Translations under genes and position numbers: made by a program | Origin: a virus | Length of the DNA: 50,613 nucleotides | Strand: one strand, 5' to 3' | IMG/VR virus record: IMGVR_UViG_3300045993_000450 | Notes under the pieces: model-generated | Databases searched by the model: none | The model's input: the letters and a program-made list of their open reading frames with translations, nothing else | What the model was told of the DNA's origin: nothing | Shown: piece by piece, positions 1 to 50,613 of the stretch | Position numbering within the stretch: position 1 is the first letter of the stretch | Layout: each line of letters opens with the position of its first letter

Positions 1-104
1 GTGCGAAGTATTTGGGATGAGTGCGAAGTATTTGGGATGAGTGCGAAGTATTTGGGATGAGTGCGAAGTATTTGGGATGAGTGCGAAGTATTTGGGATGA
101 GTGC
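1..104. repeat. Terminal tandem array: 5 copies of the 20-bp unit GTGCGAAGTATTTGGGATGA plus GTGC, identical to 50510..50613
   Basis: Read directly: units start at 1, 21, 41, 61 and 81. The same 104 nt end the window. Confidence 0.95.
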
Positions 105-130
105 TTGGGTCATAGTACGAGGTTGCTTAC

Positions 131-186
131 CCTAATTCATGGGCCCCGGATTATACTCAACCCCTTGCAAAAATTCCTTGTATAAT
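131..186 (+). promoter_or_regulatory. S-type promoter candidate (CCCTAATTCATGGGCCCC box, GATTATACT, then TATAAT at 181..186)
   Basis: The ATGGGCC core ends 35 nt upstream of a perfect TATAAT. The same architecture recurs at 7 other sites. It lies upstream of the packaging genes. Confidence 0.5.
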
Positions 187-505
187 GCAGCTAATGATGC
201 CTATCACAAACACCTCTCGTGGCGCCGCTTTGGTGAGCATGATTCACGCGGAGTTCCCGAACTATCACCCTTTACTGAGTATAGCGCGCCTCGCTCATCA
301 CCCAGAAGCGGATTTGCGCCTCCAGTTCGAGTGCCACAAATGTATTGTAAAATATATCGAGCCAGAATTGAAGTCGGTCGAGCTTAAGAGCGACGTTCGC
401 GAAGAAAAGACTGTCAGAGTCTCCCTGTTTGATGTTGAAGATGCCAACATTATCACTGAGAGAAACGCATCGTCGCACTCCGACCTAGCTCTCTCGAACT
501 GGTAA
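185..505 (+). CDS. Putative small terminase subunit (by position only)
   Basis: 106-aa ORF whose stop overlaps the TerL start (TAATG at 503..507). No recognisable motif. The start may be ATG 194, because the TATAAT at 181..186 overlaps ATG 185. Confidence 0.35.
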   Translation: MQLMMPITNTSRGAALVSMIHAEFPNYHPLLSIARLAHHPEADLRLQFECHKCIVKYIEPELKSVELKSDVREEKTVRVSLFDVEDANIITERNASSHSDLALSNW

Positions 506-1923
506 TGACTGAATTCAAGCTCTACGCAAAGCAACAACGAGCCCTAGTCTCGCCAGCCAACGAAATTCTTTACGGGGGAGCCGCTGGTGGAGGAAAAAGT
601 TACCTCGCCCGCGTGGCTAGCATTGTCTATAGCCTCGAGGTTCCTGGTCTGATCACTTATTTGTTTCGCCGAACCTTCAAGGAAGTCCTTGCCAATCATG
701 TATATACCCCTGGGGGATACTTGGAGATGCTTAAGGACCTGATCGAGAGCGGAGATTGCGTGTTTTCGAAGAGTGACTTCTCATTCACGTTTTATAATGG
801 GAGTCGGATACAGTTGGCGCATAGTCAGTATGAGAGTGATATTTTTACCCATCAGGGAGCCCAGATAGGGTTTTTAATAATCGATGAGGCGACGCACTTT
901 AGTCCAGCAATGGTGAGGTTTATACGGAGTCGGGTCCGGTTGGGGTCGATGAACGTGCCGCCTAACTGGCGTGGGAAATTCCCGAGGATATTATATACGG
1001 CTAACCCTGGGGGCGTAGGGCATCACTATTTCAAGTCGAATTTTGTTGACTTCGGCGCAGACCATGTATTCCAGGCCCCTGAGGACGAAGGGTCGATGCG
1101 GCGAGAATATGTGCCGGCTAAGTTGACAGAGAATATTGTGTTGATGTTGAACGACCCAGAATATCACCAGCGCCTGAAGGGTATGGGTGATACCGCCACT
1201 GTCCAAGCGATGCTTGAGGGCGACTGGGAAAGTCTCAGTAGCGGAGGGTTCGCAGATGTGTGGCGTGGGAAATATCACGTCGTGGAGCCGTTCGAAGTAC
1301 CGAGCACCTGGCGGATTGACCGGGGTTATGACTATGGATCGAGTAACCCTGCGGCGGCTTGTTGGTTTGCTGAGAGTGACGGTGAAGACTTTGTCGATGG
1401 AAATGGGAACGAAGCCTGGGTCCCCGCAGGATCGATATTCCAGATCGGCGAAGTGTATTTCGCGAATAAGCGCCATGAAGGACTACGTCTCACTGCTACA
1501 GAGCAGGCTAGACGAATTAAACAGTACGAGCAAGACGAAGGATTATGGGGTCGCGTAGAGGCCGGTCCCGCGGATAACTCAATATTTAGTAGCGAGCCGG
1601 GTCACATAACCGTGGCTGAGGAAATGTCTGCGATGGGTATTAAGTTCACTAGAGCTAATAAGTCCCCAGGGAGTCGGATTCAGGGGGTGCAGTTATTGCG
1701 TGGGCGGTTAGAGGCGTCGGCTAAACGGCCGATGGAGAAGCCTGGATATTTTGTGTTTAACACGTGTTTTCATACGATAAGGACCTTGCCGAATTTGGAG
1801 AATGATGAGAAGAACCGTGAGGACATCGATTCGCACGGTGAGGACCATCTGTATGATGTGATTCGGTATAGGATATTAAAGTCAGCTAAAAAGGCCCAGA
1901 CAATGGCCGTCACAGGAGCTTAA
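505..1923 (+). CDS. terL: Terminase large subunit
   Basis: 472 aa. Walker A GGAAGGGKSY, Walker B FLIIDEATHF, C-terminal nuclease-like region (DRGYDYG ... GEDHLYD). Confidence 0.95.
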   Translation: MTEFKLYAKQQRALVSPANEILYGGAAGGGKSYLARVASIVYSLEVPGLITYLFRRTFKEVLANHVYTPGGYLEMLKDLIESGDCVFSKSDFSFTFYNGSRIQLAHSQYESDIFTHQGAQIGFLIIDEATHFSPAMVRFIRSRVRLGSMNVPPNWRGKFPRILYTANPGGVGHHYFKSNFVDFGADHVFQAPEDEGSMRREYVPAKLTENIVLMLNDPEYHQRLKGMGDTATVQAMLEGDWESLSSGGFADVWRGKYHVVEPFEVPSTWRIDRGYDYGSSNPAAACWFAESDGEDFVDGNGNEAWVPAGSIFQIGEVYFANKRHEGLRLTATEQARRIKQYEQDEGLWGRVEAGPADNSIFSSEPGHITVAEEMSAMGIKFTRANKSPGSRIQGVQLLRGRLEASAKRPMEKPGYFVFNTCFHTIRTLPNLENDEKNREDIDSHGEDHLYDVIRYRILKSAKKAQTMAVTGA

Positions 1924-1924
1924 A

Positions 1925-2401
1925 GTGCGAACTATACCTGGGTACACTAATCTATATTCTCTCGACGATGATGGTCGAGTGTATAGTCATGTATCCGGGA
2001 TTTATCTAAAACCAGTGGTGAATCGTCGTGGTTATCTATACGTCGGTCTACGCAAGAATGGAAAAACCACCAACTTCTTTATTCATAGACTAGTGATGAC
2101 AATACTAAAGGGTCAAGTTATTCCGGAAAATATGGAAGTAGACCACGAAGACAAAAACAAACAGAACAATCGTCCTGACAATCTGAGAATTCTGAGTCAT
2201 AGAGATAATACTCTACACCATCACAATCGTTTAGGTGCAGATACGGAAACCCAAAAATTTTGCTGTACTTGCAAGAAGTTAAAGTCCAGAACGGTGTTCG
2301 GATTTCAGGCGAGTTCAACAGATAAGCTAGATGGCTCGTGCAAACCATGCATGAGAGTATATAAAAGTCAACCTAAAATAGGAGAATCATCGTGCCTGTA
2401 A
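1925..2401 (+). CDS. HNH homing endonuclease (NUMOD4/HNH_3-like)
   Basis: 158 aa, GTG start. IPGYTNLYSLDDDGRVYS N-terminus, EVDHEDKNKQNNRPDNLRILSHRDN core, C-terminal CCTC...CKPC cysteines. Paralogous to 36346..36813. Confidence 0.85.
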   Translation: MRTIPGYTNLYSLDDDGRVYSHVSGIYLKPVVNRRGYLYVGLRKNGKTTNFFIHRLVMTILKGQVIPENMEVDHEDKNKQNNRPDNLRILSHRDNTLHHHNRLGADTETQKFCCTCKKLKSRTVFGFQASSTDKLDGSCKPCMRVYKSQPKIGESSCL

Positions 2402-3768
2402 GCTCAGAACACCCAGAGTACAAAGATCGCAAAGAGGATTGGGAAAAGTGTAGGGATGCCTTTGAGGGGCAAGGTGCGATTAAGCATGCAGGTACGAAAT
2501 ACCTTCCCAAGTTGTCGGAACAAACTAATGAGGATTATCAGGCCTACAAGACGCGTGCGTTATTTTATTCGATAACTAGCAAGACCATCTCCGCGTTGGT
2601 AGGTATGGCCACGACAAAGCATCCTGTCATGAAATACCCGGAGGAATTAAAACCCTATTTTGAAGATAACAGCGGGGTGCAATTTCATGAGTTACTTTCG
2701 GCTTCGTTGTCTGAGAATCTTCTCATGGGTAGGTATGGAGTGCTGGTTGATCGGCCAGTCGAGGGGGGTCCACCTACTATCGCCGGATATACTGCTGAGA
2801 ACGTTCTTAACTGGCGGACAGATACCCAAGGGAACCCAGTCTTGGTGGTGTTGAGGGAAAACGTCATTGAGCAAGATGAAGAGGATGAGTTTATCTTGGA
2901 GTCTTATACCCGGTATCGCGTGTTGAGACTAGTAAACGGCGTTTACACTCAGTTTATATACGATGACGACGATAAACTAGTAGGTCCGCCCATCGTACCG
3001 ACTAATTTAGGTCAGACCATGGACTATATACCTTTTTACATGGTGAACCCTTATGGTATCGGATTTGACATGTCCAAACCGCCGGTCCTGGACATCGTGG
3101 ACATCAATATCTCTCACTATAGGACTAGCGCTGATTTGGAACATGGTCGCCATTACACTGGCCTACCTGTTCCTGTCGTCTCTGGAGTTGATAGTTCCAC
3201 TAAACTACGTATTGGGTCCATGGTAGCATGGGTACTTCCGGACGTGCACGCGAAGGCGTACTATCTAGAATTCACAGGTCAAGGACTAGTGAGTCTGGAA
3301 AAGGCTTTGTCTGAGAAACAAAGTCAGCTGGCTAGTTTGTCGGCTAGACTTATTGGTCAGAGTTCTAATGGCTCCGAGGCTGCGGACACTGTGCGTCTGC
3401 GTTATATGTCTGAGACCGCGTCACTGGCTGCTGTAGTGAGAGCTGTCGAGGCTTTATTGAATAAAGTTTATCGTTGTCTAGCTAAAATGGATGGGTTAGA
3501 CCCCACCACAGTGATGATCACGATGGACAAAGAGTTTCTGGACAATAGATTGTCTGGGGCGAATTTGCGTGAGATCGTCAGGGCTTACCTAGATGGCGGT
3601 CTTAGCAAAGAGACGCTGGTGTACAACCTGCGTCGGGGCGACGTTATTTCTCCGGATCGCACAGATTCAGAGGAAACTAAAGCCTTGGATGATGTGAAAG
3701 CAGAGATGATGAAGACGGCCGCTAGTAGCGCGCCAAAACCTGTAAACCAACCTGGAGTTAAATCATGA
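2392..3768 (+). CDS. Portal protein
   Basis: 458 aa. GTG start preceded by AGGAG. Size and position after terL fit a portal. The N-terminal W..C/RD..G....AG.KYLP pattern resembles DUF4055-type portals (from memory, not searched). Confidence 0.75.
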   Translation: MPVSSEHPEYKDRKEDWEKCRDAFEGQGAIKHAGTKYLPKLSEQTNEDYQAYKTRALFYSITSKTISALVGMATTKHPVMKYPEELKPYFEDNSGVQFHELLSASLSENLLMGRYGVLVDRPVEGGPPTIAGYTAENVLNWRTDTQGNPVLVVLRENVIEQDEEDEFILESYTRYRVLRLVNGVYTQFIYDDDDKLVGPPIVPTNLGQTMDYIPFYMVNPYGIGFDMSKPPVLDIVDINISHYRTSADLEHGRHYTGLPVPVVSGVDSSTKLRIGSMVAWVLPDVHAKAYYLEFTGQGLVSLEKALSEKQSQLASLSARLIGQSSNGSEAADTVRLRYMSETASLAAVVRAVEALLNKVYRCLAKMDGLDPTTVMITMDKEFLDNRLSGANLREIVRAYLDGGLSKETLVYNLRRGDVISPDRTDSEETKALDDVKAEMMKTAASSAPKPVNQPGVKS

Positions 3769-4466
3769 GTTTGAAGTTCGTAGTCGACAGTGTCGACGGT
3801 CTGAGTGCCGATGTAGCGGGGCTATACACCAAAAACAACGACGGTAAATATTACCTCGAAGTTGATGGCGCGGTCTCGAAAACCAAACTGGACGAGTTCC
3901 GGGAAAACAACGTGAAGTTGTTGAAAGATCTGGAAAAATACAAAGACATCGACCCCGCCAAATATGGCGATTTGCTGAAATTGCAAGCGAAGGCGGATGA
4001 GAAGAAACTCATCGATGCTGGTGAGATCGACAAAGTCGTTGAACAACGCGTTAACCAGATGCGGGACACAATGTCTACAGAGATCACTACTCTGAAACAA
4101 GCCAACGACGTCGCCAAACGCCAACTAGAGTCCCTGTTGATCGACAGCTCGGTTCGCGATGCGGCTATCAAGTCCGGGGTACAGCCCCTGGCAGTGGACG
4201 ACGTTCTTTTACGCGCCAAAACAACTTTTCAGGTCAAAGACGGTGCAGCGGTCCCTGTGGACAGCAAAGGCGGCATTATCTTTGGCAAGGACGGCTCAAC
4301 CCCAATGTCTGTAGCAGACTGGACCGCTAGTCTCAAGAAATCCGCTCCTCACTTATTCCAAGGATCCTCTGGAGGTGGGGCCTCTGGTTCTTCTGGGGGT
4401 AAATTGGGCGACACGTCTAAACTATCCGCAGTACAAAAAATCTCTGCAGGTTTAGAGGGGATTTAA
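3765..4466 (+). CDS. Scaffolding protein (putative)
   Basis: 233 aa. The start overlaps the portal stop. Charged K/E/D-rich coiled-coil-like sequence with a Gly/Ser-rich tail. Located between portal and capsid genes. Confidence 0.6.
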   Translation: MSLKFVVDSVDGLSADVAGLYTKNNDGKYYLEVDGAVSKTKLDEFRENNVKLLKDLEKYKDIDPAKYGDLLKLQAKADEKKLIDAGEIDKVVEQRVNQMRDTMSTEITTLKQANDVAKRQLESLLIDSSVRDAAIKSGVQPLAVDDVLLRAKTTFQVKDGAAVPVDSKGGIIFGKDGSTPMSVADWTASLKKSAPHLFQGSSGGGASGSSGGKLGDTSKLSAVQKISAGLEGI

Positions 4467-4473
4467 TAAACCC

Positions 4474-4529
4474 CAGGATCATGGACCCTGATTATATTTA
4501 TGTACTTGGGGACCATGTTAAGTTATAAT
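4474..4529 (+). promoter_or_regulatory. S-type promoter candidate upstream of the capsid gene (ATCATGGACCC, GATTATATT, TATAAT 4524..4529)
   Basis: The ATGGACC core ends 36 nt upstream of a perfect TATAAT, inside a 174-bp intergenic gap. Confidence 0.5.
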
Positions 4530-4640
4530 GCTATCACGATAAGCAAAATTCTAATCAGCGATTAAGATTTTGCGCATTGTCTCTCCGGTGGGGTAGACGA
4601 GTGGTATATTCGTTTAATCAATTTTTCACTGGAGAAACAT

Positions 4641-5564
4641 ATGGCCTCAGTTACCCTAGCCGAATCGGCAAAACTCTCGCAAGACCTGCTCTTGACCGGC
4701 ATCATCGAAAGCATCGTGACGGTCAATCCGATCTACGAAGTACTTCCATTCATGGAAATCGACGGCAACGCTCTAAGCTACAACCGCGAAAATGTGAACG
4801 GCGATGTGCAATTCCTCGGTGTCGGTGGTACTATCACAGCGAAAGCTGCTGCCACCTTCACTCAAGTCACATCTAGCCTGACCACTTTGCTGGGTGACGC
4901 AGAAATTAACGGTCTGATCGAAGCCACCCGTTCTGACAAACAAAGTCAGACGGGTGCTCAGGTCTCTTCCAAGGCCAAATCACTGGCTCGTCAGTACCAA
5001 GACACCATGATCAATGGTGACGGCACTTCCAACACCTTCACCGGTCTGGGTGCTCTGGTTCCTGCAGGTCAGAAAATCAATGCAGGTGCTGCGGCTGGTT
5101 CCAATCTGTCATTCGACATTCTGGACCAGTTGATTGACACGGTCAAGGACAAAGACGGTCAAGTGGACTACATGATGATGCCTTCACGCACTCGTCGTTC
5201 GTTGTTTGCCCTTCTGCGTGGTTTGGGTGGCGCGGATATTGGTGAAGTCATGACTCTACCGTCTGGTCGTAATGTGCCGGTTTACCGCGGTGTTCCGATC
5301 TTCGTCAATGACTGGATCGCCACCAACCAAACTCAAGGTTCTTCGTCTGGCATTTGCACCACAGTGTATGCTGGCACCTTTGATGATGGTTCTGGTAAGC
5401 ATGGTATCTCTGGTCTGACAGCTCGTGGTGCCGCAGGTGTCCGCGTTGAGAATGTTGGTACCAAAGAGACTGCGGATGAAAAAATCATCCGTATCAAGTT
5501 CTACTGCGGTTTTGCCAACTTCTCTCAGTTGGGCATCGCAGCTGCCCCTGGTATCCTGAATTAA
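4641..5564 (+). CDS. Major capsid protein (HK97 fold)
   Basis: 307 aa. RBS GGAGAAACATATG. N-terminal ...EVLPFMEIDGNALSYNRE... resembles HK97-type capsid proteins. Position follows the scaffold gene, and a hairpin follows the stop codon. Confidence 0.8.
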   Translation: MASVTLAESAKLSQDLLLTGIIESIVTVNPIYEVLPFMEIDGNALSYNRENVNGDVQFLGVGGTITAKAAATFTQVTSSLTTLLGDAEINGLIEATRSDKQSQTGAQVSSKAKSLARQYQDTMINGDGTSNTFTGLGALVPAGQKINAGAAAGSNLSFDILDQLIDTVKDKDGQVDYMMMPSRTRRSLFALLRGLGGADIGEVMTLPSGRNVPVYRGVPIFVNDWIATNQTQGSSSGICTTVYAGTFDDGSGKHGISGLTARGAAGVRVENVGTKETADEKIIRIKFYCGFANFSQLGIAAAPGILN

Positions 5565-5578
5565 TCAGGGTATTTTCT

Positions 5579-5605
5579 GGAGACCACCTTAAGGGTGGTT
5601 TCTGG
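5579..5605 (+). terminator. Stem-loop after the capsid gene (GAGACCACC-TTAAG-GGTGGTTTC), attenuator or partial terminator
   Basis: 9-bp stem including one G-T pair, followed only by TTTC. Weak as a terminator. Confidence 0.35.
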
Positions 5606-5626
5606 TAAGTACTTGCAGGAGTCTTC

Positions 5627-5869
5627 ATGTATACAAAAGCGATTTTCACCCTGCCATCAGCTCCTGATGGTGAGTTCATTCTCAATAATCGTTATCGTTT
5701 TATTGATAAGAAACTTGAGACAGACGTCGATACGGCAAAACTGATCGAACTGATTCTAGTGCCATACTACGGTTGCACTGTAGAATGGGTGGATAACAAA
5801 CTTGAGACTCTTGTCCCTTCAGTTGATAAACCTACTCTGGCTAAAGTTGAAACCGCTAAGGCTAAATAA
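5627..5869 (+). CDS. Hypothetical protein (head module)
   Basis: 80-aa ORF between the capsid and connector genes. Its stop overlaps the next start (TAATG). Confidence 0.5.
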   Translation: MYTKAIFTLPSAPDGEFILNNRYRFIDKKLETDVDTAKLIELILVPYYGCTVEWVDNKLETLVPSVDKPTLAKVETAKAK

Positions 5870-6414
5870 TGGCCTTAATCGCTACCCCCGGCGGAACGAC
5901 CTCTAACAGTTACTGTACGGTCGCTGAGGCTAGCAATTACTTTGGAAATAGTGTAGGCAAAACACTATGGGAAACAACTGAATTTCAAGACGTGTCTCTA
6001 ATAGAGGCTACACGTTTATTAGATACTCTAGTGACCTGGAACGGTTATATTGCCTCTGAGTCACAACGTCTACGTTGGCCTAGAATGTGGGTTCCAAAAC
6101 CTGATGTCTATCCATACGTAAGCGCTACTACAGACGTGGGTGTCGGAGGCCCGTATCTTCCCAACGACGTAATCCCAGAACCCATCAAAGACATTGTCTG
6201 CGAATTGGCTTACAGTCTTATTTCCACTGGGGGTTTCCAAATGGAGGAAAACCCAGTGACATTGGTTCGTGTAGGAACGTTGCAAGTCAGATTCGCAGAG
6301 AAAGTCAAAAGTTACGGTTTACCCCTTATGGTTAGAAGTATGATTGCTCCTTGGGGATCCTACTCTCTAGAGTCTAGTAATGATGTTAGACAAGTCGGGG
6401 TGGTAAGAGTATGA
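5869..6414 (+). CDS. Head-tail connector/adaptor (gp6/SPP1 gp15-like)
   Basis: 181 aa. NSYCTVAEASNYF...W......EATRLLDTL..W.G......Q.LRWPR pattern is typical of head-tail adaptor proteins (from memory). Gene order supports it. Confidence 0.6.
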   Translation: MALIATPGGTTSNSYCTVAEASNYFGNSVGKTLWETTEFQDVSLIEATRLLDTLVTWNGYIASESQRLRWPRMWVPKPDVYPYVSATTDVGVGGPYLPNDVIPEPIKDIVCELAYSLISTGGFQMEENPVTLVRVGTLQVRFAEKVKSYGLPLMVRSMIAPWGSYSLESSNDVRQVGVVRV

Positions 6415-6773
6415 ACTTAGCCACGATCGTAAGTAATTCTATAGGCAAGGCCCGTATGGCTATGGGTTCGCTCATAACTACTGCCACCTTGTTGAAGAGC
6501 ACGACTAAGACTTACGATGTTTTGACAGGTAAGAAAACACAGACGACCACGTCCGTTAAAGTGGACGTGGTCGTAGATTCGTTTAATGTCAGTGAACTCA
6601 ACACTAACGTATTGTATTCAGACTTAAAAGTGACAGTCTTCAAGGATCCAACGTTCGAAATGACTCTGGACGACAAAATGACTATCGGAACGATCACTTA
6701 TGCCATTCTAAAGATAACCCCGTCGTATGTAGGTAATGATGTATTAGTTTATACAGTCCAATTGCGCAGGTAG
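6411..6773 (+). CDS. Hypothetical head-tail joining protein
   Basis: 120 aa with a 4-nt overlap on the upstream gene. Assigned by position only. Confidence 0.45.
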   Translation: MNLATIVSNSIGKARMAMGSLITTATLLKSTTKTYDVLTGKKTQTTTSVKVDVVVDSFNVSELNTNVLYSDLKVTVFKDPTFEMTLDDKMTIGTITYAILKITPSYVGNDVLVYTVQLRR

Positions 6774-6872
6774 CGCTCTGGATTGCGCTCTGATCAGTTC
6801 AAAACTAACATACCAATAGCAGTACCAAGGCCTAACAATTTAAACTTAAACCAGAGCGGACCTCAGAGCGCA
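6772..6872 (+). repeat. E element copy E1 (two GCGCTCTG repeats ... CCAATAGCAGTACCAAGGC core ... two CAGAGCG repeats)
   Basis: AGCGCTCTGGATTGCGCTCTGATCAGTT is identical over 28 nt to 26493..26520. Inverted arms flank a conserved core. It ends 2 nt before ATG 6875. Confidence 0.9.
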
Positions 6873-6874
6873 TA

Positions 6875-7255
6875 ATGAAGATCATTTCTACATGGATTGT
6901 AAAACCACAGAGTTTTATAGACACTGTAGATAAAGATCTGTCTAAAATTGTAGCAGATCTTGCCACGAAGGTTTATGATGGCGTAGTCGATAACACTCCT
7001 GTGTGGACGGGTCGAGCCAGAAATTGCTGGACTATGAATGCGGACTCCCCTGTATTTAAGTCTATTCCTTTGAAGGATGTTGGGCAGTTAAGTGTTTTGC
7101 CAAGGCCTATTACACCTTCGTTGTCTGGTTCGATGGCAAAAAGACTGGTGTATATTTGCAACGGTCAACCTTATTCTGGCGTGTTAGAACATGGGGGTCC
7201 GCACAATGCTCCTGTGGGCATGGTGCGTACCACGATTGCAGGACTTAAAGTATGA
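6875..7255 (+). CDS. HK97 gp10-like neck/tail-attachment protein (putative)
   Basis: 126 aa. NTPVWTGRARN...YSGVLEHGG resembles the HK97 gp10 family pattern. Position supports it. Confidence 0.5.
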   Translation: MKIISTWIVKPQSFIDTVDKDLSKIVADLATKVYDGVVDNTPVWTGRARNCWTMNADSPVFKSIPLKDVGQLSVLPRPITPSLSGSMAKRLVYICNGQPYSGVLEHGGPHNAPVGMVRTTIAGLKV

Positions 7256-7638
7256 GTTTTGCAACCGAAAAACAAGTTATTGAATCTTACGTGGTGGGTA
7301 ATTACTCGTCCACGTTGATTAAGTACGAAAACGATGAAATGAATGACTCTAGTGTAAACGAATGGATTCGTGTATCCGTTCAAAACGCTTCAGCCAATCA
7401 GGTTTCGTTAGGCAGCGATCCTTTGTACAGGTACAGAGGAATCGCTTATTTCCAAATCTTTGTTAGACCTGATATAGGCTCTGGAAGAGCTCTTGAGATA
7501 GCTGATATTTTGTCCCCCTTATTCAAGTCAAAGCGTATCAGTGGTATACTTTTTCGTGTCCCAAGGGTTCAAAAAGTCGGTTCCTACAAGGACTGGTATC
7601 AAGTAAATGTGTCTGTTGAATTTTCTAGAGAGGAATAA
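7252..7638 (+). CDS. Tail terminator/completion protein (putative)
   Basis: 128 aa. Overlaps the upstream stop and lies directly before the tube protein gene. Confidence 0.45.
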   Translation: MSFATEKQVIESYVVGNYSSTLIKYENDEMNDSSVNEWIRVSVQNASANQVSLGSDPLYRYRGIAYFQIFVRPDIGSGRALEIADILSPLFKSKRISGILFRVPRVQKVGSYKDWYQVNVSVEFSREE

Positions 7639-7640
7639 TC

Positions 7641-8597
7641 ATGGCTAATCTTGGAACATCTAATCGTACCGCTCTACGGTACGTACCCGAAGTAACTTTC
7701 GGAACCACTCCGGCAACTCCGGCTCTTACAGATATTCGTTACACTGGCGAATCTCTTAACTATGCCGTGAAAACGGTTCAAAGCACCGAAATTCGATCAG
7801 ACCGCAATATCGCGGATCTGGTTCGAGTCGGCGCGGACGTCTCAGGAGATATTCAGTTCGAATTATCGTTCCTGTCATTCGAGGTATTTCTCGAAGCAGT
7901 TATGGCTAGTTCTTTTAGTGCCCCGGTAGCTAACGCCTCTACCATGAAAAACGGAACGGTCTTGAAATCGTTCACGATTCAGAAACATTACCAAGATCTA
8001 GCTGTCCCTGTATATCAGAACTTTATTGGGGTGCGTGCTGGCGCCCTTAATCTGGATTTCAAGACCGGAGCAATTCTCACCGGTTCTCTGACCCTGATGG
8101 GTTTATCTTGTTCTGTCAGCACGACACAGATTGTGGGGGCTACAACTCCAGCGAATCCAGGGGTAGCCGAAGAAATCATGAACGCCGTAACAGACGTGAT
8201 TGAAATCAAGGAAAACGGTGCGGCTACCACGATGGTGATAAACTCTCTGTCTGTCAACATTAATAATAACCTGCGGGCTCAGGACGCGATTGGTTCTTTC
8301 GGCCATATCGGTGTAGCACTGGGTAAGATGGACGTGACTGGTAACATCGAAGCTTACTTCACTGATTTGACGGCGTATAACCGTTTCGTGAACGGCACTG
8401 CTTTTGCTTTGTCATTCAAAGTACAGGACGCAACTACTGACAGTTACACCTTCATCTTCCCCAAGGTTAAGTTCGAAACCGCTACGGTCGTATCTGGCGG
8501 TTTGGATCAAGACATTATGATGAAGGGTACTTGGAGAGCTCTGTATGACACAGCCACTTCTTGCACTGTCCAGATCGACAAATACAACACTCCCTAA
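7641..8597 (+). CDS. Major tail (tube) protein
   Basis: 318 aa, immediately upstream of the chaperone/tape-measure pair. Canonical siphovirus gene order. Confidence 0.65.
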   Translation: MANLGTSNRTALRYVPEVTFGTTPATPALTDIRYTGESLNYAVKTVQSTEIRSDRNIADLVRVGADVSGDIQFELSFLSFEVFLEAVMASSFSAPVANASTMKNGTVLKSFTIQKHYQDLAVPVYQNFIGVRAGALNLDFKTGAILTGSLTLMGLSCSVSTTQIVGATTPANPGVAEEIMNAVTDVIEIKENGAATTMVINSLSVNINNNLRAQDAIGSFGHIGVALGKMDVTGNIEAYFTDLTAYNRFVNGTAFALSFKVQDATTDSYTFIFPKVKFETATVVSGGLDQDIMMKGTWRALYDTATSCTVQIDKYNTP

Positions 8598-8619
8598 ACC
8601 CTAACTTAAAGGAAAAATT

Positions 8620-9009
8620 GTGGCTATTAACATTGATCAGAGCACCCAAGGCGCAGACGAGGGTGTATGGACAAAATATCGCGGATCAGAATTCCGTGTG
8701 GTGCATACAGGCCATCCGAAATTTCAGCGCGCATTGTCTAGACTTCAAGCCCCTCATCGTCGAAAGATCGAGAAGGGGACAATGGATCCTGTTGAAAGCC
8801 GCGATTTGCTTTGTGCAGCCATCGCAGAAGCATTGGTGTTGGATTGGAAAGGCGTAGTGGATTCGAAAGGTGCGGACATTCCTTACAGTCGCAAGATTTG
8901 TGAGACCGCACTTATCAATAACCCTGATTTGCGAGAGTATATCCAGGAATTTTCGATGGACTTGGAGAATTTCCGAGTAGAAGAGCAGGTTGAAAAGGGA
9001 AACGACTAG
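8620..9009 (+). CDS. Tail assembly chaperone (gpG analogue)
   Basis: 129 aa between the tube and tape-measure genes. Slippery heptamer near its 3' end. Confidence 0.7.
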   Translation: MAINIDQSTQGADEGVWTKYRGSEFRVVHTGHPKFQRALSRLQAPHRRKIEKGTMDPVESRDLLCAAIAEALVLDWKGVVDSKGADIPYSRKICETALINNPDLREYIQEFSMDLENFRVEEQVEKGND

Positions 9010-9320
9010 TCGAATACATTAAGTGGCGTGGGGAGTGGGGGGATAAGGTCGACTTCCTCAAGGAGTTAGAGGATAAAGGCATATCCCCTCAAGCCCTAGA
9101 TAAACGCCCTGATGTATTCGAGTGGATGACAGAGTATGTAACGGCGTTCGATATACTGTCTTCTAGACGTACTTTTGGGATGGATATAAATTCCATCAGT
9201 CTGACAGATATTCAGGCTTATCTGGAGTTATTTGGAAGTAGTGATACTGCGGATTTTGTAAGGTTCATAATTCAAATGGACGTGGCTTTTATAGAAACCA
9301 TTAAAAAGCGCAAAAAATGA
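8620..9320 (+). CDS. Tail assembly chaperone -1 frameshift product (gpGT analogue, about 233 aa)
   Basis: The -1 frame is open from 8994 to 9320. A_AAG_GGA (8994..9000) fits the XXXYYYZ pattern, 7 nt before the 0-frame stop at 9007. The extension ends with an ATGA overlap on the tape-measure start. Confidence 0.6.
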
Positions 9321-12300
9321 GCGACACTTCGACCCTACAGGTAGTTATAGATCCTAGTGGAGCCGTTAGTGGGGCCGAGCAAGTAACCAATGCCGTCAAT
9401 AAGATGGCCAATTCGTCGAAAACCGCATTCGGCGATGTGTCTAGCAGTTTAGAGAGGATGAATAAATTCCTCTCCGCTGCAAATTCTGGTATATCCGCTT
9501 TCTTTACGACTCTAGGAGCGGGCGCGGCCATGAAGTCCTTCATGGATCGCATGATAGACGTTAATACGACTTTTAACGCCTTCATAGCGACAATGACGGT
9601 TATCAACGGTTCTATCAGCAAGTCAAAAGACGAGTTTAATTACATTGTCGGCGTAGCGAATAAACTCGGTGTTAGTGTCGAGTCAATTATCAAACAATAT
9701 GGTCGATTGGCTGCGGCGTTAAAGAGTGTTGACACTACGGGTCAAATGACTCGCCAGGTATTCGAGGCCATTTCCGCAGCATCATCTGTGCTGCATATGA
9801 AAGGGTACGAAACAAATCTCTTGTTTAATGCCTTGGAACAATCAGTATCTAAGGGCAAGGTTAGTCTTGAGGAGTTCCAACGCCAATTAGGCAATAAACT
9901 CCCAGGGGCGATGCGCATGGCTGCTGAAGCTATGAACATGACGCAGGCAGAATTTCGCAGTGCAGTCACTAAAGGTTCCCTAGACGTTAATGAGGTAGTC
10001 ATAAAACTGGCCACTCAGATCAAGAAAGAATATGGAGATGCCTCGCAGATAGCCGCAGAAATGTTTACTGGCCAGATGATGCGCATGCAAAACGCAATCA
10101 CACAGTTGTATGTGACAATCGGACAAAGTGGGGCTATTGACGGACTTACTAAAATCGCTAAAGCTGTAACAGGGCTTTTCTCCGACCCCGAGGTTGGTAA
10201 AGTATTCGGAGAAGCCCTATATAAACTGTTTAGTGACATAGCCGATTGGATTTCAAAAATCACTTCAAGTGACATCAAGGATTTCTTTGACGGGTTATCC
10301 GGGATTATAGATGCATTTTCTATAATCGTCAAATCGATAGTCACGAATTTCTCTGATTTAGTTGAGGGGAAAGCAGACTTTCTTAGTTTCGGCGAAGGCG
10401 TTGCAAACGTAATGAATATTATGGCTGATGCGGCTATGACATTCGCTTCAGCCCTGGCGTTACTTCCAGCGATGGCTTACGAAGTAGCTATGGCGGTTAA
10501 GGTGCCGTTTGCCGGATTAAAGGCTATATTTGACTTAACTCAAGGTAAATCGATCGCTGAGGTATCCGCAAGTCTTGAGAGCGATATGAATCAACTCAAG
10601 ACATCAGACAAACTCACCATGAAGCTCATGGATATCGTTGTAGGCAGTGAAAACTCTCCTACATCGAAGTCCAGCGCCTTGATCGGTAAAGTTTTCGCAT
10701 CTATGAGGAATGACAGGGCTAATAAGGCATCTAGCGACGCCGCGGCTCTAATTGCGTCTCAGACTAATTACGAAAATCCAGCTTACATGAATCGTTTAGA
10801 TCACCCTGCAGATAGGGCTTGGTCTGATTACGGTATTGTATCTCAACCGTCTAACCCTACAAATAAAGGTAAAGGCAAAGTCGATGACTACACTAAAATC
10901 ATGGAGTCCGTTCAGGCTAAGATAAACCTGCAAACTGCGGAATTGGCTAGTGATGAGAAATTAAACGAAGCGGACAAGCTGAAGATAGACCTGTATACAA
11001 AGATCGATGCGGGTCTGCTGAAACTTAATCTAAAGCAAAAACTGAGTTTAGACGCTAGTCTCGATGAATTAGATACTAAGATAAAGTTGGTTAACGCTCA
11101 CAAGTTGGAAGAGAAAGCTATAGTTGCGGCTACTGAGGCTAGAGAAAAACACCTTACTTCTCTAGCCTCAGGATTAGACAAGATGAAGACCGAGGTCGAG
11201 ACTCAGAGAGAGTTTAACGACAGAATAGGGCTGTCTAAAGAGGCCATTTCGGAATTGGACGCGACCAAGTTGGAGAGTCAAGCTGTTACACTAGAGTTGC
11301 TAGCCATAAAGGCCATGGATAAAAACATGGACATGGCCCAGTACGACTTGTATAAAGCTCAAGCCAAAGAACTACGGACTTTAGGTGAACTCAAGAAAGA
11401 GGGCGCAGTAAAACAAGCTGACGTCGATCGTGTTAAGGCCTTGACCGAAGAAAACGCTAAGGCGGCAAAAGAGTCAGAAAAATACTGGGAAGACGCTTTT
11501 ATGCGGGCTTTTGAATCTGGTAAAGGTTTCTTCCAGAGTTTATGGGACACCATCAAGAATACTCTTAAAACCCAGGTCTTGAAGGTTACGGTACAAGGTG
11601 TAATGGGATCTCTAGGTATCGGAGCAGCTGGCGCCGCAACTGCGGGTCAGGGCGGCGGATCTATGCAGGACGCGTTCTCATCGAATGTATTCAGTAATTT
11701 CGGGGGGTCTGTAGCATCAACCACAGGTAAAGCCGCCTCTTGGTTAATAAATAATGGGTTTGACACGGTCGGTCAGAGTGCGGCAGATTTGGCCAAAACA
11801 CTCAATGATTACTCCGGTGCAATAACTACCGCGGGTAATACTATCGGGTATGCATCAGCATTGTACTCGGCAAGTCAAGGCAAGTGGGGCACCGCAATCG
11901 GACAGGGCATTGGCACTTACTTTGGTGGACCAATTGGCTCGGCCATTGGTGGTGCTATTGGCGGTTGGGTTGATAGTGCCTTTGGCGGCGGCGGTGGGCC
12001 AAAGACAGAATCCAGCTACGGCAACATGGCCGGTCTTGGCAATACCTCGGCCACCGGGCTTGCCGGTACATACGCCACCAGCATCGAGAACATGTGGGCA
12101 GGCATGGCTAAACAATTTGGCCTGAGCAACAAGCTCAAAGTCGGGGCGCTAACAAGTTCCGATCCGCAAGGCACCGCCAATACTGACTTCAATGCGTCAG
12201 CCACAGTTAATGGCCAGCAAGTATATAGTCGCTACGATCGTATGGGTGGACGTAACCCTTCTCAGACAGGTCGTAGTGAGGCGGAGTTACAAGCCGCTAT

Positions 12301-13621
12301 GAATGACGAAGTGCCAAGGATCATGTTGGCAGCGTTAAAAGCTTCGGATATTGGTACAGACTACAAGAACTTCTTGAACACTGTAAGTACTTCAGCAACA
12401 GCCGAAGTGATCCAGGCCGCTCTAGATAAGGTTGGAGTAATTAGTCAGTTTAGGGATTCAGTAAATGCCTTGCCATTTGCTCAGTTAAGGGACTTGAGTT
12501 TTGCTGCGGCTGACGGTCTGATTGCGGCTGCGGGAGGTATGCAAGCCCTAGGTGCGAATCTTGGAACGTACTACTCCAATTTTTATACGCAAGAAGAACA
12601 AAGAGCTCAAGCCATAAAGAATATCAACAAAGTCACTTTGTCTTTGGGTTTAGACGCTTCTACCGCCACTAAAGAGATGTTTAGACAACTAGTTGAGTCT
12701 CAGGATTTAACTACTGCCTCCGGTCAGAAAACATACGCCGCACTACTAGGTATTAGTGGGGCCTTCGCTACCCTTGCGGATTCTTCAACTACTGTAGTGA
12801 AATCAGTGGCCGCCGCAACTCTAACTATGGATACATCTGGCGCAGCTCTAAAAGCCTCTATGGAGGCAAACGCGTTAGCAGCCAAAAACTTCATGCAAAG
12901 TCTGGCCGATGGTTACCAAACAGGATTAGACAATTATCAAAAGACTATTGACAAATTTGACGCATTCACAGAGTCCCTTAAGAAATTCCAAGACTCTCTC
13001 AAGTTAGGCGCAGACTCTACTTTGTCTGCAAAAGAAAAATATGACTTGGCCAATAGTAACTTCGTTAATACTAGTCAACAGGCGTCTATCGGCAATGAGA
13101 AAGCAATAAGCGATCTCCCCAATGTTATAACCGCATTCTTGAGCGCCAGCAAACAATATTCCACAGATTCCTTGTCTTATTCGAGAGATTTTTCCAGATC
13201 AAATGTGGCGCTTAATACCGCGCAACAGTATACGCAAGGCATGAGCGCTCAAGCAGCTCAAGATATGGCCGATTACCCCGCAAGAATGGCCGCGTTCTAT
13301 GCCGCAGTCAGAGAGAGTTTTGCAGCTCAAGGAATTACCGGATTTGCTGTAGGGACTAATTTTGTACCCAACGATATGACCGCTAAAATACACGCTGGGG
13401 AGAGAATCATTCCTGCGGCGGACAATGCTGAACTTATGGATCGTCTAAATAGTCCTGCAGAGGCTAGTGCAGTTTTAGTGTCGGAAATTAGAGAATTACG
13501 TGCGGTAATGGAGAAGCAACAAACCGCCCTGGATAACATCCAGAAAACAAGTGCTAGGACCTCCAGTACTCTTATCAACGTCACTAATGGGGGCAACACT
13601 TTGTTGACCACTGCAGCATGA
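9317..13621 (+). CDS. Tape measure protein
   Basis: 1434 aa, Ala/Gly/Ser-rich and coiled-coil-rich with a glycine-rich central segment. Position follows the G/GT pair. Confidence 0.9.
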   Translation: MSDTSTLQVVIDPSGAVSGAEQVTNAVNKMANSSKTAFGDVSSSLERMNKFLSAANSGISAFFTTLGAGAAMKSFMDRMIDVNTTFNAFIATMTVINGSISKSKDEFNYIVGVANKLGVSVESIIKQYGRLAAALKSVDTTGQMTRQVFEAISAASSVLHMKGYETNLLFNALEQSVSKGKVSLEEFQRQLGNKLPGAMRMAAEAMNMTQAEFRSAVTKGSLDVNEVVIKLATQIKKEYGDASQIAAEMFTGQMMRMQNAITQLYVTIGQSGAIDGLTKIAKAVTGLFSDPEVGKVFGEALYKLFSDIADWISKITSSDIKDFFDGLSGIIDAFSIIVKSIVTNFSDLVEGKADFLSFGEGVANVMNIMADAAMTFASALALLPAMAYEVAMAVKVPFAGLKAIFDLTQGKSIAEVSASLESDMNQLKTSDKLTMKLMDIVVGSENSPTSKSSALIGKVFASMRNDRANKASSDAAALIASQTNYENPAYMNRLDHPADRAWSDYGIVSQPSNPTNKGKGKVDDYTKIMESVQAKINLQTAELASDEKLNEADKLKIDLYTKIDAGLLKLNLKQKLSLDASLDELDTKIKLVNAHKLEEKAIVAATEAREKHLTSLASGLDKMKTEVETQREFNDRIGLSKEAISELDATKLESQAVTLELLAIKAMDKNMDMAQYDLYKAQAKELRTLGELKKEGAVKQADVDRVKALTEENAKAAKESEKYWEDAFMRAFESGKGFFQSLWDTIKNTLKTQVLKVTVQGVMGSLGIGAAGAATAGQGGGSMQDAFSSNVFSNFGGSVASTTGKAASWLINNGFDTVGQSAADLAKTLNDYSGAITTAGNTIGYASALYSASQGKWGTAIGQGIGTYFGGPIGSAIGGAIGGWVDSAFGGGGGPKTESSYGNMAGLGNTSATGLAGTYATSIENMWAGMAKQFGLSNKLKVGALTSSDPQGTANTDFNASATVNGQQVYSRYDRMGGRNPSQTGRSEAELQAAMNDEVPRIMLAALKASDIGTDYKNFLNTVSTSATAEVIQAALDKVGVISQFRDSVNALPFAQLRDLSFAAADGLIAAAGGMQALGANLGTYYSNFYTQEEQRAQAIKNINKVTLSLGLDASTATKEMFRQLVESQDLTTASGQKTYAALLGISGAFATLADSSTTVVKSVAAATLTMDTSGAALKASMEANALAAKNFMQSLADGYQTGLDNYQKTIDKFDAFTESLKKFQDSLKLGADSTLSAKEKYDLANSNFVNTSQQASIGNEKAISDLPNVITAFLSASKQYSTDSLSYSRDFSRSNVALNTAQQYTQGMSAQAAQDMADYPARMAAFYAAVRESFAAQGITGFAVGTNFVPNDMTAKIHAGERIIPAADNAELMDRLNSPAEASAVLVSEIRELRAVMEKQQTALDNIQKTSARTSSTLINVTNGGNTLLTTAA

Positions 13622-14676
13622 AAGTAGTACCTCCAATCACTGTTACCACCGCTAAGTTGACCAGTACTACGGTACCGGAGGTTGCTCCGGCGGTTTATGC
13701 CGCAGGAACCTCTTATGCATTGAATGCCCAATGCAGTATGGCAGGTACAGCGGGCCTTATCACTGTCTACAAGTCATTGCAGGCAGGAAACGTGGGTCAC
13801 ACCCCCTCCTCTAGTCCGACGTGGTGGGTTAGTATTGGAGATACGTATCAGACTTATGCTGTAGGTACCACTTACGCTTTAGGTGACAGGGTACTAGACA
13901 GTACGAATCATTTGATATACGAATCAGTTATAGCCGCTAATTTAGGCCAGACCTTAACAAACGTGTCTAAATGGTTAAGGGTAGGACTCAGCAATGCTTA
14001 CGCTATGTTTGACCTACTACGAGGCACTTCTACGTCGGTTCCCGGAAGTATGACTGTAGTACTCGCACCTGGCGAACGGATTAACGCATTGATTCTAAGC
14101 GGTTTAGTGGCTAGTTCCATATCAGTATCAGTGTCGGATATAACTGGCGTCATATATACCTATTCTCAATCATTAACGACTCGCATCGTGACGGATTGGT
14201 ACGATTACTTCTTCTCCGCGTTCACCACACAAAATAGTGTATCCTTATTTAATCTACCTCCTGCAAATTCACCTATAATAACCGTTACTTTGACTGCGGC
14301 CTCTGGCAATGTAAGTTGCTCGGCCTTTGTGTTGGGGACATACTTAGATATTGGGGATATTCAGTACGAGGCCGAATCCGACGTTCTCAACTTCTCCACT
14401 GTTACCCGTGATTTTGCGGGTGGAACCTCTGAAATGGTACAACGGCGCAACGTGCCTCGTACGATCCAAAATATTCAAGTGTCTAAGTCTAAAGTTGATA
14501 AAATCCGTGTTCTTAGAGACGATCTAGCGGGTACACCAGCGGTGTGGGCCGGCTTAAATGACGGATCAGATCCTTATTTTGAGTCTCTATTGATCATTGG
14601 ATTTTACAAACGATTTACCATAAATTTGAAGTACCCAAATCACGCAATGATCTCTCTTGAACTCGAGGAAATTTAA
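13618..14676 (+). CDS. Distal tail / minor tail protein
   Basis: 352 aa. The start overlaps the tape-measure stop. Y..G..Y..GD.V......YES......W carbohydrate-binding-like motifs. Confidence 0.5.
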   Translation: MKVVPPITVTTAKLTSTTVPEVAPAVYAAGTSYALNAQCSMAGTAGLITVYKSLQAGNVGHTPSSSPTWWVSIGDTYQTYAVGTTYALGDRVLDSTNHLIYESVIAANLGQTLTNVSKWLRVGLSNAYAMFDLLRGTSTSVPGSMTVVLAPGERINALILSGLVASSISVSVSDITGVIYTYSQSLTTRIVTDWYDYFFSAFTTQNSVSLFNLPPANSPIITVTLTAASGNVSCSAFVLGTYLDIGDIQYEAESDVLNFSTVTRDFAGGTSEMVQRRNVPRTIQNIQVSKSKVDKIRVLRDDLAGTPAVWAGLNDGSDPYFESLLIIGFYKRFTINLKYPNHAMISLELEEI

Positions 14677-17600
14677 TATGTCTCTTACTTCGCCCCCAGT
14701 AGCCCCGACAATTGCAGATCCGTCGACGTTTGCGACGCGCGCAGACGCCATGGTTTCATGGTTAGGTACAAATGTCACGGAACTCAACGCGTTACAGACA
14801 GACGTATCTTCTAAGCAGTCCCTAGCCGCTCAGAGTGTAATTGATGCCGCGACTCAAGTAACTCTTGCTACAGCGCAAAAGACTTTGGCTCAAGATCAAG
14901 CCAATACAGCTATTGCGCAAGCTATTCTGGCCCAGGGATCAGCTGCGTCTGTAGGAGTACCCGCATGGGTATCAGGAACAACTTACGCCATAGGCAATCT
15001 TAGGTATAGTCCTGTAAACTTTCAAAACTATCGTCGTAAAACCGCAGGAGCGGGTACCACTGACCCGAGTTTAGATCAAACAAACTGGGTCATCGTCGGG
15101 TCCGCGTATACTAATCAGGTTCAATCTAGTGCTACGTCTATAGTCCTTACAGCATCTAGTGCCAGTGTTCAAAGTATAACCTTCACAGCAGCAAGTCAAA
15201 CCGTGACTATGCCTGCGGCTAATTCTAACTCGTTTGTAGGCCCTGTAATCCTGATTAGAAACTCCGGGTTATTTAGTTTCGATATACTGAATAACGCGGG
15301 CGATACGATTTTCTCTGGACTGGGCCCAAATAAGAGCGTCGTGATGTGGTTGAGAGATAACACCACCGTTGCAGGTGAATGGTCTTCGTTATCAAATCAA
15401 GGTCCTCAAACGGAATATGTTGCGGGTATAGCCAGTGTTATGTCGGGGGTTTTGTCTAATCTCACCTCATCTATCAATTTAGACTCAACCCGTGTGTTAG
15501 TATTTTATTCAGTCGCGGCGGGGTATTACGCTGTAGTACTAAGTGTCTCAGGATTAACCGTCACGGTAGGTACACCCGTTAAAATGCCGTCAAACGGGTA
15601 CGCGATGTCTTGCTGCGCAGGAGGTGCAAATCAGGTTTTATACGCTACTAGCTGTATAGAAATAGGCGCGGTGACGGTGTCTGGAACTGTACCCTCTTTC
15701 GGACCTCCAGCGATTTCTCAAGCGCTTACTGGGTGTTATTCTATAACCATATCCCCCGCTGGGACCGGAAAAGCTATTGTGGCGTACCCCGACTCTACAG
15801 CCTCTTATGCTGTTAATACCTTCGTTGTCACATACGATAGTTCCAACTCAATCAATGCTTGCGGTCTCAATATATCCGACGCTGTAAACCAGAATTTTTG
15901 CACTTATGACACTTGCAATATAGGAACAGACGCTGCACTCCATGTATATATTTCCAATGGTGTCTTATACGGGTACGTAGTTACATGCTCTGGCGCGGTT
16001 CTTACTAGAAACGCTACGTATACTTTGGTTGCGGCTAATGTAGGATCGAGGGTGAAAATAACCTATATCGGATCCAATCAAGCTATGATCTGTTATAACG
16101 ATACTAGTGCTGGGTCCGCTATAGCCATGGTTATAAGTATTTCAGGAACCGTCTTAACCCCTAATGCCCCCGCTACTGTGGCTACTTTGGCTAGTCCTCA
16201 AGATTATACACCAGTCATTGCGCCCTTCGCGTCCGCTTCAGGTTCGTACCTTGGGGCGATAACCTACGGAAACGGGGTTTATGTGGTGGTGCCTAGAGGT
16301 TGGAGTTCTACTTACGCCGGGTATTCATATGACGGCGTTACCTGGACCGGGGGTCCAAGCGCGCTACCCAGTAACACTTGGTACAGTGTAGCCTATGACA
16401 GTGTGAATGCCAAATTTATAGCTGTCGGAGACAGTTGCGCGGCTTACTCTACAGACGGAATAACTTGGATAGCGTCTACGATATCTGCAAACCCGTGGCG
16501 TAACATAACATGTGGTGGAGGAAAGTGCATCGCCACAGCGATGTCTGGTAGTACGTATGCGTACTCTCCGGATGGCGTAAACTGGACTACCTATACTAAT
16601 TTGCCGGCGGGGTCTTATAGAGGAGTGGCATACGGTAACGGTTATTTTGTAATGACGGCGACCAGCGCTACTACAGTATCTGCGTATTCCACCAACGGTA
16701 CTACGTGGACAGTTGGGGGCGCCATGCCGTCTGGCAACTACTGGGATAATTTGACATATGGAAACGGTAAATTTGTAGCCGTGGCGGGAATGTCCTCATC
16801 AGCCAATGCCGCAGCATATTCTACGGACAACGGTTTAAACTGGATAGCCGCCACGATGCCTGCTACTAAACAGTGGAGCGGGGTAACCTACGGAAACGGG
16901 GTATTTTTAGCTATCATGGTAGATACTACTACCTCTGCTATCGCGTATTCTATAAACGGAACCACTTGGTCCGCGTTACAATTGAGTGCCGCCTATCAAT
17001 GGTCGAGCGTATGTTTTGCGAATGGTAATTTTTACGCCGTAAGAGGAAATAACTCTACATCGAACGTGAACGGCCTTGTTATCATCCCTGCGACGGTTGT
17101 TCCTACCGCTATGTGTTCTACTAACACTGGGTCCGCTCTGGTGTGCTATAATGACGGTCTGTATAATTCCGGTTATCTTAAGGCTATGACGGTTAGTGGA
17201 ACGACAATAACTGTGGGCGCGGCCACTACGGCCACTAATGCGTTTAATAACACTTTGAGATACTATAACGCACAGGTCTTATGCCAGACAAATACAAATA
17301 AGGCTGCGTTTGTATACATGCCGACAGCGAGTACTATTTTTGCCAGAACTATAAGCGTATCTGGAACCGCTATTACATATAACACCGAGAGCGCGGCCCC
17401 AATCTATGCGCCCGCAACCACTGTTTTAAGTATTTGCCAGACTAATACAGACGAGGCAGTTATAGGGTATATGGCTTCTAGTATGAATCCCATAGCCATA
17501 CCTGTTAGTACCTCTGCGACCACCGCTACTTTTCCCTCTAGTAGTATTAGTGCGTCCACGACCTCTTGTTACTGGGTTGGAGTTACCCCCACAGCCGCAA

Positions 17601-18463
17601 CAGGCGGATTTGTTATTCTGTACAAAAATTCTTCGTCAAACTCCATTTATGGGAACGCATGTACTATTACTGCGGGTACTATAACTGGAGGAGCTCAGAA
17701 TACCACCGTTTCGTACGGTGCCGCATATTTAGGGACTCCTCAAGCGCCTAATGGTTGGTTACAAACCTCTTACCTGTCCCCCGGCAAAGCCCTAATGTAC
17801 GCCCATAATGTGGCGAGTACTTCCAGTACAGGCCCGTCTTATGGATCTCTAATTAGGGCGTCTGGGTTGACCTTCACCACCCCTACAACTTACTATTATT
17901 CTGGAGTAACTGGATCGAGCACCTACTATAACCTATCTTCGTGTTTCATGGCTACGGACACGGCTGTTTTATCGTGTTCTACAGCGACAAATACTAGTGC
18001 GGTGGTAGCCACAGCGTCGGGCTATAGTCTATCTTTCGGCGGTATACTGAGTGCATATACAACCTCAATATATAGTCGAATCAAGTATTTATCTTCCAAC
18101 AAGTTCTTATGGATTTGTTACGATTCTGCCGGATCTAGAAACTCCATCGTTACGGCTTCCGGTACTACTCTCACAAATAATACTCCTATCCTAGGGCCTA
18201 GTCTATATTCTAGTTTATATGACTGGGACGTAGTCGTCAATTCTCCTACAAAACAGACTGTTATTTATAGGGACAATGAGGTTGGAGTGTCAACCTACTC
18301 TATAAACGTGTCTGGTAACATTTTGAGCCTGACATCGCCTGTGAAACTAAATTCTACGACTAATACTCTAGTATCAGCGGCCCCTGTCGGAAATAATACT
18401 GTTGTGGTTTATCAGACGGCAGGTATAGGTTATGCACAAATAGCCCAATTTATTAAGGAATAA
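14657..18463 (+). CDS. Tail tip / host-specificity protein with a central beta-propeller-like repeat domain
   Basis: 1268 aa. Six to seven repeats of about 42 aa (W..V.YGNG.FVAV......AYS.DG..W). Ser/Thr/Asn-rich. Position follows the distal tail protein. Confidence 0.6.
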   Translation: MNSRKFNMSLTSPPVAPTIADPSTFATRADAMVSWLGTNVTELNALQTDVSSKQSLAAQSVIDAATQVTLATAQKTLAQDQANTAIAQAILAQGSAASVGVPAWVSGTTYAIGNLRYSPVNFQNYRRKTAGAGTTDPSLDQTNWVIVGSAYTNQVQSSATSIVLTASSASVQSITFTAASQTVTMPAANSNSFVGPVILIRNSGLFSFDILNNAGDTIFSGLGPNKSVVMWLRDNTTVAGEWSSLSNQGPQTEYVAGIASVMSGVLSNLTSSINLDSTRVLVFYSVAAGYYAVVLSVSGLTVTVGTPVKMPSNGYAMSCCAGGANQVLYATSCIEIGAVTVSGTVPSFGPPAISQALTGCYSITISPAGTGKAIVAYPDSTASYAVNTFVVTYDSSNSINACGLNISDAVNQNFCTYDTCNIGTDAALHVYISNGVLYGYVVTCSGAVLTRNATYTLVAANVGSRVKITYIGSNQAMICYNDTSAGSAIAMVISISGTVLTPNAPATVATLASPQDYTPVIAPFASASGSYLGAITYGNGVYVVVPRGWSSTYAGYSYDGVTWTGGPSALPSNTWYSVAYDSVNAKFIAVGDSCAAYSTDGITWIASTISANPWRNITCGGGKCIATAMSGSTYAYSPDGVNWTTYTNLPAGSYRGVAYGNGYFVMTATSATTVSAYSTNGTTWTVGGAMPSGNYWDNLTYGNGKFVAVAGMSSSANAAAYSTDNGLNWIAATMPATKQWSGVTYGNGVFLAIMVDTTTSAIAYSINGTTWSALQLSAAYQWSSVCFANGNFYAVRGNNSTSNVNGLVIIPATVVPTAMCSTNTGSALVCYNDGLYNSGYLKAMTVSGTTITVGAATTATNAFNNTLRYYNAQVLCQTNTNKAAFVYMPTASTIFARTISVSGTAITYNTESAAPIYAPATTVLSICQTNTDEAVIGYMASSMNPIAIPVSTSATTATFPSSSISASTTSCYWVGVTPTAATGGFVILYKNSSSNSIYGNACTITAGTITGGAQNTTVSYGAAYLGTPQAPNGWLQTSYLSPGKALMYAHNVASTSSTGPSYGSLIRASGLTFTTPTTYYYSGVTGSSTYYNLSSCFMATDTAVLSCSTATNTSAVVATASGYSLSFGGILSAYTTSIYSRIKYLSSNKFLWICYDSAGSRNSIVTASGTTLTNNTPILGPSLYSSLYDWDVVVNSPTKQTVIYRDNEVGVSTYSINVSGNILSLTSPVKLNSTTNTLVSAAPVGNNTVVVYQTAGIGYAQIAQFIKE

Positions 18464-18465
18464 TC

Positions 18466-18882
18466 ATGACGCAAATAGTTGTAAACAAGAACTCCAAAAT
18501 TGTCATTTATGCTGGTGAAAAATTCGTTTTCGACCCATATCTGATAGGGCAATCTTTTATCGATTCAAGGGTTACCGCCGACGCATACGATATTTTCACC
18601 GTCACTATTCCGAAGGTTTACGCCCCTGGGGTTTACACGTATGATAACGGGGTGTTCGCTCTTGTGGGGACCCTACCTCCAGACTTAGCCCTAATCGCTG
18701 CGGACGACGCGGCGAAGACCGAGGCTAAACTAGACCCGGTCGTGCAGTATCTTGTAACCCATACTCCTACGGAGTGCTCCGCATATGTGGCAACGAACGT
18801 CACTAATTTAGCTACGGCTGTCTCGTTGTTGCAAAAATTCGCGATCGCTCTCTGCGTTTTATCTAAGAAAGAGTTCAGGTAA
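18466..18882 (+). CDS. Hypothetical protein (tail module)
   Basis: 138-aa ORF, 2 nt after the upstream stop. Confidence 0.5.
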   Translation: MTQIVVNKNSKIVIYAGEKFVFDPYLIGQSFIDSRVTADAYDIFTVTIPKVYAPGVYTYDNGVFALVGTLPPDLALIAADDAAKTEAKLDPVVQYLVTHTPTECSAYVATNVTNLATAVSLLQKFAIALCVLSKKEFR

Positions 18883-18883
18883 C

Positions 18884-18938
18884 CCAGATCATGGGTCCTT
18901 GATTATAAACTTAACAGGGATCCCTATTAGTTTATAAT
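18884..18938 (+). promoter_or_regulatory. S-type promoter candidate (ATCATGGGTCC, GATTATAAA, TATAAT 18933..18938)
   Basis: The core ends 35 nt upstream of a perfect TATAAT. It lies in the 96-bp gap before the fibre gene block. Confidence 0.5.
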
Positions 18939-18978
18939 GTATTATTTATGGAATTTCTAGTTTTTTAAGGGGTTCACT

Positions 18979-19446
18979 ATGGCTACAGGCGATATCAAGT
19001 GGTTCCAGCAAGCTATTCTGGACCTAGGAAACAAGATTCATAATCTAAGTAGCGACGTATTGCAGTTGGGTATCGTTACATCAGCGACGGTACCTACAAT
19101 GGCTACCGCGGCACCTCATTGGGGTGGTACAGGTACTACTAACTTCGCCACTAACCAGGTAGGTACTGGCGGGGGTTATACGGGGCCTATTAACCTTGCA
19201 GGTGTGAGTTGGACCAATGTATCTGGCGTTTTAACCTTGCGCGCAACAGATCCAGTTATTCCGCAAAATGCCGCGGGTTTTGCCAACGGTGCTTACGGAA
19301 TTATCTTTAATAGTACGGACACGAGTAAACGAGCCATCGGTTATATCGAGTTAAGTTCAGCTGGTACCGTCTCTATCGTGTCTGGTAGTGTAACAGTAGA
19401 TTTTCAAGGCGCAGGTACCGACGTACTTCGTATTACTCCAGCTTAA
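18979..19446 (+). CDS. Hypothetical structural protein
   Basis: 155 aa. RBS AAGGGG. First gene after the S-type signal, upstream of the fibre-like gene. Confidence 0.5.
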   Translation: MATGDIKWFQQAILDLGNKIHNLSSDVLQLGIVTSATVPTMATAAPHWGGTGTTNFATNQVGTGGGYTGPINLAGVSWTNVSGVLTLRATDPVIPQNAAGFANGAYGIIFNSTDTSKRAIGYIELSSAGTVSIVSGSVTVDFQGAGTDVLRITPA

Positions 19447-19464
19447 ACCTAACTCAAGGATAAA

Positions 19465-21351
19465 ATGAGTATCCAACACGCCTATTCGCAGACGGTCGCA
19501 GACGGTACTGCGACTAGCGTAGTACGTCCATCAGACTGGAATAGCAATCACGTTCTAGTTCAACAGTTCGGTGGTAACACGCTTGGCACTAGCCAGATCA
19601 GTGGCCAAAATCTTGTCTGGGCTGGTGGAAACAACGTCACCCTGAGTGCCAATGGGAGTACGGTTAGCATTGTCGGTGCGGATACAACGCAGTTCTTGAC
19701 TACGGCATCGCCCGTCAATCACGCCCACAACTTCGCCACAACCACAACTAACGGTGCGAACATTGTTGTTGGCACGGCTAATAGTGCAGGGGCAACGATT
19801 GGTGTGCCGGGATTCCTGACTACAGCATCCCCTGTGACGCATATACACGGCTTTGCCACCACAACCACCAACGGCGCTGTTGCTGTAGTCGGGACGAACA
19901 ATTCAAATGGTGTGACTCTGGCAAACCCTGCTTGGATCACCACCTATGCCGCCCAGACCAATCAAACGCAAGCATCGGGCAACATCGCAGGCGTAGGGAC
20001 AACATTTGCTGGAACCAACGTCACAGCGACGATGGCGCTAAACAGTGCTGGTTTGGGTCTTAGCCTATCTGCTCCGGCTGGTGGGGGTGGAGGTGCTGGC
20101 GCAGCGGTGAGTCTGTTGGCTGGAGGAAATAGTACATCGGGCGTGGGTGGCTACTCCAACATCAGCAGCGGAACGGTGCAACTTGCGGGCGGCAACAACG
20201 TCACCTTGTCTCAAGCCGGTAACTCAATCACGATCAGCGGGGCCGATGTGGTATGGGCTTTGTCTGGCAATACGGCTGGCACTACAAGTTCTAACTTGAC
20301 TGCCAACTCGTTCATTTTCCAAGGCGGCAACAACATCACGCTGTCTGGCAGTAACAAAACCATTGTTTTCAGCGCCGCCAATCAGACTGTCGATACCAAC
20401 AAGGCTGGCATTGGTTATACCTCGACAACGCAAGGTGGGTCAACAGTAGGTATAACCCACAACACTGCTGGCTTGAGCATGGCCTGGCCCCCATTCATTA
20501 CCAATGCAGCAGGCGGCGGTGGGTTCCAAGCTGGTGTGAGTACGGATGCGGCAGGGACTACAGGCTTGGTGGCGAGTCAGATCGTGTTCTTTGAAGGCAA
20601 TACGAACATCACGCTATCGCAGTCCGTCAACGGCAACAGCGCCTCTCTATCTATCTTTGCCCCAGCCGGGGGTGGTGGCGGGGGAGCTGGGTACACAGCG
20701 TTAACCTATCAGAATCGGCAGCTTGGCGCGTCGACACAATCGTCCGCAGGCATCAACAGCGTATGGCTGTGCCCTATGCGAGTAGCGGCCCCTGTGTCGG
20801 CAAGTACACTGCTTGTGATGCAGTCAATTACAGGGACGTTAACCAGCGCGGTTGCCGCAACTGCGGCCTATACCAATGACTTCATCATTTACAAGCAGAA
20901 CAGCACTAACGCTACATTGTTTGAGTCCGTGTGGTCTACGCAAAACACGATGCAGTTCTGGAACAGCGGAACTTCCAGTGCCTCATACGGCATCAATGGG
21001 GTAACGTCTTCCAGTGCGGGTACGGCGTTGATCGCCAATAGCGTCTATGGCTTGCGCCTTTCAACCGTTGCCATTGGCTCGATCATGGACACCGGGCTGT
21101 ACGTTTACGGCCATCGCCAAAGTTCGTCAACTGCCGGGTATGCCTCGTTCGTGCGTACAGGCGGAATGATCTACGACAACCCACTGCCAGCAGCCAAAGG
21201 GTATTTCGGTGCTGCCACAGCGACAAGCGTTGGCTACAACGATGGCGGCATTTACTCGGTTACCTCAGCCTCACCCCCGGCAACACTAGCCTTGTCTCAG
21301 ATTTGGCAAATGTCAGATGTGATGCCTTACGTTAAAATCGGAGCACTGTGA
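19465..21351 (+). CDS. Tail fibre-like repeat protein
   Basis: 628 aa. Recurring GGNN(V/I)TLS motifs, a 40-aa tandem duplication and three poly-Gly runs (PAGGGGGAG, AAGGGG, PAGGGGGGAG). Confidence 0.6.
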   Translation: MSIQHAYSQTVADGTATSVVRPSDWNSNHVLVQQFGGNTLGTSQISGQNLVWAGGNNVTLSANGSTVSIVGADTTQFLTTASPVNHAHNFATTTTNGANIVVGTANSAGATIGVPGFLTTASPVTHIHGFATTTTNGAVAVVGTNNSNGVTLANPAWITTYAAQTNQTQASGNIAGVGTTFAGTNVTATMALNSAGLGLSLSAPAGGGGGAGAAVSLLAGGNSTSGVGGYSNISSGTVQLAGGNNVTLSQAGNSITISGADVVWALSGNTAGTTSSNLTANSFIFQGGNNITLSGSNKTIVFSAANQTVDTNKAGIGYTSTTQGGSTVGITHNTAGLSMAWPPFITNAAGGGGFQAGVSTDAAGTTGLVASQIVFFEGNTNITLSQSVNGNSASLSIFAPAGGGGGGAGYTALTYQNRQLGASTQSSAGINSVWLCPMRVAAPVSASTLLVMQSITGTLTSAVAATAAYTNDFIIYKQNSTNATLFESVWSTQNTMQFWNSGTSSASYGINGVTSSSAGTALIANSVYGLRLSTVAIGSIMDTGLYVYGHRQSSSTAGYASFVRTGGMIYDNPLPAAKGYFGAATATSVGYNDGGIYSVTSASPPATLALSQIWQMSDVMPYVKIGAL

Positions 21352-21512
21352 TGGAACCGCAATACGATCAAGGAACGTACATCGAGTCACAGGGTATTGG
21401 TTATTGGGGTGTGCAAGACCTCGGCAATGGCTGGTGGCTAGGTGCAAGGGTTGACGGAGCAAATCAGGTTTACTTGATAAAGGTAGATGACGGATTCCCA
21501 GCAGTTGTTTAA
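21351..21512 (+). CDS. Small hypothetical protein (53 aa, below the ORF-track cutoff)
   Basis: The ATG shares a base with the upstream TGA stop. Translates as MEPQYDQGTYIESQGIGYWGVQDLGNGWWLGARVDGANQVYLIKVDDGFPAVV. Confidence 0.35.
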   Translation: MEPQYDQGTYIESQGIGYWGVQDLGNGWWLGARVDGANQVYLIKVDDGFPAVV

Positions 21513-21535
21513 GATTTAACTGGAAAACCCCACTG

Positions 21536-22258
21536 ATGCAACCGCAAATTATTTCAAGTTTTCAGCCTGGCGAACATTGTGCTGATCTAAATAGAACAGT
21601 TACCCGCTTAAAGAAAGAGGCGGGGTACAAAGATCTGTCCTGCATTTGGGTTACACCTGCGTTTGGTCAGATTCCCACCAAGACCGTTGCAAGCTGGCTC
21701 AATGTGTTTACACCGCCCAATGGGAAGTTCGTTAGGCTGTTCGCGGTAGGTATGGAAGTTGGTGAGGCATTCAGCACCACGATCAAAAACATAGTTGATC
21801 ATCCTGAATTGTCTAAATTCAAGTACATCATTACCGTCGAACATGATAACCTGCCCCCTCCTGACGGCATCGTGAGATTACTGTCGCGGATGGAGGCCAA
21901 CCCTGAGTACGCTTGTATTGGGGGTTTGTACTTCACCAAAGGCCCAGGCGGTGCCGCACAAATCTGGGGCGATGTGAAAGACCCTGTGTTGAACTTTCGA
22001 CCTCAGTTACCGGACCCCAATGGGGGTCTAGTTGAATGCTGTGGTACTGGTATGGGATTCAATGCATGGCGTGTTGATATGTTCAAAGACCCAAAGATCG
22101 CACGTCCCTGGTTCCGCACAAAGGCTAGCGCCTCCGAAGGTGTAGGTACACAGGACTTGGCTTTCTGGTCAGAAGCTCGTAAGCACGGTTATCGCTGTGC
22201 TGTCGACTGTTCAGTGAAGGTGGGTCACTATGATCTCGCCGCTGATTTTGTTTGGTAG
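21536..22258 (+). CDS. Glycosyltransferase (GT-A/GT2-like, putative)
   Basis: 240 aa. IITVEHDN (DxD-like) and GTQDLAFWSEARKHGY, reminiscent of the GEDxxFCxRAxxxG motif of GT2 enzymes. Motif-level evidence only. Confidence 0.5.
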   Translation: MQPQIISSFQPGEHCADLNRTVTRLKKEAGYKDLSCIWVTPAFGQIPTKTVASWLNVFTPPNGKFVRLFAVGMEVGEAFSTTIKNIVDHPELSKFKYIITVEHDNLPPPDGIVRLLSRMEANPEYACIGGLYFTKGPGGAAQIWGDVKDPVLNFRPQLPDPNGGLVECCGTGMGFNAWRVDMFKDPKIARPWFRTKASASEGVGTQDLAFWSEARKHGYRCAVDCSVKVGHYDLAADFVW

Positions 22259-22842
22259 AAAGAAACATGGCGACTAACAAAAAGCTGAAACTCGTCCCGG
22301 TAGTTGCGCCTACCAAGCTCGATCTTGGCTGCGGTTCAAAGAAACGTGAGGGTTTTCATGGTGTCGATCAGTACGCGATGGACGGGGTTGATACGGTCCT
22401 TAAAATCGGCACTGCTTCATGGCCGTTTGAGGATTCCTCTATTGAAGAGGCGTACAGTTCTCATTTTGTGGAGCATCTTACGGCACAAGAGCGCATTCAC
22501 TTTTTCAATGAGTTGCATCGTGTGCTCAAGCCAGGGGGCAAGGCTACCATCGTTACCCCTCATTGGGCTAGCAACCGTGCCTACGGTGACCCGACGCACC
22601 AATGGCCGCCTATTTCGGAGATGAGTTTCTACTACCTGTCACGTGAGTGGAGGGAGACCCAAGCTCCTCATACTGATATTAAGTGGAACAAGGACGGGTT
22701 TAGTTGCCATTTTAGCGCAACATGGGGTTATAGTTTTTCCCCTGAGTTGGCCGCACGCAACCAAGAGTACGTGCAGTTTGCTTTGGCGAACTACAAAGAC
22801 GCGGCCCAAGACTTACACGCTACACTTGTCAAAGTGGAGTAA
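22252..22842 (+). CDS. Class I SAM-dependent methyltransferase
   Basis: 196 aa. Motif I LDLGCGSKKREGFHGVD and the LKPGGKATIV motif. Confidence 0.75.
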   Translation: MVERNMATNKKLKLVPVVAPTKLDLGCGSKKREGFHGVDQYAMDGVDTVLKIGTASWPFEDSSIEEAYSSHFVEHLTAQERIHFFNELHRVLKPGGKATIVTPHWASNRAYGDPTHQWPPISEMSFYYLSREWRETQAPHTDIKWNKDGFSCHFSATWGYSFSPELAARNQEYVQFALANYKDAAQDLHATLVKVE

Positions 22843-22845
22843 GTC

Positions 22846-24243
22846 GTGGCTGGATCGTTTCAACTTGATGCGTTCCAGCAAACTGCGTTTGATACAGGAG
22901 TAATCGCCGCCACGGGCGACGGGTTTCAATCGGGGGCCTTCCAAACAAGCGCCTTCCAGACAACAGATCCTGTCTCTAGCGGTCTGACTATTACGGCGAA
23001 TATAGGTAATGCGCAAGCCTCGGGCGTCCCTATCGCGTTACCTAATACGATTGCTGGGGTTGTAGGCGCTTCTTCCGCTGTCGGTGTTCCTGCAGTATTA
23101 CCTACATCAGTCGTACTAAGTGTAGGTAATTCCTCCGCGACGGGCGTGGTAGCGACTATCTCTGTGGTAGGCGTAACAGTCATCTCGTGCTCTGTTGGTA
23201 ATGCCACTGCGTCAGGTACTCCTGAATTCAGTAATACCAGTATCAATGTCGGTCCAGCATCGTCCGTCGCAACTGGTATCGTCGCCACATTGCCTATCAG
23301 TATTGTAGGGACCTTAAGTAGTTGCGCTGCTACTGGCGCAGCCTCCCTATTGTCTAGGACTGTAAGTACAGGTATCGGTCAGGCCTCGGCTATAGGTGTA
23401 ACAGCTCTTACAAATAACTCGATAACCTGTTCCGTAGGGTCCGCTGGCGCATCTGGCATACAGACTAGTGTCTCATCTAGCATTGTCTCTAATAGTGGAA
23501 ACGCAACCGCTGTCAACCCTACAGTTCTCATAAACAGGAGTGTTTCTGGGTTAACTGGCGAAGCTAGTGCTGTAGGTGTACACGCACTGAATTCAGTTTC
23601 CGTACAGGTAGGTCCTGCTAATGCGTCTGCGGTCGGGGTAGTATCCGCAGTCACGGTGCCTGGCAATGCTGTTATCATATGCTCAGTGGGTAACGCCACT
23701 GCCACGGGTGTACCAGAAGTAAGCAATAAAATACTAGCCGCTACACCTGGAAATGCCACATCTGTAGGCGTGACAACCGCGCTGCCCATATCCATACTTG
23801 GATCCGTAGGGTTGTCTAGCGCTCAAGGTATAAGTAGTCTATTACATATCACGTTTAAGACTTCTGTAGCTAGTGCCAATGCGATAAATCCGTCGTCTCT
23901 TGTAACACTAAGTCAGATTGTATTCGCTAGTGTAGGCAATTCTAGTGCTTATGGATTAGTGGCCCAGTTACATAGGATTTTCGGGGTTTCCGTAGGCAAT
24001 GCAATAGCTGAAGGGGTGCAGGTAAACACCAGCGGGTTGGTAGGGGTTTGGCGGGATATATCGGATATAGTGATTAGAGACGAGTCTCTACAAGCACTTT
24101 TAACCGACGGTTTTTTACAGGCCGCATTAAACGATTCATCGTTACATGGCGTATTTAATGACTCTTATTTGGCTGCCTCATTCATCACTAATCTATTGTC
24201 TACAGTAATCGTAGATGATTCGAAAACCGTCACTACAAATTAG
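22846..24243 (+). CDS. Repeat protein (numerous degenerate repeats of about 17-20 aa, VGNA(S/T)AxGV), fibre or decoration candidate
   Basis: 465 aa, GTG start. Repeats such as SVGNSSATGV, SVGNATASGT, VGPASSVATGI, SVGNATATGV. Confidence 0.55.
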   Translation: MAGSFQLDAFQQTAFDTGVIAATGDGFQSGAFQTSAFQTTDPVSSGLTITANIGNAQASGVPIALPNTIAGVVGASSAVGVPAVLPTSVVLSVGNSSATGVVATISVVGVTVISCSVGNATASGTPEFSNTSINVGPASSVATGIVATLPISIVGTLSSCAATGAASLLSRTVSTGIGQASAIGVTALTNNSITCSVGSAGASGIQTSVSSSIVSNSGNATAVNPTVLINRSVSGLTGEASAVGVHALNSVSVQVGPANASAVGVVSAVTVPGNAVIICSVGNATATGVPEVSNKILAATPGNATSVGVTTALPISILGSVGLSSAQGISSLLHITFKTSVASANAINPSSLVTLSQIVFASVGNSSAYGLVAQLHRIFGVSVGNAIAEGVQVNTSGLVGVWRDISDIVIRDESLQALLTDGFLQAALNDSSLHGVFNDSYLAASFITNLLSTVIVDDSKTVTTN

Positions 24244-24251
24244 GAGAAACT

Positions 24252-24587
24252 ATGTCGAATTTGACCCGTTATAGAGGTGATACTAGGGCTGATATAATCA
24301 CAGTAACTCGCAAGTCTACCGGGGTGGCTGTAGATATTACAGGCGGATCATTCAAACTCACAGTGGATCCTGAACAAAACCCTACTACAAGCACTAGTAA
24401 CTTGTTTGCGTTATCTGGGGTTATCATAGATGCTCTTGTGGGTACGGTGGCTTTTTCACCATCTACTCTGCAAGCAGATCAACTACCTGGGGCTTATTTT
24501 TATGATATTCAGTATACAGATTCCGCAGGACTCATTGAGACGATTGCCAAAGGTAAATACGTTTTTCTCCAGGATATTTCCAAATAA
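24252..24587 (+). CDS. Hypothetical protein (small beta-rich, structural?)
   Basis: 111 aa. RBS AGGAGAAACTATG. YRGDT...ITGGSFKLTV pattern. Confidence 0.5.
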   Translation: MSNLTRYRGDTRADIITVTRKSTGVAVDITGGSFKLTVDPEQNPTTSTSNLFALSGVIIDALVGTVAFSPSTLQADQLPGAYFYDIQYTDSAGLIETIAKGKYVFLQDISK

Positions 24588-24976
24588 TGCACCAAGACAT
24601 AAACACCGACTCGGATTTCATTCGTCTTGACTTTGATGTGACACAGCAAGACGTTCGTAAGACCGACAAGCAGATCGTTGACCTGATCAAGGAAATGTTT
24701 GTCGAGTTGCGTCAGATACGGGATGATTCCAAGCAAATGCGCCAAGACCTGCACCTGCATATTCAGGATGAGAAGTCTATAATCCAACATGCTTTTCCAG
24801 ATGGGGACGCAGAGGGCCATCGTAGGGCACACGATGCGTGGATAAAACGGGCTGAGAGTCAAGCTAAGTTTTGGGAGACTCTCTATACCACTTTACGCAT
24901 TGGCGGAATCCTATCTGTAGTAAGCTTCCTATTGCTTGCTGGCTGGATAGCGTTTTTGAAGGGACCACCAAAATGA
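24587..24976 (+). CDS. Membrane-anchored protein adjacent to the endolysin (lysis-associated candidate)
   Basis: 129 aa with a single C-terminal hydrophobic segment (GGILSVVSFLLLAGWIAFL). ATGA overlap with the endolysin start. Confidence 0.4.
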   Translation: MHQDINTDSDFIRLDFDVTQQDVRKTDKQIVDLIKEMFVELRQIRDDSKQMRQDLHLHIQDEKSIIQHAFPDGDAEGHRRAHDAWIKRAESQAKFWETLYTTLRIGGILSVVSFLLLAGWIAFLKGPPK

Positions 24977-25431
24977 TGATCTCCCAACACTTCAGTCTTG
25001 CCGAACTCACGGTTAGCCAGAGCGCAGATCGGGCGGGTATTTCCAATGACCCGGATGACATGGCAATAGCCAATTTGACCGTACTGTGCCACGGGCTTGA
25101 GATGATTCGCTCACTGGTGGGTCTGCCCATCCATATCAGCAGTGGGTACAGAAGTCCTGTGGTGAACAAACTGGTAGGGGGCGCGGTTAATAGCCAGCAC
25201 ATGAGTGGAAGCGCTGCAGACATTACTTGTCCGCAGTATGGGGATCCCAAGAATTTGATGAAAGCGATTATGGCAGCAAAACTGCCGTTTGATCAATGCA
25301 TCCTTGAATACTACCAACCACCGACATGGAACGCTCCGGCAAGGGGTTGGGTACACGTGAGTTTTGTTCGTAGTGGGGAGCGCCAGCAAGCCCTGATTGT
25401 GGACACCCAAGGGACACAGGTATTCGCATGA
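24973..25431 (+). CDS. Endolysin, peptidase M15A family
   Basis: MMISQHFSLAELT...SGYRSPVVN...SQHMSGSAADI...WVHVS motifs. Start placed at ATG 24973 (ATGA overlap) rather than the ORF-track ATG at 24871. Confidence 0.8.
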   Translation: MMISQHFSLAELTVSQSADRAGISNDPDDMAIANLTVLCHGLEMIRSLVGLPIHISSGYRSPVVNKLVGGAVNSQHMSGSAADITCPQYGDPKNLMKAIMAAKLPFDQCILEYYQPPTWNAPARGWVHVSFVRSGERQQALIVDTQGTQVFA

Positions 25432-25646
25432 ATTTCTCGGAAGTAAAGATAGATGACCCACGATGGACCGACAGGGAAAGGCTTGTGTTCGATCACCTTT
25501 TCCGTACCCGTCAGCGGTATGTTGATGAGAACCGAAGGCTTGAAGCCCACGGAATGTCTAAAGCTATATTCGTCATGGCGAACGTGTTGGAAGCTCATAT
25601 TAACGCTCAGGTCACAGCCTCTGATCTTTTCGGAACTCAGATATGA
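25428..25646 (+). CDS. Hypothetical protein
   Basis: 72 aa, with 4-nt overlaps at both ends. Confidence 0.5.
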   Translation: MNFSEVKIDDPRWTDRERLVFDHLFRTRQRYVDENRRLEAHGMSKAIFVMANVLEAHINAQVTASDLFGTQI

Positions 25647-25831
25647 CATACCACTTTGAGAAACCTAATATCACCCCGCACACTCTGCAGGAGCAGATAA
25701 AGGCGTGCCTCGATATGCTGAACATGCGGCAGAAAATTGAGTGGGCTGACACGGAAAAAATAGTGGATGAAGCGACGGCGTTTGATGAGTTAGTGGAAGT
25801 CAGTAAACAGGAACCGAAACGAGGTGCATGA
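25643..25831 (+). CDS. Hypothetical protein
   Basis: 62 aa, translationally coupled on both sides. Confidence 0.45.
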   Translation: MTYHFEKPNITPHTLQEQIKACLDMLNMRQKIEWADTEKIVDEATAFDELVEVSKQEPKRGA

Positions 25832-26424
25832 TGGATTTTGATTGGAAGAAAACGCTACCCTTTATTGGTGCTCTTGCCACTGGTGGGGTTCCGGCATTAG
25901 TAGCTGCGGCGGCAGGTGCACTGGGCGACGCACTCGGTACGCCTGTTGATCCAACGCAGTCAGGTATCGACACGGCCATGAAGAATGCCACGCCTGAGCA
26001 AATGGCTGCACTCAAACAGATTGACGCCGACCTCAAGACAAAGATGCGGGCGTTTGACGTGCAGGAAAAACAGATTGATGCCGCTACCGAGCAAGCCTAC
26101 ATTACTGACGTTGACTCTGCCCGGCACGCCCACGCGCAGAACATGGGAGTGCTACGGCTTGGGTATTTCATCAATGCTGCGTCATATGTCTGCATATTCG
26201 CGGTACTGTATGGCTGCTTCACAGTGCTGTCTAACGCTGGGAAGATCACTATTGACCCGGGCATTGCGGCGATGATCGGTGGAGTGCTTGGTGCTGTAGT
26301 GCAGTGGCTGATCTCCAACTCGTCCCAAGCTAATGGCTTTTTCTTTGGATCTAGCCCTGGCTCACGCGACCTGTCTGCAAAACTAGGTAATGCAGTGGGT
26401 ACCGCTATCTCTTCTAACAAGTGA
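25828..26424 (+). CDS. Holin-like membrane protein (3-TM, GTA-type holin resemblance)
   Basis: 198 aa. An N-terminal and two C-terminal hydrophobic segments with a central DVDSARHAH region. Last gene of the + strand block. The family assignment is from memory. Confidence 0.45.
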   Translation: MMDFDWKKTLPFIGALATGGVPALVAAAAGALGDALGTPVDPTQSGIDTAMKNATPEQMAALKQIDADLKTKMRAFDVQEKQIDAATEQAYITDVDSARHAHAQNMGVLRLGYFINAASYVCIFAVLYGCFTVLSNAGKITIDPGIAAMIGGVLGAVVQWLISNSSQANGFFFGSSPGSRDLSAKLGNAVGTAISSNK

Positions 26425-26491
26425 GGCTATATGGCTTGCAAAAAGAAATCTGGTAAGAAACCACCTAAAAAGTAGTCTCAACTGTTAAAAG

Positions 26492-26594
26492 TAGCGCTCT
26501 GGATTGCGCTCTGATCAGTTAGTAAAGTAGCTACCAATAGCAATACCAAGGCTAGCATTTTATAAACTGATCCAGAGCGCAAGGTCAGAGCGCT
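26492..26594 (+). repeat. E element copy E2, at the convergence of the + and - strand gene blocks
   Basis: Arms AGCGCTCTGGATTGCGCTCTGATCAGTT / AACTGATCCAGAGCGCAAGGTCAGAGCGCT are near-perfect inverted repeats. The core is GCTACCAATAGCAATACCAAGGCTA. The element overlaps the stop codon of 26593..27120. Confidence 0.9.
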
Positions 26595-27120
26595 ATTTGA
26601 GGTTCAGAGCGTAAACTCTGTTAATCTCCTTCAAGACTCCCATCTGATACATAGCATCGTCTAAAGCGTTGTGATGGGTGCCAATACGGGGCACTGAAAC
26701 CTTAAACAGGTTCTTCATTGTCCTGAAACAGCTGTTCTTGTAGTACCTCCATGGCAAGGGTTCTTTTATAGCCTTGTAGGCGTTGGCCATCAAGACATTA
26801 TCAAAGTCTGCGCCATTGCCCCAAATACCTACTGGGTCGTGTTCTTTGATCCAAGCTGCAAACAAGTGCAGTGATGTCTTCAAGTCATGTCCCTTGGTCT
26901 TAAATATCTCACGAGCCTGTTCACTCTGCTGCAACCACCACACGACTGTTTCCGGTGTCATAGCCAAACCTGCATCGACGCAACTACGAGCATCGACCGT
27001 TGTGTACCAGGTCTCATGGAAATCTGGTTTCTCAAAGTCAAAAACCACCGCGCCGATCGCCACGATGACCGCATTAGCATCTGTGCCAAGGGTCTCTAAA
27101 TCCATCATCACGTGTTTCAT
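26593..27120 (-). CDS. 3'-5' exonuclease (DEDDh/DnaQ-like)
   Basis: 175 aa. MMDLETLG (DxE), WGNGADFD and HHNALDDAMYQ motifs. Confidence 0.8.
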   Translation of the reverse strand: MKHVMMDLETLGTDANAVIVAIGAVVFDFEKPDFHETWYTTVDARSCVDAGLAMTPETVVWWLQQSEQAREIFKTKGHDLKTSLHLFAAWIKEHDPVGIWGNGADFDNVLMANAYKAIKEPLPWRYYKNSCFRTMKNLFKVSVPRIGTHHNALDDAMYQMGVLKEINRVYALNLK

Positions 27121-28190
27121 AAGTCCTCATCTCTCCAGCACTTAGCGCTGGCATGAAAGGGCAAGCCCTCGATTGTTAATTCACTGTATTCCACAGTTAG
27201 CATGCGACCAATGTATTCCACTTTGTTCACCAGAGCGTCCCGTTTTTCTGCGTGGCTACCTGGAGCCGACGTGCGAAATATCTTGCCATTTTCTGCAAGG
27301 CATACGCAAATCCCCCAACCGTCTGCGCTAGGTTCCACATCGATGCACTTGAATTCAGCATCGTGAAAGTGTTTGACCTTCAACAACCCTGAACTGCGTT
27401 TACCGACCTCATATCCTCTGTTGTCTAGCCTCAACATGAGACCTTCGAACCCTGCACTTCGCACTTTGTTCATTTGGTCGTACATCAAAGGTGAACTGAC
27501 ATAGGGGTTATATGGAAGCACTAGTGTCTTGCCAAATACTTGAGTCTCGACGTCTTTAAGGATACCTGACAGTTCCTTATGTCTATCAACGTAGTCGTCC
27601 ATAGCTATGATGTCATAACACACAAAGCTTAACTTCGCTGTGTTAGGTTGCTTAGCCTTAATCCATGAAGCCAAGGTTTGTAATGGCACACCGTGACAGT
27701 AGAGTTCCCCATCAAGTGTATCGCCCTCAGGCAATCTATGTTTCAAGGCATCTAAAACGTGAGTGATGCTGGTTATGGGCTTACCTTGGCGGGAGTACGC
27801 AATGATCTCACCATCTTGTCTGGTGATGAGACATCTGTGGCCGTTGAGCTTCTTCTGTAGCACGGCTCCTTTGTAGTTCACCTGCTTAACCTTGTCGATG
27901 GACTGGGCCAACATAGGTCTTGCCAAACCCATCTGGTTAGAGCCACTGACTTCGGCTTCAGCAACAGTGTCTTTATAACCTTTATCCCTCATCCTGGAGA
28001 TGCGAGAGTTGATTCTGGAGTTGATCTGCTGTGCAAGAGAGCGACCGGCTAACCCAGCAGGTACTAACTCTTTGTGGAAAACTTCAGAGCCACCAATCGT
28101 CGTTGCATGAGCAATGAGAATAATCGACCCTTCGTTCCATATCCTCCAGGTACCCACGCTGTTAGCATGCATACGATAAAGGTATTTCAT
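27117..28190 (-). CDS. lig: ATP-dependent DNA ligase
   Basis: 357 aa. Motif I KLNGHR, motif IV FEGLMLR, motif V LLKVK. Confidence 0.85.
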   Translation of the reverse strand: MKYLYRMHANSVGTWRIWNEGSIILIAHATTIGGSEVFHKELVPAGLAGRSLAQQINSRINSRISRMRDKGYKDTVAEAEVSGSNQMGLARPMLAQSIDKVKQVNYKGAVLQKKLNGHRCLITRQDGEIIAYSRQGKPITSITHVLDALKHRLPEGDTLDGELYCHGVPLQTLASWIKAKQPNTAKLSFVCYDIIAMDDYVDRHKELSGILKDVETQVFGKTLVLPYNPYVSSPLMYDQMNKVRSAGFEGLMLRLDNRGYEVGKRSSGLLKVKHFHDAEFKCIDVEPSADGWGICVCLAENGKIFRTSAPGSHAEKRDALVNKVEYIGRMLTVEYSELTIEGLPFHASAKCWRDEDL

Positions 28191-28474
28191 TGCACCCGCT
28201 CCATAAGAGCGATGTACCCTGCCGTATCTACCATCGAGTCATGGTGCGTCGGGTTATGTAACAACCTAGCCTGCTTAACAGAGACCATCATCTGGCACAC
28301 ATCGTCGGTAGTGATCTCGCCGTTGAAGTTGTATTTGTGCTTAAGATGCACTGTCCAGTAATCAGCGATAGCTCGCAGATTGCGACCAGGGTCACCATAT
28401 GTTTCTTCACGATCACCGTAAATAACAGACTCAGCCTCTTGCAAGAGGTTATCGAACGCCTTTTTGATAGCCAT
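28187..28474 (-). CDS. Conserved phage protein of unknown function
   Basis: 95 aa. GDREETYGDPGRNLRAIADYW pattern is common in phage nucleotide-metabolism neighbourhoods (from memory). 4-nt overlap with the ligase gene. Confidence 0.5.
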   Translation of the reverse strand: MAIKKAFDNLLQEAESVIYGDREETYGDPGRNLRAIADYWTVHLKHKYNFNGEITTDDVCQMMVSVKQARLLHNPTHHDSMVDTAGYIALMERVQ

Positions 28475-28498
28475 ATAAATTCCTTCTGTGATGAATAA

Positions 28499-28580
28499 TG
28501 CTCTGATCAGTCTTATTTTTAAGTACGTATGCTAATACGTTTTTAACTTTCAGAGCGTTTCAGAGCGCGATGGGAGCGCT
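28499..28580 (-). repeat. E element copy E3 (subtype II, no CCAATAGCA core)
   Basis: TGCTCTGATCAG ... TTCAGAGCGTTTCAGAGCGCGATGGGAGCGCT. Internal ACGTAT-GCTA-ATACGT palindrome. Closest in layout to 41763..41852. Confidence 0.7.
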
Positions 28581-28584
28581 GGAA

Positions 28585-29055
28585 CTACACATTTCTAATT
28601 AACAATAGGCCTAAGTTAGAAAACTTAAACCATTCCCTACCTGCACGGGTCCAGAGCTCTTTTGCCTCTGGGTGCGGATATTCTTCAATAAACACTATGC
28701 GTTGGCACGACGTGTTTAGCAATAACTTCGTGCAGGTTATGCACGACGATGCGGTGCAGTATGCCGTATGGATACTCCACACATCACGGCACTGGAGCAA
28801 AGCGTTTTGTTCTGCGTGAATTGCTTCACAGAGATTAAGCCCCTCGCCCGATGGCAGACCAACCCCTGCACAAGGATGTTCCTGGCAGTTAGGTTGCCCA
28901 GAGGCTGGACCATTGTATCCTGTGGCCAAGACATGATTACGCTGATTGGTCAGTATGCAGCCAACCTTACGACGACTACAAGAGGCCCGGCTAGATGCCA
29001 AGACAGCCATAGACATGAAGTAAGTATCGATGTCTGGTCTCATGATACAAGCCAC
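28585..29055 (-). CDS. dCMP deaminase
   Basis: 156 aa. HAEQNAL zinc/catalytic motif and a SSCITCTKLL (CxxC) motif. Confidence 0.9.
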   Translation of the reverse strand: MACIMRPDIDTYFMSMAVLASSRASCSRRKVGCILTNQRNHVLATGYNGPASGQPNCQEHPCAGVGLPSGEGLNLCEAIHAEQNALLQCRDVWSIHTAYCTASSCITCTKLLLNTSCQRIVFIEEYPHPEAKELWTRAGREWFKFSNLGLLLIRNV

Positions 29056-29855
29056 TTTCCAAGTTCACCAGTGTTGGACATGTCTTTTCCACGACTAGCT
29101 ATGATTTTCAATGCCTCAATCGAGGTGCAAAACGGCATCTCAACTTCTTCGTACCCATCAGGTCCTGCACGTAAAATATCCGCCACCATCTCGAAGTGAC
29201 GCTCATATATGTGACTAGACATCGCGGTGATAGTCATATTTCCGCAAGCCAAGTAATGGTGTTCGGCTTGCAGGACCCCAAAAACTAGACGATACAGGAA
29301 GGCGAACGTAGGGATGTCGGTACCTAAACCAAAGATCTGGTCGCTAGACCGCATGTGAATAGACATATTCAGTTCGCCATTGCGGATACGAAAACCGACA
29401 CTCTCCGTACACACAGTATCCACCGTTTCCGGCTTCATGTGCTCTTTGCTGAGCATAGGAATCACTGCCCTGCGACTATCTTTGTCCCGTAACAATTCCA
29501 TGACCACAGACCAGAACCCTTGTTGTTCACCGAACCAGAATTGGCCGTAGTTGCTATTGAAGGTCCCATCAGGATTCTGCACTGACTCCCACATCTTCGC
29601 ATGTTGCTTAATGCTTTGGTCATATTTGTTGGCCGTCAACTTCCACAGCATTTCCTTCTTGAAATACTCGAAGTTATATTTACGATCTATGAAGGCCATA
29701 AATGGAAACAGAGGACTGACAGTTAACTGCAAGTCCTCTACTTCTGCGATGGTAAACCCTCTGGGTTTTACCAGGTGACCGTGAGACATTGTCTTGTCAA
29801 ACATCTCCAGGAAAGCCACTCTGTTCTGGTTAGCTAAGAGATCCATTTCTTCCAT
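29040..29855 (-). CDS. ThyA-family pyrimidine nucleotide C5-(hydroxy)methyltransferase, probably dCMP-specific
   Basis: 271 aa. EMLWKL, DSRRAV, catalytic Cys149 (DTVCTES), MRSSDQIFGLGTDIP. These align without gaps to E. coli ThyA QRSCDVFLGLPFNIA, placing Asp180 at the Asn177 position. Confidence 0.8.
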   Translation of the reverse strand: MEEMDLLANQNRVAFLEMFDKTMSHGHLVKPRGFTIAEVEDLQLTVSPLFPFMAFIDRKYNFEYFKKEMLWKLTANKYDQSIKQHAKMWESVQNPDGTFNSNYGQFWFGEQQGFWSVVMELLRDKDSRRAVIPMLSKEHMKPETVDTVCTESVGFRIRNGELNMSIHMRSSDQIFGLGTDIPTFAFLYRLVFGVLQAEHHYLACGNMTITAMSSHIYERHFEMVADILRAGPDGYEEVEMPFCTSIEALKIIASRGKDMSNTGELGKWLVS

Positions 29856-30346
29856 GCTCCTAAGTTGAACGCCATATCCATAGCCCGCTCGATTACAGAC
29901 TCGTCTGGCGTAATGTAATTATACACCAAGTGAGGTGTACTTCTAAACAATTGATCGTAGGACTCGATGTAATTGTGACCATTCAATTTGATGTTGGCCA
30001 AGGCTTCAGCCGTATCGTATGGCTTAACCTCATGACTATCGAGTTTCAATATGACATTTCGTGGTGGGCGACAGTAGATGATCACACAGCATTTTGTGAA
30101 AACCATCCTGTCTAAGTACGACATGTAGGCATGGTCAAATAAACGACCCTTGTAAACCTGTGAGGAAATACATGTGACCCTGTCCATGACGATAGGATTA
30201 CGGCACTCACGTAGTTGGTTGTCCAGGCAATTTTGCTCCTCGCCCCACGTTTTGGGGCGAGGTCCTGGGTGCACTATCTCTAGTCCAAACTTCTTCGCCA
30301 ACGTGGATTTTCCGGAATTATCCATGCCTTCCAGGATGATAGCCAT
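29834..30346 (-). CDS. dNMP (thymidylate-like) kinase
   Basis: 170 aa. P-loop ILEGMDNSGKSTLAKKFG is typical of Tmk-family kinases. Confidence 0.7.
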   Translation of the reverse strand: MAIILEGMDNSGKSTLAKKFGLEIVHPGPRPKTWGEEQNCLDNQLRECRNPIVMDRVTCISSQVYKGRLFDHAYMSYLDRMVFTKCCVIIYCRPPRNVILKLDSHEVKPYDTAEALANIKLNGHNYIESYDQLFRSTPHLVYNYITPDESVIERAMDMAFNLGAWKKWIS

Positions 30347-30738
30347 TATGACTCCAGGATTTCACCAATGCGGTGTTCAGGAGGAACCCAGCCTTCAGGC
30401 TTGATAGCGTCAGCGGCGGAGCCGTCACCACGACTAGCTTTAACACCAAGCTTTTTCTCCATATTGGCTTCATGGACCGCGGTGCAGCAACGGTTGATCT
30501 GGTCAGCTGTCATGCCCAGTTTGTACAGAGCGCCCATGGCGAAGTACTGCAGGTCAATCAAGGCATCGATCTGCCCAATGTAGTCAGCAGCTTGTGAAGC
30601 TTCAATGAATTCATCGACCTCTTCTCTGAGACACTTGACAGTGATCTCAAATTCGGGGAAAGACAGAGGGCATTGAATCCTTGGATGGATTTTGAGGACT
30701 TGTTGATTGAAGTCAATAACCTGGTGAGCGAAAGTCAT
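30346..30738 (-). CDS. MazG/HisE-like nucleoside triphosphate pyrophosphohydrolase
   Basis: 130 aa. LREEVDEFIEA ... DALIDLQYF acidic helices of all-alpha NTP pyrophosphatases. Its start shares a base with the kinase stop. Confidence 0.7.
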   Translation of the reverse strand: MTFAHQVIDFNQQVLKIHPRIQCPLSFPEFEITVKCLREEVDEFIEASQAADYIGQIDALIDLQYFAMGALYKLGMTADQINRCCTAVHEANMEKKLGVKASRGDGSAADAIKPEGWVPPEHRIGEILES

Positions 30739-30739
30739 T

Positions 30740-32362
30740 TTAGTTCCTTATGATGAAAGTACGAAAGTCTCTGCCTGGAGCCACAGCCCTCTGCTTAGTG
30801 TGAGTACCCTTGATTTGAGATTCACCCAAAACAATAGGCACGCCGTGGAAGTTGTAACTCGTATTGATCAGTGGACCGAACGCGTTCACAAGAGCTAATA
30901 AATGTGGATCGTCCGTGATTTGCGGTCTGCATGTATGCACTCGCAAATCTGGATAATAATGTGCACCGCCAAACAGGTCACTTTCTTTGCCTGGTCTGAA
31001 ATCGCGGGTACAGATCATATATCCCAATGACTTATGGATCTTGCTTACATCGATAAACAAATCTACGGCCTGCTCTGCACTCATGACGAGTGCGAAGGGC
31101 ATCTCATTAGTGCGGTCATTAATCTCATTGATGGTCTCACCAATAGATGAGTAAGGCAAAGCCAATGTGGTGGTATTACATAAAGCACGAGGGCCGAATT
31201 CCATCGCACCTCGCACGATATTAACAAAACCGATCTCACTCAGTTCGTCGACTATAGGACCCATGGCGGTATCCAGGTCTTCAAACGAAACCATCTGTAT
31301 ATCGTCACATGCGAAGTTCAAATCACGATGCCCCCAGAACAAGTGTTCAGGCCACTCAAGATCACCGAAGTATCGCTGATAAACACCAAGCCCGCAACCT
31401 TGATCACCCGCTAACGGCATGATACAAGTCTTTTCAGGTGTGAGTTTTGCCAAGATACTGTTTAACTTCACATTGTAGAACAGGCCGCCCACTAACAACA
31501 GGTTCGTGGGCGCAAAGTTATGGAAAATAGTAACCATCACTTCCTCAACCACATGTTGTACAAAGTAAGAGATGATGCAGCGCTTGTCGTGAACTGATGC
31601 CCCGCTGGCGTCCATTTCAATGAGGACTCTCTGCAACAAGACATCTATACGGGCTTGCGTCTCTGTCAGTGCAGTGGCCATCAATAATGGGTCTGTCTCT
31701 TTATCGATCTTGCTGTGGAAGATATTGTCGACCCATACCTTTGCTGTATCAAGGACGATACTGTTCAGTTTAAGGACATTATACCCCAGTTTATGCAGGT
31801 GCACCTCGTAGGCCAACATCTTGTATTCATGGTTGTGCATCTTCATGCCCAAGAATGCTGTGGCATATTGATATAATAGGCCTAATGATTTTTCAAATCC
31901 GAACCAGCGGTTAAGCAGTCTATAACTACCTCGATGAACTTCATAAACAGAGATGCACTCGCCTGACGAGCCGAACCCGTCGGCCACAATGGCGGTATAT
32001 GTGTTGGCGAAATCGTCCCCCGCAAAAACCACGGCTGATTCGAGGTGACTGTCGTGATGACTGAATTCACGATCAAGTGAGAGTACTTCACAATGTGGCA
32101 TCAGTTTGACCAGAAAATCAGGATCCCAGTACTTATTAGGCTTAGGAAGATCATGATCCAGAAACCAATGACCGACGCACACGCTCGTGTCAGAAGGCAG
32201 AGGAAATCGTTTATTGATCTCATTGATAGCGTCAGTAGGGAAATGTGAATCGGACTTCACAGTAGAGAATCGCTCTTGTTCGTACCCACAAATGACTTGA
32301 CCGTCAACGATGAGTACTGCAGAGCTATTGTGACCTAGAGTCAGGGCCAATGCTGTTGTCAT
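30740..32362 (-). CDS. Carbamoyltransferase (NodU/CmcH/TobZ family)
   Basis: 540 aa. N-terminal LTLGHNSSAVLIVDGQVICGYEQERF (Kae1/ASKHA-like). C-terminal MEFGPRALCN ... NTSYNFHGVPIV (YrdC-like carbamoyl-adenylate domain). Confidence 0.85.
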   Translation of the reverse strand: MTTALALTLGHNSSAVLIVDGQVICGYEQERFSTVKSDSHFPTDAINEINKRFPLPSDTSVCVGHWFLDHDLPKPNKYWDPDFLVKLMPHCEVLSLDREFSHHDSHLESAVVFAGDDFANTYTAIVADGFGSSGECISVYEVHRGSYRLLNRWFGFEKSLGLLYQYATAFLGMKMHNHEYKMLAYEVHLHKLGYNVLKLNSIVLDTAKVWVDNIFHSKIDKETDPLLMATALTETQARIDVLLQRVLIEMDASGASVHDKRCIISYFVQHVVEEVMVTIFHNFAPTNLLLVGGLFYNVKLNSILAKLTPEKTCIMPLAGDQGCGLGVYQRYFGDLEWPEHLFWGHRDLNFACDDIQMVSFEDLDTAMGPIVDELSEIGFVNIVRGAMEFGPRALCNTTTLALPYSSIGETINEINDRTNEMPFALVMSAEQAVDLFIDVSKIHKSLGYMICTRDFRPGKESDLFGGAHYYPDLRVHTCRPQITDDPHLLALVNAFGPLINTSYNFHGVPIVLGESQIKGTHTKQRAVAPGRDFRTFIIRN

Positions 32363-32377
32363 TTTTATTCCAGTAAT

Positions 32378-32397
32378 GATGGGGCCGAAGCCCCATC
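32378..32397 (-). other. GC-rich hairpin with a UUCG tetraloop (GAUGGGGC-UUCG-GCCCCAUC) directly after the 32405 gene
   Basis: Perfect 8-bp stem. The T-run (GTTTGTTTT) is on the + strand side only. On the - strand it is more likely an mRNA stabiliser or processing site. Confidence 0.5.
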
Positions 32398-32404
32398 GTT
32401 TGTT

Positions 32405-33241
32405 TTACCATTTACCCAGTACGTCGTCCACACCCTTGTTAGAGGTGGATTTTGTGTCAGCAATCGTGGCGTCCACAGTCTGCGTTGCTTCTTTGACAGA
32501 AGGCAAAGCTTTTGGCTTTTCACGAGCATCTTCCAGCAAAGGAGCTGCGGATGCGCTGCCAATGTTCCAGTCACGAGCAATGTTGCGATCAAGAGCAGAC
32601 TTGCCCGTTTTCTCATCCAAGAAGCCGAGCATCTCGAATTCCAACATTGGGAACTCAGAATCTTCCATTGTGATTTGAGTAATCACAGCAGAAATCGGGT
32701 ACCCATTGGTTTTCAATTCACGGCCATACTCAGACACATTCTTCAGAGAAGTAACCGGGATGCCCATAGCAAACACAGTACCGTCGATGTCTTCAGGCAA
32801 GGCCAACCAAACACGTTTGCTGTCACGACAAGCTTTTGATTTCTTGCCAGAACGAGAAGTGGCGGAGCCGAACTGATTCTTAGGACATGTCTGACAACGC
32901 TGCGCTTGTGGGGTGGTCACCCAACCATCAGGCGCAATACCATCAGAACTGGCACACGTAGGCGGAGAACTGTCACCACTGTTGTAAGTACCCTCGTAGA
33001 AGGTCTTGATAAACAAACCAGCGCCGGGCTCCACAGCCAAGATCACTGCATTCAGTTCATCGGACGGTTTACGAATCTCTTCACCCCCTTCCACCAAACG
33101 GAACTTGCGGCCACGCAAAGAGACACGTGGGATGGAGATGCTGCTTGAGGCAAGACTGTCTGCTTCAGCATTCGCACCTTGACTAGCCATGAAGGCCTTC
33201 AGATACTCTGGTATTGCTACCGCCGTAGTTTTATCTGTCAT
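32405..33241 (-). CDS. Hypothetical DNA-metabolism protein with a Cys cluster (possible ssDNA-binding/annealing protein)
   Basis: 278 aa. PPTCASSDG...QRCQTCPKNQFGS...KACRDS cysteines and an acidic-to-basic C-terminal tail. It occupies the SSB/recombinase slot of the replication module. Function not established. Confidence 0.35.
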   Translation of the reverse strand: MTDKTTAVAIPEYLKAFMASQGANAEADSLASSSISIPRVSLRGRKFRLVEGGEEIRKPSDELNAVILAVEPGAGLFIKTFYEGTYNSGDSSPPTCASSDGIAPDGWVTTPQAQRCQTCPKNQFGSATSRSGKKSKACRDSKRVWLALPEDIDGTVFAMGIPVTSLKNVSEYGRELKTNGYPISAVITQITMEDSEFPMLEFEMLGFLDEKTGKSALDRNIARDWNIGSASAAPLLEDAREKPKALPSVKEATQTVDATIADTKSTSNKGVDDVLGKW

Positions 33242-33297
33242 TTCAGATTTCCTTGTTATTAAACCAGGTCAGATTAAGGCTCTGACCAATGCCTATC

Positions 33298-33717
33298 TTA
33301 CGATTTGGTAGGACGACGGACGTCCATCTCAACCTCAGCCACATAATCAAGGCCAGGAGGGATGATACCGGTACCGTCGTGAATTTCTTTGGTGGCCAGT
33401 TTAGCGACCCGCTTTTCTAGACACTGGAAGTTGCCTGTGTCCTTGATCCAACCAATGAATGAATCCCAACCACCTGTTGCAACACGGTAACTAGTCTTCA
33501 CACTGCGGAATGCTGTGCCATACTGATTTGACTTGAAGCTGTCGACCCCCAATTCGTCGGCCTTATCACGCAGCCACATGGAGATCTGTTCGAGTACAGT
33601 CTTGAGGGCTGTCTCTTCTTCTTTGAAAGCGTGTTGACGTGCACGCAAATCGTCACGAGTTTCAACGTAGGCTTTGATGGCTTCGTCAATACTGGAGAAG
33701 TTGGGTTTTTCTAACAT
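33298..33717 (-). CDS. Hypothetical coiled-coil protein (replication/recombination module)
   Basis: 139-aa ORF between the SNF2 helicase and the Cys-cluster protein. Confidence 0.5.
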   Translation of the reverse strand: MLEKPNFSSIDEAIKAYVETRDDLRARQHAFKEEETALKTVLEQISMWLRDKADELGVDSFKSNQYGTAFRSVKTSYRVATGGWDSFIGWIKDTGNFQCLEKRVAKLATKEIHDGTGIIPPGLDYVAEVEMDVRRPTKS

Positions 33718-33794
33718 TTCGGATTCCTTATTTAGTAGTAGCGACTTGCTACTTGTTAATTATACTGCAAAAAACAGTCGTTTTTCGCCCCTAA

Positions 33795-35183
33795 TCACAG
33801 GACCGCGAACATATCCAGCACCTCATGCGAGTTACTCTCTTTGTTTTGTACTATGCTTAAAAGTCTCTTTTCAGCCTGGCAACCTATGAGGTGGATTATC
33901 AATTGTTTACGAGTCTGACCAGCCCTGGTTATACGACCATTCGCTTGCACATAGATTTCTCCTGAGGGAACCAGCGAGTGCCATACGATCACGTTCGCTG
34001 CGGTCAAGGTAATACCATGCGCAGACGACTGAGGTTGAATGATAAGAACCTGAAGATCTCCATCCTGGAAATTCTTGATGTGGTTAGCACGAACCTTATG
34101 GTCCACAGACCCATATATACACTCTGCCCTTGCGCCTTTCTTGCGGAAGAACTCCACAAGATGCTCGATGCTGGCCCTGAATGCACAGAACACAACGAGT
34201 TTTGTTTTACCTGTTTCCTCAAAGATTCTCCACAACTCGTCATCTCGTGTGGAGCTGTCAAGCTTATAGGCGTTGCCCTCATCATCTTTCACACTGCCCG
34301 CAGCTATCTGCAGCAACTTCATGACTTTCACTGCCGCATTGACTGCGGTTATCTCACCTGCGGCATACTCAACAAGGAGTTCCTTTTTCATTTTGTCGTA
34401 GACTTCTCTTTGCTCACTTGTGAACTCGACAATAATGTCTTCGTACTGACACGGCGGCAAATCAAGACATTTGTCACGCTCAAACCGTATGGCTGGTTGC
34501 AATACACGATTCACTATGTCCGGCGCATTGGGCTTAGGTAGCCACAAGAACGGTCCTACCTGTTGCTCCACGGAGTCACGGAATGCTGTGTAGTATTTAG
34601 GCAGGAAGGGGTTATTTGGGTTGACCACTTTAGCTTGTCCAAAAGCTTCAGTGGGTCCATTAGGTGTTGGTGCGCCGGTCAATGCATGAACGGCCTTGAC
34701 ATTACGACATATGTTGATCATAGCCTTGCTACGATTAGTCGTGTGCTTCTTGAAGGCAGTCAATTCATCGATGATAATCAAGTCGAACTTGGCTCGTATA
34801 AGGGCCTCCTCCATTATCACCACACCATCATGGTTAATGATAATGAAGTCCGCTTTGCCAGCTATTACGGATTCTCTATATGACTTATTTCCATGCGCGA
34901 TTGCGTACTTTCTGTGCGGGAAGTTTGTGAAGATTTCTCTTCCCCATACGGACTGCATCGTTGACAGCGGACACACTATCAGAATTTTCTTTATCTTGTC
35001 GTTGCACAACAGGAAATCTGCGGCCCATAAGCTTGATAGCGTTTTCCCAGTTCCTAGGTCGGAAAAGTTGAAGGCGCGTAGATTCATCAAAAGAAACTTC
35101 GTCGTCTCTATTTGGTGGGAAAAGGGCTTCTGCCCGATTTTCATTGGCCATTGGTATTGGTCAAGTGGTAGTCGTAGAGTCAT
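33795..35183 (-). CDS. SNF2-family DEAD/H helicase
   Basis: 462 aa. DLGTGKT (motif I), IIIDELTAF (motif II), QANGRITRAGQ (motif VI). Confidence 0.85.
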   Translation of the reverse strand: MTLRLPLDQYQWPMKIGQKPFSHQIETTKFLLMNLRAFNFSDLGTGKTLSSLWAADFLLCNDKIKKILIVCPLSTMQSVWGREIFTNFPHRKYAIAHGNKSYRESVIAGKADFIIINHDGVVIMEEALIRAKFDLIIIDELTAFKKHTTNRSKAMINICRNVKAVHALTGAPTPNGPTEAFGQAKVVNPNNPFLPKYYTAFRDSVEQQVGPFLWLPKPNAPDIVNRVLQPAIRFERDKCLDLPPCQYEDIIVEFTSEQREVYDKMKKELLVEYAAGEITAVNAAVKVMKLLQIAAGSVKDDEGNAYKLDSSTRDDELWRIFEETGKTKLVVFCAFRASIEHLVEFFRKKGARAECIYGSVDHKVRANHIKNFQDGDLQVLIIQPQSSAHGITLTAANVIVWHSLVPSGEIYVQANGRITRAGQTRKQLIIHLIGCQAEKRLLSIVQNKESNSHEVLDMFAVL

Positions 35184-35493
35184 AGTTTATTCTCTCAAAG
35201 ATTTTATTTCGTATTTTGACCATCTTATCCAGGTCTTTACCCGTCACAACAGCTGCTACGCCACCCTGACGGGCTATATGTCTCAAGTGTCTCCATTGGA
35301 GTACCGATGGAGTATTACCTTCGACCTTCGCTTCAATCGCTATAAAGATTCCTTTCCATAAATACAAGTGATCAGGCACCCCGCCATTCCCGAACATGCC
35401 GCCAGGTGGCGAGAAGTACCAGATGTCTTCAAAGTTCTCAGTCATGTACTTCCGTATGAAATCCTTGACCTTACCTTCTGGGGACTGTGCCAT
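35161..35493 (-). CDS. VRR-NUC domain nuclease
   Basis: 110 aa. GVPDHLYLWKGIFIAIEAKVEGNTPSVLQ matches the VRR-NUC PD-(D/E)xK core. Confidence 0.8.
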   Translation of the reverse strand: MAQSPEGKVKDFIRKYMTENFEDIWYFSPPGGMFGNGGVPDHLYLWKGIFIAIEAKVEGNTPSVLQWRHLRHIARQGGVAAVVTGKDLDKMVKIRNKIFERINYDSTTTT

Positions 35494-35504
35494 TATTACC
35501 TCGT

Positions 35505-35614
35505 ACGCTCTGGGCGCTCTGAACTAGCGCTCTGAATTAAGTTATAAAAAGTTAGCCTTAGTATTGCTATTGGTAGCAGTTATTTTAACTGATCAGAGCG
35601 CATACCTGAGCGCT
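35505..35614 (-). repeat. E element copy E4 (inverted orientation relative to E1/E2)
   Basis: By eye, the reverse complement matches E2 at most positions over about 104 nt, including GCTACCAATAGCAATAC(T)AAGGCTA and both GCGCTCTGA arm pairs. Confidence 0.9.
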
Positions 35615-35625
35615 ACTTTTCATCA

Positions 35626-36336
35626 TTAAAGCTTCCGACTGTAAGGACATTGCAGTTTTGTAGCAGGGCACCACTTGCAAAACTCATTCACCTTAGGGTC
35701 GAAATTCGTTTCCGCATTAACCTTCGCATGCTCTTGCTGAAACCATTCAACCAGTCTCGGTTTGTCTGCCTGAGCATACGTTTTCTTAATAGTCTTCTTG
35801 TGGTCGACATAGATATAGGCATTGTGTACGACAGGGATGTCAGGCCAAATTGAGAGCGCGATCGCCGACGATAACTCAAGTTGACCGTATCCCGTGGACG
35901 GAGTGTATTCAACATATTTGCCTGTCTTGAAGTCGCCGATAATAATGTCTGATTCCCTGATTGCGATCATGTCCAGAATTGCACGATAGTAGGAGTCCTT
36001 ACTGAACCACTCAACCTGTTTCCACTGATTGTCAATGGATACCTGTGCTTCAGGAAGTACCGACGAGTATGACGTAAACAAGGCGTCTATCATTGGCTTG
36101 GCGTTTTCGACCTCTTGCAGAGAACTGGACCTGATACCTTCTTCACCCGCAGACTTCTTGATGATGTAATTCTCAAGTTGCTTGTGGACATTCGTACCTC
36201 GCACCAGGTGCGGTGACGTACCCTCTTCCTTGAAGGAGGCCGTCTTGGCAATGTACTTATGCCAGAACTTTTTAGGGCACTGGTTGAAGTCACTTAATCG
36301 ACTATGGCTGAGAGCCATTACAGGTTTTTCTGACAT
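35626..36336 (-). CDS. Cas4/RecB-like PD-(D/E)xK exonuclease
   Basis: 236 aa. N-terminal Cys (FNQCPKKF), IIGDFKTGK, C-terminal CKWCPATKLQCP four-Cys cluster. Confidence 0.8.
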   Translation of the reverse strand: MSEKPVMALSHSRLSDFNQCPKKFWHKYIAKTASFKEEGTSPHLVRGTNVHKQLENYIIKKSAGEEGIRSSSLQEVENAKPMIDALFTSYSSVLPEAQVSIDNQWKQVEWFSKDSYYRAILDMIAIRESDIIIGDFKTGKYVEYTPSTGYGQLELSSAIALSIWPDIPVVHNAYIYVDHKKTIKKTYAQADKPRLVEWFQQEHAKVNAETNFDPKVNEFCKWCPATKLQCPYSRKL

Positions 36337-36345
36337 TATGATTCC

Positions 36346-36813
36346 TTATTTTACAGGTTGAGTAATTCTTCGTTTCTGGACATATGCCGACCAGCAAGAC
36401 TTACAGTATGAGTTAAGTCCGCCGGACTTCCTTTGTCCAAAGCTAGATGTGGAAATAAGAAGGTTACACATCCTGCAGCGTTTAACTTCGTCATTATCTT
36501 GCTGATTTAGGGCCTTCTCTCTAGACTTTAGATTCTCTGATTGAGTGCATAGCCTCAAATTACTCACGGCATTGTTGGTTTTGACCATGTCTAAATGATC
36601 TACCTGCGTACTGGAGTCAGACAAATCGAGACCTAAAAAGGAGGCGGCCATTAGTCTATGCACATAAAGTGTAGTAGGATATTCTTCGCCTTCTTTATAT
36701 AGTCCTACAGTATCATATCCTCCGTAATTTCCAGGCTTTAGAAATCTTCCTCTAAGTCCCTTTATACGACTAGATTCAAAAATTTCGTATCGCTCATATC
36801 CAGGTATCTTCAC
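36346..36813 (-). CDS. HNH homing endonuclease (NUMOD4/HNH_3-like), second copy
   Basis: 155 aa. MKIPGYERYEI, VDHLDMVKTNNAVSNLRLCTQSEN, C-terminal CRMC...CKSC. 4-nt overlap with the DNA polymerase stop. Confidence 0.85.
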   Translation of the reverse strand: MKIPGYERYEIFESSRIKGLRGRFLKPGNYGGYDTVGLYKEGEEYPTTLYVHRLMAASFLGLDLSDSSTQVDHLDMVKTNNAVSNLRLCTQSENLKSREKALNQQDNDEVKRCRMCNLLISTSSFGQRKSGGLNSYCKSCWSAYVQKRRITQPVK

Positions 36814-38720
36814 TTTACCCCCCCAAAGTTAGAGCCATATCCGCCCTCGTATGGTAAAGGAATAGAGGGTTTAAATCCCCAATACTTTTCGTAGTCAATG
36901 TTGTTAAGACAGTGTTGAGCGGCCTCGAAAATTTCTTTAGCATTCTCTGTTTTTATGTATCCAAAAGATGCATCATGCAAATCTAAACTGAACTTAAATT
37001 CAGGCACGTGGTGCATTAGTTCTGTGACGGCTATTTCCTTCATAGAAGCCCCAGCGCCTTGGATGGGTACGTTAATTGCGGAACTCTCGGTCATCCAACG
37101 ATCTGTGGACCACTTAGAAAGCTTAAACCTACGGCCTCCGTAAATCTCCACATAACCGTCCGTCTTGGCTTCCCACACCACATCATCCCAGTATTTTGGA
37201 ACCCCCGGATAGGCTCGCTTAAATGTGTTGACGAGGAAGTTACCAGTCTCGATAGTCATGTAGGTGTCGTAATTAACGAAGGCTTTTTCACTTAGTGATT
37301 TACCGCCGATGCGATAATTGCACGACAAATTAGTTAGTTTGCCTAACTGCCGCTGCTCAGTGTAATACCCCGCGCCATCCTCGTGTTTTCTAGAATCTTC
37401 AAACTCATAATAATCCGCACCTATGATGTTGGCCCCGGTCATAGAGTGAAAGTTCAAGTCGTCTTTGAAAACCTTGAGCATCGTCTCGTCGCCACTTCGC
37501 AAAGCCATGAGTCTGGACTCTTGTCCTGATGCATCTAATTCGCCTATAGAGTACCCTTCAGGAGGCAAGAGCATCTCTCGTACGATCTTGGCTTTTCTAG
37601 GGATTTGATGCAGGGCGATTCCAGTTTTGTATTTGGATTCAGTGTCGTCTTCAAAGTCGGTGGACTTTGTAGTGTTAGAATAAGTCCACCTGCCGGTGTA
37701 CGTGCCAAAGATACGAGGGGCGCCATAGATATAACCATCAGTGGTATGAGTCAGTGCCTCACGAGTAGTCTTCACATATTTGGACATTATGGTTGACACC
37801 ACTTTTGCCTCTAAGATTATCCCTACTTTGTCTGCATAATCTTGTGCACCCTCCTTCAGCAGGTTATACTGAAGCCACATCAGGTCTTCCTTGGAGCTGC
37901 TAGGATTACCTGTAGGAGTGCGTGACTGAACTGGCAAACCCCATTGATTGAACAACAGGTGGCCTAACTGTTTTGGTGAAGTAAACAGAGCCTCACTGAC
38001 ACCTAGTCTGCGAGCGAATTCTGTTTTCTGCGCAGCCATTTCAGGCTGAATACGATCAAGGATTTTCTGATCAATACGAATACCCATAATCCAACTATTG
38101 GCGACCGGCACCAGACATTGGAACTCCGTAAGCAGGCCTACGATCTGGGGTTGCTGGATTTTAGTCAGCAAGAAGTCCACCAAACGGGCCGTCATGATAA
38201 CGTCTAAGTTACCACGTTTCAGCCAGTACTCATCGTTGGTACCGGCATTCACCCCCATCGATTTCATCTTGATGAAGTCAGGAGTATCAGGATCTTGAGG
38301 CAGGAACACCTTGACTAGGTTGGCCAACCCATAGCTAAACCTAGAGTCCTCAGCCACTTGCCCGTTGCATACCCACTTAGCTAGCAACTGTGAACAGCGC
38401 CATTGTATACCGCGCATAAGAGGCGGAATATCTCCAGTTTTACTAGGTTCCAGCTGTGCAATCATCCATGCAATGTCAAACACTGCAAAGTGTGCATATA
38501 CGATTCTGCCTTGCAGTGTTACCAGCAGGCTTTTTACCTGCTTATCCCAATCGTCATTGTCATTGACAATCTGAGCGGTCGTTCCATCAGGCCGGCAAAT
38601 GGCGATGGACGTAATCCTTGCGTTCCCTTGACGGAGGCGCCAAGGTTCCAGTCCTGCATGTAATGCCATACCTTTATTGGTGGCTGCAGTTTCAATGTCC
38701 AGTGTGTGAAAATTTCGCAT
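36810..38720 (-). CDS. DNA polymerase I (family A) with an N-terminal 3'-5' exonuclease domain
   Basis: 636 aa. HTLDIETAA (Exo I), motif A ELDASGQESRLMA, motif B RQLGKLTNLSCNY, motif C LDLHDAS. Confidence 0.95.
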   Translation of the reverse strand: MRNFHTLDIETAATNKGMALHAGLEPWRLRQGNARITSIAICRPDGTTAQIVNDNDDWDKQVKSLLVTLQGRIVYAHFAVFDIAWMIAQLEPSKTGDIPPLMRGIQWRCSQLLAKWVCNGQVAEDSRFSYGLANLVKVFLPQDPDTPDFIKMKSMGVNAGTNDEYWLKRGNLDVIMTARLVDFLLTKIQQPQIVGLLTEFQCLVPVANSWIMGIRIDQKILDRIQPEMAAQKTEFARRLGVSEALFTSPKQLGHLLFNQWGLPVQSRTPTGNPSSSKEDLMWLQYNLLKEGAQDYADKVGIILEAKVVSTIMSKYVKTTREALTHTTDGYIYGAPRIFGTYTGRWTYSNTTKSTDFEDDTESKYKTGIALHQIPRKAKIVREMLLPPEGYSIGELDASGQESRLMALRSGDETMLKVFKDDLNFHSMTGANIIGADYYEFEDSRKHEDGAGYYTEQRQLGKLTNLSCNYRIGGKSLSEKAFVNYDTYMTIETGNFLVNTFKRAYPGVPKYWDDVVWEAKTDGYVEIYGGRRFKLSKWSTDRWMTESSAINVPIQGAGASMKEIAVTELMHHVPEFKFSLDLHDASFGYIKTENAKEIFEAAQHCLNNIDYEKYWGFKPSIPLPYEGGYGSNFGGVK

Positions 38721-38770
38721 ATTCTATTATACTGAGTTAATTTCTCAAGTAGTAAAATCAAATTAAGGAT

Positions 38771-41242
38771 TCAGGAAGATATAACTTTGCCTCTGTTCTG
38801 TATAGAAGCCTGCCTCCATTCGTTGATTGATAACTGATTTGCCCGCAGTGCCTGCTTCAGCATCTCGTTATCCTCATTGTTGAATTCACTGTGCTTACGA
38901 CTTGTATACAGGACGGTCCGTTCCTTCTGTATAATGTCCAGGCCATTGGCATTAATGTTGGGGTAGCTATTCATCTGCCGTGTAAGGTTGGGCTGCCCCT
39001 TAGCTTTGATGGTGACTACCATCCCCCGTTTTCTGAGTTCTCTGAAGGCATCCTCTGGGTTTTCACGCCAGCGTGAATTCATCATTCTCTCACTGGTTTC
39101 CAAAGCATAGACAATCATCTCTTTGGTTACCACTGGCGATTTGGCTGCGATGTTCCTGTCATCCTCAAAGTGAGTGACGAACCATTCCTCGAGGTCTGTC
39201 AAGCCGGTCAAGAACATTTCCCGCTTGATGTCGTTCATCGGGGCCCGCATATCTGCGAGGTTGTATTTGATCTTGTGATTTGCTAGATGGTGCCGTATGG
39301 TATTAGCGGTGCGCCGCTTGACTGCTATAGGCACATCACCATTTTCCAGGTCAAACAACTTGTCCGCGAAACCTTTAGACAATATGGGCGGGCTATTATC
39401 AATAATCCAGATACGGCGATCTGCTTCCTCGATGGGAAAATGATTGTTACTATTGCCCGCCATAAGCATGCCTGACACGATTGGTAGCTCAAAGGTACCG
39501 CCGCCTTTGATCTCAACTGGAATCACTGATGCAGTAATCAGTGTCTTCAAATGCTTCCAGAAACTAGTGGCTTCTTGCCTCATGTTCCTGTGAGTGGCAA
39601 ATTGCACTTCGTCCAGCATTAACAGTGCGGCGCCATTAGGGTTAAAGAACCTTGCCCCAATTTCCTCCAGCCGGACTGACCTAGCCTGGTTCACACCGTC
39701 TTTGGATGCACCCATAACATGTCTCAACGCATTGAGGTAGCATGACTTACCTACACCTCGTAGTGCTGACTGAATGAAGGGGACCACTACAGGCTTAAGA
39801 CCTGGTCTCTGTATTAACCATGCTGGGAGGTCTAGTCCGAATTGATACTCATCAGATCCTTCTGGGCCAAAGATTCTAGACACAACAAAACGGAACTGGT
39901 CCCATGCGTCATTATCCAGATCATCTTTGTTAACCATTTTCCTAACATCGTTCCAGACATTGAGGAACCTGCGCCCACCCATTTCCGATGAGTGGAACAC
40001 TTCAGGGGCGCCAGGCTTGAAGCCCGATATATCAACCTCATGCGTTGGGTCAAACAATTTATCCAGCAAATCTGCCGGGTTAATTAGCTTGTCTTTCCCA
40101 TTAGCCTGGGGCACGAGCCGTGAATAGCGACCTAGCAATTGCTTGATGGAAGCTTGATCATGAAAGCCAATTGAAGCGTAGTATGGATTGTCCCCAAACA
40201 AGACATACTTGATCTTGTTACCGTGCCCTGTAACCCGATACATGCCTCTGGTAATGAGGTCTGTAGCCACGTCAAACGGGTTATTGTGATCAACGTGGAA
40301 TACCCGAGCCAGCATGTCTTCAAAGTCAATTGACTCATGAAGATTTTCTTTGCCCTCAGTTACCTCAACTAATTTTGTGACATAAGCTCTGACTGTGTCA
40401 GGCGAGAACCCTTTGTTTTTCAGGGCACTCATAAACATGAAGAACCCAATATTCCTGGCACCCATAGGGAGTACCGGCGGGATTTCACCTCGTTTCAGAA
40501 TCTCAAAGACATCCTCGTTCGGGTCTGGTTGCTTTGATGAACCCATGAGATTGTCTAATGGGTCTACGAAGTTAGCGCCTGTCAACCCCATGACTACATC
40601 GTCGGGTACCTGCGTAAGCTCAACTCCAGGTTCCCCCTTGACGAGTTGATAGTTACCTCGTTCCCATGACTCCTCGTCACCCTCGCATAAGGGGCCAACA
40701 ACCATGCCTCCATCCCCTCGCACGTCCACCCCTTCGTATTTCTGCCCGGCTATAGAGATATTGGCGATGGACTTAATCTTGGCGCCGGCATACTTCTGCG
40801 TCTTCGCATAATACAAGTGGAACCCGCCCGTTTTAGACTTAACCACCATCTGTGGCGAGGGTATTTTGAACTTCTCTTGCAGGAGCCTGAATTGCTCAGC
40901 ACCACGTTTCCCGTCTTTATTGTCCAGGTCAAAGATAACAAGGCCTATACCTAAAACCCCATACGCGACGACCATCGCCCCGTTGTACTTCTTGCGTACT
41001 TGTTCAGGCCAGGTGTCTACCTCTTTAGGGTCATTGGTTGCAGGTATCGCTTTGGCTTTGTCTTCATCCTTAACTTCGTTGCGGGCCCAGCCATACGGCT
41101 TCTGGGTACCCTTGATGGATGAATACATGGGAAATACATAGAATCCTTTTTCAGCGAATCTCCTCGCGAAGAGGATAGCTGTGTTGTCGTCTGACATGTG
41201 TCTTCTTTTTGTACTAGGTGTTAGTCCAGAAGAGCTGGACAC
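38771..41242 (-). CDS. Bifunctional primase-polymerase / SF3 helicase
   Basis: 823 aa. Prim-pol N-terminus (FVFPMYS..., TGGFHLYY, DVRGDGGMVV). Walker A ALRGVGKS. The start could instead be the internal Met at 41197. Confidence 0.9.
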   Translation of the reverse strand: MSSSSGLTPSTKRRHMSDDNTAILFARRFAEKGFYVFPMYSSIKGTQKPYGWARNEVKDEDKAKAIPATNDPKEVDTWPEQVRKKYNGAMVVAYGVLGIGLVIFDLDNKDGKRGAEQFRLLQEKFKIPSPQMVVKSKTGGFHLYYAKTQKYAGAKIKSIANISIAGQKYEGVDVRGDGGMVVGPLCEGDEESWERGNYQLVKGEPGVELTQVPDDVVMGLTGANFVDPLDNLMGSSKQPDPNEDVFEILKRGEIPPVLPMGARNIGFFMFMSALKNKGFSPDTVRAYVTKLVEVTEGKENLHESIDFEDMLARVFHVDHNNPFDVATDLITRGMYRVTGHGNKIKYVLFGDNPYYASIGFHDQASIKQLLGRYSRLVPQANGKDKLINPADLLDKLFDPTHEVDISGFKPGAPEVFHSSEMGGRRFLNVWNDVRKMVNKDDLDNDAWDQFRFVVSRIFGPEGSDEYQFGLDLPAWLIQRPGLKPVVVPFIQSALRGVGKSCYLNALRHVMGASKDGVNQARSVRLEEIGARFFNPNGAALLMLDEVQFATHRNMRQEATSFWKHLKTLITASVIPVEIKGGGTFELPIVSGMLMAGNSNNHFPIEEADRRIWIIDNSPPILSKGFADKLFDLENGDVPIAVKRRTANTIRHHLANHKIKYNLADMRAPMNDIKREMFLTGLTDLEEWFVTHFEDDRNIAAKSPVVTKEMIVYALETSERMMNSRWRENPEDAFRELRKRGMVVTIKAKGQPNLTRQMNSYPNINANGLDIIQKERTVLYTSRKHSEFNNEDNEMLKQALRANQLSINEWRQASIQNRGKVISS

Positions 41243-41263
41243 CGCGGCTTAACGCGCACATTT

Positions 41264-41304
41264 GGAGAAAATAAAAGCCCTAGGTCATCTCTGGCCTAGG
41301 GCTT
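41264..41304 (-). terminator. Intrinsic terminator on the - strand (AAGCCCTAGG-10 nt-CCTAGGGCTT followed by TTTATTTTCTC)
   Basis: Perfect 10-bp stem with a T-rich tail on the - strand. It lies between an S-type promoter signal and the primase start. Confidence 0.65.
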
Positions 41305-41350
41305 CCATAAGACTATCTGATTGGCCTAACCAGATTGCGGCGTCAAGCTT

Positions 41351-41403
41351 ATTATAACATAAAGTTACCTCAGTTATATAACATAATTAAGGGGCCCCTG
41401 AAT
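41351..41403 (-). promoter_or_regulatory. S-type promoter candidate (- strand: ATTCAGGGGCCCC, TTAATTATG, TATAAT = complement of 41351..41356)
   Basis: The core ends 36 nt upstream of TATAAT on the - strand. Confidence 0.45.
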
Positions 41404-41414
41404 GTGCTAATCAC

Positions 41415-41558
41415 TTAGCATAGCCACGAGGACCTTACAATAATGCGAAACGCAGCTGTCGCTGCACCCCAGACAATCCCCGCTATGAACCCTAGAACTG
41501 CGGATACAGCGAAAAGATACACTGCGCTTTTTAAGAACCTAAATATTGAATTTAGCAT
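41415..41558 (-). CDS. Small hydrophobic protein (47 aa, below the ORF-track cutoff)
   Basis: The ATG overlaps the upstream stop (AATGCTAA). Translates as MLNSIFRFLKSAVYLFAVSAVLGFIAGIVWGAATAAFRIIVRSSWLC. Confidence 0.35.
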   Translation of the reverse strand: MLNSIFRFLKSAVYLFAVSAVLGFIAGIVWGAATAAFRIIVRSSWLC

Positions 41559-41758
41559 TTTTCCACCATCATGTTAATAATCTCTTTCGGCAAACAAACC
41601 TCGTGTGAGTCCCTCATTGTCCAGCGAGTTGACCCCGCTCTTCGACTCATCTTCTGCCATGCCACCCCGTACTCATGGACTTTGTAAACCTTCTGGAACT
41701 CCAATGTCTTGTCCATCTCAACCGGACCTTCTTTATACATGAGGAGTTTACCTAACAT
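41552..41758 (-). CDS. Hypothetical early protein
   Basis: 68 aa. Overlaps the upstream gene by 11 nt within a tightly packed operon. Confidence 0.5.
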   Translation of the reverse strand: MLGKLLMYKEGPVEMDKTLEFQKVYKVHEYGVAWQKMSRRAGSTRWTMRDSHEVCLPKEIINMMVEKC

Positions 41759-42116
41759 TGTTGCGCTCCGGAGCGCTCAGAATGCGCTCTGACGCATACT
41801 TTTTAGCGCTTTGATATAAGCCTACGCACTTACTTTTTAGGCTGATCAGAGCTTTTCCCACCCGATAGGGGTACGAGTCTTTCTTCACTGGCCGACGCCC
41901 TTCGTCCCAGGTATTCTCAATCACGTTATCCACTCCCCCGCACTCCACACACTCGCTTTCAAACTCGTGCCTGATAGACAGGATCAGCCAAACAGGGAGC
42001 CAGAAGCCCATGGTGATGATAGACATGATCAAGTGCAACAAGTGAGAGGTGCTTGGCTTCAAGTGCAACGTCCGTCGCCCACAGACTTTGCAATACTCTA
42101 GTTCTACGTCGCTCAT
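41748..42116 (-). CDS. Hypothetical membrane protein with a split CxxC...CxxC zinc ribbon
   Basis: 122 aa. CKVCGRRT, a hydrophobic hairpin (IMSIITMGFWLPVWLILSI), CVECGG. The 3' third of the ORF is encoded by E-type repeat sequence. Confidence 0.5.
   Translation of the reverse strand: MSDVELEYCKVCGRRTLHLKPSTSHLLHLIMSIITMGFWLPVWLILSIRHEFESECVECGGVDNVIENTWDEGRRPVKKDSYPYRVGKALISLKSKCVGLYQSAKKYASERILSAPERNNVR
41763..41852 (+). repeat. E element copy E6 (subtype II), embedded in the 3' end of ORF 41748..42116
   Basis: GCGCTCCGGAGCGCTCAGAATGCGCTCTGA ... GCTGATCAGAGC. Same layout as the reverse complement of 28499..28580. Confidence 0.6.
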
Positions 42117-42325
42117 TTTAGGGCCTCTCTAGCGATATGACCCATCAAAGCGGGTGAGCACCCTTTTTGATCGAGCTCATCGATTTTACGTAGGGCTTCA
42201 CGCAAGTCATCTCGCTGCTTACGAAGAATCGTGGCATGATTCGATAGCCGTTCTCCCTCCATCCTGAGAAAGTCGATCTCTTTCGAGGCTTTCAACATGG
42301 CGTCAGTCACATGAAAAATAGTCAT
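42113..42325 (-). CDS. Hypothetical early protein
   Basis: 70 aa, with 4-nt overlaps at both ends. Confidence 0.55.
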   Translation of the reverse strand: MTIFHVTDAMLKASKEIDFLRMEGERLSNHATILRKQRDDLREALRKIDELDQKGCSPALMGHIAREALK

Positions 42326-42702
42326 ATCAAGTCCCTTAAATATTGCAATGCACTAACTCCTTCGCGACCTTGCTCTAAAGCAATTCTTGCGTCGACGATT
42401 TTCAGTATGCGTTGTCGCTCAAGCCGCGTTGGGTCCGTCAGATCTGCTTTCGCAGCTTTCTCCTTGAGCATGGCGAGAATCGCTTCAGCACATTTATCCG
42501 CACGTTCATTGCACATCTCAGCACAAGCCTCCACTGTCGCAGCTTGGAGCGCAATGAGTTGGGTTTCGGTGAACATGAACTCCTTGTCGGTAGCCTGCAC
42601 GTCTCTCCAGATACTACCGCTGCCGTTGTCGCGGTACAGCCATCCGTAACCGTCGAACTCACAGCGGAAGGCTTCTGGTTCAGGTAATTTAGGTAAGCTC
42701 AT
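42322..42702 (-). CDS. Hypothetical early protein
   Basis: 126 aa, translationally coupled. Confidence 0.55.
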   Translation of the reverse strand: MSLPKLPEPEAFRCEFDGYGWLYRDNGSGSIWRDVQATDKEFMFTETQLIALQAATVEACAEMCNERADKCAEAILAMLKEKAAKADLTDPTRLERQRILKIVDARIALEQGREGVSALQYLRDLI

Positions 42703-42940
42703 TTTTGGTACCCCACATCTTTAAGACAATATTTCCCAGACTGTCAGCGGGCATGGACTCGACCACCTTCATCACCTTGTCCCGCTTCTCTTGCGCGATG
42801 GCCTCTGCCTTAGCAATCCGGGCCTCGAGTATCGCAGCGTTTCGCTCTTTCCGTGCGGCTTGCTTCGCAGCATTGGCCGCATACCGTCGATCAAACTCAC
42901 TAGTCTTGTCGATTCTGTGAATCACGATAGGGGCCTCCAT
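42689..42940 (-). CDS. Hypothetical early protein (Lys/Ala-rich helical)
   Basis: 83 aa, overlapping both neighbours. Confidence 0.5.
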   Translation of the reverse strand: MEAPIVIHRIDKTSEFDRRYAANAAKQAARKERNAAILEARIAKAEAIAQEKRDKVMKVVESMPADSLGNIVLKMWGTKNELT

Positions 42941-43134
42941 GCTGTCTTGGGCTCATTGGCATGTTTCATGTAATAGTGTATCAAAAAGTCGAACACTTGC
43001 ACGTACGTCATGTCCACGCCACTGTCAACCTTAAGCCGCTGCTTTATGACGTCGATGTTGGGACTCACACAAACGGTTATCCGTTTAGTGCGCGCATCAG
43101 GGTCTATCTCCCACTCTTGGGTTTTTGAGACCAT
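42922..43134 (-). CDS. Hypothetical early protein
   Basis: 70 aa, in the operon. Confidence 0.5.
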   Translation of the reverse strand: MVSKTQEWEIDPDARTKRITVCVSPNIDVIKQRLKVDSGVDMTYVQVFDFLIHYYMKHANEPKTAWRPLS

Positions 43135-43135
43135 A

Positions 43136-43360
43136 TCATGCTACCTGCGTTGCGTGTTCTTCAATCCGATTACGGAGCCGTGCAATGCGCGCAATGTTAT
43201 ATCGCACGATGCTCTCTGCGTACTCCTTACCTGTCTCGGCCTCCAGCAACTGGCGCTGTGCCTCATCGAGCTCAGCTGCAAGGGCCTCGCCAATGGAGGG
43301 CTTTTGGAATATTTTTACGATCTTTTTCATGATTTCATACCCATTATTTTGTGTAGACAT
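43136..43360 (-). CDS. Hypothetical early protein
   Basis: 74 aa, 1 nt from the downstream start. Confidence 0.5.
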   Translation of the reverse strand: MSTQNNGYEIMKKIVKIFQKPSIGEALAAELDEAQRQLLEAETGKEYAESIVRYNIARIARLRNRIEEHATQVA

Positions 43361-43749
43361 AATTCTGCATCCTCGAGACTCTCGATCTCTTGGTTATCAT
43401 CTTTCTGACCCCGCCTAAACTCCTCGCGGCAAATGGCTTTCTTAGCCTCATGCCACACATCGATTACCTCAGGGCACCGGGCCATCAAGACAAGTAATAC
43501 CCGCTGACTTAACCCGGCCTCCATCTCCGTGAGCAGCGTGATATACCGCATCGGCGACAGGCTTTGTGAAATCATACTATGCTTCTCGTCCTCACGAATC
43601 GGCAACTGCTTTATCATGGACAACATGATGAGGCTGTTATGGATGTCTTGAGCCATCCGATGTACCGTGTGGTCAGTAATCACGATTTCTCCTTTGGTTG
43701 TCAACATGCTCCATCGCCTTGGTGAAAACCCGATCAAGGTCTTCATCAC
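43327..43749 (-). CDS. Hypothetical early protein (start uncertain)
   Basis: 140-aa ORF. It overlaps 43673..43930 by 77 nt, so the internal Met at 43707 or 43656 may be the true start. Confidence 0.45.
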   Translation of the reverse strand: MMKTLIGFSPRRWSMLTTKGEIVITDHTVHRMAQDIHNSLIMLSMIKQLPIREDEKHSMISQSLSPMRYITLLTEMEAGLSQRVLLVLMARCPEVIDVWHEAKKAICREEFRRGQKDDNQEIESLEDAELCLHKIMGMKS

Positions 43750-43930
43750 TCACCCTCAACCATGGCGCCGGCATACCCTTCAGAGTCATGATGTCGTAGT
43801 CATCGATCCAGTCATTAAAATACCCCACTTCAGGATCAGCGCGGGTGATGGTGAAGCCTACCAAGACAGGGAACCCGTTGCACACAGTCGTCTCTATCTC
43901 GTATGGCCAACTATAAGCTTGGATACCCAT
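43673..43930 (-). CDS. Hypothetical early protein
   Basis: 85 aa, 2 nt after the upstream stop. Confidence 0.5.
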   Translation of the reverse strand: MGIQAYSWPYEIETTVCNGFPVLVGFTITRADPEVGYFNDWIDDYDIMTLKGMPAPWLRVSDEDLDRVFTKAMEHVDNQRRNRDY

Positions 43931-43932
43931 GA

Positions 43933-44235
43933 TTACCCCTCAATCGCGGTGTACTGCGCGATTTGCGCATCGATCTTAGTGATAGCCGCTTGGAAATCAG
44001 ACATGGCTTTTGCCTTGACCCTCTCCAAATGCCTCACGATGTCAGGCCGTGGGTCGAAGTCATCGGGCAAGTCATAAGTGATCTGGCACTCGCCTACGCG
44101 AATGTAACCTAGGCTGCACATGTTGTCGTTCCTGAAAATCTGCAACCCAAGGTCGCCAATCAGCCACTCCTTATCATTGTGATAAGCTCGGTCTTTGTCC
44201 AGGTACATGTACCCCGTGATTGTTTTGGTAGCCAT
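43933..44235 (-). CDS. Hypothetical early protein
   Basis: 100 aa, with a 1-nt overlap on the upstream gene. Confidence 0.55.
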   Translation of the reverse strand: MATKTITGYMYLDKDRAYHNDKEWLIGDLGLQIFRNDNMCSLGYIRVGECQITYDLPDDFDPRPDIVRHLERVKAKAMSDFQAAITKIDAQIAQYTAIEG

Positions 44236-44537
44236 TAGAAACTCTCCAATCCATTGTTAAAAGCCCACGCATTTGGGTCAACGGGTACCTGCGCCTGAAG
44301 CGGCACCTCTGTCAACCCGTAATAAGCAGCCTGACTCGTACCTTCCTCCACCCACTGGGACTCGTCGTACATGAAGGCAAACTTGGCGCCGATCGTGTTA
44401 AACACTATGACCCTCGCCGCATCATAGTCAACCGCCTCAACGACGCTGAAGTTATCCCTCAGATTCGTGCCGTGACCATATGTCACATAAAAAGCCTTAT
44501 GCAATCCAGACATCATCTGCCTCCAGGTTGTCGGCAT
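44235..44537 (-). CDS. Hypothetical early protein (first gene after promoter signal S-e)
   Basis: 100 aa. TATAAT-like boxes and an S box lie upstream on the - strand. Confidence 0.55.
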   Translation of the reverse strand: MPTTWRQMMSGLHKAFYVTYGHGTNLRDNFSVVEAVDYDAARVIVFNTIGAKFAFMYDESQWVEEGTSQAAYYGLTEVPLQAQVPVDPNAWAFNNGLESF

Positions 44538-44553
44538 TATTGCCGATGTAGTT

Positions 44554-44637
44554 ATTATACTGCGCTTTATCTCGTTTATTATATCTTAATTAGTGATCAT
44601 TGTGTTGCATTATTATCTTGGGCCCCATGAATTAGGG
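44554..44637 (-). promoter_or_regulatory. S-type promoter candidate (- strand CCCTAATTCATGGGGCCC, two TATAAT boxes at the complement of 44578..44583 and 44554..44559)
   Basis: The 18-nt box is nearly identical to 131..148. The first TATAAT lies about 38 nt downstream of the core. Confidence 0.5.
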
Positions 44638-44684
44638 CAACACGTAACGTCCCACTTATGTTATAGCGCGCACGCACCCGCGCA

Positions 44685-45326
44685 TTATCTATCTACCCAC
44701 TGCGATGTGTCTATGCGTAGTGTCAACCCTCTTTGCCAATCCCCCGACCCCAGGCACTCCTCGAGGGCCGTCATCTCCTCGCTTGACACAGTCTTTGTCA
44801 GTATGTCAAGCCCCCTCACTATCCTCAGCCACTGCATGACCTGATGTCGATTCGCACTCACCATGTCACGCAACGACCCATGCCCGTCGTCCCTTATCAC
44901 CTCGGCCGCACTAGTGAGCCTCCGATAAACCCTTGCAGGGGTGCTAGTACACAGGAACGACGCCCGAGCACGCCCGTGCTTATCGAATTCAGTGGCCCTC
45001 AGCGGATACAGAAGGTCTCTCTCACTTTCGAGGGCATCGAAATTAGGCATGAGGTCTCTTGTAAAACCCCGCAAGTATTCCGGGAGCGCAAAGCGAAGCA
45101 CAACTCGTGATCGGGTACGATACGCCCTAGATATATCCTGGCCAGGAACGAAGTCCGGAGGATTTCCGCGAGCAATGTGTTCAATGAAATCCTCGAGGAT
45201 TGGGTACGTAGTATACATGGAACCCACAGTGGAGTCGAGCGCAGAAACAGTACCGGGGAATGCCAAGGGCGAACAAAAAAGTCTTGCGATCAAGATCTCG
45301 ATGATCTTTGGGGGCGAATTATTCAT
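44685..45326 (-). CDS. Hypothetical early protein (stand-alone unit, first leftward gene)
   Basis: 213-aa Arg-rich ORF with no recognisable motif. TATAAT lies 5 nt upstream of its ATG. Confidence 0.55.
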   Translation of the reverse strand: MNNSPPKIIEILIARLFCSPLAFPGTVSALDSTVGSMYTTYPILEDFIEHIARGNPPDFVPGQDISRAYRTRSRVVLRFALPEYLRGFTRDLMPNFDALESERDLLYPLRATEFDKHGRARASFLCTSTPARVYRRLTSAAEVIRDDGHGSLRDMVSANRHQVMQWLRIVRGLDILTKTVSSEEMTALEECLGSGDWQRGLTLRIDTSQWVDR

Positions 45327-45331
45327 GGACT

Positions 45332-45383
45332 ATTATAACATACGTGAAGGGCGCAGGTGGGGCTATATTCTAGGGGCCCATGC
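45332..45383 (-). promoter_or_regulatory. S-type promoter candidate (- strand GCATGGGCCCC, TATAAT = complement of 45332..45337)
   Basis: The core ends 37 nt upstream of TATAAT. The hexamer is 5 nt from ATG 45326. Confidence 0.45.
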
Positions 45384-45569
45384 TTTGGGAACTACCAATG
45401 ATGTTTTTTATGTTTAGTTTGGACTGATGTAAAAGTTTAATTGAAAAAAGGGAAAAGGGAAGAATGCACTTTGACCCAGGCCCATCGGCCCATGCTACCA
45501 ACTTACACAGTAGTGCAACCTCGGTGACTGTGAACCCCGTAAGTTGTTGTTTTTATTAAAAATAATGGG

Positions 45570-45598
45570 TTTACTATATACTATACTATTGGTATAAT
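45570..45598 (+). promoter_or_regulatory. Sigma70-like promoter (TTTACT, 17-nt spacer, TATAAT)
   Basis: Read directly in the AT-rich divergent intergenic region. The only candidate in the window with both a plausible -35 and a perfect -10 at 17-nt spacing. Confidence 0.45.
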
Positions 45599-45621
45599 TG
45601 GATTGATAATAATAAAATCTA

Positions 45622-45684
45622 CTTTGCAATGTTTAATGAAAGGGGTTTAATGCATTATCAAAATAATAAATAAACATTGCAAAG
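45622..45684. repeat. Perfect 14-bp inverted repeat CTTTGCAATGTTTA ... TAAACATTGCAAAG (35-nt spacer)
   Basis: Read directly. Lies between the sigma70-like promoter and the S-type signal of the rightward early genes. Confidence 0.85.
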
Positions 45685-45743
45685 CTAAAATTTTAGTTCC
45701 AAAGTTGAACTTTTTTTATAGTAGTCCCATAAAATCTCTATGT

Positions 45744-45792
45744 TATGGACCTATGAATTTGGGCAACCTTACGACTACTTTGTAGAGTATAA
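45744..45792 (+). promoter_or_regulatory. S-type promoter candidate (TTATGGACC, TATAAT 45787..45792)
   Basis: The ATGGACC core ends 36 nt upstream of a perfect TATAAT. The RBS AAAGGA and ATG 45816 follow. Confidence 0.5.
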
Positions 45793-45815
45793 TTTGCTCT
45801 TTATAAAGGATTCTT

Positions 45816-46409
45816 ATGCGCAAGAGAAGTGAACAAATCGCAATGTATGCTTGGCACAGTGGGCAGGTCATTGATGGAGTATTTTCATTGGTCCCGGACG
45901 TAGATCACAAAACCTGTGTCTTTTGTCATCAGCCTGCGCCTTGTAGCCTTTACTATCCACCCATTGAGCGTGAGGCAGAGGCTCCTATAGACATTCCTAG
46001 GGCGAGAGTCCGAGTGTGTCAGAACCATTACGGGGCTGCATGGAAGCTAGCCAAGGCTCACGTATTCCCTTTGAGCATCGAGGAACTGTACGACAAGATC
46101 AGTAAGTCTCGTGCTATGGTTGTAAGGGACATCGTCACACTACCTCAGTGGACTTTAGATTTCACTGGCTCATCATTTGTATGGCGTGGTGCAGTGGTAC
46201 CTAAACGATACTATGAGATGTTCCAGAGATGGTTCAACATTGAGGGCCTCATGTATAAAGATGCAGATACACGACTCAGGAAGTCCGGAGAATTGAGATC
46301 TATCTTTGTTGACACGCCTGAAGAGCATTTGTTGACATTTGAACGGTACATCATGGAACCTGAGGAGGCCGCGGTGAGAAATGCGGCAATCCCTAAAGTT
46401 ACTTGGTAG
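45816..46409 (+). CDS. Hypothetical early protein (Cys-containing N-terminal domain, paralogue of 46528..46749)
   Basis: 197 aa. CVFCHQPAPCSLYYP...RVRVCQNHYGAAWK is shared with the next gene (RLFCEARAQETLYNP...RLRVCVYHYTGLVK). Confidence 0.6.
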   Translation: MRKRSEQIAMYAWHSGQVIDGVFSLVPDVDHKTCVFCHQPAPCSLYYPPIEREAEAPIDIPRARVRVCQNHYGAAWKLAKAHVFPLSIEELYDKISKSRAMVVRDIVTLPQWTLDFTGSSFVWRGAVVPKRYYEMFQRWFNIEGLMYKDADTRLRKSGELRSIFVDTPEEHLLTFERYIMEPEEAAVRNAAIPKVTW

Positions 46410-46450
46410 CATTGTTAGAACTTAAAGAACATACACAGAACATACCCTGA

Positions 46451-46524
46451 TGCGCTCTGAGTGAGCCACAAAGGATGGGCCTTATAGCTACTATCCACCC
46501 TCAAAAAGAGATGATCAGAGCGCA
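46451..46524 (+). repeat. E element copy E5 (short; TGCGCTCTGA ... GATCAGAGCGCA)
   Basis: 9-bp inverted arms GCGCTCTGA / TCAGAGCGC separated by 55 nt. It ends 3 nt before ATG 46528. Confidence 0.7.
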
Positions 46525-46527
46525 ACT

Positions 46528-46749
46528 ATGAACTACCCTGAAACATACAAAGCACGATGGACCTGGGTAAACGAGTCTAGCAAGAGACGCCTGTTTTGCG
46601 AAGCCAGAGCCCAAGAGACTCTGTATAATCCAAGACTAGATACAGATGAGCCGGGAGTACGATTGCGCGTCTGTGTCTATCATTATACAGGTCTAGTCAA
46701 GTCAGGACCCAAGAGTCTTGAAGAGTTGAAGATCGCGAATACGAGATAA
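46528..46749 (+). CDS. Hypothetical early protein (short paralogue of 45816..46409)
   Basis: 73 aa, with the shared motif noted for 45816..46409. Confidence 0.55.
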   Translation: MNYPETYKARWTWVNESSKRRLFCEARAQETLYNPRLDTDEPGVRLRVCVYHYTGLVKSGPKSLEELKIANTR

Positions 46750-46802
46750 ATATATTTACACGGGCCATGCGCCGGGCGACGTAAATAGTGTATAATACGA
46801 CT

Positions 46803-46952
46803 ATGAAACACTCATTTAACCATAAAGTCTCGTTGAAAGACGAATCCGTCCCATTCAGGATACTCGCGATGTTAGTAGCAGGGGCTATAGGCATGGTGCG
46901 TATCTATATGGCCATAATGTTACTAATTGTAACGAGGATCTTCCATGCATAA
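46803..46952 (+). CDS. Small hydrophobic protein (49 aa)
   Basis: MKHSFNHKVSLKDESVPFRILAMLVAGAIGMVRIYMAIMLLIVTRIFHA. Below the ORF-track cutoff, one predicted TM segment. Confidence 0.3.
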   Translation: MKHSFNHKVSLKDESVPFRILAMLVAGAIGMVRIYMAIMLLIVTRIFHA

Positions 46953-47061
46953 ACTTACTGGGCTAATCTTGATGGCCATGGCCGTTGTGGGCTTCGGGTG
47001 GTGGTACCTGTTTATCGGATGGGGCCTATTAGAACTGGGGGCCTGGTTCGATGATAAATGA
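46945..47061 (+). CDS. Small hydrophobic protein (38 aa)
   Basis: MHKLTGLILMAMAVVGFGWWYLFIGWGLLELGAWFDDK. Overlaps the previous small ORF by 8 nt. Confidence 0.3.
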   Translation: MHKLTGLILMAMAVVGFGWWYLFIGWGLLELGAWFDDK

Positions 47062-47062
47062 A

Positions 47063-47114
47063 TTCATGGGCCATCGATCGAGGGCGTGTACATTTCAATT
47101 TTTAGCTATATAAT
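47063..47114 (+). promoter_or_regulatory. S-type promoter candidate (TTCATGGGCCATCG, TATAAT 47109..47114)
   Basis: The core ends 36 nt upstream of a perfect TATAAT. Confidence 0.5.
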
Positions 47115-47165
47115 AACAACATGCAAGACAATCTTGCATATATCCTTAACAAACCGGAGAAAATC

Positions 47166-47675
47166 ATGAGTGAAGAGCAAGTTGTGGCAGTGGAAAAGAA
47201 AGTGAACCCTAACATCATCAACGGTCGTATGCCCGTGGCGGTGGTTGCGCAAGTTCGCTTCGGTAACAACAAGGGCGACGCCACTAAGGCGTTGGCTGAT
47301 TTGTATGGTACCACTGTAGGTAAGATCGATGACATCAAGAAAAACCGCAATTTCGCGTATGTTGATGCCACGTTCAAACCTACGGCTGCCCAGAAGGAAG
47401 AAGGTGTGGCATGGTTGCAACGTCATCCGAAGTATAGCGAAGGCGTTGTGGACGCGGTGATTACTGAATTGGAAACCACTGCTGAGGCATCGGACGAAGA
47501 AGCAACGGCTTTCGCAGCGATTCGCACCGCAGCTCGTGGTCAACCAACGACCACGAAAGAAGGTGCAGTAGCGGATGCTGGCGGTGGCAACCGTCGTGAA
47601 GCACGCAAGAGCAAGAAAGTCAAAGCCACTGCTGAGGTTGATGCAGGTTCGACGGCCGACGCGCTTCTGGCATAA
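47166..47675 (+). CDS. Hypothetical protein with strong expression signals (start at 47166 preferred over 47121)
   Basis: ATG 47166 is preceded by GGAGAAAATC. ATG 47121 lies only 6 nt after the TATAAT. The C-terminal third is Ala/Gly/Lys-rich. A strong terminator follows. Confidence 0.6.
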   Translation: MSEEQVVAVEKKVNPNIINGRMPVAVVAQVRFGNNKGDATKALADLYGTTVGKIDDIKKNRNFAYVDATFKPTAAQKEEGVAWLQRHPKYSEGVVDAVITELETTAEASDEEATAFAAIRTAARGQPTTTKEGAVADAGGGNRREARKSKKVKATAEVDAGSTADALLA

Positions 47676-47696
47676 ATCCTAATTCCAGGATCCATG

Positions 47697-47724
47697 AAAA
47701 TAAGTCCTTCGGGACTTATTTTTT
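47697..47724 (+). terminator. Rho-independent terminator (ATAAGTCC-TTCG-GGACTTAT followed by TTTTT)
   Basis: 8-bp stem, UUCG tetraloop and a T-run, 22 nt after the stop at 47675. Confidence 0.85.
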
Positions 47725-47747
47725 GCTTCAAAACCCCCAGAGGATAA

Positions 47748-47848
47748 CGGGTACCGGCATGTTTGCGTTTGATTCCCTGGAAAGGAATCCCAGATATCCT
47801 GAGGGGTTTCCGGGTACCGGCGCATGTGGCTTTGATTCCCTGGGAGGG
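47748..47848. repeat. Two copies of a 38-nt direct repeat (CGGGTACCGGC..ATGT..GC.TTTGATTCCCTGG.A.GG), 63 nt apart
   Basis: 47748..47785 and 47811..47848. By eye alignment with two small indels, about 32 identical positions. Confidence 0.8.
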
Positions 47849-48173
47849 TACCCACGCACGGATCCTCCAATGGAAGTGCTCTCTATGGTTGTCCCTCCTC
47901 TGTAGGAAGAGCACCATGGAGGGCTCCACGGACGTCGCACGTCGCGCGTGGTGGAGGATGCGTTTGGAAGCGCCCAATTGCGCTCCGGTCAGTCCGAAAT
48001 TTTAAGTGTATATTAGCCTACGTGCTACTTTTTTGCGCTGATGTGGCGTCGCGCGTCGTGCGAAGGAGGAAAATTCATGTTTTTGCATGAAAACGACATT
48101 GGAACGATCAAAATCGTCTCTGTCAGCGTCGAAAAATTTGTGCGATAGGCTAGCACGACGAATCAATTTCGGC

Positions 48174-48205
48174 GCGAAAAAAAGCGGCCGGAGCCGCTTT
48201 GTTTT
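48174..48205. terminator. Bidirectional intrinsic terminator (AAAGCGGC-CGGA-GCCGCTTT flanked by an A-run and a T-run)
   Basis: On the - strand the stem is followed by TTTTTTT immediately after the stop of 48204..48413. On the + strand it is followed by GTTTT. Confidence 0.8.
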
Positions 48206-48413
48206 AGTCTTCGATCATTTCATCGATGTCTCTATCGCTGCCACAATCGCCCCAATGCTCTTCGTACATTTTGCGTGGGCCCTCACGTGGGCCTATAAAC
48301 TCTACGTCCCATGGCTCGCCTTCCCTGGAGCCTATCCGGACTCCATGGTTAGCGAGTATGGATGCTTCAAATTCATCCTCTATGCAATGTGCCTCTAACA
48401 GAACGCGTGCCAT
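48204..48413 (-). CDS. Hypothetical acidic protein (69 aa)
   Basis: Start set at the internal Met (MARVLLEAH...) preceded by AAAGGAGCCCACC. The longer ORF-track start lacks an RBS. Confidence 0.55.
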   Translation of the reverse strand: MARVLLEAHCIEDEFEASILANHGVRIGSREGEPWDVEFIGPREGPRKMYEEHWGDCGSDRDIDEMIED

Positions 48414-48454
48414 GGTGGGCTCCTTTTGTTTAACATGAGAAATTCTACAGGAAA

Positions 48455-48557
48455 AATACGACGAATGCTGAAAAATAAATGTAACAAATGTAACGATGGG
48501 AATCACTCCAGTCAGCGCAAAAGAAAAGGTCGTATATAACTACGACCTTTCGATTCG
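48455..48557 (-). promoter_or_regulatory. Y element copy 1 (conserved upstream region of about 100 nt for a - strand unit)
   Basis: By eye, aligns at most positions with 49743..49845 (shared blocks TGCTGAAAA.TAAAT.GTAACAA, TCAGCGCAAAA, TCGTATATA). Confidence 0.55.
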
Positions 48558-48569
48558 GACTGACCTAGA

Positions 48570-48815
48570 CTAAACGAGTGGCCAGAGGTGCTTGAAAAAA
48601 GCACGTGTCGGCCAATACCCTTGAATTCCAGCGAAGGGCAACGCGAATCGGACAGCGCGGTAAGCTTCTTTGCACGATGCACCTCGGAGCGATTCAGCGT
48701 TAGCCTGGACGATCTTGTTGAATCGAGCTTTGCCTAGGTACGCCACGCATTCTTTGAGCGCTCTGGACTCATTCTCGTGCTTCGAACCATTGAATCTGAC
48801 TTCATAATGTGACAT
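48570..48815 (-). CDS. Hypothetical protein (81 aa)
   Basis: Start at MSHYEVRF..., 1 nt after the upstream stop. The longer ORF-track version overlaps 48817..49023. Confidence 0.5.
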   Translation of the reverse strand: MSHYEVRFNGSKHENESRALKECVAYLGKARFNKIVQANAESLRGASCKEAYRAVRFALPFAGIQGYWPTRAFFKHLWPLV

Positions 48816-48816
48816 T

Positions 48817-49023
48817 TTAGAACTCCATTTCGTAAGGTGAAAACCTGCCTTCTTCCACAATCGCGTTATCCACAACGATCGCGTACTTGTCATCCAAAAC
48901 CCATTCGTCGTAAGCGACGTGGCCTGAGAGCTTCGGACCATTTTCGGGACCACCAACGTCAATCCAGAAGTCCGGATGATGCGTTACTTGGTAGCCTAGC
49001 TTTTTGAGATCATCGATTGTCAC
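48817..49023 (-). CDS. Hypothetical protein (68 aa)
   Basis: GTG start preceded by TTAGGAGTGTAAC. Confidence 0.55.
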   Translation of the reverse strand: MTIDDLKKLGYQVTHHPDFWIDVGGPENGPKLSGHVAYDEWVLDDKYAIVVDNAIVEEGRFSPYEMEF

Positions 49024-49024
49024 G

Positions 49025-49129
49025 TTACACTCCTAAGTTGTTACGAATCCTCAGCCACACGTGATATGGGAGGGGCTTGGCATTATCCACAAGGCAATTT
49101 GCCACATGGTGAAAATAAGAATAGCTCAT
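49025..49129 (-). CDS. Small protein (34 aa, below the ORF-track cutoff)
   Basis: RBS AAAGGAGAAAACC then ATG. MSYSYFHHVANCLVDNAKPLPYHVWLRIRNNLGV. Its stop is 1 nt before the next GTG start. Confidence 0.35.
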   Translation of the reverse strand: MSYSYFHHVANCLVDNAKPLPYHVWLRIRNNLGV

Positions 49130-49192
49130 GGTTTTCTCCTTTGGTTGACGAAAAATCTTAATCAGGGGCACTCATAATGCCCCTTGTTAAGA

Positions 49193-49567
49193 TTATTCAG
49201 ACTTTGCAGCTGAAGTCATCTCTTTGTAAACTGGCTTGAACGTGAAGCCCTTACGTGCTGAGTAGATTTGCCCGTAAGACAAGCCAAGCAACTCAGCAGC
49301 TTCTTTGTGGCTGGAGCCCTTCAAGTCTCCAATCATCACCCTCCGTGCATCGTCCTCTGTCATGACCTTCTCAGAGGCAGGACCCCGGTTGCGGGAAGGT
49401 GTGACTTTTTGGTTATTGAGAATGATAATCATTTCATTGATTTTCTCACCCAGAACTTTCAGGGACAATTTGTCTTCCAAGTTCAAGGCTGCCAGAGTCT
49501 CAAGGCGGGTGGCAAGAACTTCAAGGGTTGAAGATTCTTGAGCCAGGGTTTCAGTAGTTGCATTCAT
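49193..49567 (-). CDS. Putative HTH DNA-binding protein / transcriptional regulator
   Basis: 124 aa. C-terminal SHKEAAELLGLSYGQIYSARKG looks like a helix-turn-helix, and the N-terminal half is coiled-coil-like. It is the first gene leftward of the repeat-rich region. Confidence 0.5.
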   Translation of the reverse strand: MNATTETLAQESSTLEVLATRLETLAALNLEDKLSLKVLGEKINEMIIILNNQKVTPSRNRGPASEKVMTEDDARRVMIGDLKGSSHKEAAELLGLSYGQIYSARKGFTFKPVYKEMTSAAKSE

Positions 49568-49742
49568 GATAAAGTCCTTTTGGTTTGGTTAATCAACCCG
49601 CCTTATTGCTTGTTGATAGGTGATATTCTACACGCAATATTGATGTGTGCTGACATTTAATTGATAAAAGTGTAATGATTTGTAACGAGATAGGTCCTAT
49701 AAGAATATAAGGATCCGGCTTATATGGGTGTGCGTGTACCAC

Positions 49743-49845
49743 AAAAACGATGTGAGTGCTGAAAATAAATCGTAACAATCTGTACAAATCATCTCAATCA
49801 GCGCAAAAAGTTGATCGTATATAGCATCGGAAAAGATTCGTTCGC
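49743..49845 (-). promoter_or_regulatory. Y element copy 2
   Basis: Homologous to 48455..48557. Lies upstream of the HTH-protein operon. Confidence 0.55.
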
Positions 49846-49949
49846 GCGATTGGGATGACATCAGTTTTCACGAACCCGGAATGCGCTCAATCAGCGCATC
49901 GTGCGAAGTGCGTAGGTATATGTGCAAAAGTCTTATGTGCTGACGTGGA

Positions 49950-50030
49950 TATATAAGCGTGTAACTTATATATCGCATCAGTGCGGTCTTATATAAGCGT
50001 GTAACTTATATGTCGTATATAAGCAATGTA
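49950..50030. repeat. 40-bp-spaced repeats of the palindromic motif TATATAAGCGTGTAACTTATAT (two full copies plus a partial third)
   Basis: Copies at 49950 and 49990, with a degenerate copy (TATATAAGCAATGTA) near 50016. TATAAG/CTTATA arms lie within each copy. Confidence 0.85.
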
Positions 50031-50053
50031 TTATGTATACTATAAACACTATA

Positions 50054-50183
50054 ATGTGACTAAAGGGTAACTGCATGACTAATCAGTATATATGTGACTA
50101 ATCAGTATATATGTGACTAATCAGTATATATGTGACTAATCAGTAGGTATGTGACTAATCGGTATTTATGTGACTATATAGAC
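50054..50183. repeat. Iteron-like tandem array, 19-bp period, 7 copies (consensus ATGTGACTAATCAGTATAT)
   Basis: Copies start at 50054, 50073, 50092, 50111, 50130, 50149 and 50168. The three central copies are identical and the outer ones are degenerate. Confidence 0.9.
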
Positions 50184-50184
50184 T

Positions 50185-50343
50185 AACTAATAACATGTTC
50201 GTATCTTTAATGTTATTAGTTCGCATATAATAACATGTTCGTAACTAATAACATGTTCGTATCTTTAATGTTATTAGTTTGCATATAATAACATGTTCGT
50301 AACTCTAAAGTTGTTAGTTTAGTTCTCGCTTATTGTTCGTAAC
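50185..50343. repeat. 58-bp tandem unit, about 2.7 copies, each holding the hairpin AACTAATAACAT-N12-ATGTTATTAGTT and extra TAATAACATGTTCGTA boxes
   Basis: Units start at 50185, 50243 and 50301 (the last is degenerate). Each has 12-bp perfect inverted arms. Confidence 0.9.
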
Positions 50344-50509
50344 TTTATTATCGATTTATAATTACGATTCGATCCTTCAGAGATCGTGCGTGGTGCGTCG
50401 CTCCAATGGACGCGATCATGGGGGCCATCGCCCCATCGCGCATCGACCCAGTTTCTGGGAAATTTTTTCAAATTTGAACTCGCTTTTATGGCAACGGGCG
50501 AGGTGATTG

Positions 50510-50613
50510 GTGCGAAGTATTTGGGATGAGTGCGAAGTATTTGGGATGAGTGCGAAGTATTTGGGATGAGTGCGAAGTATTTGGGATGAGTGCGAAGTAT
50601 TTGGGATGAGTGC
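50510..50613. repeat. Terminal tandem array, exact duplicate of 1..104
   Basis: Five GTGCGAAGTATTTGGGATGA units plus GTGC. Confidence 0.95.

Follow-up and report, generated by a model that had tools for sequence, protein, structure and literature searches.

Several kinds of short sequence are known to recur between genes, in phages and in bacterial chromosomes. The RNase III sites of phage T7 (R0.3 to R18.5) are about 10 intergenic hairpins per genome, related in sequence, placed between stop codon and ribosome-binding site and all lying along the direction of transcription; each has two ~10-bp helices, an internal loop and a small apical loop. In temperate phages, the CIRs bound by the phiC31 repressor and the C1 operators of P1 are single 17-bp sites, dispersed in intergenic DNA and in part close to terminators. 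REP, BIME and REPIN elements are chromosomal, number hundreds of copies, consist of palindromic units and have a RAYT partner, and the DNA of phage T5 carries site-specific nick sites. In temperate Cluster A mycobacteriophages, stoperators (L5 gp71 type) are single 13-mers, oriented with transcription and bound by a monomeric immunity repressor; they are thought to halt both initiation and elongation of transcription and are conserved across the phage cluster (PMC9283540). In T4-type phages, PeSL cassettes join a strong sigma-70 consensus promoter to a compact terminator stem and flank ORFans in hyperplastic regions (PMC2839356, PMC4122927).

The DNA analysed here, referred to as the window, is the whole stretch of 50,613 nucleotides, a complete ~50.6 kb siphovirus genome akin to that of Xanthomonas phage Xp15. 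It holds six intergenic cassettes (E1 to E6) built from 9-bp GCGCTCTGR sites, with the nearly invariant word GCGCTCTGA. Tentatively, and with slightly less than even confidence, we read them as a DNA-site array for a clade-specific phage helix-turn-helix (HTH) protein, which would control transcription at module borders, with a hairpin adding termination at E2. The cassettes and a lone site are the following.

E1, 6772..6872, plus strand: 66-nt type, between the head-closure gene and the tail-completion/Neck1 gene; sites at 6773-6781 (GCGCTCTGG), 6785-6793 (GCGCTCTGA), 6851-6859 (CCAGAGCGG) and 6863-6871 (TCAGAGCGC).
E2, 26492..26612 including a fifth site, plus strand: 66-nt type, where the late (+) and early/middle (-) operons converge; sites at 26494-26502, 26506-26514, 26572-26580 and 26585-26593, with the fifth, unpaired, at 26604-26612.
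E3, 35505..35616, minus strand: 66-nt type, between an exonuclease gene (35626-36336) and a VRR-NUC-like gene (35161-35493); sites, in plus-strand coordinates, at 35505-35513, 35514-35522 and 35527-35535 (the right arm in the minus-strand reading), 35593-35601 and 35605-35613.
E4, 28498..28581, minus strand: 62-nt type, with the dCMP deaminase gene (28585-29055) on one side and a gene for 95 aa (28187-28474) on the other; read on the coding strand, direct sites at 28571-28579 (degenerate), 28560-28568 and 28550-28558, and an inverted site at 28498-28506.
E5, 41763..41854, minus strand: 62-nt type, the reverse complement of E4; sites at 41763-41771, 41773-41781 and 41784-41792, and an inverted site at 41846-41854.
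E6, 46452..46523, plus strand: minimal form with one site per arm, at 46452-46460 and 46515-46523, 63 nt apart.
Lone candidate site, 48758..48766, plus strand: GCGCTCTGG.

The initial annotation had placed three full copies at 6772-6872 (+), 26492-26594 (+) and 35505-35614 (reverse), and E1 to E3 agree with these coordinates. Their layout of arm, spacer, core, box and arm is also as it described: a left arm of GCGCTCTGG, 3 nt and GCGCTCTGA, an interior of 57 nt with TACCAATAGCA and a TTTATAA-like box, and a right arm of CCAGAGCG, 3-4 nt and TCAGAGCGC, the two arms being inverted repeats of each other. In each of the three, the inner left and inner right sites start exactly 66 nt apart. A repeat finder pairs the full copies (I1, 107 nt, 83%; D6, 62 nt, 85%), and a covariance model of the 66-nt type gives E1-E3 91-119 bits, scores that are high by construction because these copies stood in the seed alignment. 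The model does not recover E4 and E5, which have a different arm layout. These two make up the core-less second subtype that had been proposed, which is real (28498-28581 and 41763-41854), and the proposed short form is present as E6 (46452-46523, one site per arm). E4 and E5 are mutually reverse complementary (I3), though both lie within the minus-strand operon, and the 62-63 nt spacing of E4-E6 is that of the Xp15-type subfamily. Overall, window sites follow this syntax: direct repeats 10-13 bp apart, and mirrored sets 62-66 bp apart with an AT-rich centre between them. The word is enriched. Allowing up to one mismatch, GCGCTCTGA has 27 matches versus 9.75 ± 2.8 in shuffles (none of 100 shuffles as high); CGCTCTGA occurs exactly 13 times in the window, nearly always in non-coding DNA, against 1.4 expected; and 18 of the 22 CGCTCTGR matches fall in non-coding DNA, which is ~10% of the genome.

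The cassettes fit closely between their neighbours. The head-closure gene to the left of E1 (6411-6773) ends in a TAG that forms part of the element's GTAG. To the right, the tail-completion/Neck1 gene has its ATG at 6875, and the last site of E1 supplies the sole Shine-Dalgarno-like GAG. As had been noticed, E1 interrupts an otherwise overlapping head-tail gene string, in which neighbouring genes overlap by 4 nt; the Xp15 orthologues of E1's own neighbours overlap, without an element. Of the six, E2 comes closest to a perfect palindrome, with an RNA fold of -60 kcal/mol and a z score of -10.8; AAAAG and TATTTG lie on its flanks. Gene 41552-41758 has its ATG 4 nt beyond the end of E5, with GGAGCGC as its Shine-Dalgarno sequence; since ORF 41748-42116 reads through the cassette, E5 may be partly coding. 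E6, with an orthologous copy in the relative L073, ends 4 nt ahead of the ATG at 46528 and so abuts a downstream start as well, although the earlier statement had excepted it. Of the isolated half-sites reported at the outset, 26604-26612 is genuine (the fifth site of E2, overlapping the 3' end of the exonuclease gene and kept in relatives) and a third corresponds to the lone GCGCTCTGG match at 48758-48766, but 33276-33285 contains only GCTCTGA within a small local hairpin (GGTCAGA...TCTGACC) and is probably unrelated to the cassettes.

A megablast search of GenBank phages with the element region gave no match, and relatives were obtained via protein search instead. The GCGCTCTGR word and its site syntax are also found in Xp15, in the Acinetobacter phages Effie and HHU4 (22-23 copies of the word each) and in dozens of metagenomic relatives, with cassettes frequently at the same gene junctions as in the window. 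An identical word occurs in phages of 38% GC (Acinetobacter), 47% GC and 52% GC (Xanthomonas), and CGCTCTG is unchanged in all 19 diverged 66-nt-type copies compared. Orthologous copies of E1-E3 are 83-94% identical versus about 60-75% for the flanking genes, and the interior of E1 is conserved at ~94% in a copy-specific manner. The cassettes are kept at orthologous junctions by purifying selection, as a check proposed by the initial annotation had asked of related phages. Its companion check, for copies in host genomes, came back empty: when 185,579 bacterial and archaeal genomes were scanned with a two-arm pattern, just 5 matches emerged, in high-GC actinobacterial and Collinsella coding DNA, all judged chance. 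In the more distant phage ZCSE2, CGCTCTGA occurs once versus 1.2 expected, and the covariance model has no match. A resemblance of the word to the Neisseria uptake sequence (DUS, GCCGTCTGAA) was considered and set aside, the word being common to phages of unrelated hosts and the two-arm element not occurring in the bacterial genomes scanned.

Across these phages, one to three sites form direct repeats spaced by roughly one helical turn, neighbouring sites of the same orientation being 11-13 bp apart in 58 cases. Mirrored sets lie 56-66 bp apart around an AT-rich, partly palindromic centre, with 57 and 62-66 bp as the spacings tallied, and some sites overlap as palindromes TCAGAGCGCTCTGA. Additional sites without a partner are frequent, and arm counts are unequal (3+1 in E4 and five orthologues, 2+3 in E3, 2+2+1 in E2), so that some sites have no pairing partner. 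At the convergent junction, the Xp15 copy sits between two facing canonical terminators, and the copy of L009 comes after one; transcription of these copies is improbable, and an RNA role is therefore unlikely for them. The head/tail junction is filled in the window, Effie and others and empty in Xp15, and Effie carries tandem duplicates of the cassette. E1-E3 have one common core and their Xp15 orthologues another, which suggests copy-to-copy conversion. The homology of relatives begins exactly at the left edge of E2, upstream of which the genes are unrelated, and this edge is therefore a recombination breakpoint. In relatives of a 65-nt type, the inner right site TTCAGAGCG occupies the -35 position of a conserved TAGCTATATAAAACAACAACTTAGGA unit comprising -10, leader and Shine-Dalgarno sequence, a unit that matches the window's own promoter at 47087-47114.

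Two window genes encode candidate binding proteins.

p124, 49193..49567, minus strand: N-terminal coiled coil and C-terminal HTH.
p184, 47121..47675, plus strand: XRE/Cro-like HTH, helical domain and GGGNRR basic tail.

The HTH of p124 is of the HTH_23 / sigma-70 region 4 type, with a recognition helix, LSYGQIYSARKG, invariant in 29 aligned homologues; the HTH motif of p184, GTTVGKIDDIKKNRNF, is invariant as well. Among GenBank phages p124 is present only in Xp15, Effie, HHU4 and MD-2021a, and the distribution of p184 is identical; tblastn found neither in GenBank phages outside this clade, ZCSE2 included, and both were found in every subfamily sampled. Their homologues are gp02 and gp82 in Xp15 and the products of genes 50 and 20 in Effie, and in all there are roughly 700 homologues of p124 and 400 of p184. 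The promoter upstream of p184 (47087-47114) is the sole TGTACA-N16-TATAAT of the window. PDB sequence and fold searches with both proteins returned non-significant HTH-type matches only (structure E of at least 0.14). Covariation between helix and half-site is uninformative, because both are invariant in every relative obtained.

From these observations we infer a protein reader, its identity as p124 or p184, DNA rather than RNA as its target, and an effect on transcription. The 9-bp sites would be read by sequence, most likely as double-stranded DNA, and an occupied array would form a nucleoprotein complex of roughly 100 bp where gene modules meet (head/tail, late/early convergence, nucleotide metabolism, replication, early genes). 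Acting as roadblock, insulator or operator, such a complex would decide whether RNA polymerase passes or starts. Where an outer site overlaps the ribosome-binding site, translation of the next gene might also be affected. The mirrored layout brings hairpin potential, strengthened at E2, which is probably a bidirectional terminator as well, and the conserved arms double as homology patches for module exchange.

The constancy of CGCTCTG across hosts and GC content suggests that the word is recognised by its sequence and not by shape. The site syntax matches that of binding arrays, arms have unequal numbers of sites, some of them partnerless, and two clade-limited HTH proteins with invariant helices co-occur with the word; together with its constancy, these features agree with the operator half-sites suggested by the initial annotation. 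The binding-site reading is also favoured by positions kept at orthologous junctions with E1-E3 above their flanks, by the link of a site to a promoter in the sister subfamily, by the lack of strand asymmetry and by the copies that are unlikely to be transcribed. However, p124 and p184 fit equally well, many other clade-specific genes would co-occur likewise, and their structural matches are non-significant. An HTH usually reads 4-6 bp, which makes 8-9 invariant positions in each site a long stretch; the mirrored spacings of 56, 61-66 and 72-73 bp share no common helical phase; a mere spacer does not account for the high copy-specific conservation of the interior; and a regulator site has no obvious logic in the middle of the late operon (E1) or at a silent convergent junction. 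The alternative that transcribed cassettes fold into a hairpin, serving as RNase III-type processing site, terminator or attenuator, and/or mask of the ribosome-binding site, seems to us possible but rather unlikely; a sequence-specific RNA-binding factor would then explain the invariant word. The folding foreseen by the initial annotation is borne out, since every copy forms two stacked 9-bp helices (~21-22 bp with a small internal loop) and the fold energy of E2-type copies is -45 to -60 kcal/mol (z from -7 to -11). Base pairing also explains more simply than protein symmetry the compensatory changes at two interior pairs (covariation 0.117 versus 0.095 shuffled, 1 of 500 shuffles) and the gains of complementarity at E2, where independent lineages have strengthened different parts of the stem at different positions. 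Of 18 elements in Effie and HHU4, 13 are complementary at the base outside the word, with 11 additional pairs in two orthologous copies. Elements are packed tightly from stop codon to start codon; in E5 and in orthologues of E1, the outer right site is also the Shine-Dalgarno sequence, GGAGCGC lying 4-7 nt from the ATG. Against the hairpin, the 8-bp core lacks covariation despite large divergence, extra sites have no partner, and the arms show no strand asymmetry, G-U not being favoured over A-C (52 versus 37 cells). A- and T-runs flank E2-type copies (the partial T-runs are TATTTG on one side and, on the opposite strand, CTTTTA) and a U-rich run follows the stem in many 65-nt-type copies, but most copies lack a U-tract, and terminator scans did not find the compact G+C stem, 3-8 nt loop and U-tract of an intrinsic terminator at the cassettes, whose loops are 48-57 nt; they report only small sub-hairpins (35597-35614 and 41782-41797). 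E1-E3 reach the ~20-bp helix of a T7-type RNase III site (9+9 bp plus partly paired spacers), but the stems of E4-E6 and of Effie-type copies have only 8-13 bp, not enough for RNase III. Canonical terminators stand on either side of the Xp15 copy, and Rfam has no family at or above the gathering threshold in the window.

Other explanations stay at the level of DNA. The cassettes might be cruciform or loop starts of replication or recombination (for instance substrates of the adjacent VRR-NUC nuclease), T5-type nick sites, or genome-organising sites, with module exchange as a by-product. The copies are long quasi-palindromes with an AT-rich centre, the Xp15 copy is at a transcriptionally shielded spot, the E2 edge is a breakpoint, the cores suggest conversion, and a VRR-NUC-like gene accompanies E3-type copies (directly downstream in the window, one gene further in Xp15 and Effie). 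Nonetheless, it would be unusual to find six to twelve origin-like sites in 50 kb, and the close association with start codons and ribosome-binding sites, with the promoter of the 65-nt subfamily, points to gene expression; we hold such roles unlikely. Less probable still is a specific version, in which four-site palindromic arrays are architectural sites and not transcription signals, clamped by the invariant coiled-coil HTH protein into a tight loop or extruded cruciform that would mark module borders, seed recombination-dependent replication or VRR-NUC cutting and so drive module exchange throughout a widespread clade of environmental siphoviruses. The initial annotation's proposal that the core (TAGCAA-17-TATAAA) is a regulated internal promoter, here of the sigma-70 type, with operators on both sides is in our view quite improbable. 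E2 and E3 do have hexamers 17 nt apart (TATAAA, TATAAC), the core faces the downstream gene in E1, E3 and orthologues, and the predicted transcript would start at the inner right site. Yet a sigma-70 scan does not report the core, its -35 fits at three of six positions, and an overall match of 8/12 is attained in E2 only, below the at least 9/12 that, along with 16-18 nt spacing, A2/T6 and conservation in orthologues, marks a sigma-70 promoter. E1 has TTAAAC and diverged members TTGAAC, TGAAAC or TTAAAA, without the key A2 and T6; the -10 is not kept in L007, L013, L035, L045, L064 and L069; E4-E6 have no core; the E2 version would run antisense into the convergent exonuclease gene; and there is a weak indication that the Effie core is flipped at the orthologous junction. 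By eye, the core also holds no convincing IHF consensus. A selfish mobile element of MITE or REPIN type, also suggested at the outset, is the least credible explanation and already largely refuted. Terminal inverted repeats, a length of ~100 bp, GTAG at the 5' (left) edge of many copies, presence or absence at the head/tail junction, tandem duplicates in Effie and the core common to E1-E3 would suit it. Against it stand the lack of bacterial copies beyond chance, flanks of E1-E3 without direct repeats and hence no target-site duplication, no transposase or RAYT among the ORFs scanned against PHROGs or Pfam (a scan that passed over some small ORFs), and copies at orthologous junctions, under purifying selection, in phages whose proteins are only 30-70% identical.

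The cassettes thus point to an undescribed phage-encoded control system at module borders, not to junk or a jumping element. The system is unannotated in any of these genomes and absent from Rfam; a literature search on Xp15 or Alachuavirus repeats found no description of the element, and a full-text search for the word retrieved unrelated primer sequences only. Should the cassettes be an array for an HTH protein, a whole clade, namely Xp15 (genus Alachuavirus), Acinetobacter phages such as Effie and HHU4, and several hundred relatives from sludge and fresh-water metagenomes, would run its gene programme via one 9-bp word and a dedicated small HTH protein. This would offer a handle for annotating module borders, a compact and portable site-plus-protein pair for synthetic control, and a concrete case of the old 'linker sequence' idea in modular phage evolution, because the homology of relatives begins exactly at a cassette edge. 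Direct testing is possible, since Xp15 and Effie are cultured phages, with Xanthomonas campestris pv. pelargonii and Acinetobacter calcoaceticus ATCC 23055 as their respective hosts.

Each of the known systems shares part of this design. REP, BIME and REPIN elements resemble the cassettes as ~100-bp mirrored doublets with long intergenic hairpins and GTAG at many 5' edges, whereas the units here are direct repeats and not palindromes, with no chromosomal copies and no HUH/RAYT match. The phiC31 CIRs and P1 operators likewise involve one phage regulator and many dispersed intergenic sites, but lack the mirrored arrangement of four sites and the conserved interior. With the RNase III sites of T7 the cassettes share intergenic position, two helices with an internal loop, mutual relatedness and placement from stop codon to ribosome-binding site; unlike them, they have an apical part of 48-57 nt and a word invariant without covariation, and there are copies with additional unpaired sites or with a position outside transcription units. 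PeSLs, too, are cassettes scattered between genes that unite a stem-loop and expression signals, mark module borders and offer homology patches for exchange, and in the 65-nt subfamily of relatives a sigma-70-like -10, leader and Shine-Dalgarno sequence come after the stem. Window copies differ in lacking a consensus promoter, in their 57-nt interior and invariant, protein-like recognition word, and in lying between core genes; given the promoter-like -10 and leader of the 65-nt relatives, the resemblance is therefore functional only. Compared with stoperators, the cassettes use 9-mers in direct and mirrored sets with 56-66 bp spacing, their orientation does not follow transcription (mirrored sets; E4 and E5 inverted in one operon), and the window genes scanned include no integrase or immunity module. 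Both, however, place a near-invariant short word in many short intergenic spaces across a whole clade, with an HTH protein as candidate reader here, and the many dispersed copies of one asymmetric word that typify stoperators are what the window contains.

The three copies described as complete in the initial annotation proved genuine: E1, E2 and E3 have a common layout, with a left arm of GCGCTCTGG, 3 nt and GCGCTCTGA, an AT-rich interior of 57 nt that includes TACCAATAGCA, and a right arm of CCAGAGCG, 3-4 nt and TCAGAGCGC. Together with three variants, E4 being the reverse complement of E5, they make up the six intergenic cassettes of the window, built from near-invariant GCGCTCTGR sites (hereafter the word) and typed by the distance between inner sites.

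6772-6872: E1, 66-nt type
26492-26594: E2, 66-nt type, with a fifth site extending to 26612
35505-35616, reverse: E3, 66-nt type
28498-28581: E4, variant that differs in its interior, has 62-nt spacing and carries three direct sites and one inverted
41763-41854: E5, variant that differs in its interior, has 62-nt spacing and carries three direct sites and one inverted
46452-46523: E6, variant with a single site in each arm, 63 nt apart

With at most one mismatch, the word occurs 27 times in the window against 9.75 in shuffles; for CGCTCTGA the count is 13 where 1.4 are expected. Of the 22 matches to CGCTCTGR, 18 lie within the non-coding ~10% of the genome. A further half-site claimed at 33276 is just GCTCTGA within a small local hairpin, probably unrelated. 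Since an ORF of 122 aa (41748-42116, - strand) reads through E5, its final ~34 codons are cassette; either E5 is partly coding or the ORF ends there by chance. The cassette of Xp15 that is equivalent to E5 overlaps with the annotated gp53 start. A perfect 14-bp inverted repeat (ACGACCACGTCCGT TAAA GTGGACGTGGTCGT, 6543-6574) lies in the head-closure gene, ~200 nt upstream of E1, and a tiny ORF (26432-26476) at the late operon's end, just before E2, encodes a very basic 14-residue peptide, MACKKKSGKKPPKK. Near E3 are genes for a 110-aa VRR-NUC-like nuclease (35161-35493; weak match, PDB 4qbn) and a free-standing HNH endonuclease (36346-36813); in HHU4 (L082, 18035-18550) the cassette orthologous to E3 has an HNH gene immediately upstream.

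The window looks like a complete siphovirus genome of ~50.6 kb. Structural and lysis genes are on the + strand as far as ~26.4 kb; those for replication and nucleotide metabolism are read on the - strand between 45.3 and 26.6 kb, and beyond them comes a short rightward block of small genes. The window's ends are identical over 104 nt (1-104 = 50510-50613) within 20-nt tandem units GATGAGTGCGAAGTATTTGG (1-144 and 50470-50613), which reflects either a direct terminal repeat or a complete genome wrapped around during assembly. Megablast against GenBank phages gave no close relative; by large terminase the nearest is Xanthomonas phage Xp15 (72% aa), syntenic in gene order, followed by Acinetobacter phages Effie, HHU4 and MD-2021a (~62%). 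A gene cluster conserved in Xp15 and Effie (28585-33241, - strand) comprises a dCMP deaminase, a ThyA-like enzyme, a thymidylate-kinase-like protein, a hydrolase-like 130-aa protein, a 540-aa Nol/NodU-like carbamoyltransferase and a conserved 278-aa unknown, a gene content suggesting that the phage DNA carries a modified pyrimidine.

The element belongs to a family found well beyond the window genome. A two-site pattern scan of viral contigs found it in full at ~22 loci, and a two-arm pattern added 27 metagenome loci. Similar cassettes containing the word are found in Xp15 at 26214-26325, 29500-29608, 37270-37379, 45337-45424 and elsewhere. Effie and HHU4 (38% GC) have a simpler form, (C/G)CGCTCTGA, 48 nt, TCAGAGCG(G/C), at about ten per genome and often in tandem pairs; in these genomes few 8-9-mers are as over-represented as the word (22-23 copies, where 0.7 are expected). 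The family divides by spacing into a 56-nt Effie type, a 62-64-nt Xp15 type that includes E4-E6, a 65-nt type, and a 66-nt type with E1-E3. A covariance model, a step proposed in the initial annotation, was built from 66-nt-type copies only; it recovered the elements of Xp15, Effie and HHU4 and gave no hit in Salmonella phage ZCSE2, which stands for the next clade in the terminase comparison and has one CGCTCTGA against 1.2 expected.

Cassettes also recur at matching places. At the head-closure/Neck1 junction a cassette is present in the window, L017/L029, L035, L007, L045, L032/L038 (related contigs), Effie and HHU4; Xp15, in which these genes overlap, has none there. The late/early convergent junction carries one in every phage compared. 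In different phages, cassettes adjoin the dCMP deaminase gene at matching junctions and lie upstream of the VRR-NUC/helicase block. E1 is ~94% identical to L017/L029, against ~70-74% for the flanking genes, and E2 83-88% identical to its orthologues, against ~60-70% downstream; upstream the flank is unrelated, so E2 homology starts exactly at the element. E3 reaches 85% against flanks of 65-70% in two relatives, and 74% and 65%, close to their flanks, in two others. In E4 the sites alone are conserved and the interior drifts at a flank-like rate. These comparisons indicate that cassette positions are orthologous and their sequence under selection.

How the cassettes act is less direct. A host MITE, one proposal of the initial annotation, is rejected: across 185,579 bacterial and archaeal genomes the two-arm pattern had just five matches, each in high-GC actinobacterial or Collinsella coding DNA without element features, and there were no target-site duplications and no transposase among the ORFs scanned. 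A plain promoter or terminator fails likewise, as sigma-70 and terminator scans left the cassettes unflagged and the suggested TAGCAA-17-TATAAA hexamers are lost in diverged members, the E2 version moreover firing antisense. Canonical signals occur separately in these phages. Ordinary terminators are found elsewhere; the Xp15 convergent-junction cassette is flanked by two facing canonical terminators and in L009 one precedes the cassette, so these copies should be little transcribed. The clade's promoter flavour has TGTACA for TTGACA at -35 (TGTACA, 16-17 nt, TAnnnT), often in CTTGTACAC; TGTACA-17-TAnnnT is present in Xp15 and Effie, and once in the window, before the p184 gene.

34968-35094 and 48800-48913, Xp15 (L047): TGTACA-type promoters
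35303-35502 and 41757-41833, Effie (L081): TGTACA-type promoters
47087-47114, window: TGTACA-type promoter

In the early divergent promoter region of the window, TAATAAAAACAACAACTTA (45541-45570, - strand) matches the conserved TATATAAAACAACAACTTAGGA located after cassettes in 65-nt-type relatives; the motif (L018, L027, L028, L056, L079 etc.) is probably a clade-wide promoter -10 and leader. The late region's best sigma-70 consensus match (TTAACA, 16 nt, TATAAT; 18911-18938) sits in the gap before gene 18979-19446, within the tail-gene block.

The RNA hairpin of the initial annotation is a less likely reading that has evidence of its own. Two stacked 9-bp helices form in the predicted fold of each copy; stability is exceptional in the E2 type, with separate lineages having strengthened separate stem parts; compensatory changes occur at two interior pairs (covariation 0.117 against 0.095, reached by 1/500 shuffles); long additional stems occur in some copies of Effie and HHU4; and the outer right site often supplies the Shine-Dalgarno sequence. 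Against base pairing as the mode of action, the 8-bp core never varies and therefore shows no covariation in stems, unequal site numbers between arms leave some sites without a partner, and there is no preference for G-U over A-C (52 against 37 cells). Direct neighbours lie 11-13 bp apart and mirrored sets 57 or 62-66 bp apart, overlapping palindromes TCAGAGCGCTCTGA are also present, and copies of the 65-nt type have their inner right site where the -35 would fall relative to a conserved block of -10, leader and Shine-Dalgarno sequence. Invariant core, partnerless sites, spacing, lack of G-U preference and this -35 placement argue for a DNA site read by sequence. We read the array as recognised as DNA, the mirrored design adding hairpin activity as a second property where useful, above all at E2.

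Two small proteins conserved in the window, Xp15 and Effie are candidate readers.

49193-49567, - strand: p124, predicted coiled-coil N-terminus and C-terminal helix-turn-helix (HTH)
47121-47675, + strand: p184, XRE-like HTH (invariant GTTVGKIDDIKKNRNF) and GGGNRR basic tail

Among GenBank phages, tblastn finds both only in Xp15, Effie, HHU4 and MD-2021a; both also occur in L027, a 65-nt-type phage, and p184 in L073. The p124 HTH is confidently predicted (pLDDT >90), its recognition helix LSYGQIYSARKG and the RxRGP ahead of it are invariant, and the family matches HTH_23 (19/27 members) and Sigma70_r4_2 (18/27), mostly below Pfam's thresholds. Fold searches with both proteins gave non-significant matches only, nearly all to HTH DNA-binding domains. 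Their link to the word is one of co-occurrence, suggestive and short of proof. The window and Xp15 have different repeat arrays beside the p124 gene but the same p124 helix and the same word. In the window the arrays form a dense block (49950-50340) of two 29-nt TATATAAGCGTGTAACTTATAT, at least five copies of the 19-nt unit ATGTGACTAATCAGTATAT and three 40-58-nt units, each containing an inverted repeat; the block resembles an origin or packaging region, and the Xp15 arrays in the same place are unrelated in sequence. An ~85-nt repeat, …TGCTGAAAAATAAAT.GTAACAA…TCAGCGCAAAAG…TCGTATATA…, has one copy on each side of the p124 gene (~48450-48545 and ~49740-49835) and does not belong to the GCGCTCTGA family.

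Overall, the cassette is a real, conserved and previously undescribed phage regulatory element with an inferred mechanism; no Rfam family covers it, and no paper on it emerged from our literature search. Its analogue at the RNA level is the T7 RNase III site, from which it differs in lacking covariation and a small loop. In function it comes closest to the operator/stoperator arrays found in Cluster A mycobacteriophages (PMC9283540), although the element has no orientation rule or known repressor, and, although it has no consensus promoter, to the PeSL cassettes of T4-type phages (PMC2839356, PMC4122927).

Follow-up and report, generated by a model that had tools for sequence, protein, structure and literature searches.

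A viral replication-module gene cluster that probably directs replacement of cytosine by 5-carbamoyloxymethylcytosine

Introduction

Which base of its DNA is modified, and with what, by a virus that encodes a ThyA homologue, a nucleotide kinase, a MazG-like hydrolase and a dCMP deaminase next to a carbamoyltransferase? The question is raised by the window analysed here, a 50,613-nucleotide stretch of viral DNA (IMG/VR record IMGVR_UViG_3300045993_000450) of a ~50-kb siphovirus-type genome. The 5-hydroxymethylcytosine (5hmC) pathway of phage T4 comprises the dCMP hydroxymethylase gp42, the dNMP kinase gp1, the dCTPase/dUTPase gp56, the dCMP deaminase cd and alpha/beta-glucosyltransferases. For the window, a candidate novel pathway had been proposed in the initial annotation, in which a hydroxymethylated pyrimidine (dC or dU) is O-carbamoylated. 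The novelty claim fails because both the enzyme and the same co-occurring Pfam set (thymidylate synthase, PRA-PH, dCMP deaminase) were published in 2021 (Yang et al., eLife 10:e70021, PMC8670742); the window is a further example, not a new system.

Results

All six minus-strand ORFs of the initial annotation (Table 1) were found at 28187-32362, pointing in one direction. Along transcription the order was carbamoyltransferase, MazG, kinase, ThyA, deaminase, DUF6378 and then ligase. The packing was as tight as described: carbamoyltransferase and MazG genes were spaced by 1 base, MazG and kinase genes shared 1 base and kinase and ThyA genes 22 bases. ThyA and deaminase genes shared 16 bases with the deaminase start GTG 29055 and abutted with the in-frame ATG 29043, a 110-base gap separated deaminase from DUF6378, and DUF6378 and ligase genes shared 4 bases. 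The motifs HAEQNAL, CITC, Cys149, EGMDNSGKST, GHNSSAVLIVDG..EQERF, EFGPRAL and NTSYNFHGVPIV were all present in the translations. The cluster was flanked by DNA ligase and exonuclease on one side and by SNF2 helicase, PD-(D/E)XK nuclease, HNH endonuclease, family A DNA polymerase and PrimPol on the other, and thus lies within the replication module, as had been reported. Several unannotated small ORFs were seen near the cluster. Family assignment is solid for five of the six genes; that of the kinase rests mainly on its predicted fold.

Table 1. Genes of the cluster in the window, in order of transcription
Coordinates	Strand	Assignment	Evidence
30740..32362	-	5-hydroxymethylcytosine O-carbamoyltransferase homologue, TobZ/NodU architecture, 540 aa	Pfam, PHROG, homology, NJ clade
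30346..30738	-	MazG/PRA-PH-type all-alpha NTP pyrophosphohydrolase	Pfam, PHROG, PDB match
29834..30346	-	P-loop nucleotide kinase, Tmk/YorR/deoxynucleoside-kinase-like fold	Walker A, PHROG, AF2 + Foldseek
29040..29855	-	ThyA-family dCMP hydroxymethylase (5hm-dCMP synthase) homologue	Pfam, PDB match, residue signature
28585..29055	-	dCMP deaminase	Pfam, PHROG, PDB matches, zinc motifs
28187..28474	-	DUF6378 small four-helix protein	Pfam, AF2 model

The carbamoyltransferase carried the Pfam domains Carbam_trans_N and Carbam_trans_C and matched PHROG 1601 (2e-66). Over its full length it aligned with the 5hmC carbamoyltransferase characterised in PMC8670742 (38% identity, E = 2e-108), and H102/H103/H106, D128, D320, E388-G390-P391-R392 and N500-T501-S502-N504 were invariant across 10 homologues. 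A neighbor-joining (NJ) tree built from 82 sequences placed the characterised enzyme inside a clade with the window enzyme and that of Xanthomonas phage Xp15; the nearest relative of the characterised enzyme among those fetched (L052) showed the full synteny of the window. The nearest solved homologues (TobZ, GdmN and the novobiocin enzyme) reached only 1e-9 to 1e-14, and the match to the NodU model was far below the model cut-off. The characterised homologue, expressed by Yang et al., converts 5hmdC to 5-carbamoyloxymethyl-dC (5cmdC) and requires ATP and carbamoyl phosphate (PMC8670742). It accepts 5hmdC in ssDNA, dsDNA (with several-fold lower activity) and RNA as well as 5hmCTP and 5hmdCTP, and is inactive on 5hmdUTP and 5mdCTP; TobZ-numbered W408, G421 and R423 were tied to the modified phenotype (PMC8670742). 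The acceptor of the window enzyme is thus presumably 5hmC, 38% identity being no guarantee of the same acceptor specificity.

The ThyA homologue matched Pfam Thymidylat_synt (E = 2.4e-17), its best PDB match was T4 dCMP hydroxymethylase (1b5d, E = 3e-17), and its tblastn relatives in deposited phages were mostly T-even dCMP hydroxymethylases. Its active site comprised E68, Y103, D146 (Ec L143), C149, T150, R169, D172 (Ec D169) and D180 (Ec N177), with Thr, not His, after the catalytic Cys. Three of these positions are diagnostic (PMC13326640): Asp at Ec N177 indicates dCMP as substrate; Asp at Ec L143, also found in T4 gp42 and MilA where the alternative is a bulky hydrophobic residue, gives water access and hence hydroxymethylation; and Asp kept at Ec D169 speaks against a 5-hydroxy-dCMP (5hodCMP) synthase, which is marked by D169N. 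The L143D rule for hydroxymethylase versus methylase is a published correlation, not proof, and Asp at N177 alone is also common to Xp12-type 5-methyl-dCMP synthases. With C149, D146, D172 and D180, the full T4-type 5-hydroxymethyl-dCMP synthase signature was present, which suggests 5-hydroxymethyl-dCMP as the product. Asp occupied both the L143 and N177 positions in all 91 ThyA homologues near carbamoyltransferases at the fetched loci, bar two extra canonical thymidylate synthase paralogues.

No Pfam match above cut-off was obtained for the kinase; it matched PHROG 761 'thymidylate kinase' (5e-11), fell below the cut-off of the NCBIfam dTMP-kinase P-loop model and contained the Walker A motif GMDNSGKST. 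Its AlphaFold (AF2) model (pLDDT 94.5) gave YorR (3kb2) and thymidylate kinases (4s35, 4dwj, 5x7j) as top Foldseek matches (E about 1e-5, TM 0.5-0.6), with deoxynucleoside kinases also among the matches and T4 gp1 (1dek/1del) absent from the top 50. At the level of the predicted model, a Tmk/YorR/deoxynucleoside-kinase-like fold is confirmed; the substrate would be 5hm-dCMP. The MazG-like protein matched Pfam PRA-PH (E = 4e-10), a PHROG nucleotide pyrophosphohydrolase (6e-20) and, as best PDB match, the MazG-like NTP-PPase DR2231 (2e-6). By analogy with T4 gp56, it may act as dCTPase/dUTPase. The deaminase matched Pfam dCMP_cyt_deam_1 (E = 3.9e-19) and PHROG 174 (4e-41), had dCMP deaminases (2hvv, 4p9c and T4 1vq2) as best PDB matches and contained the zinc motifs HAE and CxxC. 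Metagenome gene callers start it at ATG 29043 (152 aa), likely the real start. A second (phage) thymidylate synthase was not found among the window ORFs scanned, and the deaminase might supply dUMP for the host enzyme. This role is uncertain: in phages with modified cytosine, the substrate of an in-cis 'dCMP deaminase' can be a modified dNTP or ssDNA rather than dCMP.

The search of viral gene neighbourhoods suggested earlier showed a recurrent linkage: among 80 non-redundant viral loci with carbamoyltransferase, a ThyA homologue lay within 6 kb in 73, and a deaminase gene was present at 46. The order carbamoyltransferase-MazG-kinase-ThyA-deaminase, with the MazG-like gene directly after the carbamoyltransferase, was kept in about 31 independent loci, including lineages without the flanking genes of the window, and is therefore not due to chance. 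A distant cyanophage carbamoyltransferase (25% identity) had no ThyA neighbour. DUF6378 (E = 2.8e-26) had been listed as a cluster member. It adjoins the cluster, yet was carried by only 8/80 loci, and its membership in the pathway is not supported. Its AF2 model (pLDDT 88, four helices) had no fold match in the PDB (best E = 1.2), and hhalign found no relation to the MazG family (probability 0.14%).

The nearest cultured relatives of the window phage were Xanthomonas phage Xp15 (NC_007024; deposited 2005) and Acinetobacter phages Effie, HHU4 and MD-2021a. Synteny was compared for Xp15 and Effie, and both carry the same cluster in the same gene order. PolA identity was 58% for the Xanthomonas and 53% for the Acinetobacter relatives, and carbamoyltransferase identity 55% and 46%. 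Annotation of their genes is generic or incorrect, and the literature searched contained no study of DNA modification in these phages.

Discussion

The phage pathway probably replaces cytosine of virion DNA with 5cmdC. The MazG-like hydrolase would cut dCTP (and dUTP) to the monophosphate, and dCMP would be converted to 5-hydroxymethyl-dCMP by the ThyA homologue with methylene-tetrahydrofolate, as its complete active-site signature suggests. Phosphorylation by the Tmk-like kinase and the NDP kinase of the host would yield 5hm-dCTP, to be incorporated by the phage family A polymerase. The carbamoyltransferase is predicted to use ATP and carbamoyl phosphate for making carbamoyl-AMP, whose carbamoyl group would pass to the oxygen of the 5-hydroxymethyl group; this chemistry has been demonstrated with the 38%-identical homologue, whose substrates are ssDNA, 5hmdCTP and, less readily, dsDNA. 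The deaminase would turn some of the dCMP into dUMP for conversion to dTMP by host thymidylate synthase; a phage enzyme of this kind was not found among the window ORFs scanned. The ThyA product, the substrates of kinase and MazG-like hydrolase and the carbamoyltransferase acceptor are assigned from homology and residue signatures. The phage probably gains protection from restriction that depends on cytosine. In the MetaGPA selection of Yang et al., the carbamoyltransferase-thymidylate synthase pair was confined to contigs with resistant cytosines, and PRA-PH and dCMP deaminase headed the list of co-occurring domains (PMC8670742). The literature searched yielded no paper demonstrating 5cmdC in a cultured phage's virion DNA. 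Hydroxymethylation followed by O-carbamoylation, as first proposed, is borne out by the end-to-end homology, the dCMP hydroxymethylase signature and the recurrent linkage; an N-carbamoylated base found no support.

It is unlikely, although conceivable, that 5hmC DNA is made but carbamoylated only in part or under certain conditions, or that carbamoylation has other targets (nucleotides, RNA or a base that is processed further); 5cmdC alone would then not describe the virion base. RNA, 5hmCTP and 5hmdCTP are also substrates of the characterised homologue, which is weaker on dsDNA, native virion analysis was not found in the literature searched, and the conserved DUF6378 and small unannotated ORFs lie nearby. 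Against this, the ORFs scanned yielded no further transferase or tailoring enzyme, and pair-carrying contigs acted as fully cytosine-modified in the MetaGPA selection (PMC8670742).

It is very improbable that the ThyA homologue makes 5-methylcytosine as a dCMP methyltransferase of the Xp12 type and that the carbamoyltransferase acts on an unrelated acceptor (sugar, metabolite or host envelope component). Asp at Ec N177 cannot separate 5m-dCMP from 5hm-dCMP synthases, many deaminase-linked thymidylate synthase homologues in modified contigs yield 5mdCMP, and cyanophage carbamoyltransferases without ThyA neighbour are known. Yet Asp146 replaces the bulky hydrophobic residue as in gp42 and MilA, the T4 hydroxymethylase is the best PDB match, the carbamoyltransferase groups with a 5hmC-specific enzyme inactive on 5mdCTP, and ThyA linkage is near-universal.

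Little credence is given to a uracil/thymine target, with dUMP from the deaminase converted to 5hm-dUMP and finally 5-carbamoyloxymethyl-uracil, even though the deaminase directly adjoins the ThyA homologue and SPO1-type phages use such dCMP deaminase/5hm-dUMP logic. Of the two bases first named, dC stands and dU does not, because Asp180 (not Asn) and Asp146 occupy the Ec N177 and L143 positions and the characterised carbamoyltransferase is inactive on 5hmdUTP; Thr instead of His after the catalytic Cys also argues against dU. A 5-hydroxycytosine acceptor giving 5-carbamoyloxy-cytosine is scarcely credible: D169N-marked 5hodCMP makers exist (PMC13326640), also as paralogues at some other carbamoyltransferase loci, but the only ThyA homologue of the window keeps Asp172 and is therefore not a 5-hydroxy-dCMP synthase.

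With cytosine replacement by 5cmdC as the preferred reading, the window closely resembles the system of Yang et al.: the same two-domain enzyme (38% identity over full length, same clade, same predicted product) neighbours a thymidylate synthase homologue with Asp at N177, PRA-PH/MazG and dCMP deaminase. The window phage is more Xp15-like and substantially divergent in sequence, and its cluster includes a Tmk-like kinase absent from the paper's top co-occurring domains. With T4 it shares the pool-level logic, a deaminase and an NTP pyrophosphatase, and the gp42 active-site signature, gp42 being the best PDB match. It differs in the predicted decoration (carbamoyl versus glucose), in a Tmk/YorR-like kinase with gp1 outside the top 50 fold matches, in a DR2231/PRA-PH-like pyrophosphatase, in that no phage thymidylate synthase was found among the ORFs scanned, and in its setting, a siphovirus-type genome of 50 kb as opposed to a T-even myovirus. 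TobZ, NodU, CmcH and GdmN have the Kae1-like and YrdC-like architecture and conserved motifs in common with the window enzyme, and presumably the carbamoyl-AMP chemistry (Parthier et al. 2012, as far as cited in PMC8670742). Their similarity to it is only distant (1e-9 to 1e-14), and its acceptor would be a nucleobase, in DNA or nucleotide, instead of an antibiotic or Nod factor.

Gene cluster and genome context

The first and last 104 bases of the window are identical, and it was therefore taken as a complete, circularly assembled genome. It is a complete siphovirus-type genome of ~50.5 kb, circularly assembled or terminally redundant, with terminase, portal, major head, tape measure and M15 peptidase genes away from the cluster. 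No tRNA genes were found in the window. The six co-oriented minus-strand ORFs of the initial annotation were recovered at exactly the coordinates proposed there (see table), and the carbamoyltransferase, ThyA homologue, PRA-PH and dCMP deaminase genes all fall within 3.8 kb. The cluster is located within the replication module, with DNA ligase and Rv2179c-type exonuclease genes on one flank and SNF2 helicase, PD-(D/E)XK nuclease, HNH endonuclease, family A polymerase and PrimPol genes on the other. A promoter scan of the cluster returned promoter-like sites at chance level, and a terminator scan of its coding strand gave no convincing intrinsic candidate.

Two further elements were recorded. 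Upstream of the carbamoyltransferase start, a GC-rich 11-bp hairpin (AATGATGGGGCCGAAGCCCCATCGTT) occupies the greater part of the 42 bp that separate this gene from p278; it was called terminator-like on the plus strand only. An HNH_3 endonuclease gene, placed between those of the family A DNA polymerase and the PD-(D/E)XK nuclease, may have arrived as a homing-type insertion or may encode a nuclease acting on unmodified DNA.

Features of the cluster, its surroundings and the ORFs of the window that are roughly thymidylate synthase (TS)-sized
Feature	Coordinates	Strand	Spacing or position	Remarks
Terminal repeat	1-104 and 50510-50613			identical
DUF6378 gene	28187..28474	-	overlaps ligase by 4 bases	
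dCMP deaminase	28585..29055	-	110-base gap to DUF6378 gene	GTG start; in-frame ATG at 29043 chosen by metagenome gene callers
ThyA homologue	29040..29855	-	overlaps deaminase by 16 bases (GTG start) or abuts it (ATG 29043)	
Tmk-like kinase	29834..30346	-	overlaps ThyA homologue by 22 bases	
MazG-like protein	30346..30738	-	overlaps kinase by 1 base	
Carbamoyltransferase	30740..32362	-	1 base from MazG	540 aa
Hairpin	32375-32400		between p278 gene and carbamoyltransferase	
p278 gene	32405-33241		directly upstream of carbamoyltransferase	Cys-rich 278-aa protein; PHROG families of unknown function
p139 gene	33298-33717		upstream of carbamoyltransferase, next to p278	139-aa protein; PHROG label 'minor head protein'
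HNH_3 endonuclease	36346-36813			
Portal	2392-3768			TS-sized; PHROGs scan alone
Major head	4641-5564			TS-sized; PHROGs scan alone
Minor tail	7641-8597			TS-sized; PHROGs scan alone
ORF, 181 aa	5869-6414			roughly TS-sized; outside all scans
ORF, 196 aa	22252-22842			roughly TS-sized; outside all scans

Carbamoyltransferase

The carbamoyltransferase has the two-domain architecture of its family, with a Kae1/ASKHA-like Carbam_trans_N domain (PF02543, 5e-17) and a YrdC-like Carbam_trans_C domain (PF16861, 7e-18), both over the gathering scores. It was compared by BLASTP with the 5hmC carbamoyltransferase whose sequence is printed in Yang et al. 2021 (eLife, PMC8670742) and aligned with it end to end (residues 5-540 versus 4-554) at 38% identity (E = 2e-108); the nearest solved carbamoyltransferases (7xb6, GdmN, the novobiocin enzyme and TobZ) reached only 1e-9 to 1e-14. 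In an alignment of 10 sequences including the characterised enzyme, the motifs HHxxH (H102/H103/H106), DGFG (D128-G131), AGDQG (A318-G322), EFGPRAL (E388-R392) and NTSxNxHGxP (N500-P509) were invariant. The characterised enzyme was nested among window- and Xp15-type sequences in a neighbour-joining tree. Its nearest fetched relative (49% identity) comes from a viral locus, L052, with the full synteny of the window.

The cited study screened phage metagenomes for contigs with cytosines that resist enzymatic selection. Carbamoyltransferase domains were among the strongest associations with modified contigs, and their pairing with thymidylate synthase was confined to such contigs. Thymidylate synthase, PRA-PH, the dCMP deaminase zinc-binding region and the MafB19 deaminase ranked highest among the co-occurring domains (PMC8670742). 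With ATP and carbamoyl phosphate, the purified enzyme converted 5hmdC to 5-carbamoyloxymethyl-dC (5cmdC) in ssDNA, with close to 100% conversion on oligonucleotides and without influence of sequence context. Activity was several-fold lower on dsDNA and lower on RNA, ~60% of 5hmdCTP was converted, and 5mdCTP and 5hmdUTP were not substrates (PMC8670742).

ThyA homologue

The best structural relative of the ThyA homologue was T4 dCMP hydroxymethylase (3e-17), and canonical thymidylate synthases scored 1e-8 or worse. In a tblastn search of 50,697 deposited phages, relatives outside its own lineage were mostly T-even dCMP hydroxymethylases. With E. coli ThyA numbering (Ec) in brackets, C149 (C146), E68 (Glu58), Y103 (Tyr94) and R169 (Arg166) are kept. 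D180 occupies the position of N177 (T4 D179) in a gapless match of ...SSDQIFGLGTD... to T4 ...SNDVVFGFRND..., and D146 occupies that of L143 (T4 D145, three residues before the catalytic Cys; V-D-T-V-C versus S-D-F-M-C in T4). MAFFT placed the L143 column one residue off (V145), and D146 was fixed by the ungapped HMMER alignment to the T4 enzyme and the Cys-minus-3 rule.

Three positions are summarised as diagnostic by Lee et al. 2026 (PMC13326640). Use of dCMP as substrate goes with N177D, whereas L143D/E lets in the water that hydrates the exocyclic methylene to a hydroxymethyl group, T4 gp42 and MilA being examples. The residue at L143 matters because Asp at N177 by itself is also found in Xp12-type 5-methyl-dCMP synthases. 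D169N is the mark of the recently described 5-hydroxy-dCMP synthases (PMC13326640); the window protein keeps Asp here (D172) and is outside that class. The ThyA homologue thus bears the signature of a T4-type 5hm-dCMP synthase, with 5hm-dCMP as the predicted product. Among 91 ThyA homologues linked to carbamoyltransferases, Asp was present at both L143 and N177 in all but two extra canonical TS paralogues.

These two paralogues (Leu143, His147, Asn177) are encoded just downstream of the cluster in two related phages, L011 (9981-10880) and L015 (4717-5565). None was found in the window, which implies reliance on host ThyA for dTMP. No second thymidylate synthase or ThyX was detected by Pfam and NCBIfam in 32 of the 64 called ORFs, an incomplete exclusion. 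Only five of the remaining ORFs are even roughly TS-sized (see table); three of them, the smallest of those scanned by PHROGs alone, returned structural labels.

Kinase, MazG-like protein and deaminase

Five of the six proteins passed curated thresholds in family scans (DUF6378, dCMP_cyt_deam_1, Thymidylat_synt, PRA-PH, and Carbam_trans_N with Carbam_trans_C). The kinase had no match in Pfam (Thymidylate_kin) and a sub-threshold one, covering the P-loop only, to NCBIfam DTMP_kinase TIGR00041 (18.9 bits, cut-off 83); PHROGs gave a thymidylate kinase match (5e-11), and the Walker A motif reads GMDNSGKST. Because only these PHROG and sub-threshold NCBIfam matches were available, the protein was modelled with AF2 from an alignment of 44 homologues (pLDDT 94.5). 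The best PDB matches of the model (Foldseek) were YorR, thymidylate kinases and deoxynucleoside kinases (dAK), with probability 1.0 and TM 0.5-0.6; T4 gp1 (1dek/1del) was not in the top 50. By fold, the protein is a Tmk-like P-loop nucleotide kinase that differs from T4 gp1 and lies outside the curated Tmk family. It was filed as Tmk-like rather than as Tmk because the curated thresholds were missed. Its homologue in Xanthomonas phage Xp15 (gp37, YP_239305; L001/L008) is publicly annotated as 'putative DNA polymerase subunit', which is an annotation error.

The MazG-like protein scored 40.3 bits against PF01503 (cut-off 21.3), with PDB matches to DR2231 (MazG-like, best) and 3nl9 (2e-6 to 5e-6). 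The deaminase scored 68.9 bits against PF00383, carries the zinc-ligand motifs HAE (HAEQNAL) and CxxC (CITC), and best matched dCMP deaminase structures. In published work, in-cis 'dCMP deaminases' of cytosine-modified phages can prefer 5mC or 5hmC and can work on dNTPs or ssDNA, which tempers the role proposed below for the deaminase; all seven 5hmdC-deaminating hits of that study were linked to 5m-dCMP-type synthases.

Recurrence in other viruses

An exact protein match was present on JGI and Logan metagenome contigs in an identical neighbourhood. When the cluster was compared with deposited phages by Megablast, the only match was 112 bp of Xp15, and protein-level searches were needed. These returned 13 deposited records: Xp15 (2 records, 55% identity to the carbamoyltransferase), Acinetobacter phages Effie, HHU4 and MD-2021a (4 records, ~46%), six Bacteroides fragilis phages (~34%) and one cyanophage (25%), an outgroup with no ThyA neighbour. 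In Xp15, a record from 2005, the order is likewise ligase, deaminase, TS homologue, kinase homologue, hydrolase, carbamoyltransferase, p278, p139 and helicase, and the gene order of Effie (L012) is also that of the window. At least 144 relatives were found in IMG/VR, of which 78 loci were fetched.

Co-occurrence within 6 kb of the carbamoyltransferase was counted with iterated profiles in 80 non-redundant loci. Whether the cluster recurs in viral genomes had been raised as a check in the initial annotation; it does recur, with a ThyA homologue in 73 loci, the deaminase in 46, the kinase in 38 and MazG in 31. Of the seven loci that lack a ThyA homologue, several are cut short at contig ends. 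The order carbamoyltransferase-MazG-kinase-ThyA, usually followed by the deaminase, was kept in ~31 loci, including lineages without the flanking p278, p139 and ligase genes. Because the order persists without these flanks, the nucleotide module moves as one unit, and the flanks appear to reflect lineage synteny. The compared loci define a conserved core of carbamoyltransferase and T4-type dCMP hydroxymethylase, with MazG, Tmk-like kinase and deaminase as an accessory module.

DUF6378 and flanking genes

The DUF6378 gene had been listed with the cluster by the initial annotation, but it is not counted in the pathway here: no more than 8 of the 80 carbamoyltransferase loci have it, and except for L079 these belong to the clade of the window and Xp15. 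Its structure was predicted with confidence (pLDDT 88) as a bundle of four helices, without a PDB fold match by Foldseek (best E = 1.2), and hhalign against the MazG family gave a probability of 0.14%. On fold, profile and co-occurrence, the readings of DUF6378 as a hidden MazG-like NTP pyrophosphatase or as part of the pathway were rejected. Papers naming DUF6378 concern phages of Klebsiella, Brucella and Faecalibacterium, and the literature searched held nothing relevant to its function. PHROGs 474/1167, which contain DUF6378, are labelled 'phosphofructokinase', a label to which fold and profile give no support.

The p278 and p139 genes accompany the cluster in Xp15-like lineages only, at 23-24 of 80 loci. 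They were rejected as pathway members, since further lineages with the carbamoyltransferase-MazG-kinase-ThyA order lack them, whether the deaminase is there or not (L015, L048, L078, L081-L084). The structural label of the 139-aa protein, encoded in the replication module, is probably a misannotation.

Divergent loci

In a Bacteroides-phage-like clade, the ThyA-like ORF immediately 3' of the carbamoyltransferase gene has Asn at Ec D169 (..QMRSSNFITLLPYD..; L047, L050, L051, L059, L062, L063, L064, L070, L072, L073, L076, L077 and L080; e.g. L051:8442-9203). In these paralogues, which are below the Pfam gathering threshold, Glu58 is replaced by Met, Leu or Ile; most of the loci have a second, shorter T4-type ('DDD') ThyA paralogue 1.5-3 kb beyond. 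Because Asn at this position is the diagnostic proposed for 5-hydroxy-dCMP synthases, some carbamoyltransferases might act on 5-hydroxycytosine, or the phages might make two modified cytosines. Two ThyA paralogues are also encoded by the cultured phage BF503P2 (L013, OP172671), and in the first of them Leu takes the place of Glu58. In Bacteroides-type loci, an AAA_28 P-loop protein and a dUTPase-fold protein seem to stand in for the Tmk-like kinase and MazG as non-homologous replacements (L013: 9450-10259 and 12288-13013; L051: 7778-8458 and 9473-10117).

Five other loci (L040, L044, L045, L053 and L054) have carbamoyltransferases that group as a separate subclade. Here the ThyA homologue, which lies 5' of the carbamoyltransferase, has Glu at Ec D169 (RSNELHFGFRTD) and, in four of the five, Gln at Glu58; the L040 sequence ends short there.

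Proposed pathway and timing of carbamoylation

The cluster is likely to direct the synthesis of 5cmdC. The ThyA homologue would, by its residue signatures, convert dCMP to 5hm-dCMP. Family, fold and position suggest that the MazG-like protein would act as a dCTP/dUTP pyrophosphatase, that the Tmk-like kinase would phosphorylate 5hm-dCMP, and that the phage family A polymerase would incorporate the modified dNTP. On the same basis the dCMP deaminase would feed dUMP to the host thymidylate synthase, a role assigned because no phage TS or ThyX was found in the scanned ORFs. The carbamoyltransferase would O-carbamoylate 5hmC with ATP and carbamoyl phosphate, the reaction shown for its homologue (PMC8670742), with transfer presumably via a carbamoyl-adenylate by analogy with TobZ.

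Hypermodification is usually a post-replicative transfer of a group onto 5hmC or 5hmU in DNA. Carbamoylation before replication, on 5hm-dCMP or 5hm-dCTP, with the kinase, MazG-like hydrolase and polymerase handling the carbamoylated nucleotide, is considered unlikely here; if true, 5cmdC would be a pre-replicative hypermodification. The characterised enzyme carbamoylates both nucleotide and DNA in vitro (PMC8670742). As a sub-variant of pre-replicative carbamoylation, the in-cis deaminase would act on the modified nucleotide and give a second non-canonical pyrimidine.

Comparison with the known system

The chemistry deduced from raw sequence in the initial annotation was right. There the base had been left open (dC or dU) and an N-carbamoylated base named as an alternative; the chemistry can now be confined to cytosine and O-carbamoylation. 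The label 'novel pathway' does not hold: enzyme, modification and gene association were published in 2021, so no new system is described here. The correct deduction shows that the cluster is recognisable from sequence.

In the literature searched, 5cmdC is known from enzymatic demonstration and by inference from metagenomic selection. No report of its measurement in virion DNA of a cultured phage was found there, Yang et al. (PMC8670742) only predicting it in virion DNA, and nothing relevant to DNA modification in Xp15 or Effie. The cultured phages Xp15 and Effie carry the cluster in unchanged order. The carbamoyltransferase is also present in cultured HHU4, MD-2021a and several Bacteroides fragilis phages, some with gene sets that differ from that of the window. 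Xp15, Effie, HHU4 and the Bacteroides fragilis phages thus allow direct tests of the native modification, of how complete it is and of when it is made. By every test run on its sequence, the cluster is assigned to the 5hmC-carbamoyltransferase/5cmdC system described by Yang et al. in 2021, which rests on T4-like replacement of cytosine at the level of the nucleotide pool.
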